Origin: Thalia democratica
Lineage: Eukaryota
Length of the DNA stretch: 64,000 bases
Assembly: GCA_965202585.1 (NCBI GenBank)
Contig: OZ241834.1
Location: 8,184,001-8,248,000, forward strand
Direction: 5' to 3'
Part shown: positions 1 through 64,000 of the stretch, piece by piece
Position numbering within the stretch: the first letter of the stretch is position 1
How the letters are laid out: every line of letters starts with the position of its first letter
Notes under the pieces: generated by a model
The model's input: the letters and a program-made list of their open reading frames with translations, nothing else
Told to the model about the DNA's origin: nothing
Databases searched by the model: none
Program-made: the position numbers and the translations under genes

Positions 1-399
1 TTACAGAAAAATTCTAATTTTCAACTTCTCTTTTTTCAAATATAACAAAAACTATCTTTTGTTAGGACAAATTAGTTGAAATATTGAAGTTTTATTACTA
101 TGTTTATATAAATTTATGTTTTATTAGCAGCTATTTTATAACCTCCTATCTACTCAAGTTTAACAATTTTTTTCAGTTATATGTAGTAAACGTTGGAGTT
201 AAAACAAAGGGATGTATTCAACATAAAAAATAAATAAATAATATTTTGTTCTCAAAAATTTGCTTTTTATATAGTCTACTTACAACATAAAAACTTTTAT
301 TCCAAGCTTACACTAACAACTTTTTCTAAATAAATATTAAATTGATAAAAATGATGGGAAAATCTATCTTGTTGTATTTTTAAACTTATGACAAATTTG

Positions 400-1310
400 C
401 GATGATGCACACAAATGGCCATCAAGCTAACATTTATTTTTAGATCACATAAATCTGAACACAAAAGCGCATCTGTAGATAAGCAGAAGCCTTAGTAGCG
501 GACGGAAACCATTTTAACGTGTCATCTTGACACTTTTTATTCAACAGTTCAGTGTTTGCGAGGTAGCTGATGTGTGAAAAGGCGACAAAAGCTGCCTGTC
601 AAACGTGTATCTGTTCATTCAGTGTAAAACATCGGCTTAAAACGCTACCCCTAAAATCACCATTAACATTGCTTTGTTCGCGAAGAATTCGTCTTTTTGC
701 GATTCCGGCTTATCGACGCGTTTTGAAGCCAAGCGAGCACCTGTGCACTATCAGCCAATCAAAATCTAGATAAAGACTCGCAATGCCAATCAAATCGCGC
801 TTAGCGGATGCGTTTAGTTTTCATATAGAGGCAAGCATGTTGGCGAAATAATATTGAGATATCTCGCAAACTTATCTAAATTTTGAGCAGTGGTAACCGA
901 GATCTAATGGAAATCCGTGGATAATTGACCGGTATCGGATTATTTTCATCTCGATAAATTTCTAAATTCGTATCGAACAAGCTGCCTGATATTTCTCGTA
1001 CATCTCTCACCACCTGACGTGCTACTTGTTGCACTTGAGATTTATCTGAGTTTTTGTTTAAAATTTTCTTGTACTTACTTATCCGCTTGAGCTAATCTGA
1101 CTTGAAAGCATGTAAATTTATATCGGTTTTAAGAGTAATTTTCTGCTATTAGCGCTACAGTCAAACGCTTACTTGTGTAGCTCACTTAAAAACTCGCTTA
1201 AGTGAGATGCTTTTTCTAAATACTTTGCGCAAACAAAACAACTCTCAAGCTCTGTCAAAACTTTGCAACAAAATACTGCGCACCAAACTTACTTGAATTT
1301 TCATAGATAT
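400..1310. promoter_or_regulatory. GC/CpG-enriched non-coding island, putative cis-regulatory module
   Basis: Abrupt rise in G+C and CpG over the AT-rich background, with no credible ORF. Contains inverted TGACA half-sites (gtgtcatcttgacac, about 519-533), inverted CACTTAA/TTAAGTG sites (about 1181-1207), a repeated aagctgcctg (about 589 and 980) and many GATA cores. Confidence 0.35.
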
Positions 1311-4300
1311 ATTTAAACGCAAAAGTTGTAAATAATGAAGCTACGTAAATAAGATAAACAATTAAAATGGGTGAATCACTCTACTGCGGTTACTTTTTAG
1401 ATCGTCATTTTTCCGTTAAAAACATTGTTGCATAGTTGGTACGTTTTTTTGTAAACAAATTACTTTTTTTTTAACATAATTGTTTTTCATTTTTTAGTTA
1501 AAAACGTTTCATCACGACCAAAAATAAGTTACTAAATCACTAACAACTATTTAAACTATTTAAATTGAAATTTAATAGTAAAGTACAAACGAAGACGCAG
1601 TTTATTCATGTACTTTTTTTTTTAAATTTATTCCTTTAAAATAATAAAAAACCATTCTTTCTTAAGTAATACATTTCTGCTTCGCATTGTATTTTATAAA
1701 TGTATAAAATAAATTTGAAATTTAACACTTGATTCTGAAGTTTTAAGAGCTATAGTTTTATTAAAAACCTTTGTTAACATATGTCTTTAACTTTTACAGT
1801 GATTTTTGTCAGTTTGTATACTAATTTTCTTACAAATTTAACTCACTGTAGATGCTGACTTAACTTTTTCAAAATACTTTTAATAATAACGCTACATAAA
1901 GACACGCATATGCAATCATAAAAACAGAACTTTTTTTTTTAAAGTACTTCATTTATACCTCTAAACTGCTAAAATTGAAAAAATCATTGGTATTTACAGT
2001 GATTTGCAAAAAAAAATTATTACCAAAAGTGTCCTATCACGATACAATCGAAGACCACGGTGGTAGAGTAGACAAGTTAAAGTTTAGCTGAAGTTATTAC
2101 GAGCAAATATCGATAAAAGCCATTTATCTCCAATCTAAACTCTGCGCGTCATAACTTTGCAATAGGGTAAAGTAGATAATTTTTATTGGATATCTAACGT
2201 TATATAAATTTCTTTTCACTTTACTTACAGCTTTTGAACTTTATATTTTGAACTTGTTTGCATTAATTACTGTACAAGTTTGTAAACGATTCAAACTAGC
2301 ATGAATTGCTTGTGTTTACGAAAACATATTAATCATTATAAATTGCAACGACTGTCAGTTTTATTTATAGTTCTTGTTTTTTGTATTCAGAAGACACATT
2401 TTAACAGTATAACTTTGTAATATACTCAGAGTTTTTTTGATTTTTATATTACTATTGTTTTCTGCAACTCTTTTAGAGTTAGAAATTGTTTTAACAAATC
2501 TTTTTTTTTATGTTTAACTAACAATTATGCACTAAAAACTTAATTTTACTTTTATGATGTCTTTTTTTTATTAGACTATTTATTAAGAAATGTATTAAAA
2601 AATGTTTAGTCAGAAAAACACAAAAACTAAATAATTTTTTGACATATTTAAACCTAAATATTTTTAAATAATTAGTAAGTTTCATACAGCTGCAGGTTCT
2701 TTTAACTAAACTACAAGATTCGTCTTTGTTTAAGAACAAATATTAGTCTTAAATATTTTGTTCATACCCCTTTTTTTATAAAAGTTTCATAAAAAGGAAA
2801 ACAAAACTAATTAATATTACTAAAGTTTCAGGTTGCACTGATAAATCAAAGACATTGTTTTATGTATAAATACCCAAAAAGTTGTATTAAGAAAAAAATT
2901 ACTGAAAAAACTAAATAATTTAAATTAGTTTAAAACCGTGATGTTTTTAAAAAGCTTAAATTTTTGTACTCTTCTAAATATACTTAGATGAAAACAAGTC
3001 TAAACAAAATCAATTTTTAATTTAAAACCTTAAAATTCAAATTTTGACCTTTATTTGTTTATTACCGAAAAAATAAGAAAATTCATAAAAAACTTCAAAA
3101 TACAAAAATAAGCAAAAGCAACAAACGTAACCTAACTGAAGCTGTAATGAGCAGTCTACTTAAGAAAAGTGTTTAGACATCGCCATTTTACAGCCTCATC
3201 ATCGGCTTAAAGAAATTGTAATGAGTGCTCATCAGATGGGAAGCCGAATAGAAGAGAGGAGAAGAAAAAGACGGCAGAAGGTAGAGATTTCCTTGTATGG
3301 ATGGTGAACAAAAATAGAATTTTTTGATTGTTTATGAATTTATAACAGTATAATAAGATATATTTTATTGTTTCAAAAAACTATTTTATAACAATAAAGA
3401 TTTTGATTACACTGTATAGCTTTATGCAATGAACATTTTAGCAAAATTTTAAGCAATTTTTGAAAGTTAATTTCTTTCTTCAGCAATTAAAAAACGAAAA
3501 TACTCACTAAAAAATAAAATAAAACGAACATAAATCAGAGTAAAGCAGAAAAGTAGTCAAAATATAACAAGAATAAACCCAAAACAGTAACTAACAAATT
3601 GTTCAAAGCAATTAACAATAAATTATAAACAAAGATTAGTTATGTCTTTATTGTTGCATAAAACTTTAGTTGGTAGCATTACTGATGTGAAGTTATTTGT
3701 GTGTTTGTCTTTAAAAAAAAATAAACAAAGCTTGTTTCAAATGTATTCTTGAAAAAGTATTTTGTTTCGTAACCAGCAATGCTTAACTCAAGTATTTGAA
3801 AATTTTGTATTCTAACTTTAAAAGGAACGTTTCTTTACAATATGCATATTAAAAGAATTATACATACTTAATGTGTTTTTTTACAAAGCCAAAATATACA
3901 ATACGGTTTTTAATTTGATGTTTTAAGGTTTTTCTCGTAAAATAATTGTTTATGAATACATTTGTGTGTCTAAAGATCTTAGTTTACATGTCTTTTATCT
4001 TAAAATTTATTTCATTTTACTTATAATACTGAAATTTAATGCAATGTATAATATACGGTTATAGTTATGAAACTTATATATGAAGGTAATAAAAAATTTA
4101 ATTTGTTGAAATTCTTAAAAACTGCTATTGTTGTCTGAACTTTAAAATATTAACTTTGTTAATGTTAAGAGTTTTGTTTTTTTATTTAAACTGTTCTTAA
4201 GTATTTTAAATTTTCTTTAACTAAAATAACAACTTTGCAATCGAAATTGTCTTTTTTTTATTGAATGATTAAAAAACCACAAGTGTATCGAGGTTAACAA

Positions 4301-5199
4301 AATGTAAAAATTAAAAAAAAGTAATTTGAAACAATACTTAAATAAAAAATAAGTAAACACTTTAATCATAAGTGATATTTTAGTTGTTTATGTCAATCAA
4401 CTACAGTGCAAAAATTAACACATTATAATATTAAAAAACTACATTGGAAATAAAAATAATAGAATAAAGCTGAAACTTTAGCTGTAAAAACAATTAAGTT
4501 CAATATTAAAAGCTCGTTAATGAGTTATAAATAGTAATGTAAGATAATTTTTTAATTTCAAGACTTTGAATGAGTAAAAATAAAAGTCAGTTATATACAA
4601 AAAATATACTCAATAGCCAAAAATTTTGAATAAAATTTTATAAAAAAAAAATTATGATTGTTTTGATACAAAAATGTTTTAGCTTTATGAAAAATTATAT
4701 TAATACATTTATAGATTATCTAAAAACCATGAACTTTCGAAGATATTTCTTGAAATTTAGTTTATAGATGTTTTGAAGTTTTAAAAACAATTTTTGGTTA
4801 GATATAAGTTCAAAACATGTTTAGAATGTCCTTATCGTTTTTTTTTGCAGATTAATATATTGTTTACGATCTTATTCTGAATAAGTTCTTTTTGATGCGA
4901 GTTTGATCATTTGCGATTTCAACTTTGTACAAAAAACTTGCTACTAAACTTTTTAAATTTTCATGAGAATAATTGTTTTAAGAGTTTTAAATTTTTTGTT
5001 TTGAGCACTTTATTTAAATTTTTTTTTAATCTTTATGCTTAAAAAAATACAGTTTTTAATTAAAATCACTGATAATTTTTAGCACAAAATGTACTTAATA
5101 TAAAATACTACTCTTAGGACAGTAATTTTTAATCTTAATTTAAGTCTTTAAAGCTTTTTAACAATTTTTTTTTCTAAAGTTATAAAAAAACTTTTTGAA

Positions 5200-6200
5200 T
5201 GTCAAAGACAAATACTGAATCAGATTAACAAAAACACCATTGGTGTAAAACCAACATGTGAACTCTGCAGAAAGCTACTTTTTCTTCAAACTACAAAAAG
5301 CAAAATAGAAAAGACTCACAACTTATACACGCGAAAAATAACAGCCGAGCATTTTTTTCACAAGATTACCTTGGGTGGTTTTTCAGCAAAAAAATTTGAG
5401 CGACGTATCGTTCGGGCCGATCAAAATTAGCGGCGAATAACAAAAATCGGCATTCAATTCCCTTTCAAGTTCTCACTTCAGTGTGTTCAACTTCTCAGGT
5501 GATTTGGACCACCCACATTGTATGCTACCTGCAAACTTGTGGATATCACAAGCATAAGCACAAATCCGATTCGACGCGCTGCCAAAAACGAATCGGTATA
5601 TCTCGTCGCTTAAGAGCACCTCTCGCTTTTTTATCTGCGTTATTACGTCACAGAGATAAGAGTTTAATTTAAGTGCATTACTTTACTTAAAAAGTTTGAA
5701 ATACTCGCCGCTGGTGAAGAAAACTTAAAAAAATTGTGAAGAAATGTTTTCAATTTTTTTGTTTTTAAACCATGACGAGCAAGGCTTAGCTGTATTTTTG
5801 TCTCACCACACAACACTGCACCTTGCCAATTTAATTTAAAGTGACAAAAAGCATAAACGAAAAATACTCAATTTATTTTTGCCGTTGAAGGCCACCCAAC
5901 AGGAGACAAGTGTATATTGCAGAGCACCAACAAAACGTGAAAATTGGAAGAAAATATTTGTTTAAACTTTCAGCATATAGGTCATTAGAGAAGCAATTAA
6001 AACCCGAGACTCTTAAAAACGAAGCAAAAGTTCACCTTTTGTTTCTTGCGCTTTTGCGTTTGTTTACTTGTGTCGAGCGCGCGAGCTAATTACCTTCGGA
6101 TTGTTGTGAAAATAAATTCGCTTCCAATTTCTATATTAAAAGGTTGCAGGCATGTTCACCTTTTGACGGGCTTTAAAACGAATAGTAAATTGTTTGTGGG
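5200..6200. promoter_or_regulatory. Second GC/CpG-enriched non-coding island
   Basis: CpG-rich tract without an ATG-initiated ORF (the 5481 and 6046 ORFs start at GTG/TTG). Has an 8-bp stem ccgattcg...cgaatcgg (about 5565-5596) and a CRE-like ttacgtca near 5642. Confidence 0.3.
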
Positions 6201-8700
6201 TTTTTGGTATGAACTTGTTAATTTTTCAAAGTTTATTATTAAACTGTGTCACTGGTTTTTTAGATCAAAGAATAACATTTAAAATTTTTAAGAACTTATT
6301 AGTTTATTAGTGTAATGAATATTTTGTAATATTTTTAATATCGTATATTTAAATTGACTTCTTATTTGATGTAAAAACTGCTTGTGACTTGATCGGCAAG
6401 AAAATAACAAAATGTTCACTTCTATTTGTATACATTTTTACTTCATAATAAAATACAAAATTTATTAGTGTCATGAAGAGTTTAAAAACAACTTATACTT
6501 TCAAACATAATTCTTACCTAATGTTAAAACTGCTTGTGACAAGATTTGCTTAAAAATAACAAAATATAAACTACCTTTTATTTACATTTATATTTAGTTT
6601 ATGAAATTTCAGATTTGAAATAATTATTAAATTGTGTTTGGTAAGTAGTGCTTAAATTAGCGAAATATAATGTATTTTTTTCATATTAACTTATAACTAA
6701 AAAAGCTAAAAAATAAATCTAAAACAAACGTGCGTTTTATTTAAGCTCACAAAAAACAGTAAATAAACTTATTTAACCACGTCTTAAAAGTATTGTTGTT
6801 AATAAACTGAATGGCTTGAAAAACACAGCAGTTTTTCAGTATAAAAACAATCACAGGATGTATGACAAATAGTTTACAACATTTAACTTTCTGAAAAGAG
6901 TTTGTTGCCATTTTAAAGTGAAGTATCTATTTTCCCTTGTTTTTCATTCTAGTATATTTGGTTATAGTCATAACTTAAAATACGTAAGAAAAAACTTTAT
7001 ACCAAAGCGTTAAATAACTAAAAAAAAATATCTTGACACATTTAGGTTGAATGCTTTAGAATAAAAGTAATTACTGTAAGTTTAAATTACTAAAAACTGA
7101 AAACAAATTTAATGGTTTTAAATGTTGTATATATTTTTTTGAATATGTTTACCTTAATCATTAAAGGTATCAATAGAAACTATTTTGTAGTTACGCCACT
7201 CTTGTTTTAGAGTATTATACCATTGTTGAAAAGCCGTAAGAGTTGTAATTTAAGTAGCAAGGTAACTCAAGAACAAAATAGTTTTTGTGGTTAGATTTTT
7301 CAATCAAACTTAAACATTTTTGTTAAATCAATAAAAAACAATTATTCCATTCAATAAAAGTATTGGATATATTGAGTTGTACTTGGCAACTTAGCGTAAC
7401 TTTATTGAATGTTATGAAGTGCTTCCCTCATATAATTATTTGCTTAAGGTAAGAAAATATTTAAACATTTATAACAGTAAATATTTAAAAGTATATTAAG
7501 ATAGTTGGAAAAAATAGTTAAATAGCATCCGCTTATTGACCTACGCCTTATTTTTATAAAAAACGTGACCCAACTCAAAATTTAATCATCAATTAACAGT
7601 TTGTGACAAAAAATAAATTTAGCGAGTTTTTCTATTGATTAAACTAACTGTTAAGTATCAGTCAAGTTCAAACTGACTTTTGAGTTCGTTTAAAACAATT
7701 GTTCTTCTAGTTGAAAAACGTGCATCTTTATATACGTTTTCTTAATTTACTTAAATTCTTTTTTTTAATGTATTGAATATAAAACTAACATTTTCTCACA
7801 GCAAAAACTTAAAATGGAATACGTTTTTATGAATTTTAAAAGTTAAGACTTTATATGATTGATACAAGCTAATGTTTACTTAAACACTCGACACTACTTA
7901 TTAGAACATCCGCACACTTTTTTTTTCTGTAGATATTAGTACAAATGATGATTATAACTTTAAAGTCCAAAGTTTGTATGTTATATTGTGATTCAAAAGA
8001 TTTAGCACAAATTTTACTTAAAATAAGCATCTTTTAAAATTATATTTAACTAAACTATTAACAGTTAGTTAATATTAATCGTAAAACGTACACATTTAAA
8101 AATAACTTGTTGAAATAAACACTTTATTTTGAACATCCGTTATTTAAAAAAATTTATTTTACTTGGTCACCAAAAAACATTTGCAGCTTATATATATAAA
8201 AAAGATTTCAGCTTTAAAAGTTTACTGATTTTTGTTTTTCTTTGAATGGATACGAAGTGCAAAAAAACTTTCTATTTAAGTAGGTCTACTTAAGCAAGTT
8301 TTAAATTAAGTAACTTTATACAAACTTTAAGTTAGTTTTAATTTATTTGGTAGTAGTACCATCGCATTGAAAACATTTTATTGTTGATAAGAAAACTAAT
8401 CATGTACTGGAATAATTTAGAAAAATCTTTTAAAATCAAGTAGTTTTGTGGTAAAACTTAAATTTATTAAAGCTTTATTTTCTAAAGTATAAGTACTTAT
8501 AAATTGACAGCTTGATTTTTATATTTTTATATAAGTTATTGTTCTAACTATATACAGTAAAAATGTATTGTTGTATGATCCTCGTATATGCTTTATTAAA
8601 ACATCTAAACTTTATTAATTAACTTATTAGAAAAAAAGTAAAAAACTATATGCTTTTTTTTTATCTCACTTTAAAAAATTCATTAAATATTGACTTAAAC

Positions 8701-9312
8701 CAGAGGCGTCGCTTGTGGTGTTACACTGCCGCAATTGCACCACTTTAAAACTTTGTAAGACAAAATTAAGTATCTATAACGTTTTCGTTATTTTTTAGTA
8801 CAAAATCTCTTATAAAACTCCAATTTAAAAAACGACCATTTTGCTCACTACACTGCCGCAAATGAACTCAAAAAAGCAAAATTTCTTCAAGAATTACCGC
8901 AAAAACAATATCTTGCGGTAAGTAAGCTAAGTTGACAACTCCCTAAAACAGTACCGGTTTAAGTATCACTTAACAAGCGATTGTAAACAAAAAATGAAAA
9001 CAAAAATTAGTAGAGCAGGGACAACTCGAGCAGAGGCAACTCGAGCAGAAGCGATTCGAGCAGAGGCAACTCAAGCAGAAGCGATTCGAGCAGCGCAACT
9101 CGAGCAAAAGCAACTCAAGCAGAGGCAACTCGAGCAGATGCAACTCGAGCAGGGACAACTCGAGCAGGGACAACTCGACCAGAGGCAGCTCGAGCAGAGC
9201 AACTCGAGGAGGGACAGCTCGAGCAGGGACAACTGGAGTAGGGGCAATTAAAACACCGGCAACTCGAATTTTTTTTTGGACTACCTGAGAAAAAAACCAC
9301 GCGACGCCACAG
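8701..9312. mobile_element. hAT-like non-autonomous DNA element (MITE) with internal minisatellite
   Basis: Imperfect terminal inverted repeats: CAGAGGCGTCGC at 8701 and GCGACGCCACAG at 9301-9312. cactgccgca occurs twice in the left arm. No clean 8-bp TSD visible. Related termini at 39890 and 54174. Confidence 0.65.
9013..9247 (+). repeat. 15-bp tandem minisatellite (consensus about CAACTCGAGCAGAGG), about 15-16 units
   Basis: Direct 15-nt periodicity with a recurring CTCGAG palindrome. Explains the QLEQ/ATRAE/SSR ORFs in the track. Confidence 0.95.
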
Positions 9313-9433
9313 GTACACGATACTATTGTAATTAATAGATTAGTAGTTGTTGTTTTATGTTATGTTTTTTCAATCTAATTTACAAAATAAAACTAAAACT
9401 ATGATACATTTATATTTAATTTTTTTATTGAAG

Positions 9434-11072
9434 GTTCCCTGTGAGCAAGATCGAGTTACTCTTGCCGACAGATCAAATGTTACAATAAATGTGCCTAGTT
9501 ATGTTACTCTCAACAAAATAAATCTGGCTGGAAATTTTTGATTATTTTCAAATGGCTAACCTTATTTTTTTACGTTTACGTATGTTAACTAATAACATAT
9601 TAAATTTTCAAACTATACTTTATTTCTTAGTTTTGATATAAAAAGCTGTTTTGAGCTACCTAAAACGAAGTATACGTTTGTGGTACCATACAAAGACATG
9701 TGCAACCGCAAATATTTCAGAACAAATGTGCAGTAAAAACTCTTTTTGTTATATTTGTTTAGTTTCTACTTCTTTGTTTAAGTTTTACATTGAACAAAAC
9801 TCAGGTACCTGTTTAAACTTTTTATAATATTTTTTGAAGTTATTTAAGTACAAATAAAAATTAAACTAACTAACTTATCTTGAAAATTTAGAGAAAAATT
9901 TTATTAAGTTTTCAGTTTAAGTATAAAGCTTATTTTTTATGCCGAAAACTTGTTTACATATTTCTACCTTAATTTGATTTAAAACTGTTACAAAACTGTT
10001 TTATTTTAAAAGTTATTATTAATAATAGAAAAATGTAAACTGCAAAAGATTGTTTTTATCAAAATTGTACGTTTTTATTAAATATGTATATGTATTTGTT
10101 TTCAATGTCGCACTATGTCTAAAAAATTTATGAAATAAAAGTACTGTTTCATAGCAACAAACGACTACGAGGTTAGTGACGTAACAATACAGATGTCGGG
10201 TGACAAAACCGATGTAGTTGGTTCAGGAGTTTTAACAGGCCTTATAATTGGTATCGTTGTTGGTGGTAGCTGCTTTATTGTTTACTGGGTATCGAATTCA
10301 TTGTAACGGGTCAGTGTTTATATAGTTAAAGTACTAATTACAGATAAAGTGTTTATTAATTTGTTATATTCAAGCCTTAGTGTTTAAAACTAATATGAAA
10401 TTTAAAAAAATCATATAGTTATTTATAAGAATTTGAGAAACACAAGCTTAAGTTGAAATTAAATATCTATTTATCTAATATGTAATTTTTTACATGACCG
10501 TTTTAGTTAATTTATACAATAAATGTAAGGGATTAGATTTGAAAGTAAGTCTTCCCAAGTTTTGGAAGACGCCCTTTACCGGAGAAACTAATCCGATATG
10601 TCGTCGAGCGAAGGAGGGGTTCGTTTATTAATCTTGTATTTGTTGTTAATCCCTACCAAATTAAATAAAAAGATTAAAAATCTTGTTTTCAGTTGGTTAT
10701 AATTAAAAGAAAAATCATCTAACTTTTGGAGCTTAGAATATTGAGTACTGAACAGACTAATTTTTAAACAACAATTTATTTTTAATACCATGGTTATGAC
10801 ACAAGTTTTTTACAAACGAAATTCTACTTGATTATGTTAAATTAGCTTGAAACTTCGAAGTTTCACAACATAAATTTAAATAGTTAGTTATTTGTACAAC
10901 AGTAACGTAAGTTATTAAATAACAGTCAAACAGTGGAAGTGTATCGGAGAACAAGGAAAGTTCAACAACTGTCGGTCAACAAGTCAACAGGGACAGTGGG
11001 CTACCGGAAGCACTCAGCAGCGACTTTGGTGTCAGCTTCCCAAATATTTCCTACCATGAAAAAGATTTGTAG
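9434..11072 (+). pseudogene. Exons of a type I single-pass membrane protein, frameshifted as assembled (weak amnionless/G8-like resemblance)
   Basis: AG/GT-bounded segments near 9434-9570 (VPCEQDRVTLADRSNVTINVPSYVTLNKINLAGN), 9631-9732, 10156-10309 (TM-like GVLTGLIIGIVVGG; the next frame gives VAALLFTGYRIHCN) and about 10926-11072 (tail ...DFGVSFPNISYHEKDL*). Joining them requires indels. No 5' exon identified. Confidence 0.4.
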
Positions 11073-12769
11073 TTTAATAAATTGATAGTAATGTTTTACA
11101 AGTTTTGTTGTTATCATTTTCTTTTGGTTTATTTCTAATAAGCTGACTATAAATTTATGCATATGAACAGATCCATTTTGTAAAAATATATAGTTATTTT
11201 GTATAAATGCTCATTAATTCACTGAATAGAACTCTTGCACTTTAATATAATCACAAATTTAACATAAATTATAATTTATTGTTTTGTATTATAATTCGTT
11301 ATTTAATAAACTGAAGAAATGAGATAGAGGAATGTTAAATAAATCGTTTATAAGAATTGATAAACGTATAAAAGTTAAAAAGAAAAATTGTTAGCTTAAG
11401 TAAGTTTTCCGAATTTTTATTGAAAAATATTTGTCATATAGTGGTTATTAACTCATTTTCTACCAAATGCTATTACATGATTATAATTAAAAAAACTTAC
11501 ACTGATAATTGTTTTAAAAGTAGAGTATTACATGAAGCTTAATCTAACTTTTTTAAAATAAACCTTATAACAAAAGTATTAATACAATTAAACATAACAA
11601 TAAGTTAAAAACAACTTTGATTAAAATGAAATATAACAAGTTTATATAAAATGAAACACCTTTTTTTATTTAATAAAAAGTTTAAGAATGTTGTAAAACA
11701 AATGTCGTACTTAATAACTTTTACTGCTTTAAAAACTTTGCTGGTAATTAAATTTTAATTATCGATTGTAGTCATATGCTAACTGAAAAGTTTTAGTCTA
11801 GAAAGTTTATTAAAAACCAATAAACACTTTAACTCACTTTGATATTATAACAGATCCATTTTTGTTAACTTTATACGGTCAGTCAGTTAAAATGTAAGTG
11901 AAATTTTTAAGAAAAGTCTTCTTAACAAAAAAACATGTGAAGTAAACTATTGAGGTGTAGATGTTAAAGTTATTAAAGGTAAATTTAAAAAATAATCATG
12001 TATATCGAAGTCTTTTTATGTTTGTATATTTTATTGTTATGCCTTATTGTATTTTGTCATGCATTTAGTACTATTTAGTTTTATAACTTGTTATAAATCA
12101 TTTTTTAATTAACATAATGCTTTTAAATTAATTTAAATATAATTAGAAAGTTATCATAAGTTTTACAAAAAAAATTATAACCGTAACAGTTTGGATGAAT
12201 AATCTTAAACTATAAAAATGTTCTGCCTGTATTATTTTGAATTCATATTTAGATATATATGTTGTACTCATCTTCTTAAAACTTAGTATTTATCTCATTA
12301 TTACGAATAGTAATTATAATTGCTAATACTTAAGCAGTATATGTTAAGTTGATCACCAGCTAGTTGTAGTTAGTTTTACAGTTATTTAAAAAACGTTTCA
12401 ATTGATTTGTTAAAGTCAAACGTTTTAATAAATCAGAGGTTAGAAGTAAACTTATCAAAATATGTCTTTAGCGGCATTTAGCGATAAAAAAACTTTTAAA
12501 TAAAAAATAAACATCTTAACACAAAAAAAACACTAGTTTGAAGCTGTTTTTTCCTACTAAACTTAACCTTATTAGTTATGAAAGTTAGTTGATAAGCTTT
12601 TTATTACTCTTACTGTTTTTATTTAGCAAATTTAGTACTAAACACAAAAAACTCTTTTATTTAATGTAACAATAGTTTTGATATAAAAATTTTTTATAAG
12701 TATTTATGTATACAAAAGCAATAAATGTTTTATTGACAACTATGTGTAGTCAAAAATACTTTATTTGTA

Positions 12770-15700
12770 TCAAGTCTTGCTTCTTAGTGCTTTTTTAACC
12801 TGTAATAATCATAAGGTAAATGTTGTTCTCCAAAAAATTTAATAAAAAACTTATGTTGACTTAAATAGATAACTAGGTTTTCTAAGTTTTCATGTTAAAA
12901 TTTTTAAGTAAGTTAATTCATTAAATTCTTGAGTTATCATATAGTTGAAATTTTCAGCAAAGCTAAAAAAATATACTATAATTATTATTGTTACACTAAC
13001 CTCCATACTTAAAGCACAGTAAAATATCAGCAAAGTGAAGCCTTGCAAAGCATTAAAAACATCAAATATCAAATAATAATAAGAGTTTTTTCCCTCAAGA
13101 ATTGTAATGAGCCAAGGCAATCCTAATACTGGTAGCAACAACAAATTACCTTAAACAATTATTTTTAATAAAAAATAAATGAAAACAGTGCAAAATGTAA
13201 TATTTTTTTTTAATGAATTTATCGTGTTTTACCTAGAAGTTGTTGTATATGTAACTTAATTGCAAAATAAAACTGTTTATATTGGCAAAACGCTAATTTA
13301 TTTGAGCAAGTTTTGTTTATTTAGCAAGTTTAAAAGAAACGTACAATCAAATTAAAAACATTATTTCGCTTACTTTAATCAAATACATATGTAAACATCA
13401 AAAATTTTAAATTCATACTATTTTATTACATTTAATGTATTATTAGTTTTCAGTTTAGCAACTTATAAACTTTTTACATTTTTTATTTAAGGTAACAGTA
13501 AACCTATTGCATCTGTTTTTATATCTGTTCTCTGCAATTTCTTTTGGCAGTAAATAGGAGTTTCTTCATCAATTAAATTATTTTGAGACAACTTAGTGTT
13601 GTTCACTGTTCTAAAAATTAAAATTTGAAAGCAATATTTACCTTCAGCTTTTTTAAGTTTAGTTTTATAGACTTTTTCCCAAACAATTATTTCATTTAAA
13701 TCAATAAGAAATTATTTTACAACAGAAGTATTTATGTTGTAGGAATACTGTCTTTATTGTCTTTTTAATTCTTAATTGAAAAGAAGTCTTTAAGCGTTCT
13801 TTATCAAAACTTTTAAACTTTTATCTTTTTCTTTAAGTACATGCCTAAACAAGTCGTAAAACTAAAACTGCAAAGCAAATACTATGTACTATTTAGATAG
13901 TTAAATATGTATTTAAAAGTTAAAAGAAATAAAAAAAATAAAAAAGCGTATTTTTTTTACTTATTTCTCAAAGCACCGCTAGTTTTTGTATTTTTATTTG
14001 TCTGTAATTTAACTAAATATTTACACAGTTATTTCTAAAAATAAAAATATTAATTTATTTATTTAATTAAAACGTACTTAAACTCATTAGTTCCATCTAT
14101 AGAGTTTACTGGTATTTGACTATTTATTCTCTTCTTTTCTGTTGCTCTTGTCTTATTACTACAATCTTTTTCAGTTCTTCTTTTGTTAAACATTTGTTGG
14201 TTTTTGTTGTCTAGTGTTTTCGCCTTTATATTATTTTTACTTATGAAACATTTATTTACACAGCTTATTTTAAACCTACAACTATCAAAAAATTAAAACT
14301 TTATATTTTCTTATCACTTACATAACGTCTTATATTTAGTGTGTTTAAAAAAAAGTATTTTATTGTCAATGTTATTAAATCGAAGAATTATGGTAGTTTT
14401 TGTAAACATTGATTGAAATATATTACCTTTGATTCGGGTAAAAACTTTTATAAGTGGATACTTTTATGATTTAATTTTTTAAACATTTAATTATAGAAAG
14501 ATACATTGCGGGTTTATTTGTTTTTTTAAAGTAATTAGTAACTATTTTAGATGTTTTTTTCTTACTTGTATAACTTTTATCAAAACAACTAGAAATATAT
14601 TACCTTTAGTTCGGGTAAAAACTTTAATAAATGCATTTATTATGATTTGTTTAAAAGAAAAATATAATACGGGTTAATTTTTTTTTCAAAGTAGTAAAAA
14701 AAGTTCTTACTTGTGCAACTTTTATCAAAACAACTAGATCACATATGACAATGATGGAAGCATAGATAACGCAAATCCATTTCATTTTCGAAAGAAAGCT
14801 AAATCCACACTTGGCATATTTTAAACCTTTCAATACAGAATATTTTAGTCTAAAAATAAAAGGTTTGTTTTTTTTTATAATTATTTCAACTATCCAATTT
14901 GTCTGATCGATTACGAGTATGAAACATTGAAAAACTCGCTATCAAAAAATTACTAATGAAAACTACATAGTTTTTTCAAATTTTGTGATTTACGAAAATA
15001 CTTTTTAGAATTAGCTGAGATTTTAATTTTGTTAAAACTACTTGTTGCCGTGGGAATCATTTCATTTTCTGCATTGCACGAATTGAAGTTGTCAGGTTGA
15101 AAATACGATTGAGTTGGTGTGTAAGCTGATATTACTATTGCTGTTATAAGAATTGTTATTGGCATTCCCCAACCAACTATATAAACACAAGTTTTTCTTT
15201 TAAGGAAGAATAATACTTTCTTGTTGAGCTGTGTTAGAAATGTTGCGTTATGAAATTAAATCCAGCCGAAAAAGAAAAAGAAAAATAATAATATTAATAT
15301 CTATAGCTACAGTATTGCTTTTTTTATAGAAAGTATTAAAAGTGTCATACTTTTTATTGTAAGTTAGTGTAACTTGTTCTAAAATTGTTTCTTACAATTT
15401 TAAAGAAAAAACCACTAAAAGTAGTTTTTAGTTTGTTAGTAAAATTAAAGAACTGATATTTAGAGCAATTCGTACTTTCTTCTATATTTTTCTACAAATA
15501 TCTGCTTTTAATAAATCTATGTAACAAGTTAACACCATAAAAATAGTCTGACTTTAAAAAAAGTTAAATTTTAAATGTTTTTATATACTTTAGTAAGTGA
15601 ATATAAAAAAAACTTGCTTCAATGCTGGAAAAGTATAGAAATAATCCGTTCATAAAAATCCACGTAAACGCAGACATCACAAAAAAGTTGTAAACTACAT

Positions 15701-18700
15701 TTATATGTGGACACCACAAATCTTGAAACAGTTCTGCTGTTTTTGTCACCTATAACGATTTATAAATTGTCTTAAAAACAAAAACACAAAGCAAGATTAA
15801 ACTGTATTATTTGTAATAAAAAAACTTTCTTAGGAATCTTTAATTAGATAGTTTTTATTGTCGAAACATTAAAACTAACTTGCGTCATTTGCACAAAAAG
15901 CAGTGAAATCGCCGTGTTTACAACTGTAACAAATCTTAAATGTATCACATTGTTTCTTACTAATATAAAGATTGTTAATGTAACAATCTGGCTTAGAATG
16001 CTAGTTGATGACCCAATGTACTCAAAAGTTCTCAAAATCTGTTAAATGTTCAAGTCAAGTTGTTTTGCATTTGACTTTAAATTAAAGTAATTAGCTTAAA
16101 AAAAAAGAAATAAAGAATTTATAAAGAATAGTTTTTTAATTAATAATTTCAATATAAAAACTAACAGATTCCAGAAAAAAGGAATTAGTGTTTATTTCTT
16201 TCCAAGGCGAAATAGATGCAGATAAATTAGTGGAATTATCGCAGAGGCAAGTTACAAACTCATCTTTGTATTCACACTTGCTCTCCTCACAAGACATGCA
16301 AAAACTCCTCCAATGAGACAGTTCATCGTTTAAAACCTTCAGTCTTTTATGAAATAAATACTTTTTAGCATGCTTACATACTAAAAAAACAAACACAGCA
16401 CTGCTTTTTCTAAATATTTTTAAGATAATGTTAAAACACTTTAATTAGAAAAATACTTTTGTTTCTGTTATATTTGGCATGAAGAGGTTGGCATTTAGTC
16501 CCATAAAACAACTTTCATAAAATATAAAACTTATACTTTTCTTGTAGTTTAAATAAGAAATAAGTTTGTAAATACAATTTACTTTATAGTAACTGGAGAA
16601 AATGTCTGCTCATTGTATTCCTTTATTGCGTATTTTGCAAAATTTATATTCGAACTCCTGATGAAAACTTTGTTGGTATTTGTAAGATCTATATTGTTGA
16701 AGTAATTTTTCCTTATTAGGGGTTTCAACCAAGACTTGTAAACAATTTCTACCGCTGTTTTTTATTAAGAGTAACTATTATCTCAACAAAACTAAAGGTA
16801 TTTTTAAAATGACATAATTAAAAAAATATAGTTTTTTTACATTTACTCTTTATGCTTTTTTATTACCATGTGTTGACAAATTTGTTGCTTTTAAAAGCTG
16901 TATACTTGCTTCAGTACCATTAAAGTTTACAATGTCGTGTTCATCTATAAAAACAATAATTAGTGTTTTATATATATTTGGATACATTTAATTGTTGTTT
17001 AGATTTAGACTTTTTTATACTTTTATTTCTTTTGCTACTTAGTTTAAAACACAAATTAATAAATAAAATATACTTTTCTTTCTTATTTTTTAATAAATAA
17101 GTTTAGCTATATTTTTGTAGTTATGTTTTAGTAGTGCTACTTAAAACACTTATACTAAGTTTTAAGCATACAAAAGTCTTAAACCGCCTTAAACTACATA
17201 TAAAAGTTCAACATTATTTTGTTCTAATACTATTTGATTTTATATTTTAACAAACTTCAAGCTTAAATCTAAAACAATTTTGATAAAAACTGAAATGGTT
17301 TAATTTAATATTGTTTATTAAACTAGTTTATTAAAAATAGTTGAAAACAGTTTAGAGTATTTTATAAAAATTATCTGTATATATTTGAAAATAAATTTTC
17401 CACCGTTATTTTGTAAGGAAAGACTGTTTAAAAGAAACAAAATATTTCACGTTACCTCCCATTTTAACCATACTAATTTCTAAAAACTGATAATCGAGTT
17501 TGAAACATTTTTCAGTTCGAAGTAAAAATTTTACTGCCTGGACAAAATATTTTTCATTCAAGTCTAAAATATCCTTTAGTAATTCCATATCTTCAGCAGA
17601 ATACTTCTAAAAGATTCAAAGTAAGTTTTACTATAATTCTAGTAACTACCTTAATCAAAGTAGTTTAACGAAAAATAATATTTCGTACCTAATTAAAATT
17701 GAATAATTTTTTTTGTAAAAATTATAACTTTGTTTTTTTTTTAATTCTTTTTTAGTTGTTACACAATAAGTACTAATAACAGTTCAAAAGTTTTCTAAAT
17801 ATAAAAGCAGAAACATTTAAAAGAAATTGAATTATCATTCATTCTATACCATTTAAAACAAGTACTACTTCATCCTGATTTATCAAAGTACTTTACAAAA
17901 ACAATTCAATAAAATATTACCTAAAATAACAACTAAACTATCGTTTGCTATGTATTCATCACATTTATTTTAAACAAGTTTCACCCTATATGTTTCAAAG
18001 ATGGTTCAACTACACAGAACAAATTTTTAAACTACCTCACTTAAAATACTGCTATTTTGCTTGAAAAATTCATCAAGAGCATTCATGTACTCATATGTCA
18101 AATTACGCACTTCGCGATAATAGCTAGGTACGTATATAATGCGGGAAGTATCAGTTACATCGATTCTGTATACAAGATGCAACAGGTCCAGTTGAAACTT
18201 GAGTGTTTGCAATTTTTTCAGTAATTGATCGAAATTCTCTGGTGATTTCTTCTCACGGCTTGCTTTTAATTGTCGATTTAGATACACCAGGTCGATTCCG
18301 CTTGAAGTAAAAAAATAAATATTATTGCCTAGACTTTTTAAGTTAAAATATTTAAAAAATAAGAAACTTTTTTTATATAGTTGTATTTCTGGCCTAAAAT
18401 GACCTAAAATGCTTTAGATAAAATTACCACAACAAGTTTGTTATAAATAATTATAATTTAACCAATTAAAAATACTTGTTTATTTACTTGGGCTCATAGC
18501 AAATATAGTCAAAGGTTCTGTTGTAGTTTTTTTCATATGTGCTTAAAATGTGCTGGTTTTCACGCTTGCTAAACAAAATAATAAAGTCCCAGTGAATATC
18601 ATCCACGTGCGTGTCATCGTAATACTTCAAGAGCTGCAAAAAGTAAGCTTCTATAATAAACAGTTGATAAGGATATTTTAGGCATACTATAACACTCTCT

Positions 18701-20744
18701 AACGTTTTGTAGTCGTATCAAAAGTTTGAGAGATTTCCTGAAATCGCACTTTGGTTTTCTGTTGGGCTCAGGTCTGATTAAGCTCCACAAAGGAGAAATG
18801 CATTCTGAGCACTTGTAATAGAAGTGAAGGCAAAAATACAGCTTAGACAGCATGTAATTCGTTTCCTGTTCTCCTTTGTAGCAGTCAATTAAGTGTCTGT
18901 ATTTATAAAAATGTTAAAGACAGGATAACATGAGCTTACTTAAGAATTTTTTAGACAATTTTATCAAACAATTGTTATTATAAAATTGATCAATATGAAC
19001 ATTGAGCTATTAAATTTTTTATAAAAATTTATGACTGGATTAGTGTAAAGCTCGTCATAAAAACTATTGATTTTATTAATTTTTCAATGTCAGTATACCA
19101 AGGATTCTTAAAACTATTTTTCAACGATTTAAAACTGTTAATCATAAATAAGCGGTAAATAATTTTCTTCAAATTTTTATTGACCCAATTGTAATGTAAG
19201 TCCAATAAAAAGTTTATCATGACCATTTAATAAACCTTTCTTTGGCAAATTCATTGAAAAGAAAAGGAAGTTCTGCGATCTTAGAACTTTCCAGTTGAAC
19301 TGACAAGAGTTTTTCAACTTCCTTAATTTCTCCTTCAATAGTTTCTCCGTGTTTGACAGCTAAATTTTGTTATGTATTATATTCACAGTTTAAAATGATC
19401 AACTACACTTTAAAAAAAAGTTCCAATATCTTATCTTTAAAAAACTAAGAAGTTAAAAGTTTTCAATCTAAATTATTTTAACTTTGTTATAGTAGTCCTG
19501 GAGTATAGCTATTTTTTATATAAAGTCTTTTTTGGTACTTGTAAAGAAATAAAAATGCATTTATTTTCGTTTACGACAACTCTTCGTATCTTAAAAGTAA
19601 GTAAAAAAATATTTTCAATTAAAAAATTTAAATTAAAACGTAAATACATTTTGATTTAGAAACTTAAGCATTTATCCGTATTTAAACTATTAAAAAAATA
19701 GTACATAGTCAAAATAACTTTCTTTTTTTTTAACATTAATAAAACCCACACATAAACTATTTTACGATTGTGCCGATAAAAATTTTTGTTAATAAATATT
19801 ATTTAGTTAGAAGTCTGAATTAAAAATACCCTCCTTCATCCTATTTTCGAGAATTAATTGGCAGTTTTTATATATCCAGTAATTCTCTGGCTTGTGGTTG
19901 ATTAAATCGAAAAACTTTTTGTATTCCGATCCAAAGAATAGTTGTAGACTTGTATTGTATTGCAAAACTTCGTCTTTAAATTCTTTAAACATTTTTTTTT
20001 TTTGAATATAAAGTCTTATTCAGTTTAACAAGATTATTGTTTTAAATGTTAAATACTTATCGTTGAATTCTTTAATTTAGATCTAAAAAATCCGTTAGTT
20101 TACCTATAAAACAATTATTGAGAAATAATATATATTTATTTTGCATAAAAATCAAGATGATAGCTTGTGAGTCAATAAAAACCTTTTTAACTTAATTAAC
20201 AAGAAAAAATAGCATTTAGTATAAAAAAAAGTCATTATAGGTAAAATAAAAACAAGTCAATAAACTTTTAATTTAAATTTATTCATGTCAAACCTGTATA
20301 ATCGCCGTAATTAAAACCACTATGGCCATAATTTTCATTATAGTCCTCTAAATAACTGTTGTTGAAATTTACATTATTGTATTCCAAATAATTGTAAATT
20401 TCATAGTCTTCGTTATTTGCATTTGATGCTGAAGACAGAATCTGTAAACTAATCATGTAAAGCAAAAACTTAAATAATTTGTTATTTGCTTACTTCAACA
20501 TAAATGTTTCTTAAAATAATTGACTGTTTAGTCAGTAGATATGGTGACAAATTAAGTTGTATAAAAACTTTTTGAAAAAACATTAACAAGAAATGCAAAA
20601 CTATTAAAAATAAAGATTGCCGTTCTCTTAAAAAAATTCATAGTAATTTTAAACTATTTAAGCACATATTTTAATACAGATATTAAGCATATTAGTTAAT
20701 TAAATCCAAACCTGCACTGCAAAAAACAAAATTAATAACATCAT
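12770..20744 (-). CDS. Adhesion-class (family B2) GPCR, multi-exon; ectodomain exons disrupted as assembled
   Basis: Signal peptide MMLLILFFAVQ|ILSSASNA (20744-20712, then 20441-20294). GPS motif HWRSFCMSC...VTCLCDNSTNLSASI (about 16320-16220). TM1-2 exon near 16038-15883, TM3 NFFVMSAFTWIFMNGLFLY, TM4 YIVGWGMP, TM5 exon 14826-14711, ICL3 exons 14223-14078 and 13610-13504, TM6-7 exon 13149-13001 (LLLPVLGLPW...FNALQGFTLLIFYC) and last exon 12799-12770 (VKKALRSKT*). Phases match from TM5 to the stop. Confidence 0.85.
14411..14740. repeat. About 150-bp tandem duplication (about 2.2 units) that copies the TM5 exon 3' end and its splice donor
   Basis: cttacttgt..aacttttatcaaaacaactag at 14561 and 14707; aaatatattaccttt..ttcgggtaaaaacttt near 14416 and 14593. 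Confidence 0.85.
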
Positions 20745-22980
20745 AAACCCGAACAAATATTTTCTCAAAGTAAAACAAACTTAATACTAAGCTTGCAAAT
20801 AAGTATAGACCAAGTTTTTTATAAAAATCTAGTAAAAAAACATAAGGTTAAAACATTCTTCTATTTTTTTAACTTTGTACTCTAAAAGAGTATCAAAGTA
20901 TTTTTCTAAATATGTATTTTAAAGTATGAATAAAAAATAAAAGTTAAGTGACACTCTTAAATGTGCTATTTAAAAAACCTACAAAAAAAAGCTATAAAAA
21001 AAAACTATAAAAAATTAAAAAGTTAGTTTTAGTTGGCGATGAAAACCCAAAGGTTAACAGTCATCTATACATTAACATCTTATTAATAATCCTAGTTGTG
21101 CTCTAAAAATAGATTCAAATTTTTATCAAGAGTGAAAATCACTTACAACCTCTCAGTTCTAAAATATTTGTTTATTCGAACTCACAAGCCAAAAGTTTTT
21201 AAACAACGAGATTTGTACAACTTAAAACTATACAAATAGCATATTTCTATAAATCTTAGTTTTAATCTTTTACTTTTTAAATAAGTTTTTAAAAAATTAT
21301 CTATAGTTTTAAATATATTAACTCTGTTGTTTTTAACTCGAATTGGAATTTAATCTTTTTCATAGACTACTTTCATTTAACTGTTTATAACTTAACTAGT
21401 TTTACTAATTTTTCAATATTTTCACACTATACTAAAAATCAAATTATACTAGTGTCAGTTTTGTTTTGAGAAAAACTGAACAATAATATTAAACAAACTT
21501 TTTGAATTTTCACAATAATTTTTTTTTTTTTAATTACTTCTAAATTTTCTTAAATACCACTAACGTTTGCTTTATAAGTACGTTTATTCGGATCTTTTAA
21601 ATTTAAAACGTTTTTAAAGTTAAAAAAACCAAGTTAGTTAACCAAATTGAAGTAGCTTTTTATATATTTGTATAAAATAAAAATAAAAAACTTTAAAAAT
21701 CAACTGAAGTTTTATTTGTACTTACAAAACTTTCTTTGTTTTTAATCTAGTCTTCAGCTTAAGTAAAAAGTTCTAAACATTACTTAACTTACAGACATGT
21801 TTTAAATATATTAAAACTAAAGTTTCTTTGAATTTTCGAAAACTTTTTTTCAATAAAAGTGCCGGAAATACATCATGTTATGATTTTACGACCTTTTTTG
21901 CTATAAATTGAAACTTGGTGCAAAGGTTATAGAAGTTCAAACCATGAATAAGTTTTGTTTAACATTTATACGTTTAATATAAAGTTATCTAAAATTATTA
22001 ACGGTAAAAAGAAATTATGAAGAAAAATTTGAAAATCTTTTAGTAATAAAAGTTATTTAAATAGTAATTAGGTGATTTTAGATGTATATTTAATATTCTA
22101 ATTTGTATCACAGTTTATTCACCTTTGGTTTTTTTTTAACGAGACTATTAAAACAAAAATTAATTTAACATTTCACCTTCATTTTATGTCAAAGCAGGAA
22201 ATAAATAGTGTTTAGCTGTTATTAAGCACACAGTTTGAGTGTCTATATACCAATTAATACGCTAGTAGTTTCTAAAATATTGTGCGAATTCGCCTCTTAA
22301 AAAATTGTTAAAATCTTTTTTGTTATAAATAATTGCTTTATTACTACTTTGTACATACAAACTATATAAAAAACTATAGAATATAATGTAGACCTCTTTC
22401 CAAAAAAGTTTCAAAACTGTAAAAATTAAATGCAAACTTTAAGAAGCTATATGCTGCACTACACCGCTTAACTGTAGAAAATTATGATTGTTTTAGTTTA
22501 TTTAGTTTAAATACAATTATCGTAACGTAGAAGCTAAACACATTTTCCATTACAATTTTAATAAGTTTTAAGCGAAACCTGGTGTAAAAACTTTTAACAC
22601 CGTCAACTACTAGTTATAGTTTACTACAGTTAAATAAACAAACATGCATAAGTTAGAGCTTTGTATATGTACTAGATAAAATGATTATGGTGGTAATGTC
22701 ACTCATTCTATAAATGTGTGCTAACTGAATTTAAAGTTTTTTCTAAACATTAGAAACATTATTTATTGTCTGTTTAGAACACAATACAACTAAAAAGCAC
22801 GGTTTTCCAAAATAGGCGATTTTTACTACCAAGGGACAGTAACTAGTAAAAGGATGAAAAGTAAATTGGTAATTAAATAGCAAACGGGCAAATTATTTTT
22901 TTGCTATAGGGAAATTTTAGAAATTAGTTTCTTAAAAGGTTTTTTTTTTTGAAAAAATCTTAGTCTAAATCAATTAAGCA

Positions 22981-23232
22981 TTACGATTTTATCGTTGTAA
23001 ACCAGCTGTTCTCAAAATAAGCAGCATCGCCCTTTAGTTTAAAAGTTACTGCTTTAGGTTTTACTAAGTAAAGTTTATTAGTGTAAGGCAACTTTTCCAG
23101 TAAGCAATTTAAACCTTTTAGATAATGTGTTTTGCGGGCTAGACCATAATCGTCAAAATATGAGTGTGGCGTAAATTCAACTGTTGTAAATGTTATAGCT
23201 TTTAAAACTTCAAGCCAAAAGTTTTTTATCAC
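22981..23232 (-). mobile_element. Possible degenerate PIF/Harbinger (DDE_Tnp_4-like) transposase fragment
   Basis: GDAAYFENSWFTT has the spacing of the Harbinger GDSAYPLxxWLLTP motif. Upstream FTTV...FDD...R loosely matches FTDV...GSxHD...R. The rest is decayed. Confidence 0.3.
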
Positions 23233-26200
23233 GAATTAAGGTCAAAAGTGTAGAAGTTTTTAAAAAAACGCTAAATGTAATGCATGTTTAATTATAAAGG
23301 CTCTGCTGAAAATTAAAAAGAGCAATGAGAAATTCTAACGTTAACAAAAATAGTTCATTCTAGAAAGTAAGGATTAGCGCTAAATTTTCAAAAGTTGTAA
23401 AAGTATTAAGTAGCCTAGTTATGAAAAATTGTTATAAAAATTGAAAAAAACAACCTATTAAAAGTAAATTAATAATTAATGTAAGGTATCCAGAATTCCA
23501 GAAATAGTATGTCTAAACTTTAAACATTTGATTAAAATTTTATATGTTTTAACTTAAATTATCTTGCTCGAATATATTTTACTAATTTGCTCGTAGCCAA
23601 TCACAACTAAATCGTTCAATGATTTTTTTATGAGAAAATCACCGCTGAGTTATTAGAGTATTTCATTTTAAGTTAAAACACAAGTTTATTCAGCATTGAG
23701 AACTGTTTATTACTTGAAGTTTATAAATGCTGCCGTTCAGTATTTTACTTACTATAAATAAAATAAACAGTACACTTGATTTGAGGAGTTCAAAATAAAT
23801 TTATTGATTTGCACAAAATGTTTCCAATTTGAAAACATTTAGACATTTTATTTTGAGGGCCTCAAGTTGCTTATATCGTTGTTTTGTATAAAATCTAGGT
23901 CTAGGTCAGGCAGGACTTTAAGTCAAATAATATCACTATTATTTACTTTTTTTTTTTTTTTTAAATCCAAACTAACCTCAATTTAATTGTTTCAAAAACG
24001 GGTATAAAAAGTTATATTTATTATTTAGACAAAAATTTTGCAACGATCATTTTAAATTATATTTCTAATTTAAACAAACCTTTTTATTTAGAAACTGATA
24101 GTAATTTTAAAAATGTTATAAAACTAAATTTTTTATATCTATTTTAAGTAAATATTTTTTGCTTTGGAAATTCTGAAAAACAAACTTGTAGTTAAAGTGT
24201 AATATTAACTTTTTTTATTGTAAGAAGTTGTTCTTTGTTATAATAATTAACAATGTTTTAGTTTATTTTAGAACTTTTGAATACTGAATTATAAAATCAA
24301 ATTATTTACTTCCTGTTAAAAGTATGACTTTGATAAGATTTAATTGTTTACATATTTACATATGTTTAAATAAAACATGCTGAGTTTGTTGTTAAAGAAA
24401 AGAAACCTTTAGTAACAACTACTTGTGCAACATAAAGGTTTGTAAATCACTAAAAAGTTAAAAAGAAAAAGTATCTGAGAGTTTCAAGCTGTTAAAGTAT
24501 ATTTGACAGCTTAAAGTTTTAATGCGTGAGTCTATCTGCCGTGAGTTCTATCTGCCGCTAACCAATATTTTAAGAGCAATTATTAAAGTTATAATTATTA
24601 ATTAAAACCTATAAACAGTAATTAAAAAGTGAACTAATAAGTTACAAACTATTAGTGGCTTGTAATTTCAAAAACTCATGTATAGTTAAAATTAAAATAA
24701 AAAACTATGAAGTGAAAGTGGCCTATAAAACATAAGTTTATTTTCTGAGTTTTTTAAAATCTATTTTATATCTTAACCATTGATCAAGTAAAAAAAGTAA
24801 AATAGTTGTTTAAATGATTGTAAGTTATTTGTTTATACATTATTGTTGTTTATATCTAAATTTGTTTTATCTAAACTTTATAACAAGTTTCATTTTAATA
24901 ACTGAAAATCAAACATACTTATTACATGAACTTGCACATTATGAAAATTGTAGGTTTTCAAAAATTTGTATGAAAAATACATTAAACTTCTTTAAGTGAC
25001 ATGCATCAAAAATGTTATTGTTGAAATGTTACTTGTCTCTTAAGATATAATATAACAAAAGTTTATCAAGGAAAATATTTAAATGTTTAGTTTCAAGCTT
25101 TAAGTGATTTAAATTGTTCACTAACAACAGTTTTTTTGCTATTCTAATCAAAATATTTATTTGTTGATATTTTGTTCAGTGCATTACATGCTTTTTCATG
25201 AAAATTTTTCACAAATCAGATACATCAATTGAAACGCAGTAAAAAATAATTTAGTCTCTTAATTCGTCGCTCACTTCAAATATCTGTAGTCTATATCTTG
25301 CATAACTTAAATTTTAATTATGTTAAGATAAAAAGCCTTAACGTACCTTAAACATTTATTACTAAGTTTATGAGTTTTCTGGTTTACATTTTAGAACTTT
25401 TTTGTTTAACTCTACAGTCTAAAGTGCTTGTATACATTAAAGCAGTTTATATTCAAACTTAAAATTTTTTGGTTTTTACTGCAAACCATATTTTAATTAG
25501 AATTATCTTAAATTTTAAATATACAATTGTTTGAACAAACCCAACTTATTAGTTTTTTATCACTTCTACTAATTTGGGAATTACACTATATTAACTGCAT
25601 GTTTTCAAGTAAAACGGCATATAAGTAATTCTATATGTCTTACAAAATTTCAAATAATTGATTAAAGTTATTATAAGCACATGCTTTGAGTTTAAGTCCA
25701 AAAGTGCAATTTGAACAATATAATATTTCTGTTGAAATTCTTAATTTTTTCCAAAATTTATTTTTAATGTTGAAATTATATTCTGCTTTGTAAAAACATT
25801 AAAACTTTGCTTAATTAACCACCAAAATACATGTTATACTTGTTTTTTAATTGTTTATTCAGTCTCAAGTTTATATATTTGATAAAGCAAAATTCACAAT
25901 TGTTTTTAAAAACCCAGAAAAATTGTTTAGTGATATAAATGGTGAAAAAAATTGGTATATTTAAATAAGATATACTAAATATAAAATATTTTTATAAATA
26001 TTGATATCTTTTAACTTTCTAAATTGTTAAACTAAAATTTGTTTACAAGTTTTCTTTTATTAAACTTGATAGGTTAAGTGTTTATAACTATGTTATAAAC
26101 ATAATTAAAAAACTTATTCTAATGTTGATTATATGCTTTATAACTAAATCAAGTTTTTAATTTTATTGTAAAAATTAAGTACTTATAACAGTCTAAAACT

Positions 26201-26496
26201 AACTAAACAGCTTCAAATTCGTTAATAAGTAAACCTAAAGTAAGTTAGTTTGCTTGTGATTGTGAAAAACTTAAACTATTAGAAAAAGTGTTTTATATTA
26301 CCAAAATTTTTTTTAACAATTTTTTTTTGTTTTTACATAACAAAATTTAAAGCATAAATATTTTTTAAATTTGTAAATTATAGAGTCAAAATCATGTATT
26401 TTAGAAAAACTAAGAAAATTATTTAAAAAATATTCCAAAGCATTATTTAAATTTTGACCAGATTCAGTAATTTTCAGTTAAATATTTTAAACTAAT

Positions 26497-29400
26497 ATGC
26501 ACTCAACAACTTATCAACTCAAATACATCAAAACAAAGGTCATGCCCTCCATACTAAAACATCCTTACAGTGGACCTTTTAAAAAACCTGTTGATCCAGT
26601 ACAACTCAATATTCCTGTTAGTTTGTTTATGTATTTAATTAATATACTATAAAAAAATTTTTGTTATAATTTAAAAAATATATATTCTTCAACTTATGAG
26701 TCTTTTATTTTAATTTAGTTTTATGTAAATTCTATTTTAACCATATATTTGTATCTAAATTTAGTATATTTATTATATATAGTTATTTGTCTTAACTAAA
26801 AAAGATTGCTTAATTTACTGAAATGTAAAGAGCTTATTTAAATAATTAAATACATTTATTTATTATGTATATTTATTATAAAAATACTAGTTATTTTCTA
26901 AACATATTTTTTTCTTCATTATAAAAGTTTTACAAAATGGCTTAATAACAATTTATTTACCTATTTTATAAGTACCAGGAGGGTTCTGTATAGCTATGAA
27001 AAATTCTACTTCAATTGTATAAAAACAGGACTACTTTGATGTTATTAAAAACCCCATGTGCTTGCAAACAATCAAGAAAAAATTGCAAAATAATCAGTAT
27101 GAAAGCATTAATGAATGCTGTGATGATTTTCAACTTATGTTTGACAACTGCTGCAAGTACAATGGTGTATGTTATATTTTTTTAAATATTTTTTATTAAA
27201 AAAAATGGGTTTTCAAGCTTACTAATAGCTAAACATTTGCACTTTATAAACTAAAAAAAAGTTTTTTGTCTTAAAATAACACACAATAAACTATAACTAA
27301 ATTTGACAATTCTCATTTAAAAACAACATTTGATTAAAATGAATGTCTTTAAAACTTGAAAATACTAAATGTTATTTAAAAATGTCTATTAGGTTTTGAT
27401 TTAGTTGCTTTAATACATTATAATTAATTATATATTCTCAGCCTGATCATTACATTTCTAAAATGGCTATATCAGTACAAAAATGTTTTAATGAGAAAAT
27501 AAGCAAGATGCAAAAAAAGCAAGCTCAAAAAAGAGCTAATGAAGAGACAGCACCTAAAAGAGCATTAAAAAGAGAGAAATCTGTTGAAAGTGGAGAGGTA
27601 AGCAAAAAAATGATTTTAGAGAAAATTTCTGATAGTAATTTTGCATAAAAAAATCAATTGTTTTATTTAAAAATCAAAGTTTCTATTCACACATATAAAA
27701 AAAATTGTTATAAGGACTTATGTTTAACTTTTTAGAGTATAAACATTTTATTTAAGTTTAAAAAGGAGTCATTTAAAAATTAATGAAGTATACAAAGTGG
27801 TTGATTATCACAAAAACACATTGTTTTTAATTTTTATGAATTAAAGAAAGTTTATAGTAACATTTCTTGTTTTTTGAAAAAAAACTGGAAATTTAAGAAA
27901 ACTTACAAAAATTAATAAAAATTACATAAAATCAAGTTTCACCTCAATAAAACTTTGTTATTGTGCATTTAATTGTGCACAATGTGTTTTTGTGATAATT
28001 GGCCACATGTAAAAATTTTCAGCAAAGAATTCAAAGGTTGAATTTTTTGGGACTCATACAGTTTGTATTAAGTTAGTTTTTAGAAAATCTATCGGTGCCA
28101 AGGTGAAAGTTTCTTCAAATTATCTAAGATTTTGCACAGGGTATTTTTTTCATATTTCATAAACATATTTTTTTTTAATTCCAGCTGGAAACTAAAAAGT
28201 TGCTGTAAAAATAAGCACCCTAGTATACATACTTATACAAGCCATTTTTTTCTCTCAAAAATTACTAAATGTTATACATCTAATGCAGAGGAGTTTAAAT
28301 ATTCACTAAATCTAATTAAAAAGCCTTTTAATGTTAGACTTTAATCGACAAAAAGGAAAGGAGTACACTTTGTTATTAAAAACTTAATTTTTGTTTTGTA
28401 GTGTTTTCAAACTGTCTCATAATTTTTAGTTACTTACAAAGCTCGCAGTAGTTTTTGAAACATAACGGATCAAAAATAGAGTGTTTATAAAAACTTTCTT
28501 TTACTTAAGGTAAACAAAAACTTCTTAACTAAAACTGTATTTTTCTCTTCAGTTTTAAAAGAAATAAATTAAAATTTTATTCAGTACTATTGAGATTTGT
28601 AAAGTACAAAGTTATTGTTATTAATTTTTCTATTAAAGTTTAAAAAAGATTTTTTTAAATGACCTTATTCTTTGTAAAACTTATTTTTTGATTACAATAT
28701 TTTGTTATGTTAGAAACAATCCCTTTAAACTATAAACCAGTAGCTTGATTAACTTTTAAAAAAGTAGTTTTTTGAAACTTTTTATCTTTCTGAGAGAATT
28801 GACAAAAGAGAACAATTTTTCTCCATAATTGTGTGCGAAAGCTCGTTACAAGTTTAAAAATCTCAATAGGTGATAAAAATGTTGCAACATTTTGTAAACT
28901 GTAGTTAATTTTATACTAAAAAGTTCTTACAAATACAAATATCAGTTTTTTCTATAAAAGAATATTAGGCCCTTATGGGTAAAAAAACAATTAATCATTT
29001 ATATTTAAAATACAAAACTGCATTATCTAATACAGTTTTAATGTGAATGAGTCAATTGAAAAAAATATTGCTTTGAAATATTAGGACAAGGCACACAAAT
29101 AGAACTTCTTAAAAATTGTTTTTACATACCTTTAATCCAATAATTTAAAAAAATGTTGAAGTTTTTAAATCAGTGAAAATTATTTATTAGTTAAGATAAA
29201 AACTTTCAAACTATTATTTATTTGTAAAAATACAGGTTGACCCCATATGGCCGTTGTTACACGAAATTAACTAAACTATAATTTAAAGATTATTAAAATT
29301 ACAATTGTTTGTTTATCATAGAAAAAAATACGTTTGAGATAAAACTATAATAACTAAACATAAAATTATATAAATTTTAAGTATGATGTTGGTGTTAGTC

Positions 29401-30542
29401 AGTAGTATGAATACATAATATTATGCAGTTACACTGTAAAAAAAAATTGTAAGTACTTAGCTTACGAGTTTAAAAAAGTGTATATTTTTAAACAGAATTG
29501 CCCTCTTAATAAAAGGCTGAAATTGGAAAAAGTAACTGAAAATTCACCTGATTTGAGCCAACCAAAGCTTCAACAAGAAGCATCAAACAGAAACAAGTAC
29601 GTTTAAAATATTTTTATTAAAAAAACTTTTTCAAACATTTTGTTTAACTTGAGTGTATGGTTATATGTTTACAAGTTACTTGTAAACATATTTTTTCAAT
29701 GTTTTAAACTTCAAAGCAAAGTTTGTGGTAAATTTATTTGAAATTAAATATACTGTTTGATGTTGTGGCAGCTTTGTGATTTAGTTTGAGGCTAAACTAC
29801 TTTTGAATGTTTTTTATTAGAAAACATGTATAACTAAGTTTACAACTGATTAGATGTTCTGAATATGTGAAACAAACTTATTTCCAAAAAGAAAATGATG
29901 TTCTCAAGTTTGTGTCCACTACTAATAAAGAAAAACTGTTGAGTCAAAACAAACTTTTACCTAAGAAAGGCGTCAAATTTCCTGAAAACAGTATAAAAGT
30001 ATGTTTGAGCTTTATTAAGAATGTTTAGTATAACAGATAATTTCAATTGAGATTACATTTTTGAAAGCTTAAACAAAATTATTTTAAACGTTTTAACTAA
30101 TTTTACATAGTAAATTTATTTATCAGTAATAAAAAAAAAGTAATGTAATTTATTTATTTTGATTTAATTGTATTATTATTTTCAATTAGGTGTGTACACT
30201 AGTAAATTATTATTAAAAAAAAATTAAGACCTTAAAATTTTATACAGAAGCCTGAACCAGAAATAACTCTTGACAAGGAAAGACTTAAGCGCATGACACC
30301 TCAAGAATCACAAAATTACATGGAATGTTTCGTCAAGGCTAAAAGCAGTAAGTTATACTTCTAATTTAATTGAATTATTTGTGCACTTGTAAACATACTT
30401 TTGTTACAAAGTGTTGTAAAATTAAACCAATTTTAGTGTGAATCATTTAAAATTTTATACTCTTATCATATTTTTTATATGTTGTTAACATTATGAAATA
30501 ATTACAGTTGTCAGCTCTATGTTCAAGCTTGCTAACTTGTGA
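26497..30542 (+). CDS. Single-bromodomain protein (BET BD1-like), 7 coding exons, 264 aa
   Basis: Exons 26497-26616, 27029-27166, 27442-27597, 29496-29596, 29854-29998, 30248-30347 and 30508-30542 join with GT-AG and matching phases (795 nt). Translation [89 protein letters not shown] closely parallels BRD2/3/4 BD1. Confidence 0.9.
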
Positions 30543-31390
30543 GTGGAGGTGAAATATAGAAGTAAAAAGGAGCTGAAGTTATTATATTTTTACTTTACTT
30601 TTACTGCCATGCAAGTACTTAACTTTTAATTGAGTTTCTTTATTAGTATTTTTATTTTTGTCGTGTTTGATCTTAAAATAAGTTTAGCATTGTATGAATT
30701 AATTTTTTTTTTAATTTGATATTTACCTTTAATTTTCTTCTTATATAAAGTTAATCTGAAAAAAGAGTGAAGTTTAATTACATATATTTAAAAAGTGCAT
30801 TATTAATGGTATAACATTCTTTTTAAAAGCATATAGATGTCTTTATTATATGAGTATATAAAAACCTAAAATAAAATTAAAAAACTGACATTATTTTAGA
30901 TTATAATAAAGTGTTTAAAGCCTATGTCTTATTAAGTTAATATAAAAGTGTTTGTTTGAATTATAAGTGTTCTGAATATTTAGTTTTTAATTGTCAATGT
31001 GTAAAGCTAAAAATTAGTCTACTGGTGCTAAATACATTTACTTAATTACTTTCAAATTTGTTTAACTACAAAACAAATTTTAACAGTTTAAATTGTTCAA
31101 GTTAAATACCTATAACTTTTCAAAGTTGTTAAATGTTTCATTATTTGTATAGCTATCATTTTTAACATCTTGAAAAATGTCAAGCCCATTTATTGTTGTT
31201 TTGATATATGATTTTTCAAACTTCCTTTAAAACAAAAAACGAAAAAATTTAATAACTTTTTAATTAAAACTTTACAGTATTTTTCTTTGTTATCATTTTA
31301 AAAACAACAACTATGCCACAAAAGTTACCGTAAAACAAAAGTTTAAATTTTTCATTTATAGCAAATTATTACTTAGTAAAAACTTTTTGT

Positions 31391-31726
31391 GGTAATGTTG
31401 GTAAGCTTTGAATATATGTTGTTGTTTTACTTGTGAATTGCTATATATGCTAGCTAGCTGTTTTTCTATTTGATTGTTTTATATATATATATGTTTTTAT
31501 ACTTTTGGGTAATAAAATATTGCTTAGCATAAATTTTTGTTGTCTTTTGGTAATGTTGGTAAACTTAGAATATATGTTTGTTATATGTTGTTGCTTTACT
31601 TGTGTATTGGTGTATTGCTAAATATGCTAGCTAGCTGTTTTTTTATTTGATTGTTTTTTATATATGTTTTTATACTTATGGGTAATAAAATAAAATATTG
31701 CGTAGCATAAATTTTTTTGTCTTTTG
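31391..31726. repeat. About 160-180-bp diverged tandem duplication
   Basis: ggtaatgttggtaa...tgctagctagctgtttt...gggtaataaaa...tagcataaatttt occurs twice in tandem, starting near 31391 and 31549. Confidence 0.85.
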
Positions 31727-32172
31727 TACTGACTTATTTTATTTTTTTCTCAGTACCACTATCGCTTCTTCGGTGACATTGGCAGCCATTATAAGTTGTG
31801 GGCCGCTTTTTTTCTAAAAATTTTTTTTCACGGGCCATAGTTATAATAAATATGTTTTTCAGTAAAATGTTACTAGTTTGAACAAAAAGTTCAGAGTATA
31901 AGCCATAATAAATCATAAGTTATTACTATTTACTGTTAATTTAAAAGCCTGAATAATAACTTTTTACCACCAAAATTTTAAATTGTTTTGGTGAAACTCT
32001 GGAAAGGTTTTCAGCTAAAAAGTACACCGCGGAGTTTTTCGGTCCCTAGGCTTTTGCAAGTAAATTGAAATAAAGTACAGTTCTATAACTTAAATTTTTC
32101 TGTCAGAATTTCGACAATTTATAAGAGATATACAACTTTTAAGAAAATAATTTATTAATTTGATACTTAAAA

Positions 32173-32526
32173 CAGGGTTGCCACAAAACCTTGAATTTGA
32201 CAATTAAGACTTGAAAACCTGGAGTTTAGGAATTTTTGGAAAAAAAACTTTGTAAACTCAAATCATTAAACAACCTAGAATTTTTAACAATTTTTATATA
32301 TTAAGAAGAAAATTTTTAATTCGACACGAAAAATCATATAGATCAAAAAGTTTGTCATCATCAATAATTTTTTTTTACTAAAAAACACATTTAAAGTAGC
32401 TTAATAGTATATTTTCATTGTTGTTATGCTATACAACACAGTTTTTTAACTTAAATTTAAACCAAAAATAGACCCAAACACGTATAAACCTTGGAAGAAA
32501 TTTCTCAAAAACCAGTGGCAACCCCG
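32173..32526. mobile_element. MITE with CAGGGTTGCCAC terminal inverted repeats (hAT-like)
   Basis: CAGGGTTGCCAC at 32173 and GTGGCAACCCCG at 32515-32526, with repeated aaacct(t)g subterminal motifs. 354 bp, non-coding. Confidence 0.75.
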
Positions 32527-34599
32527 TTAAAGTTTTACAATTTCAAATAATCTCATAAATAAACGTTTTGAAGTTCTGTTAGATTTGTTGTTTGAAAACT
32601 AGGAGTTAATCAAAACTCATCATTTAATTATTTTTCTAATTATGGTCTTATTTTTTTTAATATACGTATGTGAGCTTAAAATTTTGTTAAAACTACTGAG
32701 TTTTGCTTTTATGATAATAAATTAACTTTTAAATGTCTTTATTGTTTAGAATGTTTTCGTTTTAAATTATGAAATTAATAAGGACGAAATTAGGTTGCAG
32801 AATGTTGCATGGTTTTATGGTCGTGCGGTTCATTTTAGTGGTTTTAAAAGTAAAAATTATTTTGTGACAAATTCTGTATAACTTTATATGCTGAGTACAT
32901 AGTTGCACTTTTAACTTGTCTGATCTGCTAAAATTAAATTTTTATCTCAAACTTCGTATAGCTTTTAAATTACAAAATATATACTCTTATGTAGATCTAA
33001 TTTTTGTATTTAGTATTATATAAATATATTTTATTTCAAAAAATTTATGGTAGCTTTTAAAAAATATATCTAAAGAGGGCACATTTCATAATACAGTCTT
33101 ACTTATAATTTTTATAGTATAAATAAAGAGTTGTTGACTAAGATTTTTAACTTTTGTAAGTTATTGCGAGTTTTGAGTGATAGGCATAGATCTTATACAA
33201 ATTACTACAACTATTTATATGATGTGTATATATCCGAGAATAAACTTATAGTAAGTTTTAAAACTAAATCACTTTGATTATTGCTTTTTAAAAGTCTTTA
33301 ATCGACTAGCAAAACTATACACCATAGTGTTTTTATTTTCAGTTCATAACATAATTTTTTAATAACTGTAGAGAGTGTATAAAAAAAAAACAAGTTAATG
33401 TAGAGAAGCGATTTTTTTTAAATTTTTTAAACAAGTAGATAAAATAACTTTTATTTTTCCTTTAAAATGTAAATAATAAATATCCACAACTAGCTTGTTA
33501 TTTTTTTTTTGCACTTAACCTTGTTGCATGAAATAAGTAAATAAAAGAAAAAGTAAACCTACCAGCTAGCTGTACCTATCTTTTGGCATTATTACCATTT
33601 AACTCAAATACCAGTTTTTGTTGATTATTTTAACTTTAATAAGCGGAAGTTTTTCAAAATAAAAAGAATTAGTTGAGCAATAATGTATAATTATTTTTCG
33701 CTAAATAAGTAAGAATATAAAGTGTCGTATAAAAGCGGAAATCCCGAAAACAAAATATTTAAGTACTAACTAACAGGAAGTGTCAGTTATTTTTTAAATA
33801 TTGTAAAAGTATATATATAGTTAGATGAAGAACTGTAGTATTTTGTTTTTCTTTGCAAATGAGCTTTTTATTTATATTACTTAAATTAAGTTTTTTAGAT
33901 ATTAAACATTTTAAATATTATTAAATTAAAATATTACAAACTTATTTTATCTAATGACTTCATACTGTAAACATTAAAGTTCTACAGAAAGTAAAGTTTT
34001 AAAATGTTTACTACTGCTTAAACGTATTAAAACCACAAGCATTTAGTAAATTAGTATAAGACATACTACTTTAAAAGTAAAATTATAATTAGAATGGTTT
34101 AAAAACACTTTGTTAATTAGGAGTTATATTTAAGTACTTTAAATAAAAGTTTTACATTTTACTAAAAACTATAGGTAGTATGTATATGATCTTACTAATT
34201 TACTTGGCTTATTTTACTAATTTTATTAGTTATGGGTAAAAAAGACTTTTAAGTGACTAATCTTATGTATGTTTTAAAACTTATAAAAAGATCCAAAACA
34301 ACAGCACCACAAATTCTTTATATTAAATCATTCTTGTTTTGCGTAATAGGTAAAATGTTTTTTAAAAATTAAAAATTCAATAAAAAAACAAAACTTTCAT
34401 TAAAAACTTACGAGCAAATATATTAGTAGGTTATTGTACTGTATAAACAAAGTTTAAGCAATATGTTTAGTTTAACCATTAAAGAACTAGTTATTTCATT
34501 TCCGCATTCAAAACACTTTGCTTTCTGCATACTTACCTACACAAGCAAAAAACATTCAAGTGCAAGTGATATGAGAAAAGTGTGCATGTTCGTGATTTG

Positions 34600-34700
34600 A
34601 AGGATGCCAGCGGTTTGTAGAATGTGCTTTGTAGAATGTGCTAACCACGCTATTTGCGTTTATATAAGCCAACCTTCTTTGTTTTTAAAGTAAATTTTAT
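34600..34700 (+). promoter_or_regulatory. Candidate TATA promoter, possibly for the 178-aa gene at 36125
   Basis: TATATAAG at 34661, preceded by a perfect 14-bp tandem repeat tttgtagaatgtgc x2 (34614-34641). A possible donor (aa|gtaaat) lies near 34690. Assignment to the downstream gene is inference. Confidence 0.3.
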
Positions 34701-36124
34701 CAGTCCAAACTTTGAAGTGATCAATTACTTTCTTAATAGTCAGCTGAAAGTGCTTGCTTTACATTACTAGATATTTTAGATAAAATTAACGACGATTTAA
34801 GTTAAGCACATTTGTTTTTATTAAATAAAAAAGAAAGAGACAGTTTACTATTTGATAACAAAAAAAATTCAGCATAGGTATTAATAAGTTTTATAAATGA
34901 GATATTAATAAATTAACATGTAGATTACAATATGCATTTTTATGTTCTAGTCATCTAGTGTACTTCAAAGCTATACAAACTTTTGAAATGGTGCATAAGG
35001 GTTTCAAAACTTGTAAACATAAGTACAGTTTGTAAAGAAAAATTTATAAAACATATATTCAAAACATGGTTAGTTTGCTTATTTATAACAATGCTTACAA
35101 AATTATAAATAGTCAAAACTCATAAGCGTTTTAAATGTGTTTATTGAAAAGGTAAAAATGAAAGCTTATGAAAAAAACAATTAAAAATATTCGGACGTTT
35201 AAAAATAATGTTAGTTAGTCAAAATAGTTACATTTCAAGTTAGATATCAAGTATGATGTTACTTTCTCACAATACACTACTGAACTTGGTTTTGAAGGAT
35301 GTAGCTGCGTATTATGACGTCACATTCTTACGTAAGCGATCACGAGTTATTTGCGATCATAGCATTTGTGAAATTCTTTCAAGAAATGCAAACAGCATTA
35401 AACTTCTTTTTGAACTTGAGCATAGTAATACAATTATATTTTCAATTCTTTTAACTTTTACTGTTTTAAATAAGATTTTTTTTTGAACTTGAGTTGAGTG
35501 AAACAGAACAATTTTGTTTCATACTTTTGAGTTTTATTTTTGATATTATTATTGAAAAAGTTAGTTATAGTCTTGAAAAATGTTTACTCCTAAAATTGTT
35601 TGGATAAGTCTGTTTTTATAGTATAAACTTTTAAAGCAGACAATCAAATTATTTTTCTTATGGTTTTGGATTTATAGTTTAGATTTTGTAAGTAAAAGAA
35701 TGAATATTGAAGTTTAAAGTTTTGTCTTTTCATACACATTTGTACTATTTGTATAAAAGTTACTTTGTAGTCAAGTGTTTTATATAAAAATATTTAGTAA
35801 ACTTAACATCTTATGTAGTATTTTATTTGATTTATTTATTATAATTAAAGCCATAACTATTAAACTAGAATTTATTGAAATATTCGCGATCAGTTTTTTA
35901 TAAATAGAAGCGTTTCAAAAAACAATTTAAGCAATAGTTATTCAATTGTAACTTCTAAAAACTAAATTTCGTAAAAAAAATTTAACTTTTTTCTGTTTCT
36001 AAGCAACTAGCATTTGATAATAAAATTTTGAATGAAGTCAAACTTCATATAAATTTTGTAATAAAATTCCTAACTCAAAATAAAAGTAGTGGATATATAA
36101 ACTGTAAAACAAACTAACAGATAA

Positions 36125-36661
36125 ATGGTTTTAAGCATCGACTTACTGGAAGGCAGAATGGAAAACTTTTGGTCGCTAGGTGGCAACGTTGAAACGTGCT
36201 TCTACGGGCATTTCGATCCCGATGAGGACGTGGTTGCTGTTACGTCACAAGAAGAAGACGACGTATCGGAGATGATGCGCCGCATGTCCCTCCATGGCAA
36301 CCAGAAGACCCTCTCCCGTTGCTACGGAGTGGAGAGAGTAGTGTACGAGAGGTACGAGTCGCTGAGGAGCTTCGCAAACAGATCCGTCGAACGCAACAGG
36401 GCCAGGGTGCGACAGGTGCCGACCGTGGAAGGGTGTCAGCAGTTGCTAGGTAACCTCAACCGGGACTTTATCAGGTACAAGGCCACCGGAAGCGAGCCTC
36501 TGAACCTGACCGGGGAGTTTTTGTCGTTCGCCAAAGACGCGGACCAGTTTAGGACGCCCGAAGAGCTGATAGGGGACATGAACACGATCCACGTCGCTAT
36601 TTTGCAAAAATACCTGAAAATAAGAATTCAGGAAATTTCAATGATGCATGCTTATTTTTGA
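36125..36661 (+). CDS. Uncharacterised 178-aa protein, copy A (intronless CDS, GC-rich)
   Basis: ATG-to-TGA ORF, GC-rich core, splice acceptor ctaacAG 4 nt before the ATG. Versus copy B, 8 of 9 substitutions are synonymous, which supports real coding function. Confidence 0.85.
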   Translation: MVLSIDLLEGRMENFWSLGGNVETCFYGHFDPDEDVVAVTSQEEDDVSEMMRRMSLHGNQKTLSRCYGVERVVYERYESLRSFANRSVERNRARVRQVPTVEGCQQLLGNLNRDFIRYKATGSEPLNLTGEFLSFAKDADQFRTPEELIGDMNTIHVAILQKYLKIRIQEISMMHAYF

Positions 36662-39600
36662 TTGTTAAAAATTAAAATAAAGTTCTGCCTAATTTAAAAA
36701 TATTATTTTTTTAAATAACATAAAACTAGTTATTTTTAAGGATGGAATTTTCATGTTTGCAATTTCGAGTTTAAAATTTCAAAGATAAGTTATTAAGATT
36801 TATTTAAGAACTAAGTTTCTGAAAGTAATTTTTTTATATCATAATTTCAAAGTTTTTAAACATTTTATCGTTATTATTATCTTCAGTAAAGCACTAGACT
36901 GTATTACACGATCATTAACAACAATCCATGTGATATTTTGCGACTTTGTTTTGTCTTCATTAGGACACACCAGTCAATTGATCGTTCACAGCTCATTGTT
37001 AAAACGTTGTCAGTTTCAATATAAAACTACAGCTTACGTTTGTTTGATCTAGCTAGAATCGAAAAGTTTCAAGCACTTCAAAGTGTCTACTTGATGTGTC
37101 CTAATAAGGACAACATTGTCGCATATTTTCGCCTGGACTGTTGTTGGTGGTGCAGTGTAGTGCTTATTGAGTTTATAATTATAATCAGAAGAACACTACC
37201 TTTTTATCACGAGTATAAGTATAAAAATTATGCACTTGTATTTATCAAGCCTTAATAAGTTTACACTAGTTTTCACGGTCTAAAAAAAATTTTTAATTTT
37301 TTTTTTTTTGTTAATTTTACACTTAATTTGGTTTAAAAAAATAATTCAATTACTCAATACTTTAAAGTATTTGCAAACATTTTAACTACTCAGTTAAGTT
37401 TTAACTTTTATTTTTATTTTGTTAATATCTGTCCTTTTTCACCCATAGCTGCTTTAAAAAGGAAACAAAGTTTATCATTCTGAAAATATTTTGTTTTTCC
37501 TCATTTTGTTTTCTAAAGTGATAAACTTTTGTTTAAGCTTGTTTCAACATGGTCCAGTTGTATTAATATGATAATAATTATTTTTTAAAAGAATATTAAG
37601 TAAAAAATTAGCTATAAAAGTATATAGATTCTTTTTTTTGGTGTTTTGATTTGATAAAAATTCAAAGTTTATCTTTTCTAACTATAAAGGGAGTTGTTTA
37701 AATATTTTCATTTTTACTTGCATCTTACAAAATTTAGATTATTGGTAGAAAATAGAATATCTGATATTAATAGAAAGTTAGAAAACAACCTTTAATTGTA
37801 GATTACAGTTGATACTTTTTTTTTAAGTTAACACAAAACTTTTTAAACATCTATGTAGTTTTTTTCTGATGGTTTTAGTCATCAACCGATTAATTAAAAT
37901 TAATTTATCAAATTAACTTGTAAACTTCCAACAAGTTTTTTTTTTTTAATTAAATATTTTTTTTCTACAAAGTTTTATAAGTATAACGTTTTAACATTCA
38001 CATACTTCTGATATCTAAACTACTAGTTTGATTATGTTCAATAACCAGGTAAACACACTTTAGATGAACTTGCTGTTATATGTTGATAAAACTTAACTGC
38101 TTAAAAGTGTCAGCAGTCACAGAATTTACGCTTTTTAAAAGTTATTTCTAGTAAGCTAATACAAGTCTATATTATTATGATTCTAAGCTTTTTAGTTTTA
38201 GATCTTTTTTTTCAATTAACGTTAAAATACTTATAAACCTTGTAGCTTACTTTTTTTTGACCTTTATAAAAAATTAAAAATGAAAAAAAAACAGTTTTTC
38301 TTGTACTAAAGCATGTTATTATCTATTTAAAAAAGTCTAGTTTTTATGTTTAATTTTTTTAAACTTTTAGAATACTAAAAGTTTCTTATTATTTTGCTTT
38401 ACAATTATTAGTATACTCGAAAGGTTTTTATTGAACTGCATTTATTATTATTAATTTTTCTTCAAGTAATGATATCATTATTAAAAATGTTAAAAAAAAA
38501 TTAATACATTGGGTTAAGAAAAGCATTCAAGTTAATAAACTTAAAGCAACCATGTCATCACCTTTGTTTAATAATTTGAAAGAGTAGCTGTTAATACGTT
38601 AAACAAAAAAAAAATATTACGCGATTTTGTGAAGTAAAACTAAGGAATAACTAAACTAGGAATAGTTTTATTTACACAATAAAAAATAATCATTAAAACA
38701 TTTTTTATACTTGGAAATTTTGTTATTTTGGTTTAACTTTGATATTTATTAATAAGGGTTAATTTTCTTATGTATAAATCAAGCTTTAAAAAATTATGTA
38801 AAATTTATAATAACTAAACTTTATTATAACATATTTAATAGCTTCATCTTTTAAATAAAATCTCCTTTAGTAACAAAAGTTTCAAAATGTAAAATAAAAT
38901 TAATAAAAGTAGTAAATGTAAGTAGCTGAACTTTGAGTAATCTGAACTTCGTCTTTTTAAAAGCACGCTGAAAAGAATATAAAAATGAAATTTTTCGGTC
39001 AGTTAATCTTGAACGCCATTAAACTAATTATATAAGTCAAACGATTTTGAAGTTGTTACGAAACAGGGTTAAGATTTATTTTCTTAAACCACTGCGTATA
39101 TTTATCTTTTGTTGATTAAACTTAAGTTATACCATTGTTGAAAAAAAAAACTATATTTCAAGTATACTTGCTTAACTTTCTGACGTATAAATTAACACCT
39201 TGTAGATTTTTAACCGACTAATAAATTGTAATATGAAAGGGTCAGTAACCGTTTCAATAAAACAATAAATTTGCATACTTGAAATATAATTTAGAGTGAG
39301 CACCGTTTAAACGTCATTTAGCAAAGAAAATACATAATCTAATATCAAAAAAACTTTATGTTGGCTCTATTTTCATACAGTTTAGTAGCAGAAATTTATA
39401 ACACTAGTTTACAATAAATTTTTGAATATATAAAATAAATAGTTATTAAAAGGCAAAATTAAATTATACAATCCTTCATTAAGTCATTTATAAGTTTTAA
39501 AAATAAATTATCTATGTTTTACACCAATTTTTTTACTAAAGGAATGTTAAATGTTGCTAATTTTCTAGAATCTAATACAGTTATAAATTATAATAAATAT

Positions 39601-39889
39601 TTTATTTCGAAAGATAACTTCAAAAATAAATACCAGTGAAGAGTACTTTGCTATTGAAAAAAAATTCTAAGACTTACAAAAATAATACACTAATGAATTT
39701 TTTTGCTAAGATTCCTTTTGAAGTCTTTAGTATCTAAAATGGGGTACCCCAAAGTTGGTAATAACTTTTTTAAAGGACAACAATAGTCAGTGAGGATTCG
39801 AACAACTAAATTGATAAATAAACAGTAAATTGGTAATATTTAGTAAAATTGGAAGATTATAAACCCCTAAGCTATATAAACATTGTAAC

Positions 39890-39925
39890 CAGTGGCGACG
39901 CATGGTTATTTTGTTAGAGGACAAA
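39890..39925. mobile_element. Terminal fragment of the CAGTGGCG hAT-like family
   Basis: cagtggcgacgcatggttattttgttagagg closely matches cagtggcgtcgcgtggtcactttgttagagg at 54174. No matching far end seen. Confidence 0.55.
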
Positions 39926-41606
39926 GAAAATTTACAAGTAATTGAAAAATTCCCTTTTACGAAAGTTCTAAAAACTAACTTACTAAAACAAAAGTACTAC
40001 AATTACAACACATCGTTTATAAAAAATATTTAAAATATATTACTTTTACAATACTATATTGTAACTAGTTGTAACGTTTTATAACTAAAAATCTTTACTT
40101 AACAAATAAATACTTTTTAAACCCCTTAAGGTCCTTTTGTCTGATCCTAAGATGTTTCAACTTATACCAATGTTTAAGAGATAAAAAAAATTCAACTTGA
40201 TAACTAACTATAGCTGTTTTTTGTTTAATAAATGCTTATTTTACTTTATAACAAAAACAAGATTTTGTTATTCTATAAGTTCGTTTTTTTTAGTCAATCA
40301 AAAGAAAGTGTTTACATTTTCTTTGTTTTAAAACACTTTTTGATTCATGATGACTAACTATTCTTGTATTAATGTACTACCTTACTAGCTAGAAGGTATT
40401 AGAGTTTGTTGTTACCAACTTATTAACTTAAAAAAAAATCGAACAACAAAATAACACAGACCTCAGAAAGTTTACTTTCTTCTAATGATTTACTTATTAA
40501 TATTTGAAACAAAATAGTATCATAATAGTTTTCAAAACTAGTACTCAAAATTTAAAGCATGCACTAATATGTAAATTAAAATTTTCTGATAATATTATAA
40601 AGAGGCAAAGTAGAACATAAGTATTGAACAATTACAAATGAAAAATAAGCTTATGTTTTCAATTAAAAAGATTAGAAAAAAAAATTAAACGACTAATACA
40701 ACACTACCTATAGCTAACTTGAGTTTAACATAATTTTTTTACACTTTATGAATTGAAATTTGTCCTGTCTTATTATGAAATTTTATTCTAAGCTAGCCTT
40801 TAAAGAATGAATCAAAGAAAAAATTAATGACCTACACTTGTTCATATATACGTCGTAATTAAAATTGTAATTAATATATTTTGAACTTTTTTAGATATGT
40901 TATGGTTTAAGAGATTGGCTATCTTTTATATAATTAAAGATACTATCATAATAACGTAAAGCACTTTTTATCTTTGTTTTAATTACATGGAATATTTGAA
41001 CTAAAAAGCGTTTTAGTCAGTAAATAAACATATGTTTTATAAGACTTTAAAACTTAAAGTTAGTGCGTTACTCATCAAGATAACAACTATAAATTATTTT
41101 TGCTTTGTAACTTTAGAAATATAAAGTTATTAAATTTAAAATAAACAATTACTTTTAATGTGGTTCGAAATCTAAATGCTTTAATGCAGTTGAAATTTGT
41201 CATAGCTTAATTTTAACTAACTTAACAGTTATTAGAAATTGTACATTTTAACTATAAAACTTTAAGATTTTATTTGTTATATGAAGAATGCACGTATCCG
41301 TTATTTAAAGGCTTAAACAATTTAAGACTATCTTTATAATATCTTTACAAAAAACCGTAATAACACTTTAATGACTTAAAAAAATAAGTTTATAATAACT
41401 CTAAACATGATTAATGTTTATGTGAGCTTAGTTTACTTTTTACGATTCGTTAAATTGATGTTATTTCTTTTACTAAATGACTCAGAAAAACCTTGAAAAG
41501 CGTTAAACTAAATTCAAGGTTAATATTAGTATTTTTAACTGTTCAAAATATAGTTTCAATTGTTTGCTAACAAAAGATCCTAGTAAAGTAACTTCACTGG
41601 AATATA

Positions 41607-42781
41607 AATAAAAACAAATTATACAGTAATCTTCCTTTATTCTACCAACATATGTTTCTGTGTGTCAACGAATCAACACACTTCAACTGGGTTCTGTAAA
41701 AAAAATAATTACTGTAATAAGAGAACAGAAGCATAGAATAAAGTAGGTGTATACATGTTTTCATTAAAGTAAGATATTTTCTACAGATGATAGTTATTAA
41801 TAAGTGAAATACTTAATATTAAATCCGACTGTTATAAAACTATATGATATAACACAATTTACTTATTAAATATATAAAATATCTGTATGGGATATTTAAA
41901 TTAAACAGCCGACTCCTACTTTACCAATTAATTATTTTATTAATTATAAAATACAATATATATTTAATTCAGGTCATTATGATTTTATGTATGTCGCTGT
42001 AAATTAATTATCGGTCAGTACATTGTAAGCCTAGTAATAATTATGTTTTTTGTGTTTGGTTTTTTCCTTAAAGTTTAATTTTTTTCCTTAAAGTTTAGTT
42101 TTTTCATTTTTTCACTTTTTGATTTTTACATTTGAACTAAATTTGCTTCCTAATTCTTTATAACTTTGATTCAATCATTACTAACATTCAATATATAATA
42201 TACATGTTACACTGAGTTTCTGTGACTTTTATTGCCTTCAGCGTCGTTAAGTTTTATTAAATTTTATTGATTTACTAACTAATGGTTAATGTTTTATTTT
42301 TGTTCAAAATAGAGTACATAAAAACAAAATTAATGTTCTTCACAATACAAATTAAATAGTTTAAATAACCTCATTTATATTGTGACGTAATTATTAGTTG
42401 TAATGAATGTATTTGTTTCATTAGTTAACAACGATAGATTTTGATTTAGTTATCTTTCCTATTAACGTGAGTTGTTTGTTTATATTATGTTTGTTGTGTA
42501 ATTTAGCTAACTTATTTATTTTAGACTTAAAAATTACAAATATCATATAGTTTTATAACAGTCGGATTTAATATTAAGTATTTCACCTATTAATAACTAT
42601 TATCTGTAGAAAATATATTATTTTAATGAAAACATGTATACACCTACTTTATTCTATGCTTCTGTTCTCTTGTTACAGTAATTATTTTTTTACAGAACCC
42701 AGTTGAAGTGTGTTGATTCGTTGACACACAGAAACATATGTTGGTAGAATAAAGGAGATTACTGTATAATTCGTTTTTATT
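41607..42781. mobile_element. Non-autonomous foldback/long-TIR element (about 245-bp inverted arms, about 690-bp AT-rich spacer)
   Basis: 41607-41850 is the near-exact reverse complement of 42540-42781 (e.g. tgtgtcaacgaatcaacacacttcaactgggttctgtaaaa / tacagaacccagttgaagtgtgttgattcgttgacaca). No ORF. Confidence 0.8.
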
Positions 42782-44646
42782 AGTATTTTTAACAATATAA
42801 AAGTATATTATTCTAACGGTTTGAATAATTTTCTTAATAATTTAAGATTAGTATTTCAGTTTGACTTCAAACAAGTAAAACTTCTAATATCATAGCTTTG
42901 TTTTAAAATGCCCGTTGAAACGTGTTTTATAAAACTTTCTTTATTGTAGTAGATATAGTTTAATTGTAATTTGTTTTATTTTTCTTCGAATTCTGCTACT
43001 AAGTATTAATAAAGTAATAATGTTACACTTTTTGCTAATAAAACGTATAACAGTTTAAATAGGTTTACAAACTAACTTATATTAGCTATTTCAAACTGTT
43101 ATGATAATAGCCATACTTCTAATAGTTCAAAACTTCCACATTTTAATATAAATCCGATTTTACGGACATGTACAAAGTAGTGTACATAAAAGTAATTGCT
43201 GTATGAGAAAAAGTTTTTGAGTAATTAAAATATTCACGTTAAATATTTTTTTTAAATATATATGTGATAATAAAAATAGTACTCAAACTTTTAGTATCTA
43301 TCAAATGACAGTTTTTTACTATTTTAGAAAGATTAATTATACGAAAAGCCCGATTGTTAGAAATTACATAAGTTTGAAGAACAATAGATATAAATAAGTT
43401 CTTAAACTAATAAAACAAGCTTTTTATTTCTTATGTTTTGAAAAATAGACTTGTTTTACATGTTGCTACTTACATTAAACTTATTTCAAATGCATACTTT
43501 AAGCTTGCGGGCCAAAAGTGACCTGTGATGCACTTTTCAGCTAAAACAACTTTTTTTAAAACAAATAACAAAAATGTTTGTGGTAAAAACTTACTATAAG
43601 GTTCTTATTTTCTTAATTACTATATCACTTATTTTACCATATTTTTTGTTTAAAGTAGTATTTATATGTTGACTACTACAGTTGTTTGAAATAACTGTGG
43701 CCATCAGAAGACTATTTTCTTTAAAAAATTTTGAACTAGGACTTATGAATGTTGCCGGCCTCTAATATAATTGTTGATATATTAGAGTAGTTTAACTTTC
43801 ATTTTAATAGTTAAACTAACTTACTTGTTAGTTTTTAAAAGTAGCTTAATAACTTTAAATTGTATATGTTTATTAAAATGTTTAAATATTGGTGTGCTTT
43901 TAGATTTTTGCAAAAATAATACCTCTTTATAGTTTAATTAGTAAGAAGTAACATTTTTTAAGTTTATAATACTTAACATGAAAAATTAAACATGTTATTA
44001 TTTTCATTGTATAACCGAGCTTATTTTGTTTGGAAGTTTTAATCAACTTTTAAAAATAAAGTTTCAAAAGTTAAAGTGTTTACTTAAATCAGATAAAGAA
44101 AACGTATCGGTTTTAACATACGGAAGTTGTTCAAATAGTCGATAAAATTGTTAATAATCAACTTGTTTATTTGCTTTGCTTTGAATAGCTGCATTACGAT
44201 TAACAAATGGATGAGTACTGCATCAGTAGTTTGTAATATATTTTTCGTTTTTTTAACTAAACAAATTAAAGTTAATTTTTTTATTAGATAGTATTCTAAG
44301 ATGAATTACTAAATAAGTGTATTTTTGTAATTAATTAGTTTCTTTAGTTTTCAGTGCTAGTCATTTTTATGCAAATTTAATCAATTTGCTGTATACATTT
44401 GTAAAAAAGCTTTTTTTTTTGATAATATTAATTAAAAAAAAAATATAAAAACTGCAGGAAAAAAAGTTAAACTATTATTTTTAAAAGTGTTAGTTAAACT
44501 CTTATTTATACTAAAGTTTTATCTCTTATCAACTATTAAACACTTTAAGAACCAAAAAAAAAAATATGTGAACTTTTAATTTATATAACTTTTATTCTAG
44601 CCACTCATAAACATTGTTTTTACCATAGAAATTACTGTTATCAAAA

Positions 44647-45612
44647 ATGCAGTCAGCTCCCATACCATCAGTTGCAGTCTCAATTGAAAAAGTAACAAAC
44701 AAAACAACTGGCGTCCAAGTGAAAGCTACCGACTTCCGGCTCACAAAGCAGCAGGGAAAACTTTTTGGCGGGAAAACTTCAGTTAGCTACCAACTGATTG
44801 TTTGCACCAATAAGGCGGCCAGTTTGGGCTGCAGGAGTGCGGAAAAAGCGCGGGAAGTTCAAGACGGAAGCGACGTGACGTTCAGTATAAAAAAATCTTA
44901 TGACGAAATACTGACGCTTCGAAATTTGCTGGACAAAAAGTTTTCCGGCACCTACTTCCCGCCCTTTCCCAAGAGTTTAGTTCAAAGCAATTCGACTTTG
45001 ATCGAGCAGCGGAACCAGGCCAGAAGTGGGGTGGAGAACATCAACTCGCTCTTCAAAATTTGCTGCGATCTGAAAAAGATCGTTTTCCAGGAATTTTTTT
45101 TGCGCTTTTTCGGGTTTAAGCTGGCAGCTGCAACGGAAGAGATGTCATCTGGAAAAAAATCGGCAGCTGATAAAAAGGAACAGGCTCAAAAGAAGCGCGA
45201 CATCTTTGACGAAGACTCATCGGATGACAGCTCCGACTTGTTTGAAGAAGAAAAAGCAGACGACGACCACGAGCTTTTCTCACAACGAGACAAAACAAAC
45301 AGTAGTGCCAGCTCCTTTAAAATGTTTGAATTTGATAAACACAAAGAAGAAAAGAAGGTTGAAAAGGTGAAAGTAAAGCAAACACACGTAGAAGATGTGG
45401 ACGAAGACCTTTCTGGCTTGCTCAGCCAATTAAAAACTGTCAAAGAATTCGATGCAAAAAGGAACGAGAAGAAAAGTTTAACAGAAAGAAAACCTGTATC
45501 AACTGCATCAGCTGAAGTGAAAGACGTAAGTGAAGGTATTGATGAGGAGAATTTGCTGGAATATCTGAACAACAACGCAGTTACAGAAGAATTAAGTTTG
45601 GACTTTGATTAG
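44647..45612 (+). CDS. HS1BP3: HCLS1-binding protein 3-like PX-domain protein, intronless CDS
   Basis: N-terminus MQSAP...TNKTTGVQV...GKLFGGKTSVSYQLIV...FSIKKSYDEI...PPFPK parallels the HS1BP3 PX domain as I recall it. Followed by an acidic DDSSDLF linker and C-terminal LLEYLNNN...LSLDFD, similar to HS1BP3 ILQYIQDH...PSLF. Confidence 0.8.
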   Translation: MQSAPIPSVAVSIEKVTNKTTGVQVKATDFRLTKQQGKLFGGKTSVSYQLIVCTNKAASLGCRSAEKAREVQDGSDVTFSIKKSYDEILTLRNLLDKKFSGTYFPPFPKSLVQSNSTLIEQRNQARSGVENINSLFKICCDLKKIVFQEFFLRFFGFKLAAATEEMSSGKKSAADKKEQAQKKRDIFDEDSSDDSSDLFEEEKADDDHELFSQRDKTNSSASSFKMFEFDKHKEEKKVEKVKVKQTHVEDVDEDLSGLLSQLKTVKEFDAKRNEKKSLTERKPVSTASAEVKDVSEGIDEENLLEYLNNNAVTEELSLDFD

Positions 45613-47689
45613 TGTTTAAATATTTTTTTTTGTAAAGTTTACAAATTCTATTTATTTTTTGTTGATTTTTTTTGTGTTATAAAAGTAAGTATGCTGTATT
45701 TGTATTTAAGAAAAATTAAAATGAAAGGAAAAACTTAGTAACACTTTAACGAAGAAGTTATAAATTTTTTATCTAAATGTTATGTTCTTTTTTCTGATAA
45801 ATCTACTATTTATTGTTATTAATAAACTTTGGTAAAAATGTTTTTTTTCTCGATGTATTTAAAAAATGATGTAAATTATAAGATCAAATTTAGTTACCTG
45901 AATTAAAAAGCAACATATTTCATATCGTTCAAACAACTTCTATACAAACTACTACGTGTTTACTTAACTATATGTACCACACTGGTTTAAAATACAGTTT
46001 TATTTTATCTTTTTAAACTTCACACACGTTTTAAGTTACTATTGTACTCCTACGCATTCGATTTATACTTGCTTTCGTCAAACTAATAAAAAAGTTTGAT
46101 TAAATTTACATTAAAATTTGTACAAGTATGCACTTAAAAGTTTAAAATGTTTCGGTTTACATTTTAAATTACATCAGTTAGCTTTGTTTATTACTTTAAA
46201 TTACTTTGTTTATTGTGATTCCTATTTAGAGCTGAACAGATGTATATAAATATATATCCTTTTAATAAAACTGTATGTGCTAATACAATTTACAAAAAAT
46301 ATATACACTAACTCATAAATCAATTGAAAATTTTAAAATACCACAATATTAAGTGATAAACAAAAGCTCCTGTACACACTGCACATATACAAACTTTTTA
46401 AAACACAAATATAAAAAGTCACTACTTTTATATATCTAAATAAGATTAGTGCTTGTTACTTATCACTATAACTTATTAGAAAACGTTTAATTGATTGAAA
46501 AGTCTTAAAAAAGAATTAGCTAATCTCGATTTTTTTTGAAAGATTGTGAATATATTAAATTATAGAATATTTTATGAGCAATTGTTTTAACATAATATCA
46601 ATTTTTAAGACAACATCAATTGAGATTAACGTTCATTTTCTTTTATGTTTATTAAACAAAAAGTGTTTAGGTGTTTTACACAACTTGTAGTGTATATTTA
46701 TCTTTTAAGACACGATTTGCTAAAAAATCGAGTTTCTAAATTATTAAAACTATATTGCAATTGAAATAAATTATTTTAGTTTTAAGAAAAATTAGTGCAT
46801 TACCTTTGATATGATCTAGAAAGTTTTTAAAGTTTGAACATAAAGCCTTACAATACAACAAATGTATATTTTAGTATTATGATTTAAAAATAATACCTTA
46901 TATCACTAGAACTTATATAACTTAAATATTTCATTATTAACAATCTATAAAAAGTTTCCAGTGTTTAGAATAAACAAGATAAGATTGTCCATGTGTAATT
47001 AATAAATTTTCTGAGGCTTGTGTTAATTAAATATAAGTGTTAAATAGCGAGCAATTAAGCTACTTAGTAAGAGCAAAAACAAATTAAGATCTTCTGCTTA
47101 ATATAATAATATACTAGTAAGAGAATAGCTAACTGCTAATATAATTCATAACAATTTATAAAAAAACATAGAAGAACTTTAATAATTTCTAATTTATATT
47201 TTTTAAAACACTAACAAATTGAATTTCAATGAGTTTGTTTGAATTGAAAATTATTTATTTAACCTCTGTTGTACAAATTGTAGTTTTATTTAGTTATTTA
47301 AGTTAACAGTTTTGTTTTCGATATTTGGTTTAATTAGCTTACAATTAAATATAAAAACCTAAAAACTTATTATATGTTTGTTTTACAAAGTTTTATATTT
47401 AAAAATCGTTACAGTATTAGTTTAGTGCCACTGAAAGTAACAAACTTTATGAAACCTTTAAACAAATTTTCAAAGTTTGTCAGCAAAAAAAATTATAAGT
47501 TTTTAATTTTTTTTTAATTATTTCAAACTAAAACAATATCTTGTTCATCTTGTAAGAAATTTCTAGTAACAATACTCTCAAATGTAAATTTTAATGAAAA
47601 GGAAGCTAAAAAAGTATTAAGTTTGGATGTTAAAGATTACAAGTAAAAGTGTATAATTTTTTTAATTTTTGTTAAGTTTTAAAAACATG

Positions 47690-49190
47690 TTATTCTCAAA
47701 AACTTAGTTGATATATACATATAGAAATCACGGAAAATGAAAAAGAGTTAATTAGACATTGCTGCAAATCAGTACTGCTCCACGAAGGTGAACCATGGTT
47801 GAAAAAGCATAACAAAAACAGCTTTGATGTACCAATGGGAAGCTTTCATGGCGCAGAAATTTGCGAACTGGTTGGCCTATATATTTTAAATATATTGAAG
47901 AAGGAAAAGATTTTTAGAGAAGGTAACTTTGGCATATACCGTAAAGATGGTTTAGCAGTTGTGGACATTCTATCGGGACCAGATATGGAGAGAAAAGTCA
48001 AACATCTGAGAAAAGTTTTTAAAAACATTGGTTTTGATGTTACCATCGAAACCAGTCTGTTTGTAACAGACTTCCTAAATGTAACTTTAGATCTTCAAAA
48101 TGAAAGCCATAAGTCATATAGAAAACCAAATGCGCATACAGTTTATGTGAAAAGCAAGTCAAACCATCCAGAGCATGTGTTAAAACACATACCGGTCGCA
48201 GTGAATAACCGCCTCCAGAAGATTTTTAGCAGTCAAAGCATTTTCAAGGAAACAACCCAACAATACCAGGAAGCTATAAAAGAAAATGGGTGCGATCACG
48301 AATTAACCTATAGCCAAAAAAACGAGAAGGGTCAGAATAAGAAAAGAAGGAGAAAAAATAATTTATTTTTCAATGCTCCATTCTTCAAAAGCGTGGCAAC
48401 GCGGGCTGGGAAGTGCTTCCTAGAGATTGTGGACAAAAACTTTACTGAAGACCATTCATATTGTAAAGTTTTTAACAGGAAGACACTAAAAGTTTCTTAT
48501 TCCCGCATATCAAACATGAAACAACTTATAATGGCACACAATCGAAAGATGTTAGACACGCAGGACAAAGAGAGGCTAATATGTGACTGCAAAAAAACAA
48601 GAATGCCCGGTAAATGGAAGTTGCCTAATGGAAAACTTTTATATAAAGCGACAGTCATAACTGAAAACCAGACAAAGTTTTATGTTGGCTCTACTGGACT
48701 ATCGTTCAAGAATCGCTACACTAAACACAAGTACAGCTTCAAACACGAAAAACATAGAAATACGACAACTTTATTGCATTACATTTGGAAACAAAAAATA
48801 ACCAAGTTAATTTTAAAATTCACTGGGAAATACTTACAAGTACGGAAAACAAATATAGTTTAAAAAATTGATGTAAATTGTGGAATGCGGAGAATATCGA
48901 AATTTTAAAAGTTAAAAAATCTGAATCTCTAGACAAAAGAAACGAATTACAAACTGGCTGTATACATTATCGGAAACCATTTACCTAAAAACTCTGTTAA
49001 TAGTTTTGTCTAAAATCAACTAACTATTCTATTATAACGTAATAGCTAATTTTATATAATTTTATTGCTCTACTTACAAGTTTGCTTTTTATTGAATAAA
49101 ACTTAGCTGAAGACGCGTATTAAACGCAAAAACAGCTGTTCCAAAAGTTTATTTTGTGTATTTTAGTTTCAATATACATACATATATATA
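47690..49190 (+). mobile_element. 5'-truncated, decayed Penelope-like retroelement (RT C-terminus plus GIY-YIG endonuclease)
   Basis: ORF 47799-48863: FDVPMGSFHGAEICELVGLYIL (RT motif B), GIYRKDGL (YRDD with D>K, inactive), FLNVTLDL, YRKPN...SNHP thumb, and GIY-YIG region LLYKATV...FYVGST...FKNRYTKHKYSF. Frameshifts flank the ORF. Confidence 0.92.
49095..49153 (+). ncRNA. Degenerate minimal type I hammerhead ribozyme in the Penelope 3' terminal region
   Basis: CTGAAGA core at 49107, stem II gcgt-attaa-acgc, GAAA core read as AAAA, palindromic stem III AACAGCTGTT, and imperfect stem I (aaacttag / caaaagttt). Confidence 0.55.
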
Positions 49191-49271
49191 TTAACTAACA
49201 CGTACTTGCATAAAACTGAAGTTACATTGTTTAAAGAAAGATTAGGTAAATTTTTATTTTAAATTTAACAA

Positions 49272-49808
49272 TCAAAAATAAGCATGCATCATTGAAATTT
49301 CCTGAATTCTTATTTTCAGGTATTTTTGCAAAATAGCGACGTGGATCGTGTTCATGTCCCCTATCAGCTCTTCTGGCGTCCTAAACTGGTCCGCATCTTT
49401 GGCGAACGACAAAAACTCCCCGGTAAGGTTCAGGGGCTCGCTTCCGCTGGCCTTGTACCTGATAAAGTCCCGGTTGAGGTTGCCTAGCAACTGCTGACAC
49501 CCTTCCACGGTCGGCACCTGTCGCACCCTGGCCCTGTTGCGTTCGACGGATCTGTTTGCGAAGCTCCTCAGCGACTCGTACCTCTCGTACACTACTCTCT
49601 CCACTCCGTAGCAACGGGAGAGGGTCTTCTGGTTGCCATGGAGGGACATGCGGCGCATCATCTCCGAAACGTCATCTTCTTCTTGTGACGTAACAGCAAC
49701 CACGTCCTCGTCGGGATCGAAATGCCCGTAGAAGCACGTTTCAACGTTGCCACCTAGCGACCAAAAGTTTTCCATTCTGCCTTCCAGTAAGTCGATGCTT
49801 AAAACCAT
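49272..49808 (-). CDS. Uncharacterised 178-aa protein, copy B (inverted paralog of 36125-36661)
   Basis: 9 nt differences from copy A in 537 nt by manual comparison, with a single T>S change (KATGSE vs KASGSE). Acceptor ctaatAG 4 nt before the ATG is retained. Confidence 0.85.
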   Translation of the reverse strand: MVLSIDLLEGRMENFWSLGGNVETCFYGHFDPDEDVVAVTSQEEDDVSEMMRRMSLHGNQKTLSRCYGVERVVYERYESLRSFANRSVERNRARVRQVPTVEGCQQLLGNLNRDFIRYKASGSEPLNLTGEFLSFAKDADQFRTPEELIGDMNTIHVAILQKYLKIRIQEISMMHAYF

Positions 49809-52800
49809 TTATCTATTAGTTTGTTTCTCAGTTTATTCTGTATTTCTTTTAATTTGAGTTTGAAAGTAAAACTGATCTGTCTATTTTTATTTCCAAATTA
49901 TTTGAAATTCTGAAATCTGACCTTATACAACTTGTTTTTAAATTTTAATATACAAGTAAAATTAATTTGGTATTTTTGAACTTTATATAAATCTGATTTT
50001 GTAAAGTTTTGTTAGAAATTAGATGGTAGCTTAAAGATTAATAAAAAAATTAGTTAAATTTACTATAAAACAATATTAAAAAAGATTTGTAATTTTTTGT
50101 TTTATTACAGAATCACACAATGTACCCTAATCATGTTTAACTGGAAATGAAACTTCCTTTAAAATCAATGTTTGTAAAAAAAAATTCACGTATTTGGTTT
50201 TGATAAATTTTGATAGTCAAAAAGAGCACTTTATACTAATCTTTTTTTCTTATTATGAGTTGCGGCTCCACTCTAAGTGAAATAACTTTCAGTCACTTTT
50301 TATAAGTAGTTTTACAACTTAAACAATCTTGTCTGAAACTTTTTTTCGTTTTAAATTTCTATAAATACTAAAAATATGTATTAAATTTAGTGAAATAGAT
50401 TTCTACAAATAAAGTTTATTAAATTTATTTTACAAAGCAAAAAGCGTTAAAAAATATTAATACAACTATTTTATTGATAGAATAAAACTGTTTTGTGAAA
50501 ATCATTAAGCTATGGACGAAAATACTAATGTTAACTAACAACAAAACATTGTTAAGCTTACAAACGTTTTATAAAACTCGCATTTAAAAAACTTTATTTT
50601 AAGTATGAAATAAATTTAAATCAATAACGTCAAAAAGTTTTTATAAAAGTAAACCAAAATAAGATCAATTTACTTTAAAAAATACAAACATAACGTAGTG
50701 TAAATTTAACTTGTATTAAAAAAACAACACAGCAAAGGAATTAAATACTTGAGTATGAATAAAAAAAGTAATTTTTGAAAGCCTACATTCCTATGACGTC
50801 GACATACGTATTTTTTGTAAAAAAATAAGTTCATGTTTAATAAAAGAAGTACTTTGTTCAAAGCAACAAATAACTATATTGAAAATTTTATAATAGTTAT
50901 ACAATGATGAGAATATTTAATACTCTATAAACACTTTTTTTTTTTGTTATACCTTATCTTTTAATTTTTTGATTGACAAAAGCTGTTCACTAAATCATTT
51001 GATTTCGTTTTCATTATTTTTAACTCTTTAACTATAGCTTTACGTAATATCACTAAGCACATTAAAACACGTATAAATTATATCATTAAAACCTTTAAAA
51101 GTATTGGTTTAAGTACTAAATATAGTATAAATATTTTCTGAGAAAGCAAACCCGTAAATTACCTCGAATTCTCGATTATATAGTAACAAAATAAAGTCGT
51201 TATAATATGCTTTAAATTCATAAATAAATAAAAAATATTTGCACGTATTTCTCAATAAAAATAAAATTATTATTTAAAGTGTTAGAAAAAATAGAACATC
51301 TTTAATTTTGATTATATGAAATTATAATTTTGACTAAAACTTCTTTAAAAACCGAATAACTAAAAAAAACTGTTTTAGTATATTATAACAAAATTTGTTT
51401 CAAACTTTGTTGGTTTATTTTAATTTCAGAAGAATTTTCTTGTATTTACCTTTTGGAACTTTATGTAATTACACGTTTTTTATTTTTGGTTTAATTGCTT
51501 TCTTCATTTGACTACTGCACAAAGTATTTATTTGTCCTTGAGCTTCAGTTACTTACACTTATTTATTTCTAGTAAGTGTAATACAAGCTAATCTAGCATA
51601 AGTTAAGTTCAAGCTATGACTTTTTTTTTGTAAATACGAGATTGTTTTGTTTTAACTTAATTTATCTTGATAATGTGTAGATAAGTTTAAATTTTCTAAT
51701 ATAACCTTTGGTGTTGCTTTAACTTATTATTAAAAGTTTGTTCGTTATTGTATTCGAACAACTTTGTTTTTTTGTGTGAAGCTAATTACTTATAATCTAT
51801 TTGTATTTTCTTTTCAGATTGCTTTAAACCAAACTGCAGCTCTCGGGTCAAGTGTCCGTAGGGTAATTTCATTAAGAACATACCTTTTAAAACAATATTA
51901 TGGTTAAAAATTACAATAAGACTCTTGATTTTAAATCTACTCTTAAATTGTCGTTTTTTCTGCTTATCTTATCTATCTATTTAGGCTGGTTATTTTATTT
52001 TAAGCCAACTGCAGCCTGCAGAATATTTATTTTTTATGTAGTCTGACCCGTGAGCAACATTTTATAAGAAAACTGGCCTAAGATTTATAAAATATTTGTA
52101 ACTTCTTCTTTAAACAATGATCTACAAACTGTGGTAATTTGAAAAAAAAAACTTTCTTACTTGAATAACGATTATAAGCTTCTAATTATTATAACTCTAT
52201 ACACCTTTAAATTTCATGACTTATATAAAAGTTGTATAAAATTTGTATTTTACTTGATAAAAATATAATTTGGATGAAGTTTTTTTAAAACGAGATTAAA
52301 TAAAATCAAAATTAGTATAAGTAATCATTACAGAAATTACGTAAAATATATTTCGTAACACTGTTTATTTCAAAATGTTTTCTAAGTAATAGTAACAAAA
52401 TAGTTTTTTTTAATACTTTAAGTAATACTATACAATAAATAGAAAAAAAAACCTAGACTATTGGATAAAGTTCCTGTCTATATATTTGAATTATTTGGTT
52501 AAAAGAATACTTTATTTAGTGTTATATTTACATAAAACTATAATATTGGATACCACAATTATTTGCTTAAACAATATTGCTCAAAGTCATGAAATTTCCA
52601 AAATTTTTGCCTTAGTTGAACTTTTCTACATAAAACACACTTCAAAAACAAATTAACATGTTATAAAATTTTTTTTAAGTAGAATTAACTCCGAAACTAA
52701 GTTTTTAAATGTATATTTAAATGCATTACTCTTCTACTTGATTTTTGTTTTTGTTAAGCATAATAAGGCAAGTAATTATGTTTTCTACAGTTATTGTGTA

Positions 52801-54173
52801 AATGGTACGGTCTTCAAATTTTGAAAATTGATGTGTAAATAATAAATGTAGTACTCATTTTTAATAGGACAAGGTAATAGGACATTCGGGTCTCAGTATT
52901 TGTTAGCTACTTACGCCTAGCTCATGGGTCGGCTGGTAACCGCAAGCGAAATAAAAAAAAATCTTTGTTGGTTGCAGTTGTAGTTTTAGTCACCTGTTTT
53001 TAATTCCCTCCAATTACACCTTAATTTATTTTTAAAATATCAGAATAAGTAGTTAAATTTAAGAAACATATTTGCTCGCGAGCCAAATCCCATTTATACT
53101 AAGAATATGCTAGCTGGCTACAGTTTGCTGATCCTTGAATCAACTTATAAACTGCGTAGTTGAACTTATTGAGCTTTTTATTGAATTATAAAGCTTTAAA
53201 TTACTTAGTCCTCAATTTTTTAGTAAAACTTTGAGTAAAAGGCTGAAGAGTAAGAATAATAAAGTTAAAAACTTATTAATGTGTAAATAAAAGTTACTGA
53301 TTGCTAATTTACTCATTTAAAAAAGTGTATAAAGTTGATAATAATTTGAAAAAATTCAATTATGAAATTACAAGTTCAAAACACTATAGTTAACCGTTTT
53401 TACAGATAATATAAAGTGACTGTACGTTTTCAAACTAAATTATTTAGATATTGTTATGACACTTTCAAATATACAAGTGAGAAAAGCAATGCAAAGTTTT
53501 TCATTTAAAAATAGCAGCTGGCAGCTAAAAACATCTACGTATTAGTACACTAGATAAGTAACTATCGTCAAACAATTATTCATCGTTGTCTAGCTACCCA
53601 GAGAAATATTTTAACAGCAAAAATAGCAACAAATTAATACTTTTCTATCATATGCAAAAGTTCGTATTACATGCATTAGTTTAAGATTACTTCCAAGAAT
53701 ATGTAATATACAGTAACAGTTTGGAAGATAAAGTCTCGTTTCAAAAGATATACATTACAATTTAAATTAGACTGTATAGTGAATATCACTTTAAAAAGAT
53801 AATTTTTCGATAGGTTTTACTTATTTTTGCCTCTTTAAAAAGAATTGAATCAATGTTTTTATTATGTTACAAACTAGGTTTAATTTGTAATGTGATATTC
53901 GTGTGAAAACGAGTTTAGCTAGATTAAAAAAACAAACATTTTTATAAGTATTAAAATCAAGTATTAGTTTTGAAATATTTTTCGTAAAATAAACAAAACA
54001 TATAATATGTTTAATCAAATTCACATGAAACGAAAAATATATGATTTAAATAAGAAATAAAGAATTGTATGTTCAGTGATAGTTAACACATCTTTATAAC
54101 TAGCGAAACAAATAATAAATGACAAAACTTTTTATTAGTGTAAGAAACATTTAAAATTATGTTAGACTATAAC

Positions 54174-54770
54174 CAGTGGCGTCGCGTGGTCACTTTGTTA
54201 GAGGGTGCTGCAGATTGACATTGTCAAATTGAAAAATGTCATAGTCTGAAACACTTAGATTTAAATCATAAAGATTTTATGAAGAAATAGAAAATTTCTT
54301 AGAAAAAAATCGAACAAATTTGTTTGATTAAATAATGAATAGAATATTAAATATAATATAAAAAAGCACATATCTTATACCCACGTACATCATCACCCTT
54401 TCTAAACAACTATAGCTACTTTTATTTTTATTTATGTCCATGTAAGTTTCTGCACTTGCACAATTATAAATTTACTAACTTAATTTTTAGATTTTTCTAA
54501 CTGTTAATAAAAAACAAAAAAGTCATGCAAGTAACTTAAAAACCGAGGTTGCCCCTGCTCGAATTTTTCCTACTCGAGTTGCTCCTGCTCGAGTTTTTCC
54601 TTTTCGAGTTGTACCTGCTCAAGTTTTTCCTGTACGAGTTGTTCTTGCTCGAGTTTTCCCTGATTGAGTTGCCCCTGTTTGAGTTTTTCCTGCTCGAGTT
54701 GCATCTACTCGAGTTGCCCTTGTTCCAGTTTTCTTTGCTTGAGTTTCTTCTGTTCGAGTTCAACTTGTCT
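54174..54770. mobile_element. Second member of the CAGTGGCG hAT-like family carrying the 15-bp array, opposite orientation to 8701-9312; right end undefined
   Basis: CAGTGGCGTCGCGTGGT at 54174 matches the reverse complement of the 9312 terminus. It is followed by the reverse-complement array at 54548-54760. Confidence 0.6.
54548..54760 (-). repeat. 15-bp minisatellite (plus strand about GAGTTG/TTTCCTGCTC), about 14 units
   Basis: 15-nt periodicity, reverse complement of the 9013-9247 array family. Confidence 0.95.
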
Positions 54771-55559
54771 TATTGTGCTCGCGTTGTAGCAAATTTCAAC
54801 AACGATCATGATTTAAATCACATGGTGCTGCAAGTTCATGCAGCTCTAGATACAAACTTTTCAACATATTTTGTATTAAAAACTTGTAAACGTTTAAAAT
54901 GCAGCTGACACAGATTGAGCTTGCAGCTCTAATTTTACGAACATTTGAACATCAAATATAAAATTTGAAAACAAATAATTTAGCAGGGAATTTAACGACG
55001 TTTATGTACATATTTGGCTGTATTTTTTGTACAATTTCATGATAAATTAACTTTATTTTTTATAAGGTAATATAAATATTTTTATATCATTTTAAAGCTC
55101 AATTCCTCAGCTTAAAAAAATTTTTTTTTGACTGATTTGGGGTTGTACAGCTGAAGTAGGGGCATGTTTAAAGCCACGTGTTTAAAAGTAGTAAGTAAGT
55201 CAAGTTTTTTATAATAACAGTTTTTGAAAATATTTATGTACAATGTCATTTCAAAACTGCACTTAGATATGCTTTAGACATACTTAAGTTACATTTCTAT
55301 TAAAATAAAAAAAAAATTAAAAAATGTTTAGACTGTTTTATTATAACTTGATAGTTATAAAAATAAACGGTACTAAAAAAGGTATAACAGCGATATAAAT
55401 GTTACTTGTAACAAACTTAAATTTATTTTATTTCAAATTGAAATATCATGTGCTTAACTGAAAAATATATTTCAAAATAAAGTAATGTTACAGAAAAAGG
55501 ATTTAAATGAAAAACGTGTTTTTAACGAAAACTCAGAAATAAATGAAATTTAAAAAGCA

Positions 55560-58279
55560 ATGGATTGCAGCACTTTTTTAAGTTTTTGTTTTCAGTACAG
55601 CTATATAGAATTTCAGGTAAAATGTTTTAGTTTTTAAAAGTAATTGGTAATTCAAGCACAATTCTCTCAAATGTATAACACCAGTATAAAAACAAAAAAG
55701 TGCGAAGTAATCAGTTACTTTCCAAATTTAATTTTTTCTGACGATTTCGTTTAATTTTGTTAAATTTTGAAATGTTAACGTCTGTCAGCAAAGTAAGTTA
55801 AATATATGGCTTAATTTTTAAAAAATTGTTTAATAAGTAACATTTAGAATCAATTATTTGTTTTTAATCAATTCAAAAAAAAAATTCATTCCAAATTTCA
55901 TACTTAAAATAGCTGCTGTATTTTTACAATGTGTAAATACTTGTTATTTAAGTGCGGCTAAGTTTATAAATGCGAACAAATAGCTAAAACAGAGCTAACA
56001 AACAGATTCTGAAAAAAAAAAAATAATTTAATGTACTAATCATTAATCTAATAAGGTTTATGAATCTTTTCAGGCGTACTTCATATACTTGCTTTTTCAC
56101 TTGTTAGCGCCAAAAGTTGCCAATGCTGGATACACGAGGTAATTAAAATCATTTGTTTTTTTTACAATTTTAAAGTCTTTTAAAAGTACAGTATTAAGGC
56201 TATGAGAAACTTTATCAAAAGTATATCGTTACCTTAATCATGTTTTAGTACATATTTAAAAAATACTAAGCATGGCAAATATTTTTCTATTGTCAATTTG
56301 ATTAAGATAAACATTAATTAATCGAGTTCAAGTTTTAAAATCGTTAATGCTTACTAACAGGTAATAAGGAAAGAACTTTCAAAAGTTTTCCTTTCAATTA
56401 GAATAGCGTGAAAGTATAATTATTTGTTGAATAAACAGTTTACTTGTTGGTAAGCTTTTGAGCACTTTCAAAACATTAGTACTGTTCAACATAGTGTTTA
56501 TTTTTATAAACAAAAACATGCCAAAGCTTGTGCAGTTTTTGATAAATTTCATCAATGAAAACTATTTATATACTTTTAAACTTTAGAACTTAAGTAAAAG
56601 TAAGTATCTGTTTAAATTATTCATTTAATAGAACAAATAAGGCCGATAAAGAATACACTTTTGCAATTCACAAAAAAATAGTCGCCGGTGGAAATCTAGT
56701 CATGAACAAAATACCTGTAAGTTAAAACTAAAAAAAGTTGTATTAAAAAATTTTTATAAATATTTATACAAGGTAGTGTTTAATAATTTTTCTTTTTATA
56801 AAAGTTTTGAACTAATTTTTACATTTGCTTGCTTAAAATGTTATTTGCTTTTGATATAGTTTAAACTTTATAGGTAGTTATGAAACACAAATTTATAACT
56901 AAATATTTTATCATATCGACTTACAGTATATTGATAAAAAGTCGTCAGGTTAGTTAAGTAATACAATAAAATGGTATAAATTTGCTTCAGTAACTTTATG
57001 TTTATTTAAGTTTCAACAGCATTTTTTAGATGCTAAACGATCCAATTTAAATGTTTTCACACTTAACACACAAATATATTTTATGTTAATTATAATTTTT
57101 ATAAATTTTTACTATTATAGTCATATTAGTTAAATTTGCTTCCTGATAGTATTATAGTTTGTACTGGCATTAACAATTTTACTTATTGATGCAAAAAGTC
57201 ATAGTCAAAAATTTTTACAAGTTTATTAAAATAAAAACAAAATTAAGACTTCTGGTTAATATAAACATTATTAAAAATAAATATTTACAGATGAATTGCC
57301 ACGATATAGTGAAAAGTGGAATTTACTGTCCTTACCACAAGAATTTCAACAAAAATTATTTTCCTAACTCCTTCTACAAATGGCCACTAAACAAAAGAAG
57401 CACTGCACCTTGGGTTCAAATGTTAGAAATATGTTTTTATTAATAATGTCTGATTTAACTTCATTTGGTTAAAAAAAAAGTTTTTACCAAGACGTAATTT
57501 TATTACCAGCAAGTTTGTTAACAACAGCTACAATAAAATAATAAACAAGCAATAAAGCAAACTTATTAAATTTTTTTCACTTGTATTACAGACAGTTAGT
57601 TACCTTTTAGATTATCTTCAATTCAAGTGAAAATAGTCCTTATAAGTTTTACTAATAAGAATAAAAAGAACTCAAACAGACACTGAACTAAAACTACTAA
57701 ACTATCAAATTAAACACCGGCTCAAATAAAAAATCAGACTAGGTTCAAATTTAATTGGGCTCAAATGAAACTAAATTTAAAAAAAATTAACAAACTTAAG
57801 TTTCACTTAAACATTAATAAATGAACATTAGCTTAACAGTTAAAATTAAAAAAAAAATTATATTACAATTTATACATAAATTAGATGAACTCTGTATAGC
57901 GCCAATTTTTTTTTTGTATTATATTTACTTTTATTTAAAGTCTTCGAATTGATAGTATTTTTCCAATAACCTTGAATATTTAACTTCAGAAAAAAAATAA
58001 AATTATCGGTTTTTATAGCTTTATCAATAAGCACAACAATGAAAAGTTTAACCTTAAAAAAAAAAACTAAAGTTACTTAACACAAGCGTAAGTATTTAAA
58101 CTATTTTCAACTCATAGTCAAGTTAAAAACACACTTCAAATATCATACTAGTAAAAACTCGAATAAAAATAACTTGAACAGAAACTCAACTAACACTATT
58201 AAAAAAAAAAAAAAACAGGGGTTTTGTTTTAACAGCAAAATGTCAAAAAAATTCTACTTGGCATTATGTTAACAGTGTA

Positions 58280-58333
<54 letters not shown>

Positions 58334-58629
58334 GATATTTAAACAATAAAAATTTATTTTTGTATAACTTACCTTATATGAAATATAGATAAAACTAATA
58401 CAGAAACCAGATGAACACTGAAAGGCGCCCTCCAGTGATCGGGTGGTCGTGTTGCGCGTGTCGCCACTGTGTGGTGCACCATCGCACCAATTCAACGTTC
58501 ACGGCTGACAGGAGCAGGTTCAGTTACACCATGCCGAGTTTCATCCAGGTTGAACGTGTTGGGAGCGGGGAAGAATATTTGGAGGTGCAACCCGTGGGAT
58601 GCACTTGCGGAGCTCCTAGGATCCAATGA
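55560..58629 (+). CDS. Interleukin-17-like cystine-knot cytokine, 5 coding exons, about 187 aa
   Basis: Exons 55560-55616, 56074-56138, 56632-56716, 57291-57421 and 58404-58629 join GT-AG in phase (564 nt). C-terminal half NKRSTAPWVQINQMNTERRPPVIGWSCCACRHCV...EYLEVQPVGCTC has IL-17 motifs with the right spacing (RSTSPW-x8-ERYP, CxCxxC, VGCTC). Hydrophobic leader AYFIYLLFHLLAPKVANAG. The last two exons are much more secure than exon 1. Confidence 0.85.
58283..58328. repeat. (TA)23 microsatellite in the last intron of the IL-17-like gene
   Basis: Perfect TA run ending about 75 nt before the acceptor at 58403. Confidence 0.97.
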
Positions 58630-61600
58630 AGATCTAATCAAGATCTTCTTCATATTTTATCTGAATCTTAAACAATTTGTTCACTTTTTCAATATTTTGA
58701 AACTTATTCCCACGATTCAGTGAAGAATGATCTAATTTTTTATTTTTATAAGTTTATAGATCTTTTGTTATCCTTTAATTTTTGTAGGTTACTGGTTGTT
58801 TTATAAGAAACAGTTTTCCTGTAAAATTATTAATCTAGAATTCAATACAAATATTATTTTTAACTGAGACATTAATTCATCTAATAGAACTTTTAACTTA
58901 ATTTTCTTTCTTTTGCTTGCTGTTATTTGCGATATTATTTATTTGTAAAAATATAGTCTAGGATTTTATCTAAATGTTTTCTTGTTAATTAAAAAACTTA
59001 TGGTTGAACACTTTACAAAGAAACTTTGTCACAAATTAACTTACAATCATTTGATTGGTTTATCACTTGTAAGTTTTTAACGAGAAGTGTTTTTTTTTAC
59101 TAGTGGTAGTGTTTATTTATCATCTTCTACTTATTTTAATCTTTTGTGTTTTTGAGATATGTTTTATAATGCCTTAAAAAACTTCGCTTAGACATCTGTT
59201 TTATTGTAAAATGTTATGTGAACAAAATAAACAAAATATATTTTTACTTTTAATTGTGTATGGTAAAAACTATCTTTTTTGATAAAATATGTTTTAGTAT
59301 TTAACGTACCTTACTGTAAAACTTACTAATAAGTACTTAAAGAATTATACAAACATGTTTTGCATTATGTTAAAGTATAGTTTTTAACTTGTAAATTAAA
59401 ATCAATCAAACAAATTTATATTTCGTTTAAACTTTAAAGCATGAAATTTAACTGTTGTACTTTCTTTTGTTAAGTGAACAATTTAGCTAGCTGCCAAAAT
59501 ATAATTTTTAATTTAGGCCAACATAACTATTCTTTCTAAAAACTCTTAAGTAGTGGTTTATTGCATACGATAAAGTAATCGACATATTACATTTTTTCAA
59601 AGGACCTGTTGTACAGAAAGACCTTTAGGACTTTTTTACTTAAAATTTTTAATGCCATGAAATAAAGAAAAACACCATATATTTTACTATAAAAAACGTG
59701 TATTTAAAAAATTCTATAGCTATAAGCAACAAATATATACATAAGGAGAAAAACAAAACAGAATGTGACATTAAAAATAACTTAACATGAAAAGTAAAGG
59801 AAGCATTAATGTTAAGCTCTTGCCTACTTTGTTGTTTTAAGATGTAAAAAAAATTAAAAACTTCAAAGTAAAGATACATGATTTTCAAGAATTTTTTTTT
59901 TTTATCGTTTTGAACTAAAGCACTTGACAACTGAAAATTTGAATTTATATCTTTAACGATATAATATAACAACAAAAACCTCTTTAAGAACACAAACAAA
60001 AATACACGTAAACATTTTACTTAAATAAGTCTTTTTAAAGAAGGAAATATGCACAATCTCTGCTTTAGACTTTTTTAGTAGTTAGTAGTAAACTTACGTA
60101 CATAAAAGAAGTAACAACTTTATAAATAAAACTTTAATAAATTAAAATACTAACTTTACTAACATATTTAGATATTATATATATATACATATAGGTTAAT
60201 TAGTTTATATATAAACTTTTGAATTTAAAGCTATAACAAAAACGTGTTTATAAATCATGAATAATTAGTTTAGTCTATTGAACACGATAAAGAATTTGAC
60301 GCTTAAAAATATGGTTAAAGAAAGAACTTTTGGAAATCTACAGTCCATTTTTCAGGTTACCGACTTTGAGCTTTTTAAATAACATTTTTTCAAATAAAAC
60401 TCATCTTTTGGAAGAAAAAAATGTATAGCCTTTAACTAAGAATGACTTAACATACGTTGAATAAAAAGTTTTTAATATTAAGGAAAAAAAAGCTAGTAAT
60501 AAACTCAGAATAATTTTCTTTTTATAAACTGATACAACATGGTATAGACGTAAAATATAAAATGTATGTGCTTCGAATTGTACTTTTTTATTTGGGCTAT
60601 TTAATTATTACAACTGTAAATATATGTCTGATAATTTTATGTTCGAGGAAACAACCAAAAAAAATAAACTTAGACCAGTTTAACTGTAGAAAATTTATAC
60701 ATCGATAAAGTTTTGTTATAAGCGAGTTATATAAACAAAACAATACATGTTCGCAGTTAAGCGGATATATTTTAAAACACGCCAGCAGTAACGTATTTTA
60801 AAATAACAAAGTTATTAACTACGGATTTTTAAACCTGTTCCTTTTGTTTTAATTAGAAAACTCTAAAAAATCTTGAAAAAAATGTTTACTGTTTTATGTT
60901 CCATGAAGTGTTTTATATTTTTTAGTATACTTAAAAACAAATAAGATAAAAACATTTTATCGCTTTTACAATGCTTTTATAATCGGTCATAGTATATCAT
61001 ATTAAACTAAATGAATAAAAAGTAAGCAAAAAAAAAGAAAAACTTTTATGCGTTTTTATTTAAATTAGAAAAGCTTTGCATAGTTTTTTTAGTTAATTCA
61101 ATTAAATTTATGTAAAAGATAAATAAATATATAAAACGATTGCTCAAACTGTATGATTTACTCTAATTAGGTTTATATATACTCTTATTAGCATTTGTTT
61201 AGTAAACAAACAGTTATTATAAATTAAAAGCTGTTAACTTTTATGCATTTAAAAAATTATCATTTAAATGTGGTTTTATAAATAAAAACTGTTATCGATT
61301 TGTTTTGCAGTTACTTATTGTCAAAATCTAATTTAACTTTTTATGTAAAACCTCCGTAACCTTTACCGCCCTGAACTAAACTAACCTTGTAATTTTATAT
61401 AAAAAAAACTTCAATAAGTTTAACGTACATTGAGTATAAAATTAACAAGATCTGAATATTTTATTCACAATAAAAGTAAAAACAAGCAAGTAAAACACAA
61501 AAAATACTTCATTGGCTGTATCAAGTTACTTTAGCTAGTAAAATGATATATTCAAAAAATACTAAATTCAAGAAGAAGATAATCGAGCTTTAAAACTTCT

Positions 61601-64000
61601 CAATTAGGTTGATTTTATTAAATTTAAAAAAAATATAGACTATTTTATTTATGTATAGATTATATAAATTATAAAGTTACAATTAAACTACGAAATCTAA
61701 AACCATTTCCTATAAAACTAATAAGGTTAAGTGTTATAAAATTACTCTACATTAGCAAATAAAACAGTCAGTAGTCATACCCGTTATGGTTATTTTCATT
61801 TTGTTGTAATTTAGTTTAAAGATATAAACAATATAATAACTTTAAACAAAATAAAATAACATGTTGTCTGACTATAAAATTAGCTTAATCGAACAAATAC
61901 GTATTTTTTTATAATAGATAAAACTTTTATGCTATATAAAATTAATATCTTATTTGAAGCATCTTTTTCAAACTATTCGATATTGAAAAACCTAATCTGT
62001 AAAATAAAGCAAGCTTTGTTTTAAATACAAGAACAAAAAATAATAGTGACATTATTTTTGTGATTTCAGACAACTCGAGCTTTTATGTAAGTATTTCTAC
62101 TAAAAAGTACTTAAAAAATTTTATCTTATACTTTTAATTTTGAAAAGTTATGAGTAGTTTTGTAATCTGAATCGAAAAACATTGTTTTATTTAATATAAA
62201 GCTTACGTCTTTAGACGATATATATCAGTATGTTTGTAAAAAGTAATATCATTATTCTTAAACCAAACACTTTTGTATTTTAAACCAAAAAGTTGAAAAC
62301 AAAAATCAACTAATCCTAATTAAGCAAGTAAAACGTCTTAAAAGCCAAGATTAAAAAAATACTAAATGAGTTATCAGTCGTGAACGTGACTCTAAAAATA
62401 GTCGAACAAAAACAAGTTAAGTTGGTTCAAAAAATAAAATTTAAGTCTCGTTGCATTCTTTAATAAGTAATAGAAACAAAAATTGAGATATTGAAACTTT
62501 AAGTTGTAAAAATCAAAAAAATGCATCATGGGGATGTTATGTGTTCCTCTTAATTCAAATTTTAAACTAATTTTTTAATATGTTATTACATAACATTTTT
62601 AATTGAAATAAAATACAGCTCTTTATTCATTAAACATTTGATTAAGTAGTATTAATTATGTACGTAGTTACAATAAATATTTGAATTGAATATAAATTAA
62701 TCCAGTAAAGGAAGGACTCGATTCAGGATGTATTATACTTTTAAATGACTTTGGTTTAAACGACTCACTAGATTATCTGCCTTGCTAGTATTAGTTTGTA
62801 AAGTATAAACTTAAGAAATAATTTTGTTGCAATTTTTGGTATATATGTTCTACTTTGCGTAGCAATTTAAATATCAATTGATAAAAAAAATAAAATCAGT
62901 AATTCATAACCTAATATATTTTTTTAAAATAAAGATAACTTTACAAAGTTTTTCTAACAGTACATAATGCACACAAACAAAGAAAACAAAATTATTTAAA
63001 AGCTATATAAAATAGTTATAATAATTGGAATAGCTTTTAATTATCTACAATAATTTTTACTAGGTTTTCCTAATTTTATAAAGCTTACAAGATTTTTATT
63101 TGTAGTGTGTTTTATAAACATTTTAAAGATGATAAAACTTTGTAGATAATTTAATTATTAAACGACAAAAAATACGCGGAACAAGTTTGTTCCAAGGACC
63201 TTTAGTTTTCGGTTCGAACTAAGGACAAATAGCATTGACACTTAATACTACTAAGAAATGAGAAGCACTGTTATTATTTTGAATCTGTTAAAACCAATTA
63301 GTTCCTCTCACAGATAAGTTTAACTACAAAATATGTAATGCATTAATGGAGTAAAATAATTTATGCATTGTTCGGCGCAATACCTTTTGTAACAAGAGCT
63401 TTTTAAATCTTTTGAGATTTTGAACGGGTAAACTTTTTATTATTTCTGAAAAAAAAACAAAGACATACTTTTTTTTTTATAATTATGTCGTAAAACCGTG
63501 CAAAATGACTAGTAAAAATAAATTTTGTCTATTAACATAAGAGTTTTTATGTTGCAAATGACATTTCAAAACTTTCTTTAAAACTACAGTCGTAGTAAAA
63601 CTTTAAAATTTTATGTTTATAGTTATTTTATATACAAGCCTGCAGTGTGAAGTAAGTCTTTCTTAGACAACTAACATTGAACTTAAACACATGGTTTAAA
63701 ACATTTAGTTTATTGTCTCGGTCTTGTAAATAACTATTTGAAATCTACTAACGTTTGGTACTTAAACCACAATTTTAAATATACTTCAACGTTTTATTTT
63801 ATTTTTTTCTTGATTTTTATACAATACTATATGTCACTGTTTTATTTAAGCATACGTATGGTAAATTAAATATACTTTCTATAGAGCAGGGTCAAACAGC
63901 ATTTTAGTGTATACAATGTTTTAATCTCCTTATTTTCTACTTTTTTATTAAAGAATGTTTCGTATCGAAAACTTTTTATTTTGCGAAAGTAACTATAACT

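Follow-up and report, generated by a model that had tools for sequence, protein, structure and literature searches.

An inverted pair of near-identical intronless genes in the salp Thalia democratica, probably kept alike by gene conversion in their coding parts

Two 178-aa open reading frames face each other in the 64,000-nt stretch of Thalia democratica DNA analysed here (the window), which raises the question of what they encode and how their coding sequences came to be so alike within flanks that are not. Copy A (36125..36661, + strand) is intronless, as read from its open frame and from the gap-free alignment of RNA contigs X1, X2 and X4, and copy B (49272..49808, – strand) lies tail to tail with it at a spacing of 12.6 kb. 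Our recount agrees with that of the earlier note on this DNA, as the copies differ at 9 of 537 nt, with eight synonymous differences (all at third positions) and one replacement (T121S). The corresponding NG86 values are dS 0.070, dN 0.0024 and dN/dS 0.035, and the neutral expectation of at least 8 synonymous changes among 9 has a probability of 5e-5. Together with a dN/dS of 0.21 (dS ∼1.2) between the pair and a more distant paralog, these values bear out the purifying selection claimed in the earlier note. The gene has a GC content of 0.52 and a GC3 of 0.67, compared with a GC content of 0.25 for the window, and no alternative reading frame over it is open.

The pair is almost certainly an expressed host gene. 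Across the genome (802 Mb), the copy-number check proposed beforehand returned three matches by protein and three by DNA (3 of 3 candidates), all intact and without internal stops; there are no decayed copies and no flanks common to the three. The third member, 64% identical, is the paralog used above and lies on another chromosome (C8). Beyond these genome copies the family consists of 24 unnamed database proteins, with few plankton records, and 78 of the 178 positions are invariant across six diverse members. One further record, P0025 (324 aa), matches residues 97–178 at its end with 96% identity and has an unrelated N-terminus; we took it as a probable chimeric assembly and excluded it from alignments and counts, and a search for longer fused forms found none among 7,998 candidates, which is weak evidence.

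Searches by sequence suggest that the family has no known relatives beyond those few plankton records. Pfam, NCBIfam and PHROGs returned nothing except DnaD_N, which 7 of 27 rows match at E 0.061, and four family peptides had no match in the literature searched. Relatives were confirmed in 0 of 38 viral stretches, 0 of 141 GTDB stretches and 0 of 137 metagenome stretches, while phages gave none and PHROGs 0 of 3; BFVD, queried with a weak model that leaves remote homology possible, gave none at E 0.001. In base composition, 7 of 11 homeobox exons of the host have a GC3 of at least 0.67 (range 0.31–0.98), so a GC-rich exon such as this one is normal for the host. Viral or horizontal capture, one of the origins that had been proposed, thus finds neither a viral nor a prokaryotic relative nor a foreign composition to rest on. 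The other, a functional lineage-restricted gene kept in two copies, agrees with the transcription of the gene, the purifying selection on it and its lack of named relatives; with a known family, a multicopy transposon or virus in decay and silent copies in mind, we found no such family and no decayed copies, and transcripts were seen. Nematocyte expression, also suggested, is inapplicable because the host is a tunicate and not a cnidarian. The tunicate assignment comes from the mitochondrial code, which is of the ascidian type, with AGA and AGG read as Gly; on this ground a Hydra or chaetognath host, to which AT content and the leader described below had pointed, was rejected. A search for the cellulase domain of tunicate CesA gave 0 matches, its controls being equally silent. 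In the Islet-like homeobox arrays of this host, exon identity is 99% inside blocks that are 68–94% alike.

We regard it as very unlikely that the gene arose by domestication of part of a mobile element or virus, such as the helical insertion domain found in P-element-type transposases. The idea draws on family member P0006, whose ESM Atlas score is 0.93 with 160 of 256 features shared and which clusters with proteins of which 18–25% carry PF21788 (TNP-like_GBD), and on an intronless, GC-rich gene with no relatives in other phyla. However, 160 shared features are fewer than the 170 typical of true family members, none of 27 members matches PF21788 at E up to 5 (the filters discard weak matches), and no transposase is among the PDB sequence or fold matches listed. 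The solved PF21788 domain is not among the 50 fold matches listed for a model of middling confidence, and PF21788 itself has 0 matches in the genome in a search whose controls were also silent. The absence of decayed copies and of a viral relative argues against this origin as well, and GC-rich exons and an intronless neighbouring gene are normal here.

Transcription was followed in assembled contigs from mixed plankton, which may be chimeric and may lose rare variants. Contigs X1, X2 and X4 cover the gene, as do X3 and X5, and the silent flanks are uncovered. X1 is typed to copy A by its flanks, and no contig sets transcripts of copy B apart from those of A. X1 carries 17 untemplated A beyond 36700, which places the poly(A) site at ∼36696–36700 behind an AATAAA signal at 36676–36681 (36676..36700, + strand), and it extends unspliced to 36076. 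The AATAAA of copy B is assigned from its position to 49253..49258 (– strand). Upstream of A, a conserved 53-nt segment (36072..36124, + strand) is likely the end of an outron, with the acceptor AG at 36119–36120 followed by a 4-nt 5′ UTR, and its 52-nt counterpart upstream of B (49809..49860, – strand) has its AG at 49814–49813. The acceptor (AAACTAAYAG/ATAA/ATG) is present at both copies, as had been claimed, and in one X2 contig it is joined at 36119 to a 25-nt leader that is absent from the locus, this contig fitting A and B equally well.

The leader has 85 exact matches in the genome, all on C8 and at a spacing of ∼519 bp, compared with 0 for a control pattern. The units, arranged in tandem, end TACGAAG/GTAAG, which puts a splice donor directly after the leader, with GAAG/GTAAG in most units read and GAAG/TTAAG in some. 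The array most likely consists of spliced leader (SL) RNA genes; the unit has no Rfam match. The leader is ∼33 nt long and ends in ...CATATACGAAG, and its last 17 letters were not found in the literature searched. The gene is very probably trans-spliced, in which case the leader at the AG would be an SL supplied by trans-splicing. In length and sequence it differs from the leader of Ciona, which is 16 nt long. The SL genes of Ciona are described, in PMC6836712, as clustered and multicopy, and the likeness to Thalia lies in a leader from a multicopy cluster that is joined at an AG right before the start codon. Neither a thaliacean spliced leader nor its gene array was found in print.

The flanks of the two copies tell a different story from their coding sequences. 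Upstream, homology extends over 53 nt with 43 identical (score 54, above the 44 of the best of 100 shuffles); downstream, a 32-nt match with 26 identical scores 32, below the best shuffle (38), and farther out no similarity rises above chance. The short, diverged homologous flanks of the earlier note therefore hold upstream and fall short downstream. Within the homologous near flanks 16 of 85 columns differ between A and B, as against 8 of 120 synonymous sites (Fisher p 0.014). The X1 flanks, in contrast, match those of A over 88 nt with one listed difference, or 2 at the most. The coding part of X1 is nevertheless about equally far from both copies (A–X1 9 differences, 7 of them synonymous; B–X1 8; A–B 9; heterogeneity p 0.007 to 0.027), which together supports conversion, the flank-typed evidence coming from this one contig. 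Both A and B carry the derived residues H29 and V72, which none of the 25 other rows of the family has and which X1 also lacks. The two copies group together in the tree (support 98/91), and codons 33 and 47 present all four gametes. On this comparison of sequences, gene conversion probably keeps the coding parts alike.

The earlier note had left the choice between conversion and constraint on the nucleotide sequence, and of these the first, with the contrast of flanks and coding parts and the shared H29 and V72 behind it, is the likely better explanation of the low coding divergence. An old duplication without conversion, in which selection on codons or RNA structure held the synonymous sites, is highly improbable. 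A GC3 far above background, with values up to 0.98 in other exons, does suggest strong codon bias. Nevertheless, synonymous sites vary freely between samples and, when compared with the C8 paralog, have almost reached saturation (dS ∼1.2), and constraint of this kind cannot place the same derived H29 and V72 in both copies.

A very recent duplication of the coding sequence with short flanks only, and without conversion, is unlikely but carries more weight. The flanks would then look old through fast AT-rich mutation or through an unrelated landing site, and a dS of 0.07 is no larger than the divergence seen between alleles, one flank having 25 differences in 277 nt between X7 haplotypes. Furthermore, duplications limited to the ORF can mimic conversion, as PMC3966223 warns, and B is immediately followed by a retroelement-like repeat. 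Against it, the near flanks are homologous, ∼3-fold more diverged than synonymous sites, and decay gradually with indels. Since A and X1 hardly differ in these flanks, the flanks are not simply fast-mutating, and neither genome copy has a leader, a poly(A) tract or a sharply defined breakpoint. The X10 data, labelled as another organism, contain the upstream flank of B (19 differences in 796 nt), and their coding contig, at a depth of 162 vs 96–116, likewise breaks off at the start codon and close to the stop. A retrocopy of the processed mRNA was rejected, as both copies lack a leader or A tract and their homology reaches ∼47 nt upstream of the acceptor, into an outron that is absent from the mature mRNA.

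We give next to no credence to an assembly artefact in which two alleles of one gene were set side by side. Coding divergence is indeed at the allelic level, but the flanks are unrelated, a gene and repeats lie between the copies, and in X7 the coding contig has about twice the depth of the flanks (114 vs ∼59–60), which together speak against an assembly duplication. The depth of 114 is nearer a 3:1 allele split (105–115) than a 2:2 split (93–102), a reading that we set aside because GC bias could give the same depth.

Under the conversion that we favour, an old duplication would have given the inverted pair, break repair templated by the adjacent inverted copy would homogenise the coding parts as the flanks drift, and two copies would persist for gene dosage. 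A loss of end joining as the driver was dropped, since the genome contains a Ku-domain match; PMC13746493 reports XRCC4 as missing in thaliaceans. Comparable pairs are known. The col-12/col-13 pair and the inverted hsp16-1/hsp16-48 modules of C. elegans, in the account given in PMC3966223, share near-identical ORFs, diverged flanks and interlocus conversion, which thus also acts on inverted copies, but these paralogs come from known families and are spaced by 0.4–1.8 kb, whereas the copies here are 12.6 kb apart with a gene between them and have no known family. Mammalian BMP8A/B, DDX19A/B and TUBG1/2, described in PMC2720389 as pairs in long concerted evolution, are likewise two paralogs that are closer within than between lineages; their age comes from many genomes and introns, that of the intronless pair from flank divergence and few contigs.

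The DNA between the copies holds three further features. An intronless PX-domain gene (44647..45612, + strand; PF00787, E 1.8e-5), with RNA cover in X3 and X5, is outside the duplicated unit. A repeat of high copy number, whose open frame spans 383 codons (47712..49190, + strand; depth 2e4 to 1.4e5 vs ∼100 in X10) begins ∼60 nt beyond the poly(A) signal of B. Its frame matches no Pfam family, and by its motifs it is tentatively Penelope-like. This repeat is unrelated to the gene pair, as is a long MITE-like inverted repeat with a 689-nt core (41601..42787, no strand assigned; inverted-repeat pairs I2, I9 and I21).

For the protein itself, an acidic patch and a likely helical remainder had been noted, and we recover an acidic N-terminal tail (about residues 1–62) and three predicted helices (71–96, 101–121 and 145–177; pLDDT 66 for the core and 46 at full length). 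No hydrophobic 19-residue stretch is present (highest mean hydropathy 0.71), in keeping with the reported lack of a signal peptide or TM segment. The model suggests, with low confidence, a small three-helix bundle. Its tied fold matches include AHSP (1w0b; Z 6.6, rmsd 3.3, 85 aligned) and the N-termini of TBCC (2l3l; 6.9, 6.6, 90) and Nas2 (3whj; 6.8, 5.2, 92), which, with the HscB/Jac1 C-terminus (3bvo, 3uo3), share an antiparallel three-helix core of ∼105 residues at Z 6.3–6.9. At 4–13% identity, with Z below 8 and scores tied with unrelated bundles, this is a common arrangement that need not reflect homology. Among 48,161 chains searched none reaches Z 8, Foldseek gave no match at or below E 0.001, and the homodimer prediction scored 0.05. 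A PDB sequence match to AcrIIA4 (best E 0.18) was taken as chance, and candidate motifs (a D-box-like RxxL at 54–57, a kinase RRxS and BH3) were dropped, as consistent conservation was not established. The fold class, the absence of signal and membrane segments and the lack of a recognisable catalytic motif tentatively point to an intracellular role, in which the protein may bind a partner protein as an adaptor or inhibitor; this is the weakest step of our account.

Taken as a whole, an inverted host-gene pair with conversion limited to the coding parts, encoding a three-helix protein that would bind another protein in the cell, is the account that we hold to be reasonably likely. A bolder extension is a long shot: a family of small helical proteins that is restricted to salps and needed at high dose by a cell type or life stage peculiar to them. 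Its two facing copies would trade even amino-acid changes over 12.6 kb in living populations, with exon-limited conversion between GC-rich islands as a general way of keeping multicopy genes alike in salps, of which the Islet-like homeobox arrays would be another case, and with a new thaliacean leader and array.

Among invertebrates, salps stand close to the vertebrates; their development is unusual, and few of their genes have been characterised. The lineage-restricted family is new and the process that probably shapes it, gene conversion, is already well known; as long as a function is lacking, the weight of the finding is moderate. Salps are now amenable to in situ hybridisation, as PMC12994792 describes. 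The intronless pair offers a clean system in which to quantify conversion between inverted copies, in an animal that is highly polymorphic, and the leader a handle for full-length cDNA and for sorting salp mRNAs from plankton metatranscriptomes. As a conserved, expressed family of three members without a named relative, these genes are a candidate salp innovation.

The open reading frame scan of the window places two 178-codon genes at 36125-36661 on the plus strand (copy A) and 49272-49808 on the minus strand (copy B), and no inverted repeat in the window is longer than the one they form (588 nt, 97%). The copies differ at 9 of 537 nucleotides, comprising eight synonymous third-position changes and the replacement T121S. 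Their homology continues upstream for 53 nt, 43 of them identical, with a score that none of 100 shuffles reached; downstream it continues for 32 nt, 26 of them identical, and here the best of 100 shuffles was not exceeded. None was detected further out. The earlier note had described the frames, their differences and the short flank homology accurately, and the purifying selection it claimed is evident in a dS of 0.070 and a dN of 0.0024, as the neutral expectation for at least eight synonymous changes among nine is P = 5e-5. When all other frames were checked, no second one was open across the gene.

Elsewhere in the window lie a MITE-like inverted repeat (41601-42787, arms of ~250 nt, 97–100% alike), an element of very high copy number that has a frame of 383 codons and is putatively Penelope-like by its motifs (47712-49190, covered by RNA contigs of runs X3 and X5), and three arrays of a degenerate 15-bp unit (8971-9267, 24548-24760 and 54524-54775; 73–76% alike, both orientations). 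At 58399-58629 there is an exon resembling IL-17, whose PF06083 match (E 0.009) stays under the cut-off, and the minus strand at 12890-15255 has exons of a secretin-type 7TM receptor (PF00002, E 0.03).

Of 85 columns in the near flanks of A and B 16 differ, against 8 of 120 synonymous sites (Fisher p 0.014), the flank count being conservative as local alignment picks the best-kept span. A higher mutation rate in AT-rich flanks does not account for this pattern, because the contig from X1, a mixed-plankton run, nearly equals A in the same flanks (one listed difference, at most two, in 88 nt); coding differences number nine for A and X1, eight for B and X1 and nine for A and B, and the flank-versus-coding heterogeneity has a p of 0.007–0.027. 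H29 and V72 are present in both A and B, whereas the two positions are Q, G or C and G or R, respectively, in the other 25 alignment rows; X1 has Q29 and G72. Provided that the duplication predates the split, as the flanks indicate, derived changes found in both loci yet absent from a copy elsewhere require sequence to have passed from one locus to the other, a conclusion that stands even should the X1 contig be a mix of the A and B of its population. Codons 33 and 47 yield all four gametes when A, B, X1 and X2 are compared, a pattern that could also arise by allelic recombination; positions that a contig does not cover default to the letter of A and were left uncounted (X7 before 36224; X4 at 36451 and 36655, the neighbours of 36211 aside).

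A duplicated allele in the assembly is ruled out because the depth of the coding contig in run X7 is double that of the flanks, and a retrocopy is unlikely since homology reaches ~47 nt into the outron, the pre-mRNA part upstream of the trans-splice acceptor, and neither copy carries a leader or an A tract. PMC3966223 describes the same pattern of near-identical ORFs and diverged flanks for col-12/col-13 and for hsp16 modules in inverted arrangement, with the warning that duplication of the ORF only can imitate conversion; we consider such an event improbable here, as the flanks of A and B are homologous yet more diverged than the synonymous sites. Gene conversion, as the earlier note had suggested, is favoured by this difference and by the shared H29 and V72, and the copies would most likely be in concerted evolution, exchanging sequence between loci.

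Exon-limited likeness is not unique to this pair, as homeobox exons in the same genome, Islet-like in sequence, are 95.8–99.4% identical within blocks that are mostly 68–94% alike (8 pairs examined among 20 loci, L028-L047). There are at least 23 near-identical copies on both strands of two clusters (G000:C4:36.18-36.71 Mb and C6:69.83-70.22 Mb), with exons 96–99% identical and surroundings far less so. Developmental regulators of this kind are normally single-copy, making the multicopy state unusual.

Mitochondrial COX1 on contig C1833 translates cleanly under table 13, the code with AGA/AGG as glycine that marks tunicates, and its AGA/AGG codons fall at glycines conserved in mammalian COX1 (e.g. 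GGG of DPVGGGDP). The assembly measures 802 Mb and the window has 25.2% GC; for Thalia democratica PMC13746493 gives 790.7 Mb, 25.3% GC and a coding GC almost 17 points higher, so that the host is likely a Thalia-like salp. The runs containing the gene are all marine, six of the ten being recorded as RNA. The high GC of the pair (GC 0.52, GC3 0.67) is no sign of capture, as exons of the same genome are equally GC-rich: 11 homeobox exons have GC 0.34–0.61 and GC3 0.31–0.98 (at least 0.67 in seven), and 12 histone H3 matches have GC 0.46–0.53 with flanks of 0.21–0.36. Nor was it made by conversion, since the single-copy paralog C exceeds the pair with a GC3 of 0.89. No relative was confirmed among candidate stretches from viral contigs (0/38), JGI metagenomes (0/137) or GTDB (0/141), or in phages, and the viral or horizontal capture proposed earlier is not borne out.

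Protein and DNA searches of the genome return three intact matches, namely A, B and C, which answers the question of copy number elsewhere. Paralog C (C8:37854270-37854761, L003:1492-1983) is intronless, encodes 163 aa and is 64% identical to A/B (core dN 0.24, dS ~1.2, near saturation); its position is immediately downstream of a WD40-like gene encoded by the other strand. Its database relatives form their own clade (80–86% identity), and the tree separates this 163-aa clade from a 173–178-aa clade containing A and B with support of 100/100, placing the A/B-versus-C split, on this phylogeny, before the sampled populations or species. A search of 5.8 billion proteins yielded six clusters among 40 candidates (24 members, none named), and one of 1.84 billion representatives, run with no word index, two matches, one of them a family member. 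The other, P0025, is 324 aa long, and its final 82 residues show 96% identity to the A/B protein behind an N-terminus of unrelated sequence. P0025 is probably a chimeric assembly rather than a true fusion and was omitted from the family. Searches against Pfam, PHROGs and NCBIfam brought no meaningful match, and four family peptides were absent from the searched papers. Relatives in the databases searched are thus limited to unnamed proteins, in keeping with a lineage-restricted gene. The orphan status may partly stem from fast salp evolution, as an intronless PX-domain gene of a known family, presumably HS1BP3-like (44647-45612), has only two database relatives (93% and 65%).

The gene is transcribed, as RNA contigs of X1, X2 and X4 (two studies) cover it without gaps, with zero cover on 35700-36075 and 36781-37100. 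Copy-A flanks border the gene in the X1 contig, which covers 36076-36700 and closes with 17 A absent from the genome, 19 nt behind AATAAA. The X2 contig, which fits copy B equally well, carries at its 5′ end 25 foreign letters joined at the AG that precedes the ATG by four bases (n = 1 contig). An exact-match search with 21 leader letters found 85 matches (control pattern, 0), all in a tandem array on C8 (G000:C8:53,338,896-53,406,073, L004-L013) with ~519-bp spacing, and because they sit on another chromosome a cis-spliced exon is excluded as the source. In the units read the leader, ~33 nt in full, runs on as TACGAAG followed directly by GTAAG, a splice donor, or in a minority by TTAAG. These units are probable spliced leader RNA genes, and the Ciona genes have the same layout (PMC6836712). 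The gene is thus probably trans-spliced, judging from the leader of one contig. The last 17 leader letters occur in no searched paper, no salp leader was the subject of a paper listed by literature searches on tunicate or thaliacean trans-splicing, and the unit has no Rfam match.

The A/B protein (20.7 kDa, pI 5.3) has no hydrophobic segment, in agreement with the absence of a TM segment noted earlier. The N-terminal tail (residues 1–62) is acidic with a net charge of –9, helix 1 carrying +5, and the helical remainder appears as three long helices in a low-confidence AlphaFold2 model (pLDDT 46 for the full length, 66 for residues 63–178). Conservation is densest in SLRxFAxRSVERNxAR of the first helix and DADxFRTPxxLIxDMNTIHxAILQKYL of the last; no catalytic or metal-binding set was recognised by eye. 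A fold search of 48,161 chains returned generic bundles only (no Z of 8 or more, the highest being 7.1), the tied matches to the model including AHSP, TBCC, Nas2 and HscB/Jac1, and Foldseek gave no match at E 0.001. A P-element transposase insertion domain, the Atlas lead, failed the profile test. Tentatively, the protein could be an intracellular adaptor or inhibitor whose predicted helical core would grip a partner and whose acidic tail would be a regulated segment; the second candidate role is nucleic-acid binding by way of the basic helix 1.

The protein family is undescribed in the searched literature and databases, as the leader probably is in the searched literature and Rfam. A, B and C are a real, expressed, probably trans-spliced and lineage-restricted tunicate gene family of three, in which A and B are most likely in concerted evolution, a process with good precedents.

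Follow-up and report, generated by a model that had tools for sequence, protein, structure and literature searches.

A probable tunicate interleukin-17-family cytokine gene and its place among about 30 related loci

A tunicate interleukin-17 (IL-17) family cytokine gene is probably encoded between positions 55772 and 58629, on the plus strand, of the 64,000-nucleotide stretch of DNA analysed here (the window), where five exons would specify a 175-amino-acid precursor. The curated model includes a 21-nt first coding exon that was overlooked both by gene finders and by the original prediction for this DNA. The gene itself is of a known type; the only point of note, and a mild one, is the expansion of roughly 30 genes to which it belongs.

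Exon structure and conservation of the gene

All five exons lie on the plus strand. Exon 1 (55772..55792, 21 nt) consists of the start codon and six further codons (MLTSVSK) and ends in a phase-0 GTAAGT donor. Exon 2 (56074..56138) encodes the hydrophobic stretch of a putative signal peptide as well as the site of its predicted cleavage, between VANA and G, and exon 3 (56632..56716) the N-terminal segment of the mature protein with its KEYTFA...GG.L motif. Exon 4 (57291..57421) contributes the C...CPY pair of N-terminal cysteines and opens the IL-17 domain with NKRSTAPW; it has a phase-2 donor, GTTAGA. The remainder of the cystine-knot domain is encoded by exon 5 (58404..58629), which holds ERRP, CCACRHC, an invariant Ser, VGCTC and the stop codon, and has a GC content of 55%, compared with 21% in the introns. 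The splice sites of exons 2-5 are canonical. The exon 4 donor sequence is a weak one.

Exons 2-5 are conserved beyond chance in a duplicate, at paralogous loci and in a cDNA-like contig from a relative, and these sequence comparisons indicate that they are largely real. The window gene has a near-identical inverted duplicate 152 kb away, at C10:8394553-8395499. Between the two C10 copies exons 3, 4 and 5 are 91%, 96% and 99% identical, with 7 synonymous and 6 non-synonymous differences, whereas the introns are 67-85% identical (15-33% diverged); the copies can be told apart by codons 53, 61 and 144 and by exons 1-3. Exon 1 of the duplicate reads MLLSVKV; it is likewise 21 nt long, begins with ATG and is followed by a GTAAGT donor. 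Exon 2 shows a nucleotide identity of only 62%, with the TTTTCAG acceptor, the GAG/GTAA donor, the 65-nt length and the open frame all retained. The exon 4 donor is identical in the duplicate, and the acceptor and phase of exon 5 are identical in all paralogues examined. The exon 3 motif is retained in paralogues on C8, more than 20 paralogues have an exon 4 homologue upstream of their last exon, and the exon 4/exon 5 pair recurs at about 25 of the 30 family loci, the acceptor always being followed by one base, that is, in the same intron phase.

The intron-free 920-nt contig of the relative matches exons 2-5 block for block, and its blocks end at predicted junctions. Positions 101-166 of this cDNA correspond to window positions 56073-56138, the block ending exactly at 56138, the end of exon 2. 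Positions 167-221 correspond to 56647-56701 (the exon 3 counterpart is five codons shorter at its 5′ end), 237-368 to 57291-57422 (exon 4), and 371-582 to 58407-58618 (exon 5). At its 5′ end MLLHVNM, the counterpart of exon 1, is fused straight to that of exon 2. The encoded protein is 70% identical over 174 amino acids from the first Met, and the orthologue is transcribed in the related organism. A search of a collection of 5.8 billion sequences with the orthologous protein returned only the orthologue itself, and a protein matching the window gene was not found in that collection.

It is unlikely that the window gene is a silent or decaying duplicate, a young pseudogene, with expression confined to the other C10 copy or to other members of the family. 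Such a fate would fit with the RNA data, as one marine metatranscriptome run (7% of sampled words) gave neither coverage nor meaningful joints at the locus, the other runs being DNA-like. Stop-bearing copies also exist within the family (3 of 30 last exons have in-frame stops, including a subfamily member on C1), and exons 4-5 of the C10 copies are so alike that selection cannot be shown copy by copy. Against this, both copies have kept the entire frame of 175 codons and each of the eight splice sites, conservation is far higher in exons than in introns, and the exons for the signal peptide remain open and hydrophobic despite their divergence.

A different first exon, at 55560..55616 on the plus strand, had been proposed in the original prediction. 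The five exons listed there are present, with AG/GT at their borders, and when joined they form an open frame of 564 nt (187 amino acids). The spliced five-exon gene stands for exons 2-5, on the evidence of the duplicate, the paralogues and the cDNA-like contig; the proposed first exon is not conserved and is replaced by 55772-55792. It was rejected as coding sequence on the evidence of the duplicate, where its counterpart has no ATG, carries a 3-nt deletion and has AT in place of the donor GT; of DNA run X3, in which G55617A abolishes the donor; and of the orthologue, whose reading frame holds no counterpart. The segment 55560-55616 is probably part of the upstream or promoter region. Because cleavage is predicted within exon 2, this revision leaves the predicted mature protein as it was.

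Upstream of the start codon, a 17-nt block (55681..55697, plus strand) is identical in both C10 copies amid flanks that are about 67% identical, and contains TATAAAA at 55685-55691, 81-87 nt before the start codon. This conservation suggests that the block is a candidate core promoter. Alignment of the orthologue's 5′ UTR with the upstream window was colinear, and its score of 55 was not above that of shuffled sequences (mean 46, maximum 66). A 21-nt piece from the 5′ end of the orthologue cDNA was not enriched in the genome as a spliced leader would be (2 matches versus 3 for the control), and thus gives no sign of a spliced leader. Listing of possible 5′ exons in a C8 paralogue yields many spurious hydrophobic frames from AT-rich DNA.

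Tunicate origin of the genome

The genome had been described as probably hydrozoan, an assignment that is refuted by the mitochondrial code and opposed by the nearest named relatives of the gene. In mitochondrial COX1 (contig C1833), AGA and AGG occupy invariant glycine sites of the GGGDP, FFGHPEVY and LPGxG motifs, and all 34 AGA/AGG codons of COX1 read sensibly as Gly, as in the ascidian/tunicate code (table 13). In the cnidarian mitochondrial code, AGA and AGG specify Arg. The nearest named homologues are Styela clava proteins annotated 'interleukin-17A-like'. Matches to the tunicate markers cellulose synthase and GH6 were not found in an exon-by-exon search, which was uninformative.

A hydrozoan IL-17-like protein of 187 amino acids with its start at 55560, and hence a vertebrate-like knot in an early-branching animal, is therefore highly improbable: COX1, the Styela clava relatives and the fate of the first exon in the duplicate, in run X3 and in the orthologue's coding sequence all speak against it, and the in-frame joining of the five listed exons with AG/GT borders and an AT-rich genome (25% GC), like that of Hydra, are what it has in its favour. 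With the tunicate identity, the notion that an early-branching animal uses such an IL-17 signal also falls. A vertebrate-like IL-17 would be surprising in a hydrozoan, but such a knot is the rule among tunicates; vertebrate-like features are therefore to be expected in this genome.

IL-17 family membership, cystine knot and predicted fold

Membership of the locus in the IL-17 family, as originally proposed, holds on sequence profiles and on predicted folds; its orthologue and paralogues pass Pfam IL17 (PF06083), and the score against foreign IL-17 proteins agrees. Against Pfam IL17, for which the gathering score is 24 bits, exon 5 by itself scores 15.4 bits (E 0.025, profile positions 11-79); the orthologue reaches 26.0 bits over profile positions 1-79, and 26 paralogue exons of the same genome reach 26-42 bits. 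Nine foreign proteins that each score 49-70 bits with Pfam IL17 were combined into an independent IL-17 profile. With this profile exon 5 scores 35.8 bits on its own and 51.0 bits when joined to exon 4, a gain of 15 bits; the best of 300 shuffles reaches 6.1 bits. The PDB, when searched with a profile, yielded IL-17A alone (E 0.07), and a search for look-alikes of exon 5 in the ESM Atlas gave no usable match.

The ligand could in principle belong to a different cystine-knot family that merely resembles IL-17, such as Trunk/PTTH, Spaetzle/neurotrophin or Noggin, a reading that carries very little probability. According to PMC11087794, Trunk stands closest to IL-17, whose receptors also bind some neurotrophin-like hormones; the sequence score against vertebrate IL-17A is also weak, at the E value of the PDB search. 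Against this, Pfam returned IL17 and no other family, Noggin, Trunk/PTTH, Spaetzle and NGF included, whether the query was exon 5 (E up to 10), the orthologue (E up to 1) or any of the relatives tested. The RS.SPW-type, R.P, C-x4-C and VGCTC motifs are moreover present in register, and the best 50 structural matches of both models described below all belong to the IL-17 family.

The C-terminal ~85 residues, from the end of exon 4 and exon 5, would fold as a chordate-type IL-17 cystine knot. The knot cysteines 2/5 and 3/6 are present as C118-x4-C123 and C167-x-C169, are invariant in 17 family members and align with cysteines of IL-17A; by this alignment, the two knot disulfides would be C118-C167 and C123-C169. 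Knot cysteines 1 and 4 are absent, with Ala96 in RSTAPW (Ser/Thr in paralogues) and an invariant Ser141 at the partner site, whereas invertebrate relatives in the same alignment have CPW and a cysteine at the partner site. The alignment thus bears out the earlier observation that APW replaces CPW and that the third knot disulfide looks absent. The chordate 'T2' IL-17s have small residues, Ser/Ser in vertebrates, in place of knot cysteines 1 and 4, and all tunicate IL-17s are reported to have a vertebrate-like knot that lacks these two cysteines (PMC11087794); the APW feature is expected for that reason. The extra cysteine (CCxCxxC) and the two N-terminal cysteines pointed out earlier are likewise present in the sequence. 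Two further bonds are predicted among C60, C70, C117 and C120, four cysteines that probably anchor the N-terminal segment on the core, like the extra CxC cysteine in IL-17B to IL-17E.

The protein is presumably secreted, to judge from its N-terminus. By eye, the revised N-terminus combines a basic n-region with a hydrophobic core of 12 residues and an A-x-A site, and the duplicate and orthologue share this pattern. Cleavage after VANA would remove a signal peptide of about 25 residues, encoded by exon 1 and most of exon 2, and release a protein of about 150 amino acids.

The IL-17 fold consists of two long beta-hairpins that the knot holds together. Full-protein structure and dimer models were made for the 70%-identical orthologue in place of the window protein. 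The core of the orthologue AF2 model has a pLDDT above 90, and its best 50 Foldseek matches are all IL-17A, IL-17F or IL-25, with E values from 5e-5. Exon 5 of the window, modelled by itself with AF2 (pLDDT 83), likewise has only IL-17 structures among its best 50 PDB matches (TM 0.61-0.73, rmsd 2.6-3.9 Å). No chain from outside the IL-17 family occurs among the best 50 matches of either model. Human IL-17A, IL-17F and IL-25 (PDB 4HR9, 8DYG, 5HI3, 3JVF, 7UWJ) share the predicted fold, with TM up to 0.79 (target-normalised) and 22-29% identity. The RSTAPW/ERRP/C-x4-C/Ser/VGCTC series is in register with human NRSTSPW/ERYP/CRHLGC/Ser/VGCTC; unlike the human proteins, the window protein has two extra cysteines in CCxCxxC and two at its N-terminus, and the match in sequence is weak.

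As a homodimer, the mature chain of the orthologue reached an ipSAE of 0.69, compared with 0.00 for the best of 3 controls, with a contact agreement between runs of at least 94% and a partner pLDDT of at least 77. This passes a mark that, in calibration, 21 of 30 proteins with homodimer structures and none of 23 solved as single chains had reached, although the pass may echo solved IL-17 dimers that the predictor had learned. By analogy with other IL-17s, the cytokine would act as a homodimer that binds single-pass SEFIR-domain receptors, and might have an immune role. A search of the genome for such receptors found two receptor-like open reading frames of 575-584 amino acids, at C8:47.636 Mb and C5:32.080 Mb, each with a signal peptide, a ~300-amino-acid ectodomain, a transmembrane segment and a SEFIR domain (48 and 35 bits). 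A third SEFIR match in the genome is broken.

The IL-17 family in the genome and in other animals

About 30 IL-17 loci were found in the genome, in tandem and inverted clusters on C5, C8, C10, C1 and C6. The window gene and its inverted copy belong to a subfamily of six loci, one of which is a pseudogene, and at least 26 last exons of the family are intact. The last exons have a GC content of 55-62% in a genome of 25% GC.

A joint reading of these data, to which we give slightly less than an even chance, combines a lineage-specific expansion of about 30 IL-17 loci with gene conversion of the last exon and a diversified set of mucosal cytokines. Ongoing gene conversion would keep the GC-rich last exon near-identical as the signal-peptide exons drift, the cytokine set might serve the mucosae of a mucus-net filter feeder, a pelagic tunicate, and the orthologues of the subfamily would be transcribed in open-ocean plankton. 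If true, none of the chordates surveyed in the literature compared here would have a larger IL-17 repertoire. The roughly 30 genes and the receptor-like genes offer candidates for studies of mucosal immunity in filter-feeding chordates.

Ascidian IL-17s (Ciona, Styela clava) share with the window gene the chordate-type knot without cysteines 1 and 4. The Styela clava XP_039259873.1 cluster passes Pfam IL17 and has the C...CPY pair, [ST]PW, CCxCxxC and VGCTC, but its proteins are only ~19-25% identical to the orthologue of the window gene. The window gene differs from the ascidian genes in its strikingly GC-rich last exon within a GC-poor genome, and its family of about 30 loci contrasts with the 3-7 IL-17 genes reported for Ciona. 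IL-17-1, -2 and -3 of Ciona intestinalis/robusta are LPS-induced, according to Vizzini et al. 2015 as cited in PMC8353272.

Expansions of IL-17 are described in the purple sea urchin (26-35 genes), Octopus bimaculoides (31 genes), mussels and oysters (PMC8353272). Like these, the present one comprises tens of tandemly clustered genes in several subfamilies of a marine filter feeder or grazer. The roughly 30 IL-17 genes and at least two receptor-like genes found here extend such independent expansions to the sister group of vertebrates, and the type of knot differs, the urchin, octopus and bivalve expansions being of the six-cysteine invertebrate type and the present one of the chordate four-cysteine type.

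Gene model and transcript support

Window positions 55772-58629 on the plus strand hold a genuine IL-17-family gene of a tunicate, once its first exon is corrected. Its five exons (55772-55792, 56074-56138, 56632-56716, 57291-57421 and 58404-58629) encode a precursor of 175 amino acids. In the coordinates of the genome searched here, the window corresponds to C10:8184001-8248000. The exons of the original prediction, when joined by script, gave 564 nt and 187 amino acids with AG acceptors and GT donors throughout, and their translation was identical to the peptide first proposed; as also claimed, the ORF list at this locus contains fragments only.

The first exon initially proposed (55560-55616) was rejected. 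In the inverted duplicate of the gene on the same contig (C10), this segment has no ATG, carries a 3-nt deletion, and reads AT instead of the donor GT, and in X3, a DNA run labelled as a second organism, the donor is abolished on this same copy by G55617A. Its place is taken by 55772-55792 (+), a 21-nt exon of ATG plus six codons followed by GTAAGT, on the evidence of the C10 duplicate and the start of the orthologue. The ATG, length and donor of this exon are kept in the duplicate, and with it complete 175-codon frames are present in both C10 copies. Exon 2 of the duplicate retains its acceptor, donor, 65-nt length and open hydrophobic frame despite only 62% base identity. The revised N-terminus is predicted to be a conventional signal peptide: its n-region is basic, its hydrophobic core spans 12 residues, and A-x-A precedes the cleavage site. 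The cut is predicted within exon 2, and the choice of first exon therefore leaves the mature protein unchanged. A 17-nt block containing TATAAAA (55681-55697), identical in both C10 copies, may be the core promoter. Run X3 covers the locus (55400-58800) at 90-99% identity and differs in exon 5 at 58484 (G>C, non-synonymous, Arg to Pro) and 58605 (T>A, synonymous); it stems either from a close relative or from a divergent haplotype. Contigs of the runs break at an (AT)n microsatellite in intron 4 (58285-58330).

A search of sequencing runs yielded no RNA run from this species. Three runs containing the locus are read as DNA, since introns are covered, and no reads from the single RNA set, a marine metatranscriptome, were placed on it. 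A full-library HMMER search with a last-exon profile retrieved P0004, a 198-aa orthologue from a relative, which is encoded in an uninterrupted frame on a 920-nt JGI contig. This contig aligns to the window in adjacent blocks with ends that coincide with the predicted exon ends (contig 101-166 with 56073-56138, 167-221 with 56647-56701, 237-368 with 57291-57422, and 371-582 with 58407-58618), and is therefore a processed transcript of an orthologue. The junction of 57421 to 58404, whose absence was to refute the original prediction, is thus supported only indirectly, in a relative. The first bases of the P0004 contig, ACATGGGG, resemble what we take to be a template-switch oligo tail; if so, the very first ATG of P0004 would derive from the adapter. 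Translation from the next ATG begins with MLLHVNM and continues directly into the exon 2 counterpart, in agreement with the revised exon 1. From that Met, P0004 and the 175-aa model share 70% identity over 174 residues, and their alignment has a single gap, of five residues, at the exon 2/3 junction.

Family membership, cysteine pattern and receptor-like genes

The assignment to the IL-17 family was borne out by profile and structural searches. Exon 5 alone matched only IL17 in Pfam, at 15.4 bits and below the 24-bit cut-off; the orthologue passed at 26.0 bits (profile positions 1-79), and other hits at 31-70 bits. Against a custom profile of nine foreign proteins, each passing Pfam IL17, joined exons 4 and 5 scored 51.0 bits, compared with 35.8 bits for exon 5 by itself and 6.1 bits for the best of 300 shuffles; exon 4 thus adds about 15 bits, which is what a domain beginning at RSTAPW would predict. 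The sole PDB match of the last-exon profile was IL-17A (E 0.07), with R.P, C-x4-C, Ser and VGCTC in register. AlphaFold2 models of the orthologue (pLDDT 78, core above 90; PDB matches with E from 5e-5) and of exon 5 (pLDDT 83; TM 0.61-0.73 and rmsd 2.6-3.9 Å to IL-17 chains) each returned only IL-17A, IL-17F and IL-25 among the top 50 PDB chains. No other cystine-knot family appeared in Pfam, the PDB profile search or the top-50 structural searches, and we infer the function of the gene from its family membership. Modelled as a homodimer, the mature chain of the orthologue reached an ipSAE of 0.69, while the highest value among three controls was 0.00; contact agreement between runs was at least 94% and partner pLDDT at least 77. 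This passes a mark that, in calibration, 21 of 30 proteins known as homodimers reached and none of 23 single chains did; as IL-17 dimers are already solved, the pass may reflect the model's memory of those structures.

Of the eight cysteines in the mature protein (C60, C70, C117, C118, C120, C123, C167 and C169), C118/C123 and C167/C169 are by alignment knot cysteines 2, 3, 5 and 6. Knot cysteines 1 and 4 are absent: position 1 is Ala96 (Ser or Thr in paralogues) and position 4 is Ser141, which is invariant in the family. Invertebrate relatives in the same alignment differ in having CPW and a partner-site cysteine. This pattern is the 'T2' type, the only one reported in tunicates and vertebrates (PMC11087794).

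A search of the genome with a SEFIR profile, as originally suggested, found three loci, two of them receptor-like. These are single-exon ORFs of 575-584 aa (SEFIR matches at C8:47636658-47637092 and C5:32080312-32080743) with an N-terminal hydrophobic segment and an ectodomain of about 300 aa rich in cysteines and sequons, then a single transmembrane segment, which has a basic stop-transfer, and lastly the SEFIR domain. This is the layout of an IL-17 receptor. The third match (C10:13358775) has two stops.

The tunicate host

The genome had been thought probably hydrozoan, a view that does not survive. Mitochondrial COX1 (C1833:8315-9631) has 34 AGA/AGG codons at invariant glycines, including those of the GGGDP, FFGHPEVY and LPGxG motifs, and reads correctly only under the ascidian mitochondrial code (AGA/AGG = Gly). 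Among named proteins, the closest homologues to the family are the 'interleukin-17A-like' proteins of Styela clava, which share its C...CPY, [ST]PW, CCxCxxC and VGCTC signature. With a tunicate host, the significance claimed for an early-branching animal is lost, and a vertebrate-like knot is as expected. Several broken COX1 copies with many stops on nuclear contigs C4 (56.84-56.94 Mb) and C757 probably represent mitochondrial DNA inserted into the nuclear genome.

In Ciona, three IL-17 genes are induced by LPS, and a later survey listed seven sequences in six clusters; sea urchin, octopus and bivalves are described as having large expansions of the family (PMC8353272). Our literature search found no paper connecting IL-17 with pelagic tunicates, and a collection of 5.8 billion protein sequences held no match to this gene.

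Gene copies and GC-rich last exons

Only two points are of some interest: the family has expanded to about 30 loci, and its last exons are GC-rich and nearly identical. The Pfam IL17 profile gave 26 exon-sized matches above the curated cut-off in the 802-Mb genome, clustered at C5 17.09-17.36 Mb and C8 17.58-17.78 Mb, with others elsewhere; a profile of 17 last exons found 30 loci, three with an in-frame stop. Peptide queries showed exon 4 and exon 5 homologues paired at many loci, with order and orientation kept. In every paralogue examined, an acceptor plus one base precedes the residue that corresponds to the first complete exon 5 codon, and intron position and phase are thus conserved family-wide. 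Exon 5 and exon 4 peptides located the inverted copy (C10:8394553-8395499; 99% and 98% identical), 152 kb from the window gene; the other closer relatives are a pair of copies at C8 36.76 Mb and a further pair, one member of which has in-frame stops, at C1 77.14-77.18 Mb.

At the nucleotide level, identity with the C10 duplicate reaches 99.1% for exon 5, 96.2% for exon 4 and 90.6% for exon 3, versus 67-85% for introns and flanks, and exons 3-5 together show seven synonymous and six non-synonymous differences. GC content is 55% in exon 5, 34-43% in the other exons, about 21% in introns, and 25% in both the window and the genome. GC3 of the last exon is 0.62 for this gene and 0.73 for the orthologue, and last exons are GC-rich in every family member (55-62%, where the ORF is mostly exon). 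Likeness between copies is highest in the last exon compared with the rest of the gene; we would guess at gene conversion, possibly GC-biased, as the cause.

The copies belong to a segmental duplication that spans at least 6.5 kb and is inverted, its two units lying 152 kb apart (window 52348-58867 and C10:8391500-8400500), with identity climbing from about 67% on the gene's 5' side to 85-99% on its 3' side. A short-period repeat (54536-54908, GC about 42%) has long low-complexity ORFs on both strands and contains no exon of the gene. Elsewhere in the window, a 178-aa ORF with no Pfam match occurs in two inverted copies one residue apart, at 36125-36661 (+) and 49272-49808 (-); between them lie two more ORFs, one of 321 aa that carries a PX domain (44647-45612) and one of 354 aa that likewise has no Pfam match (47799-48863).
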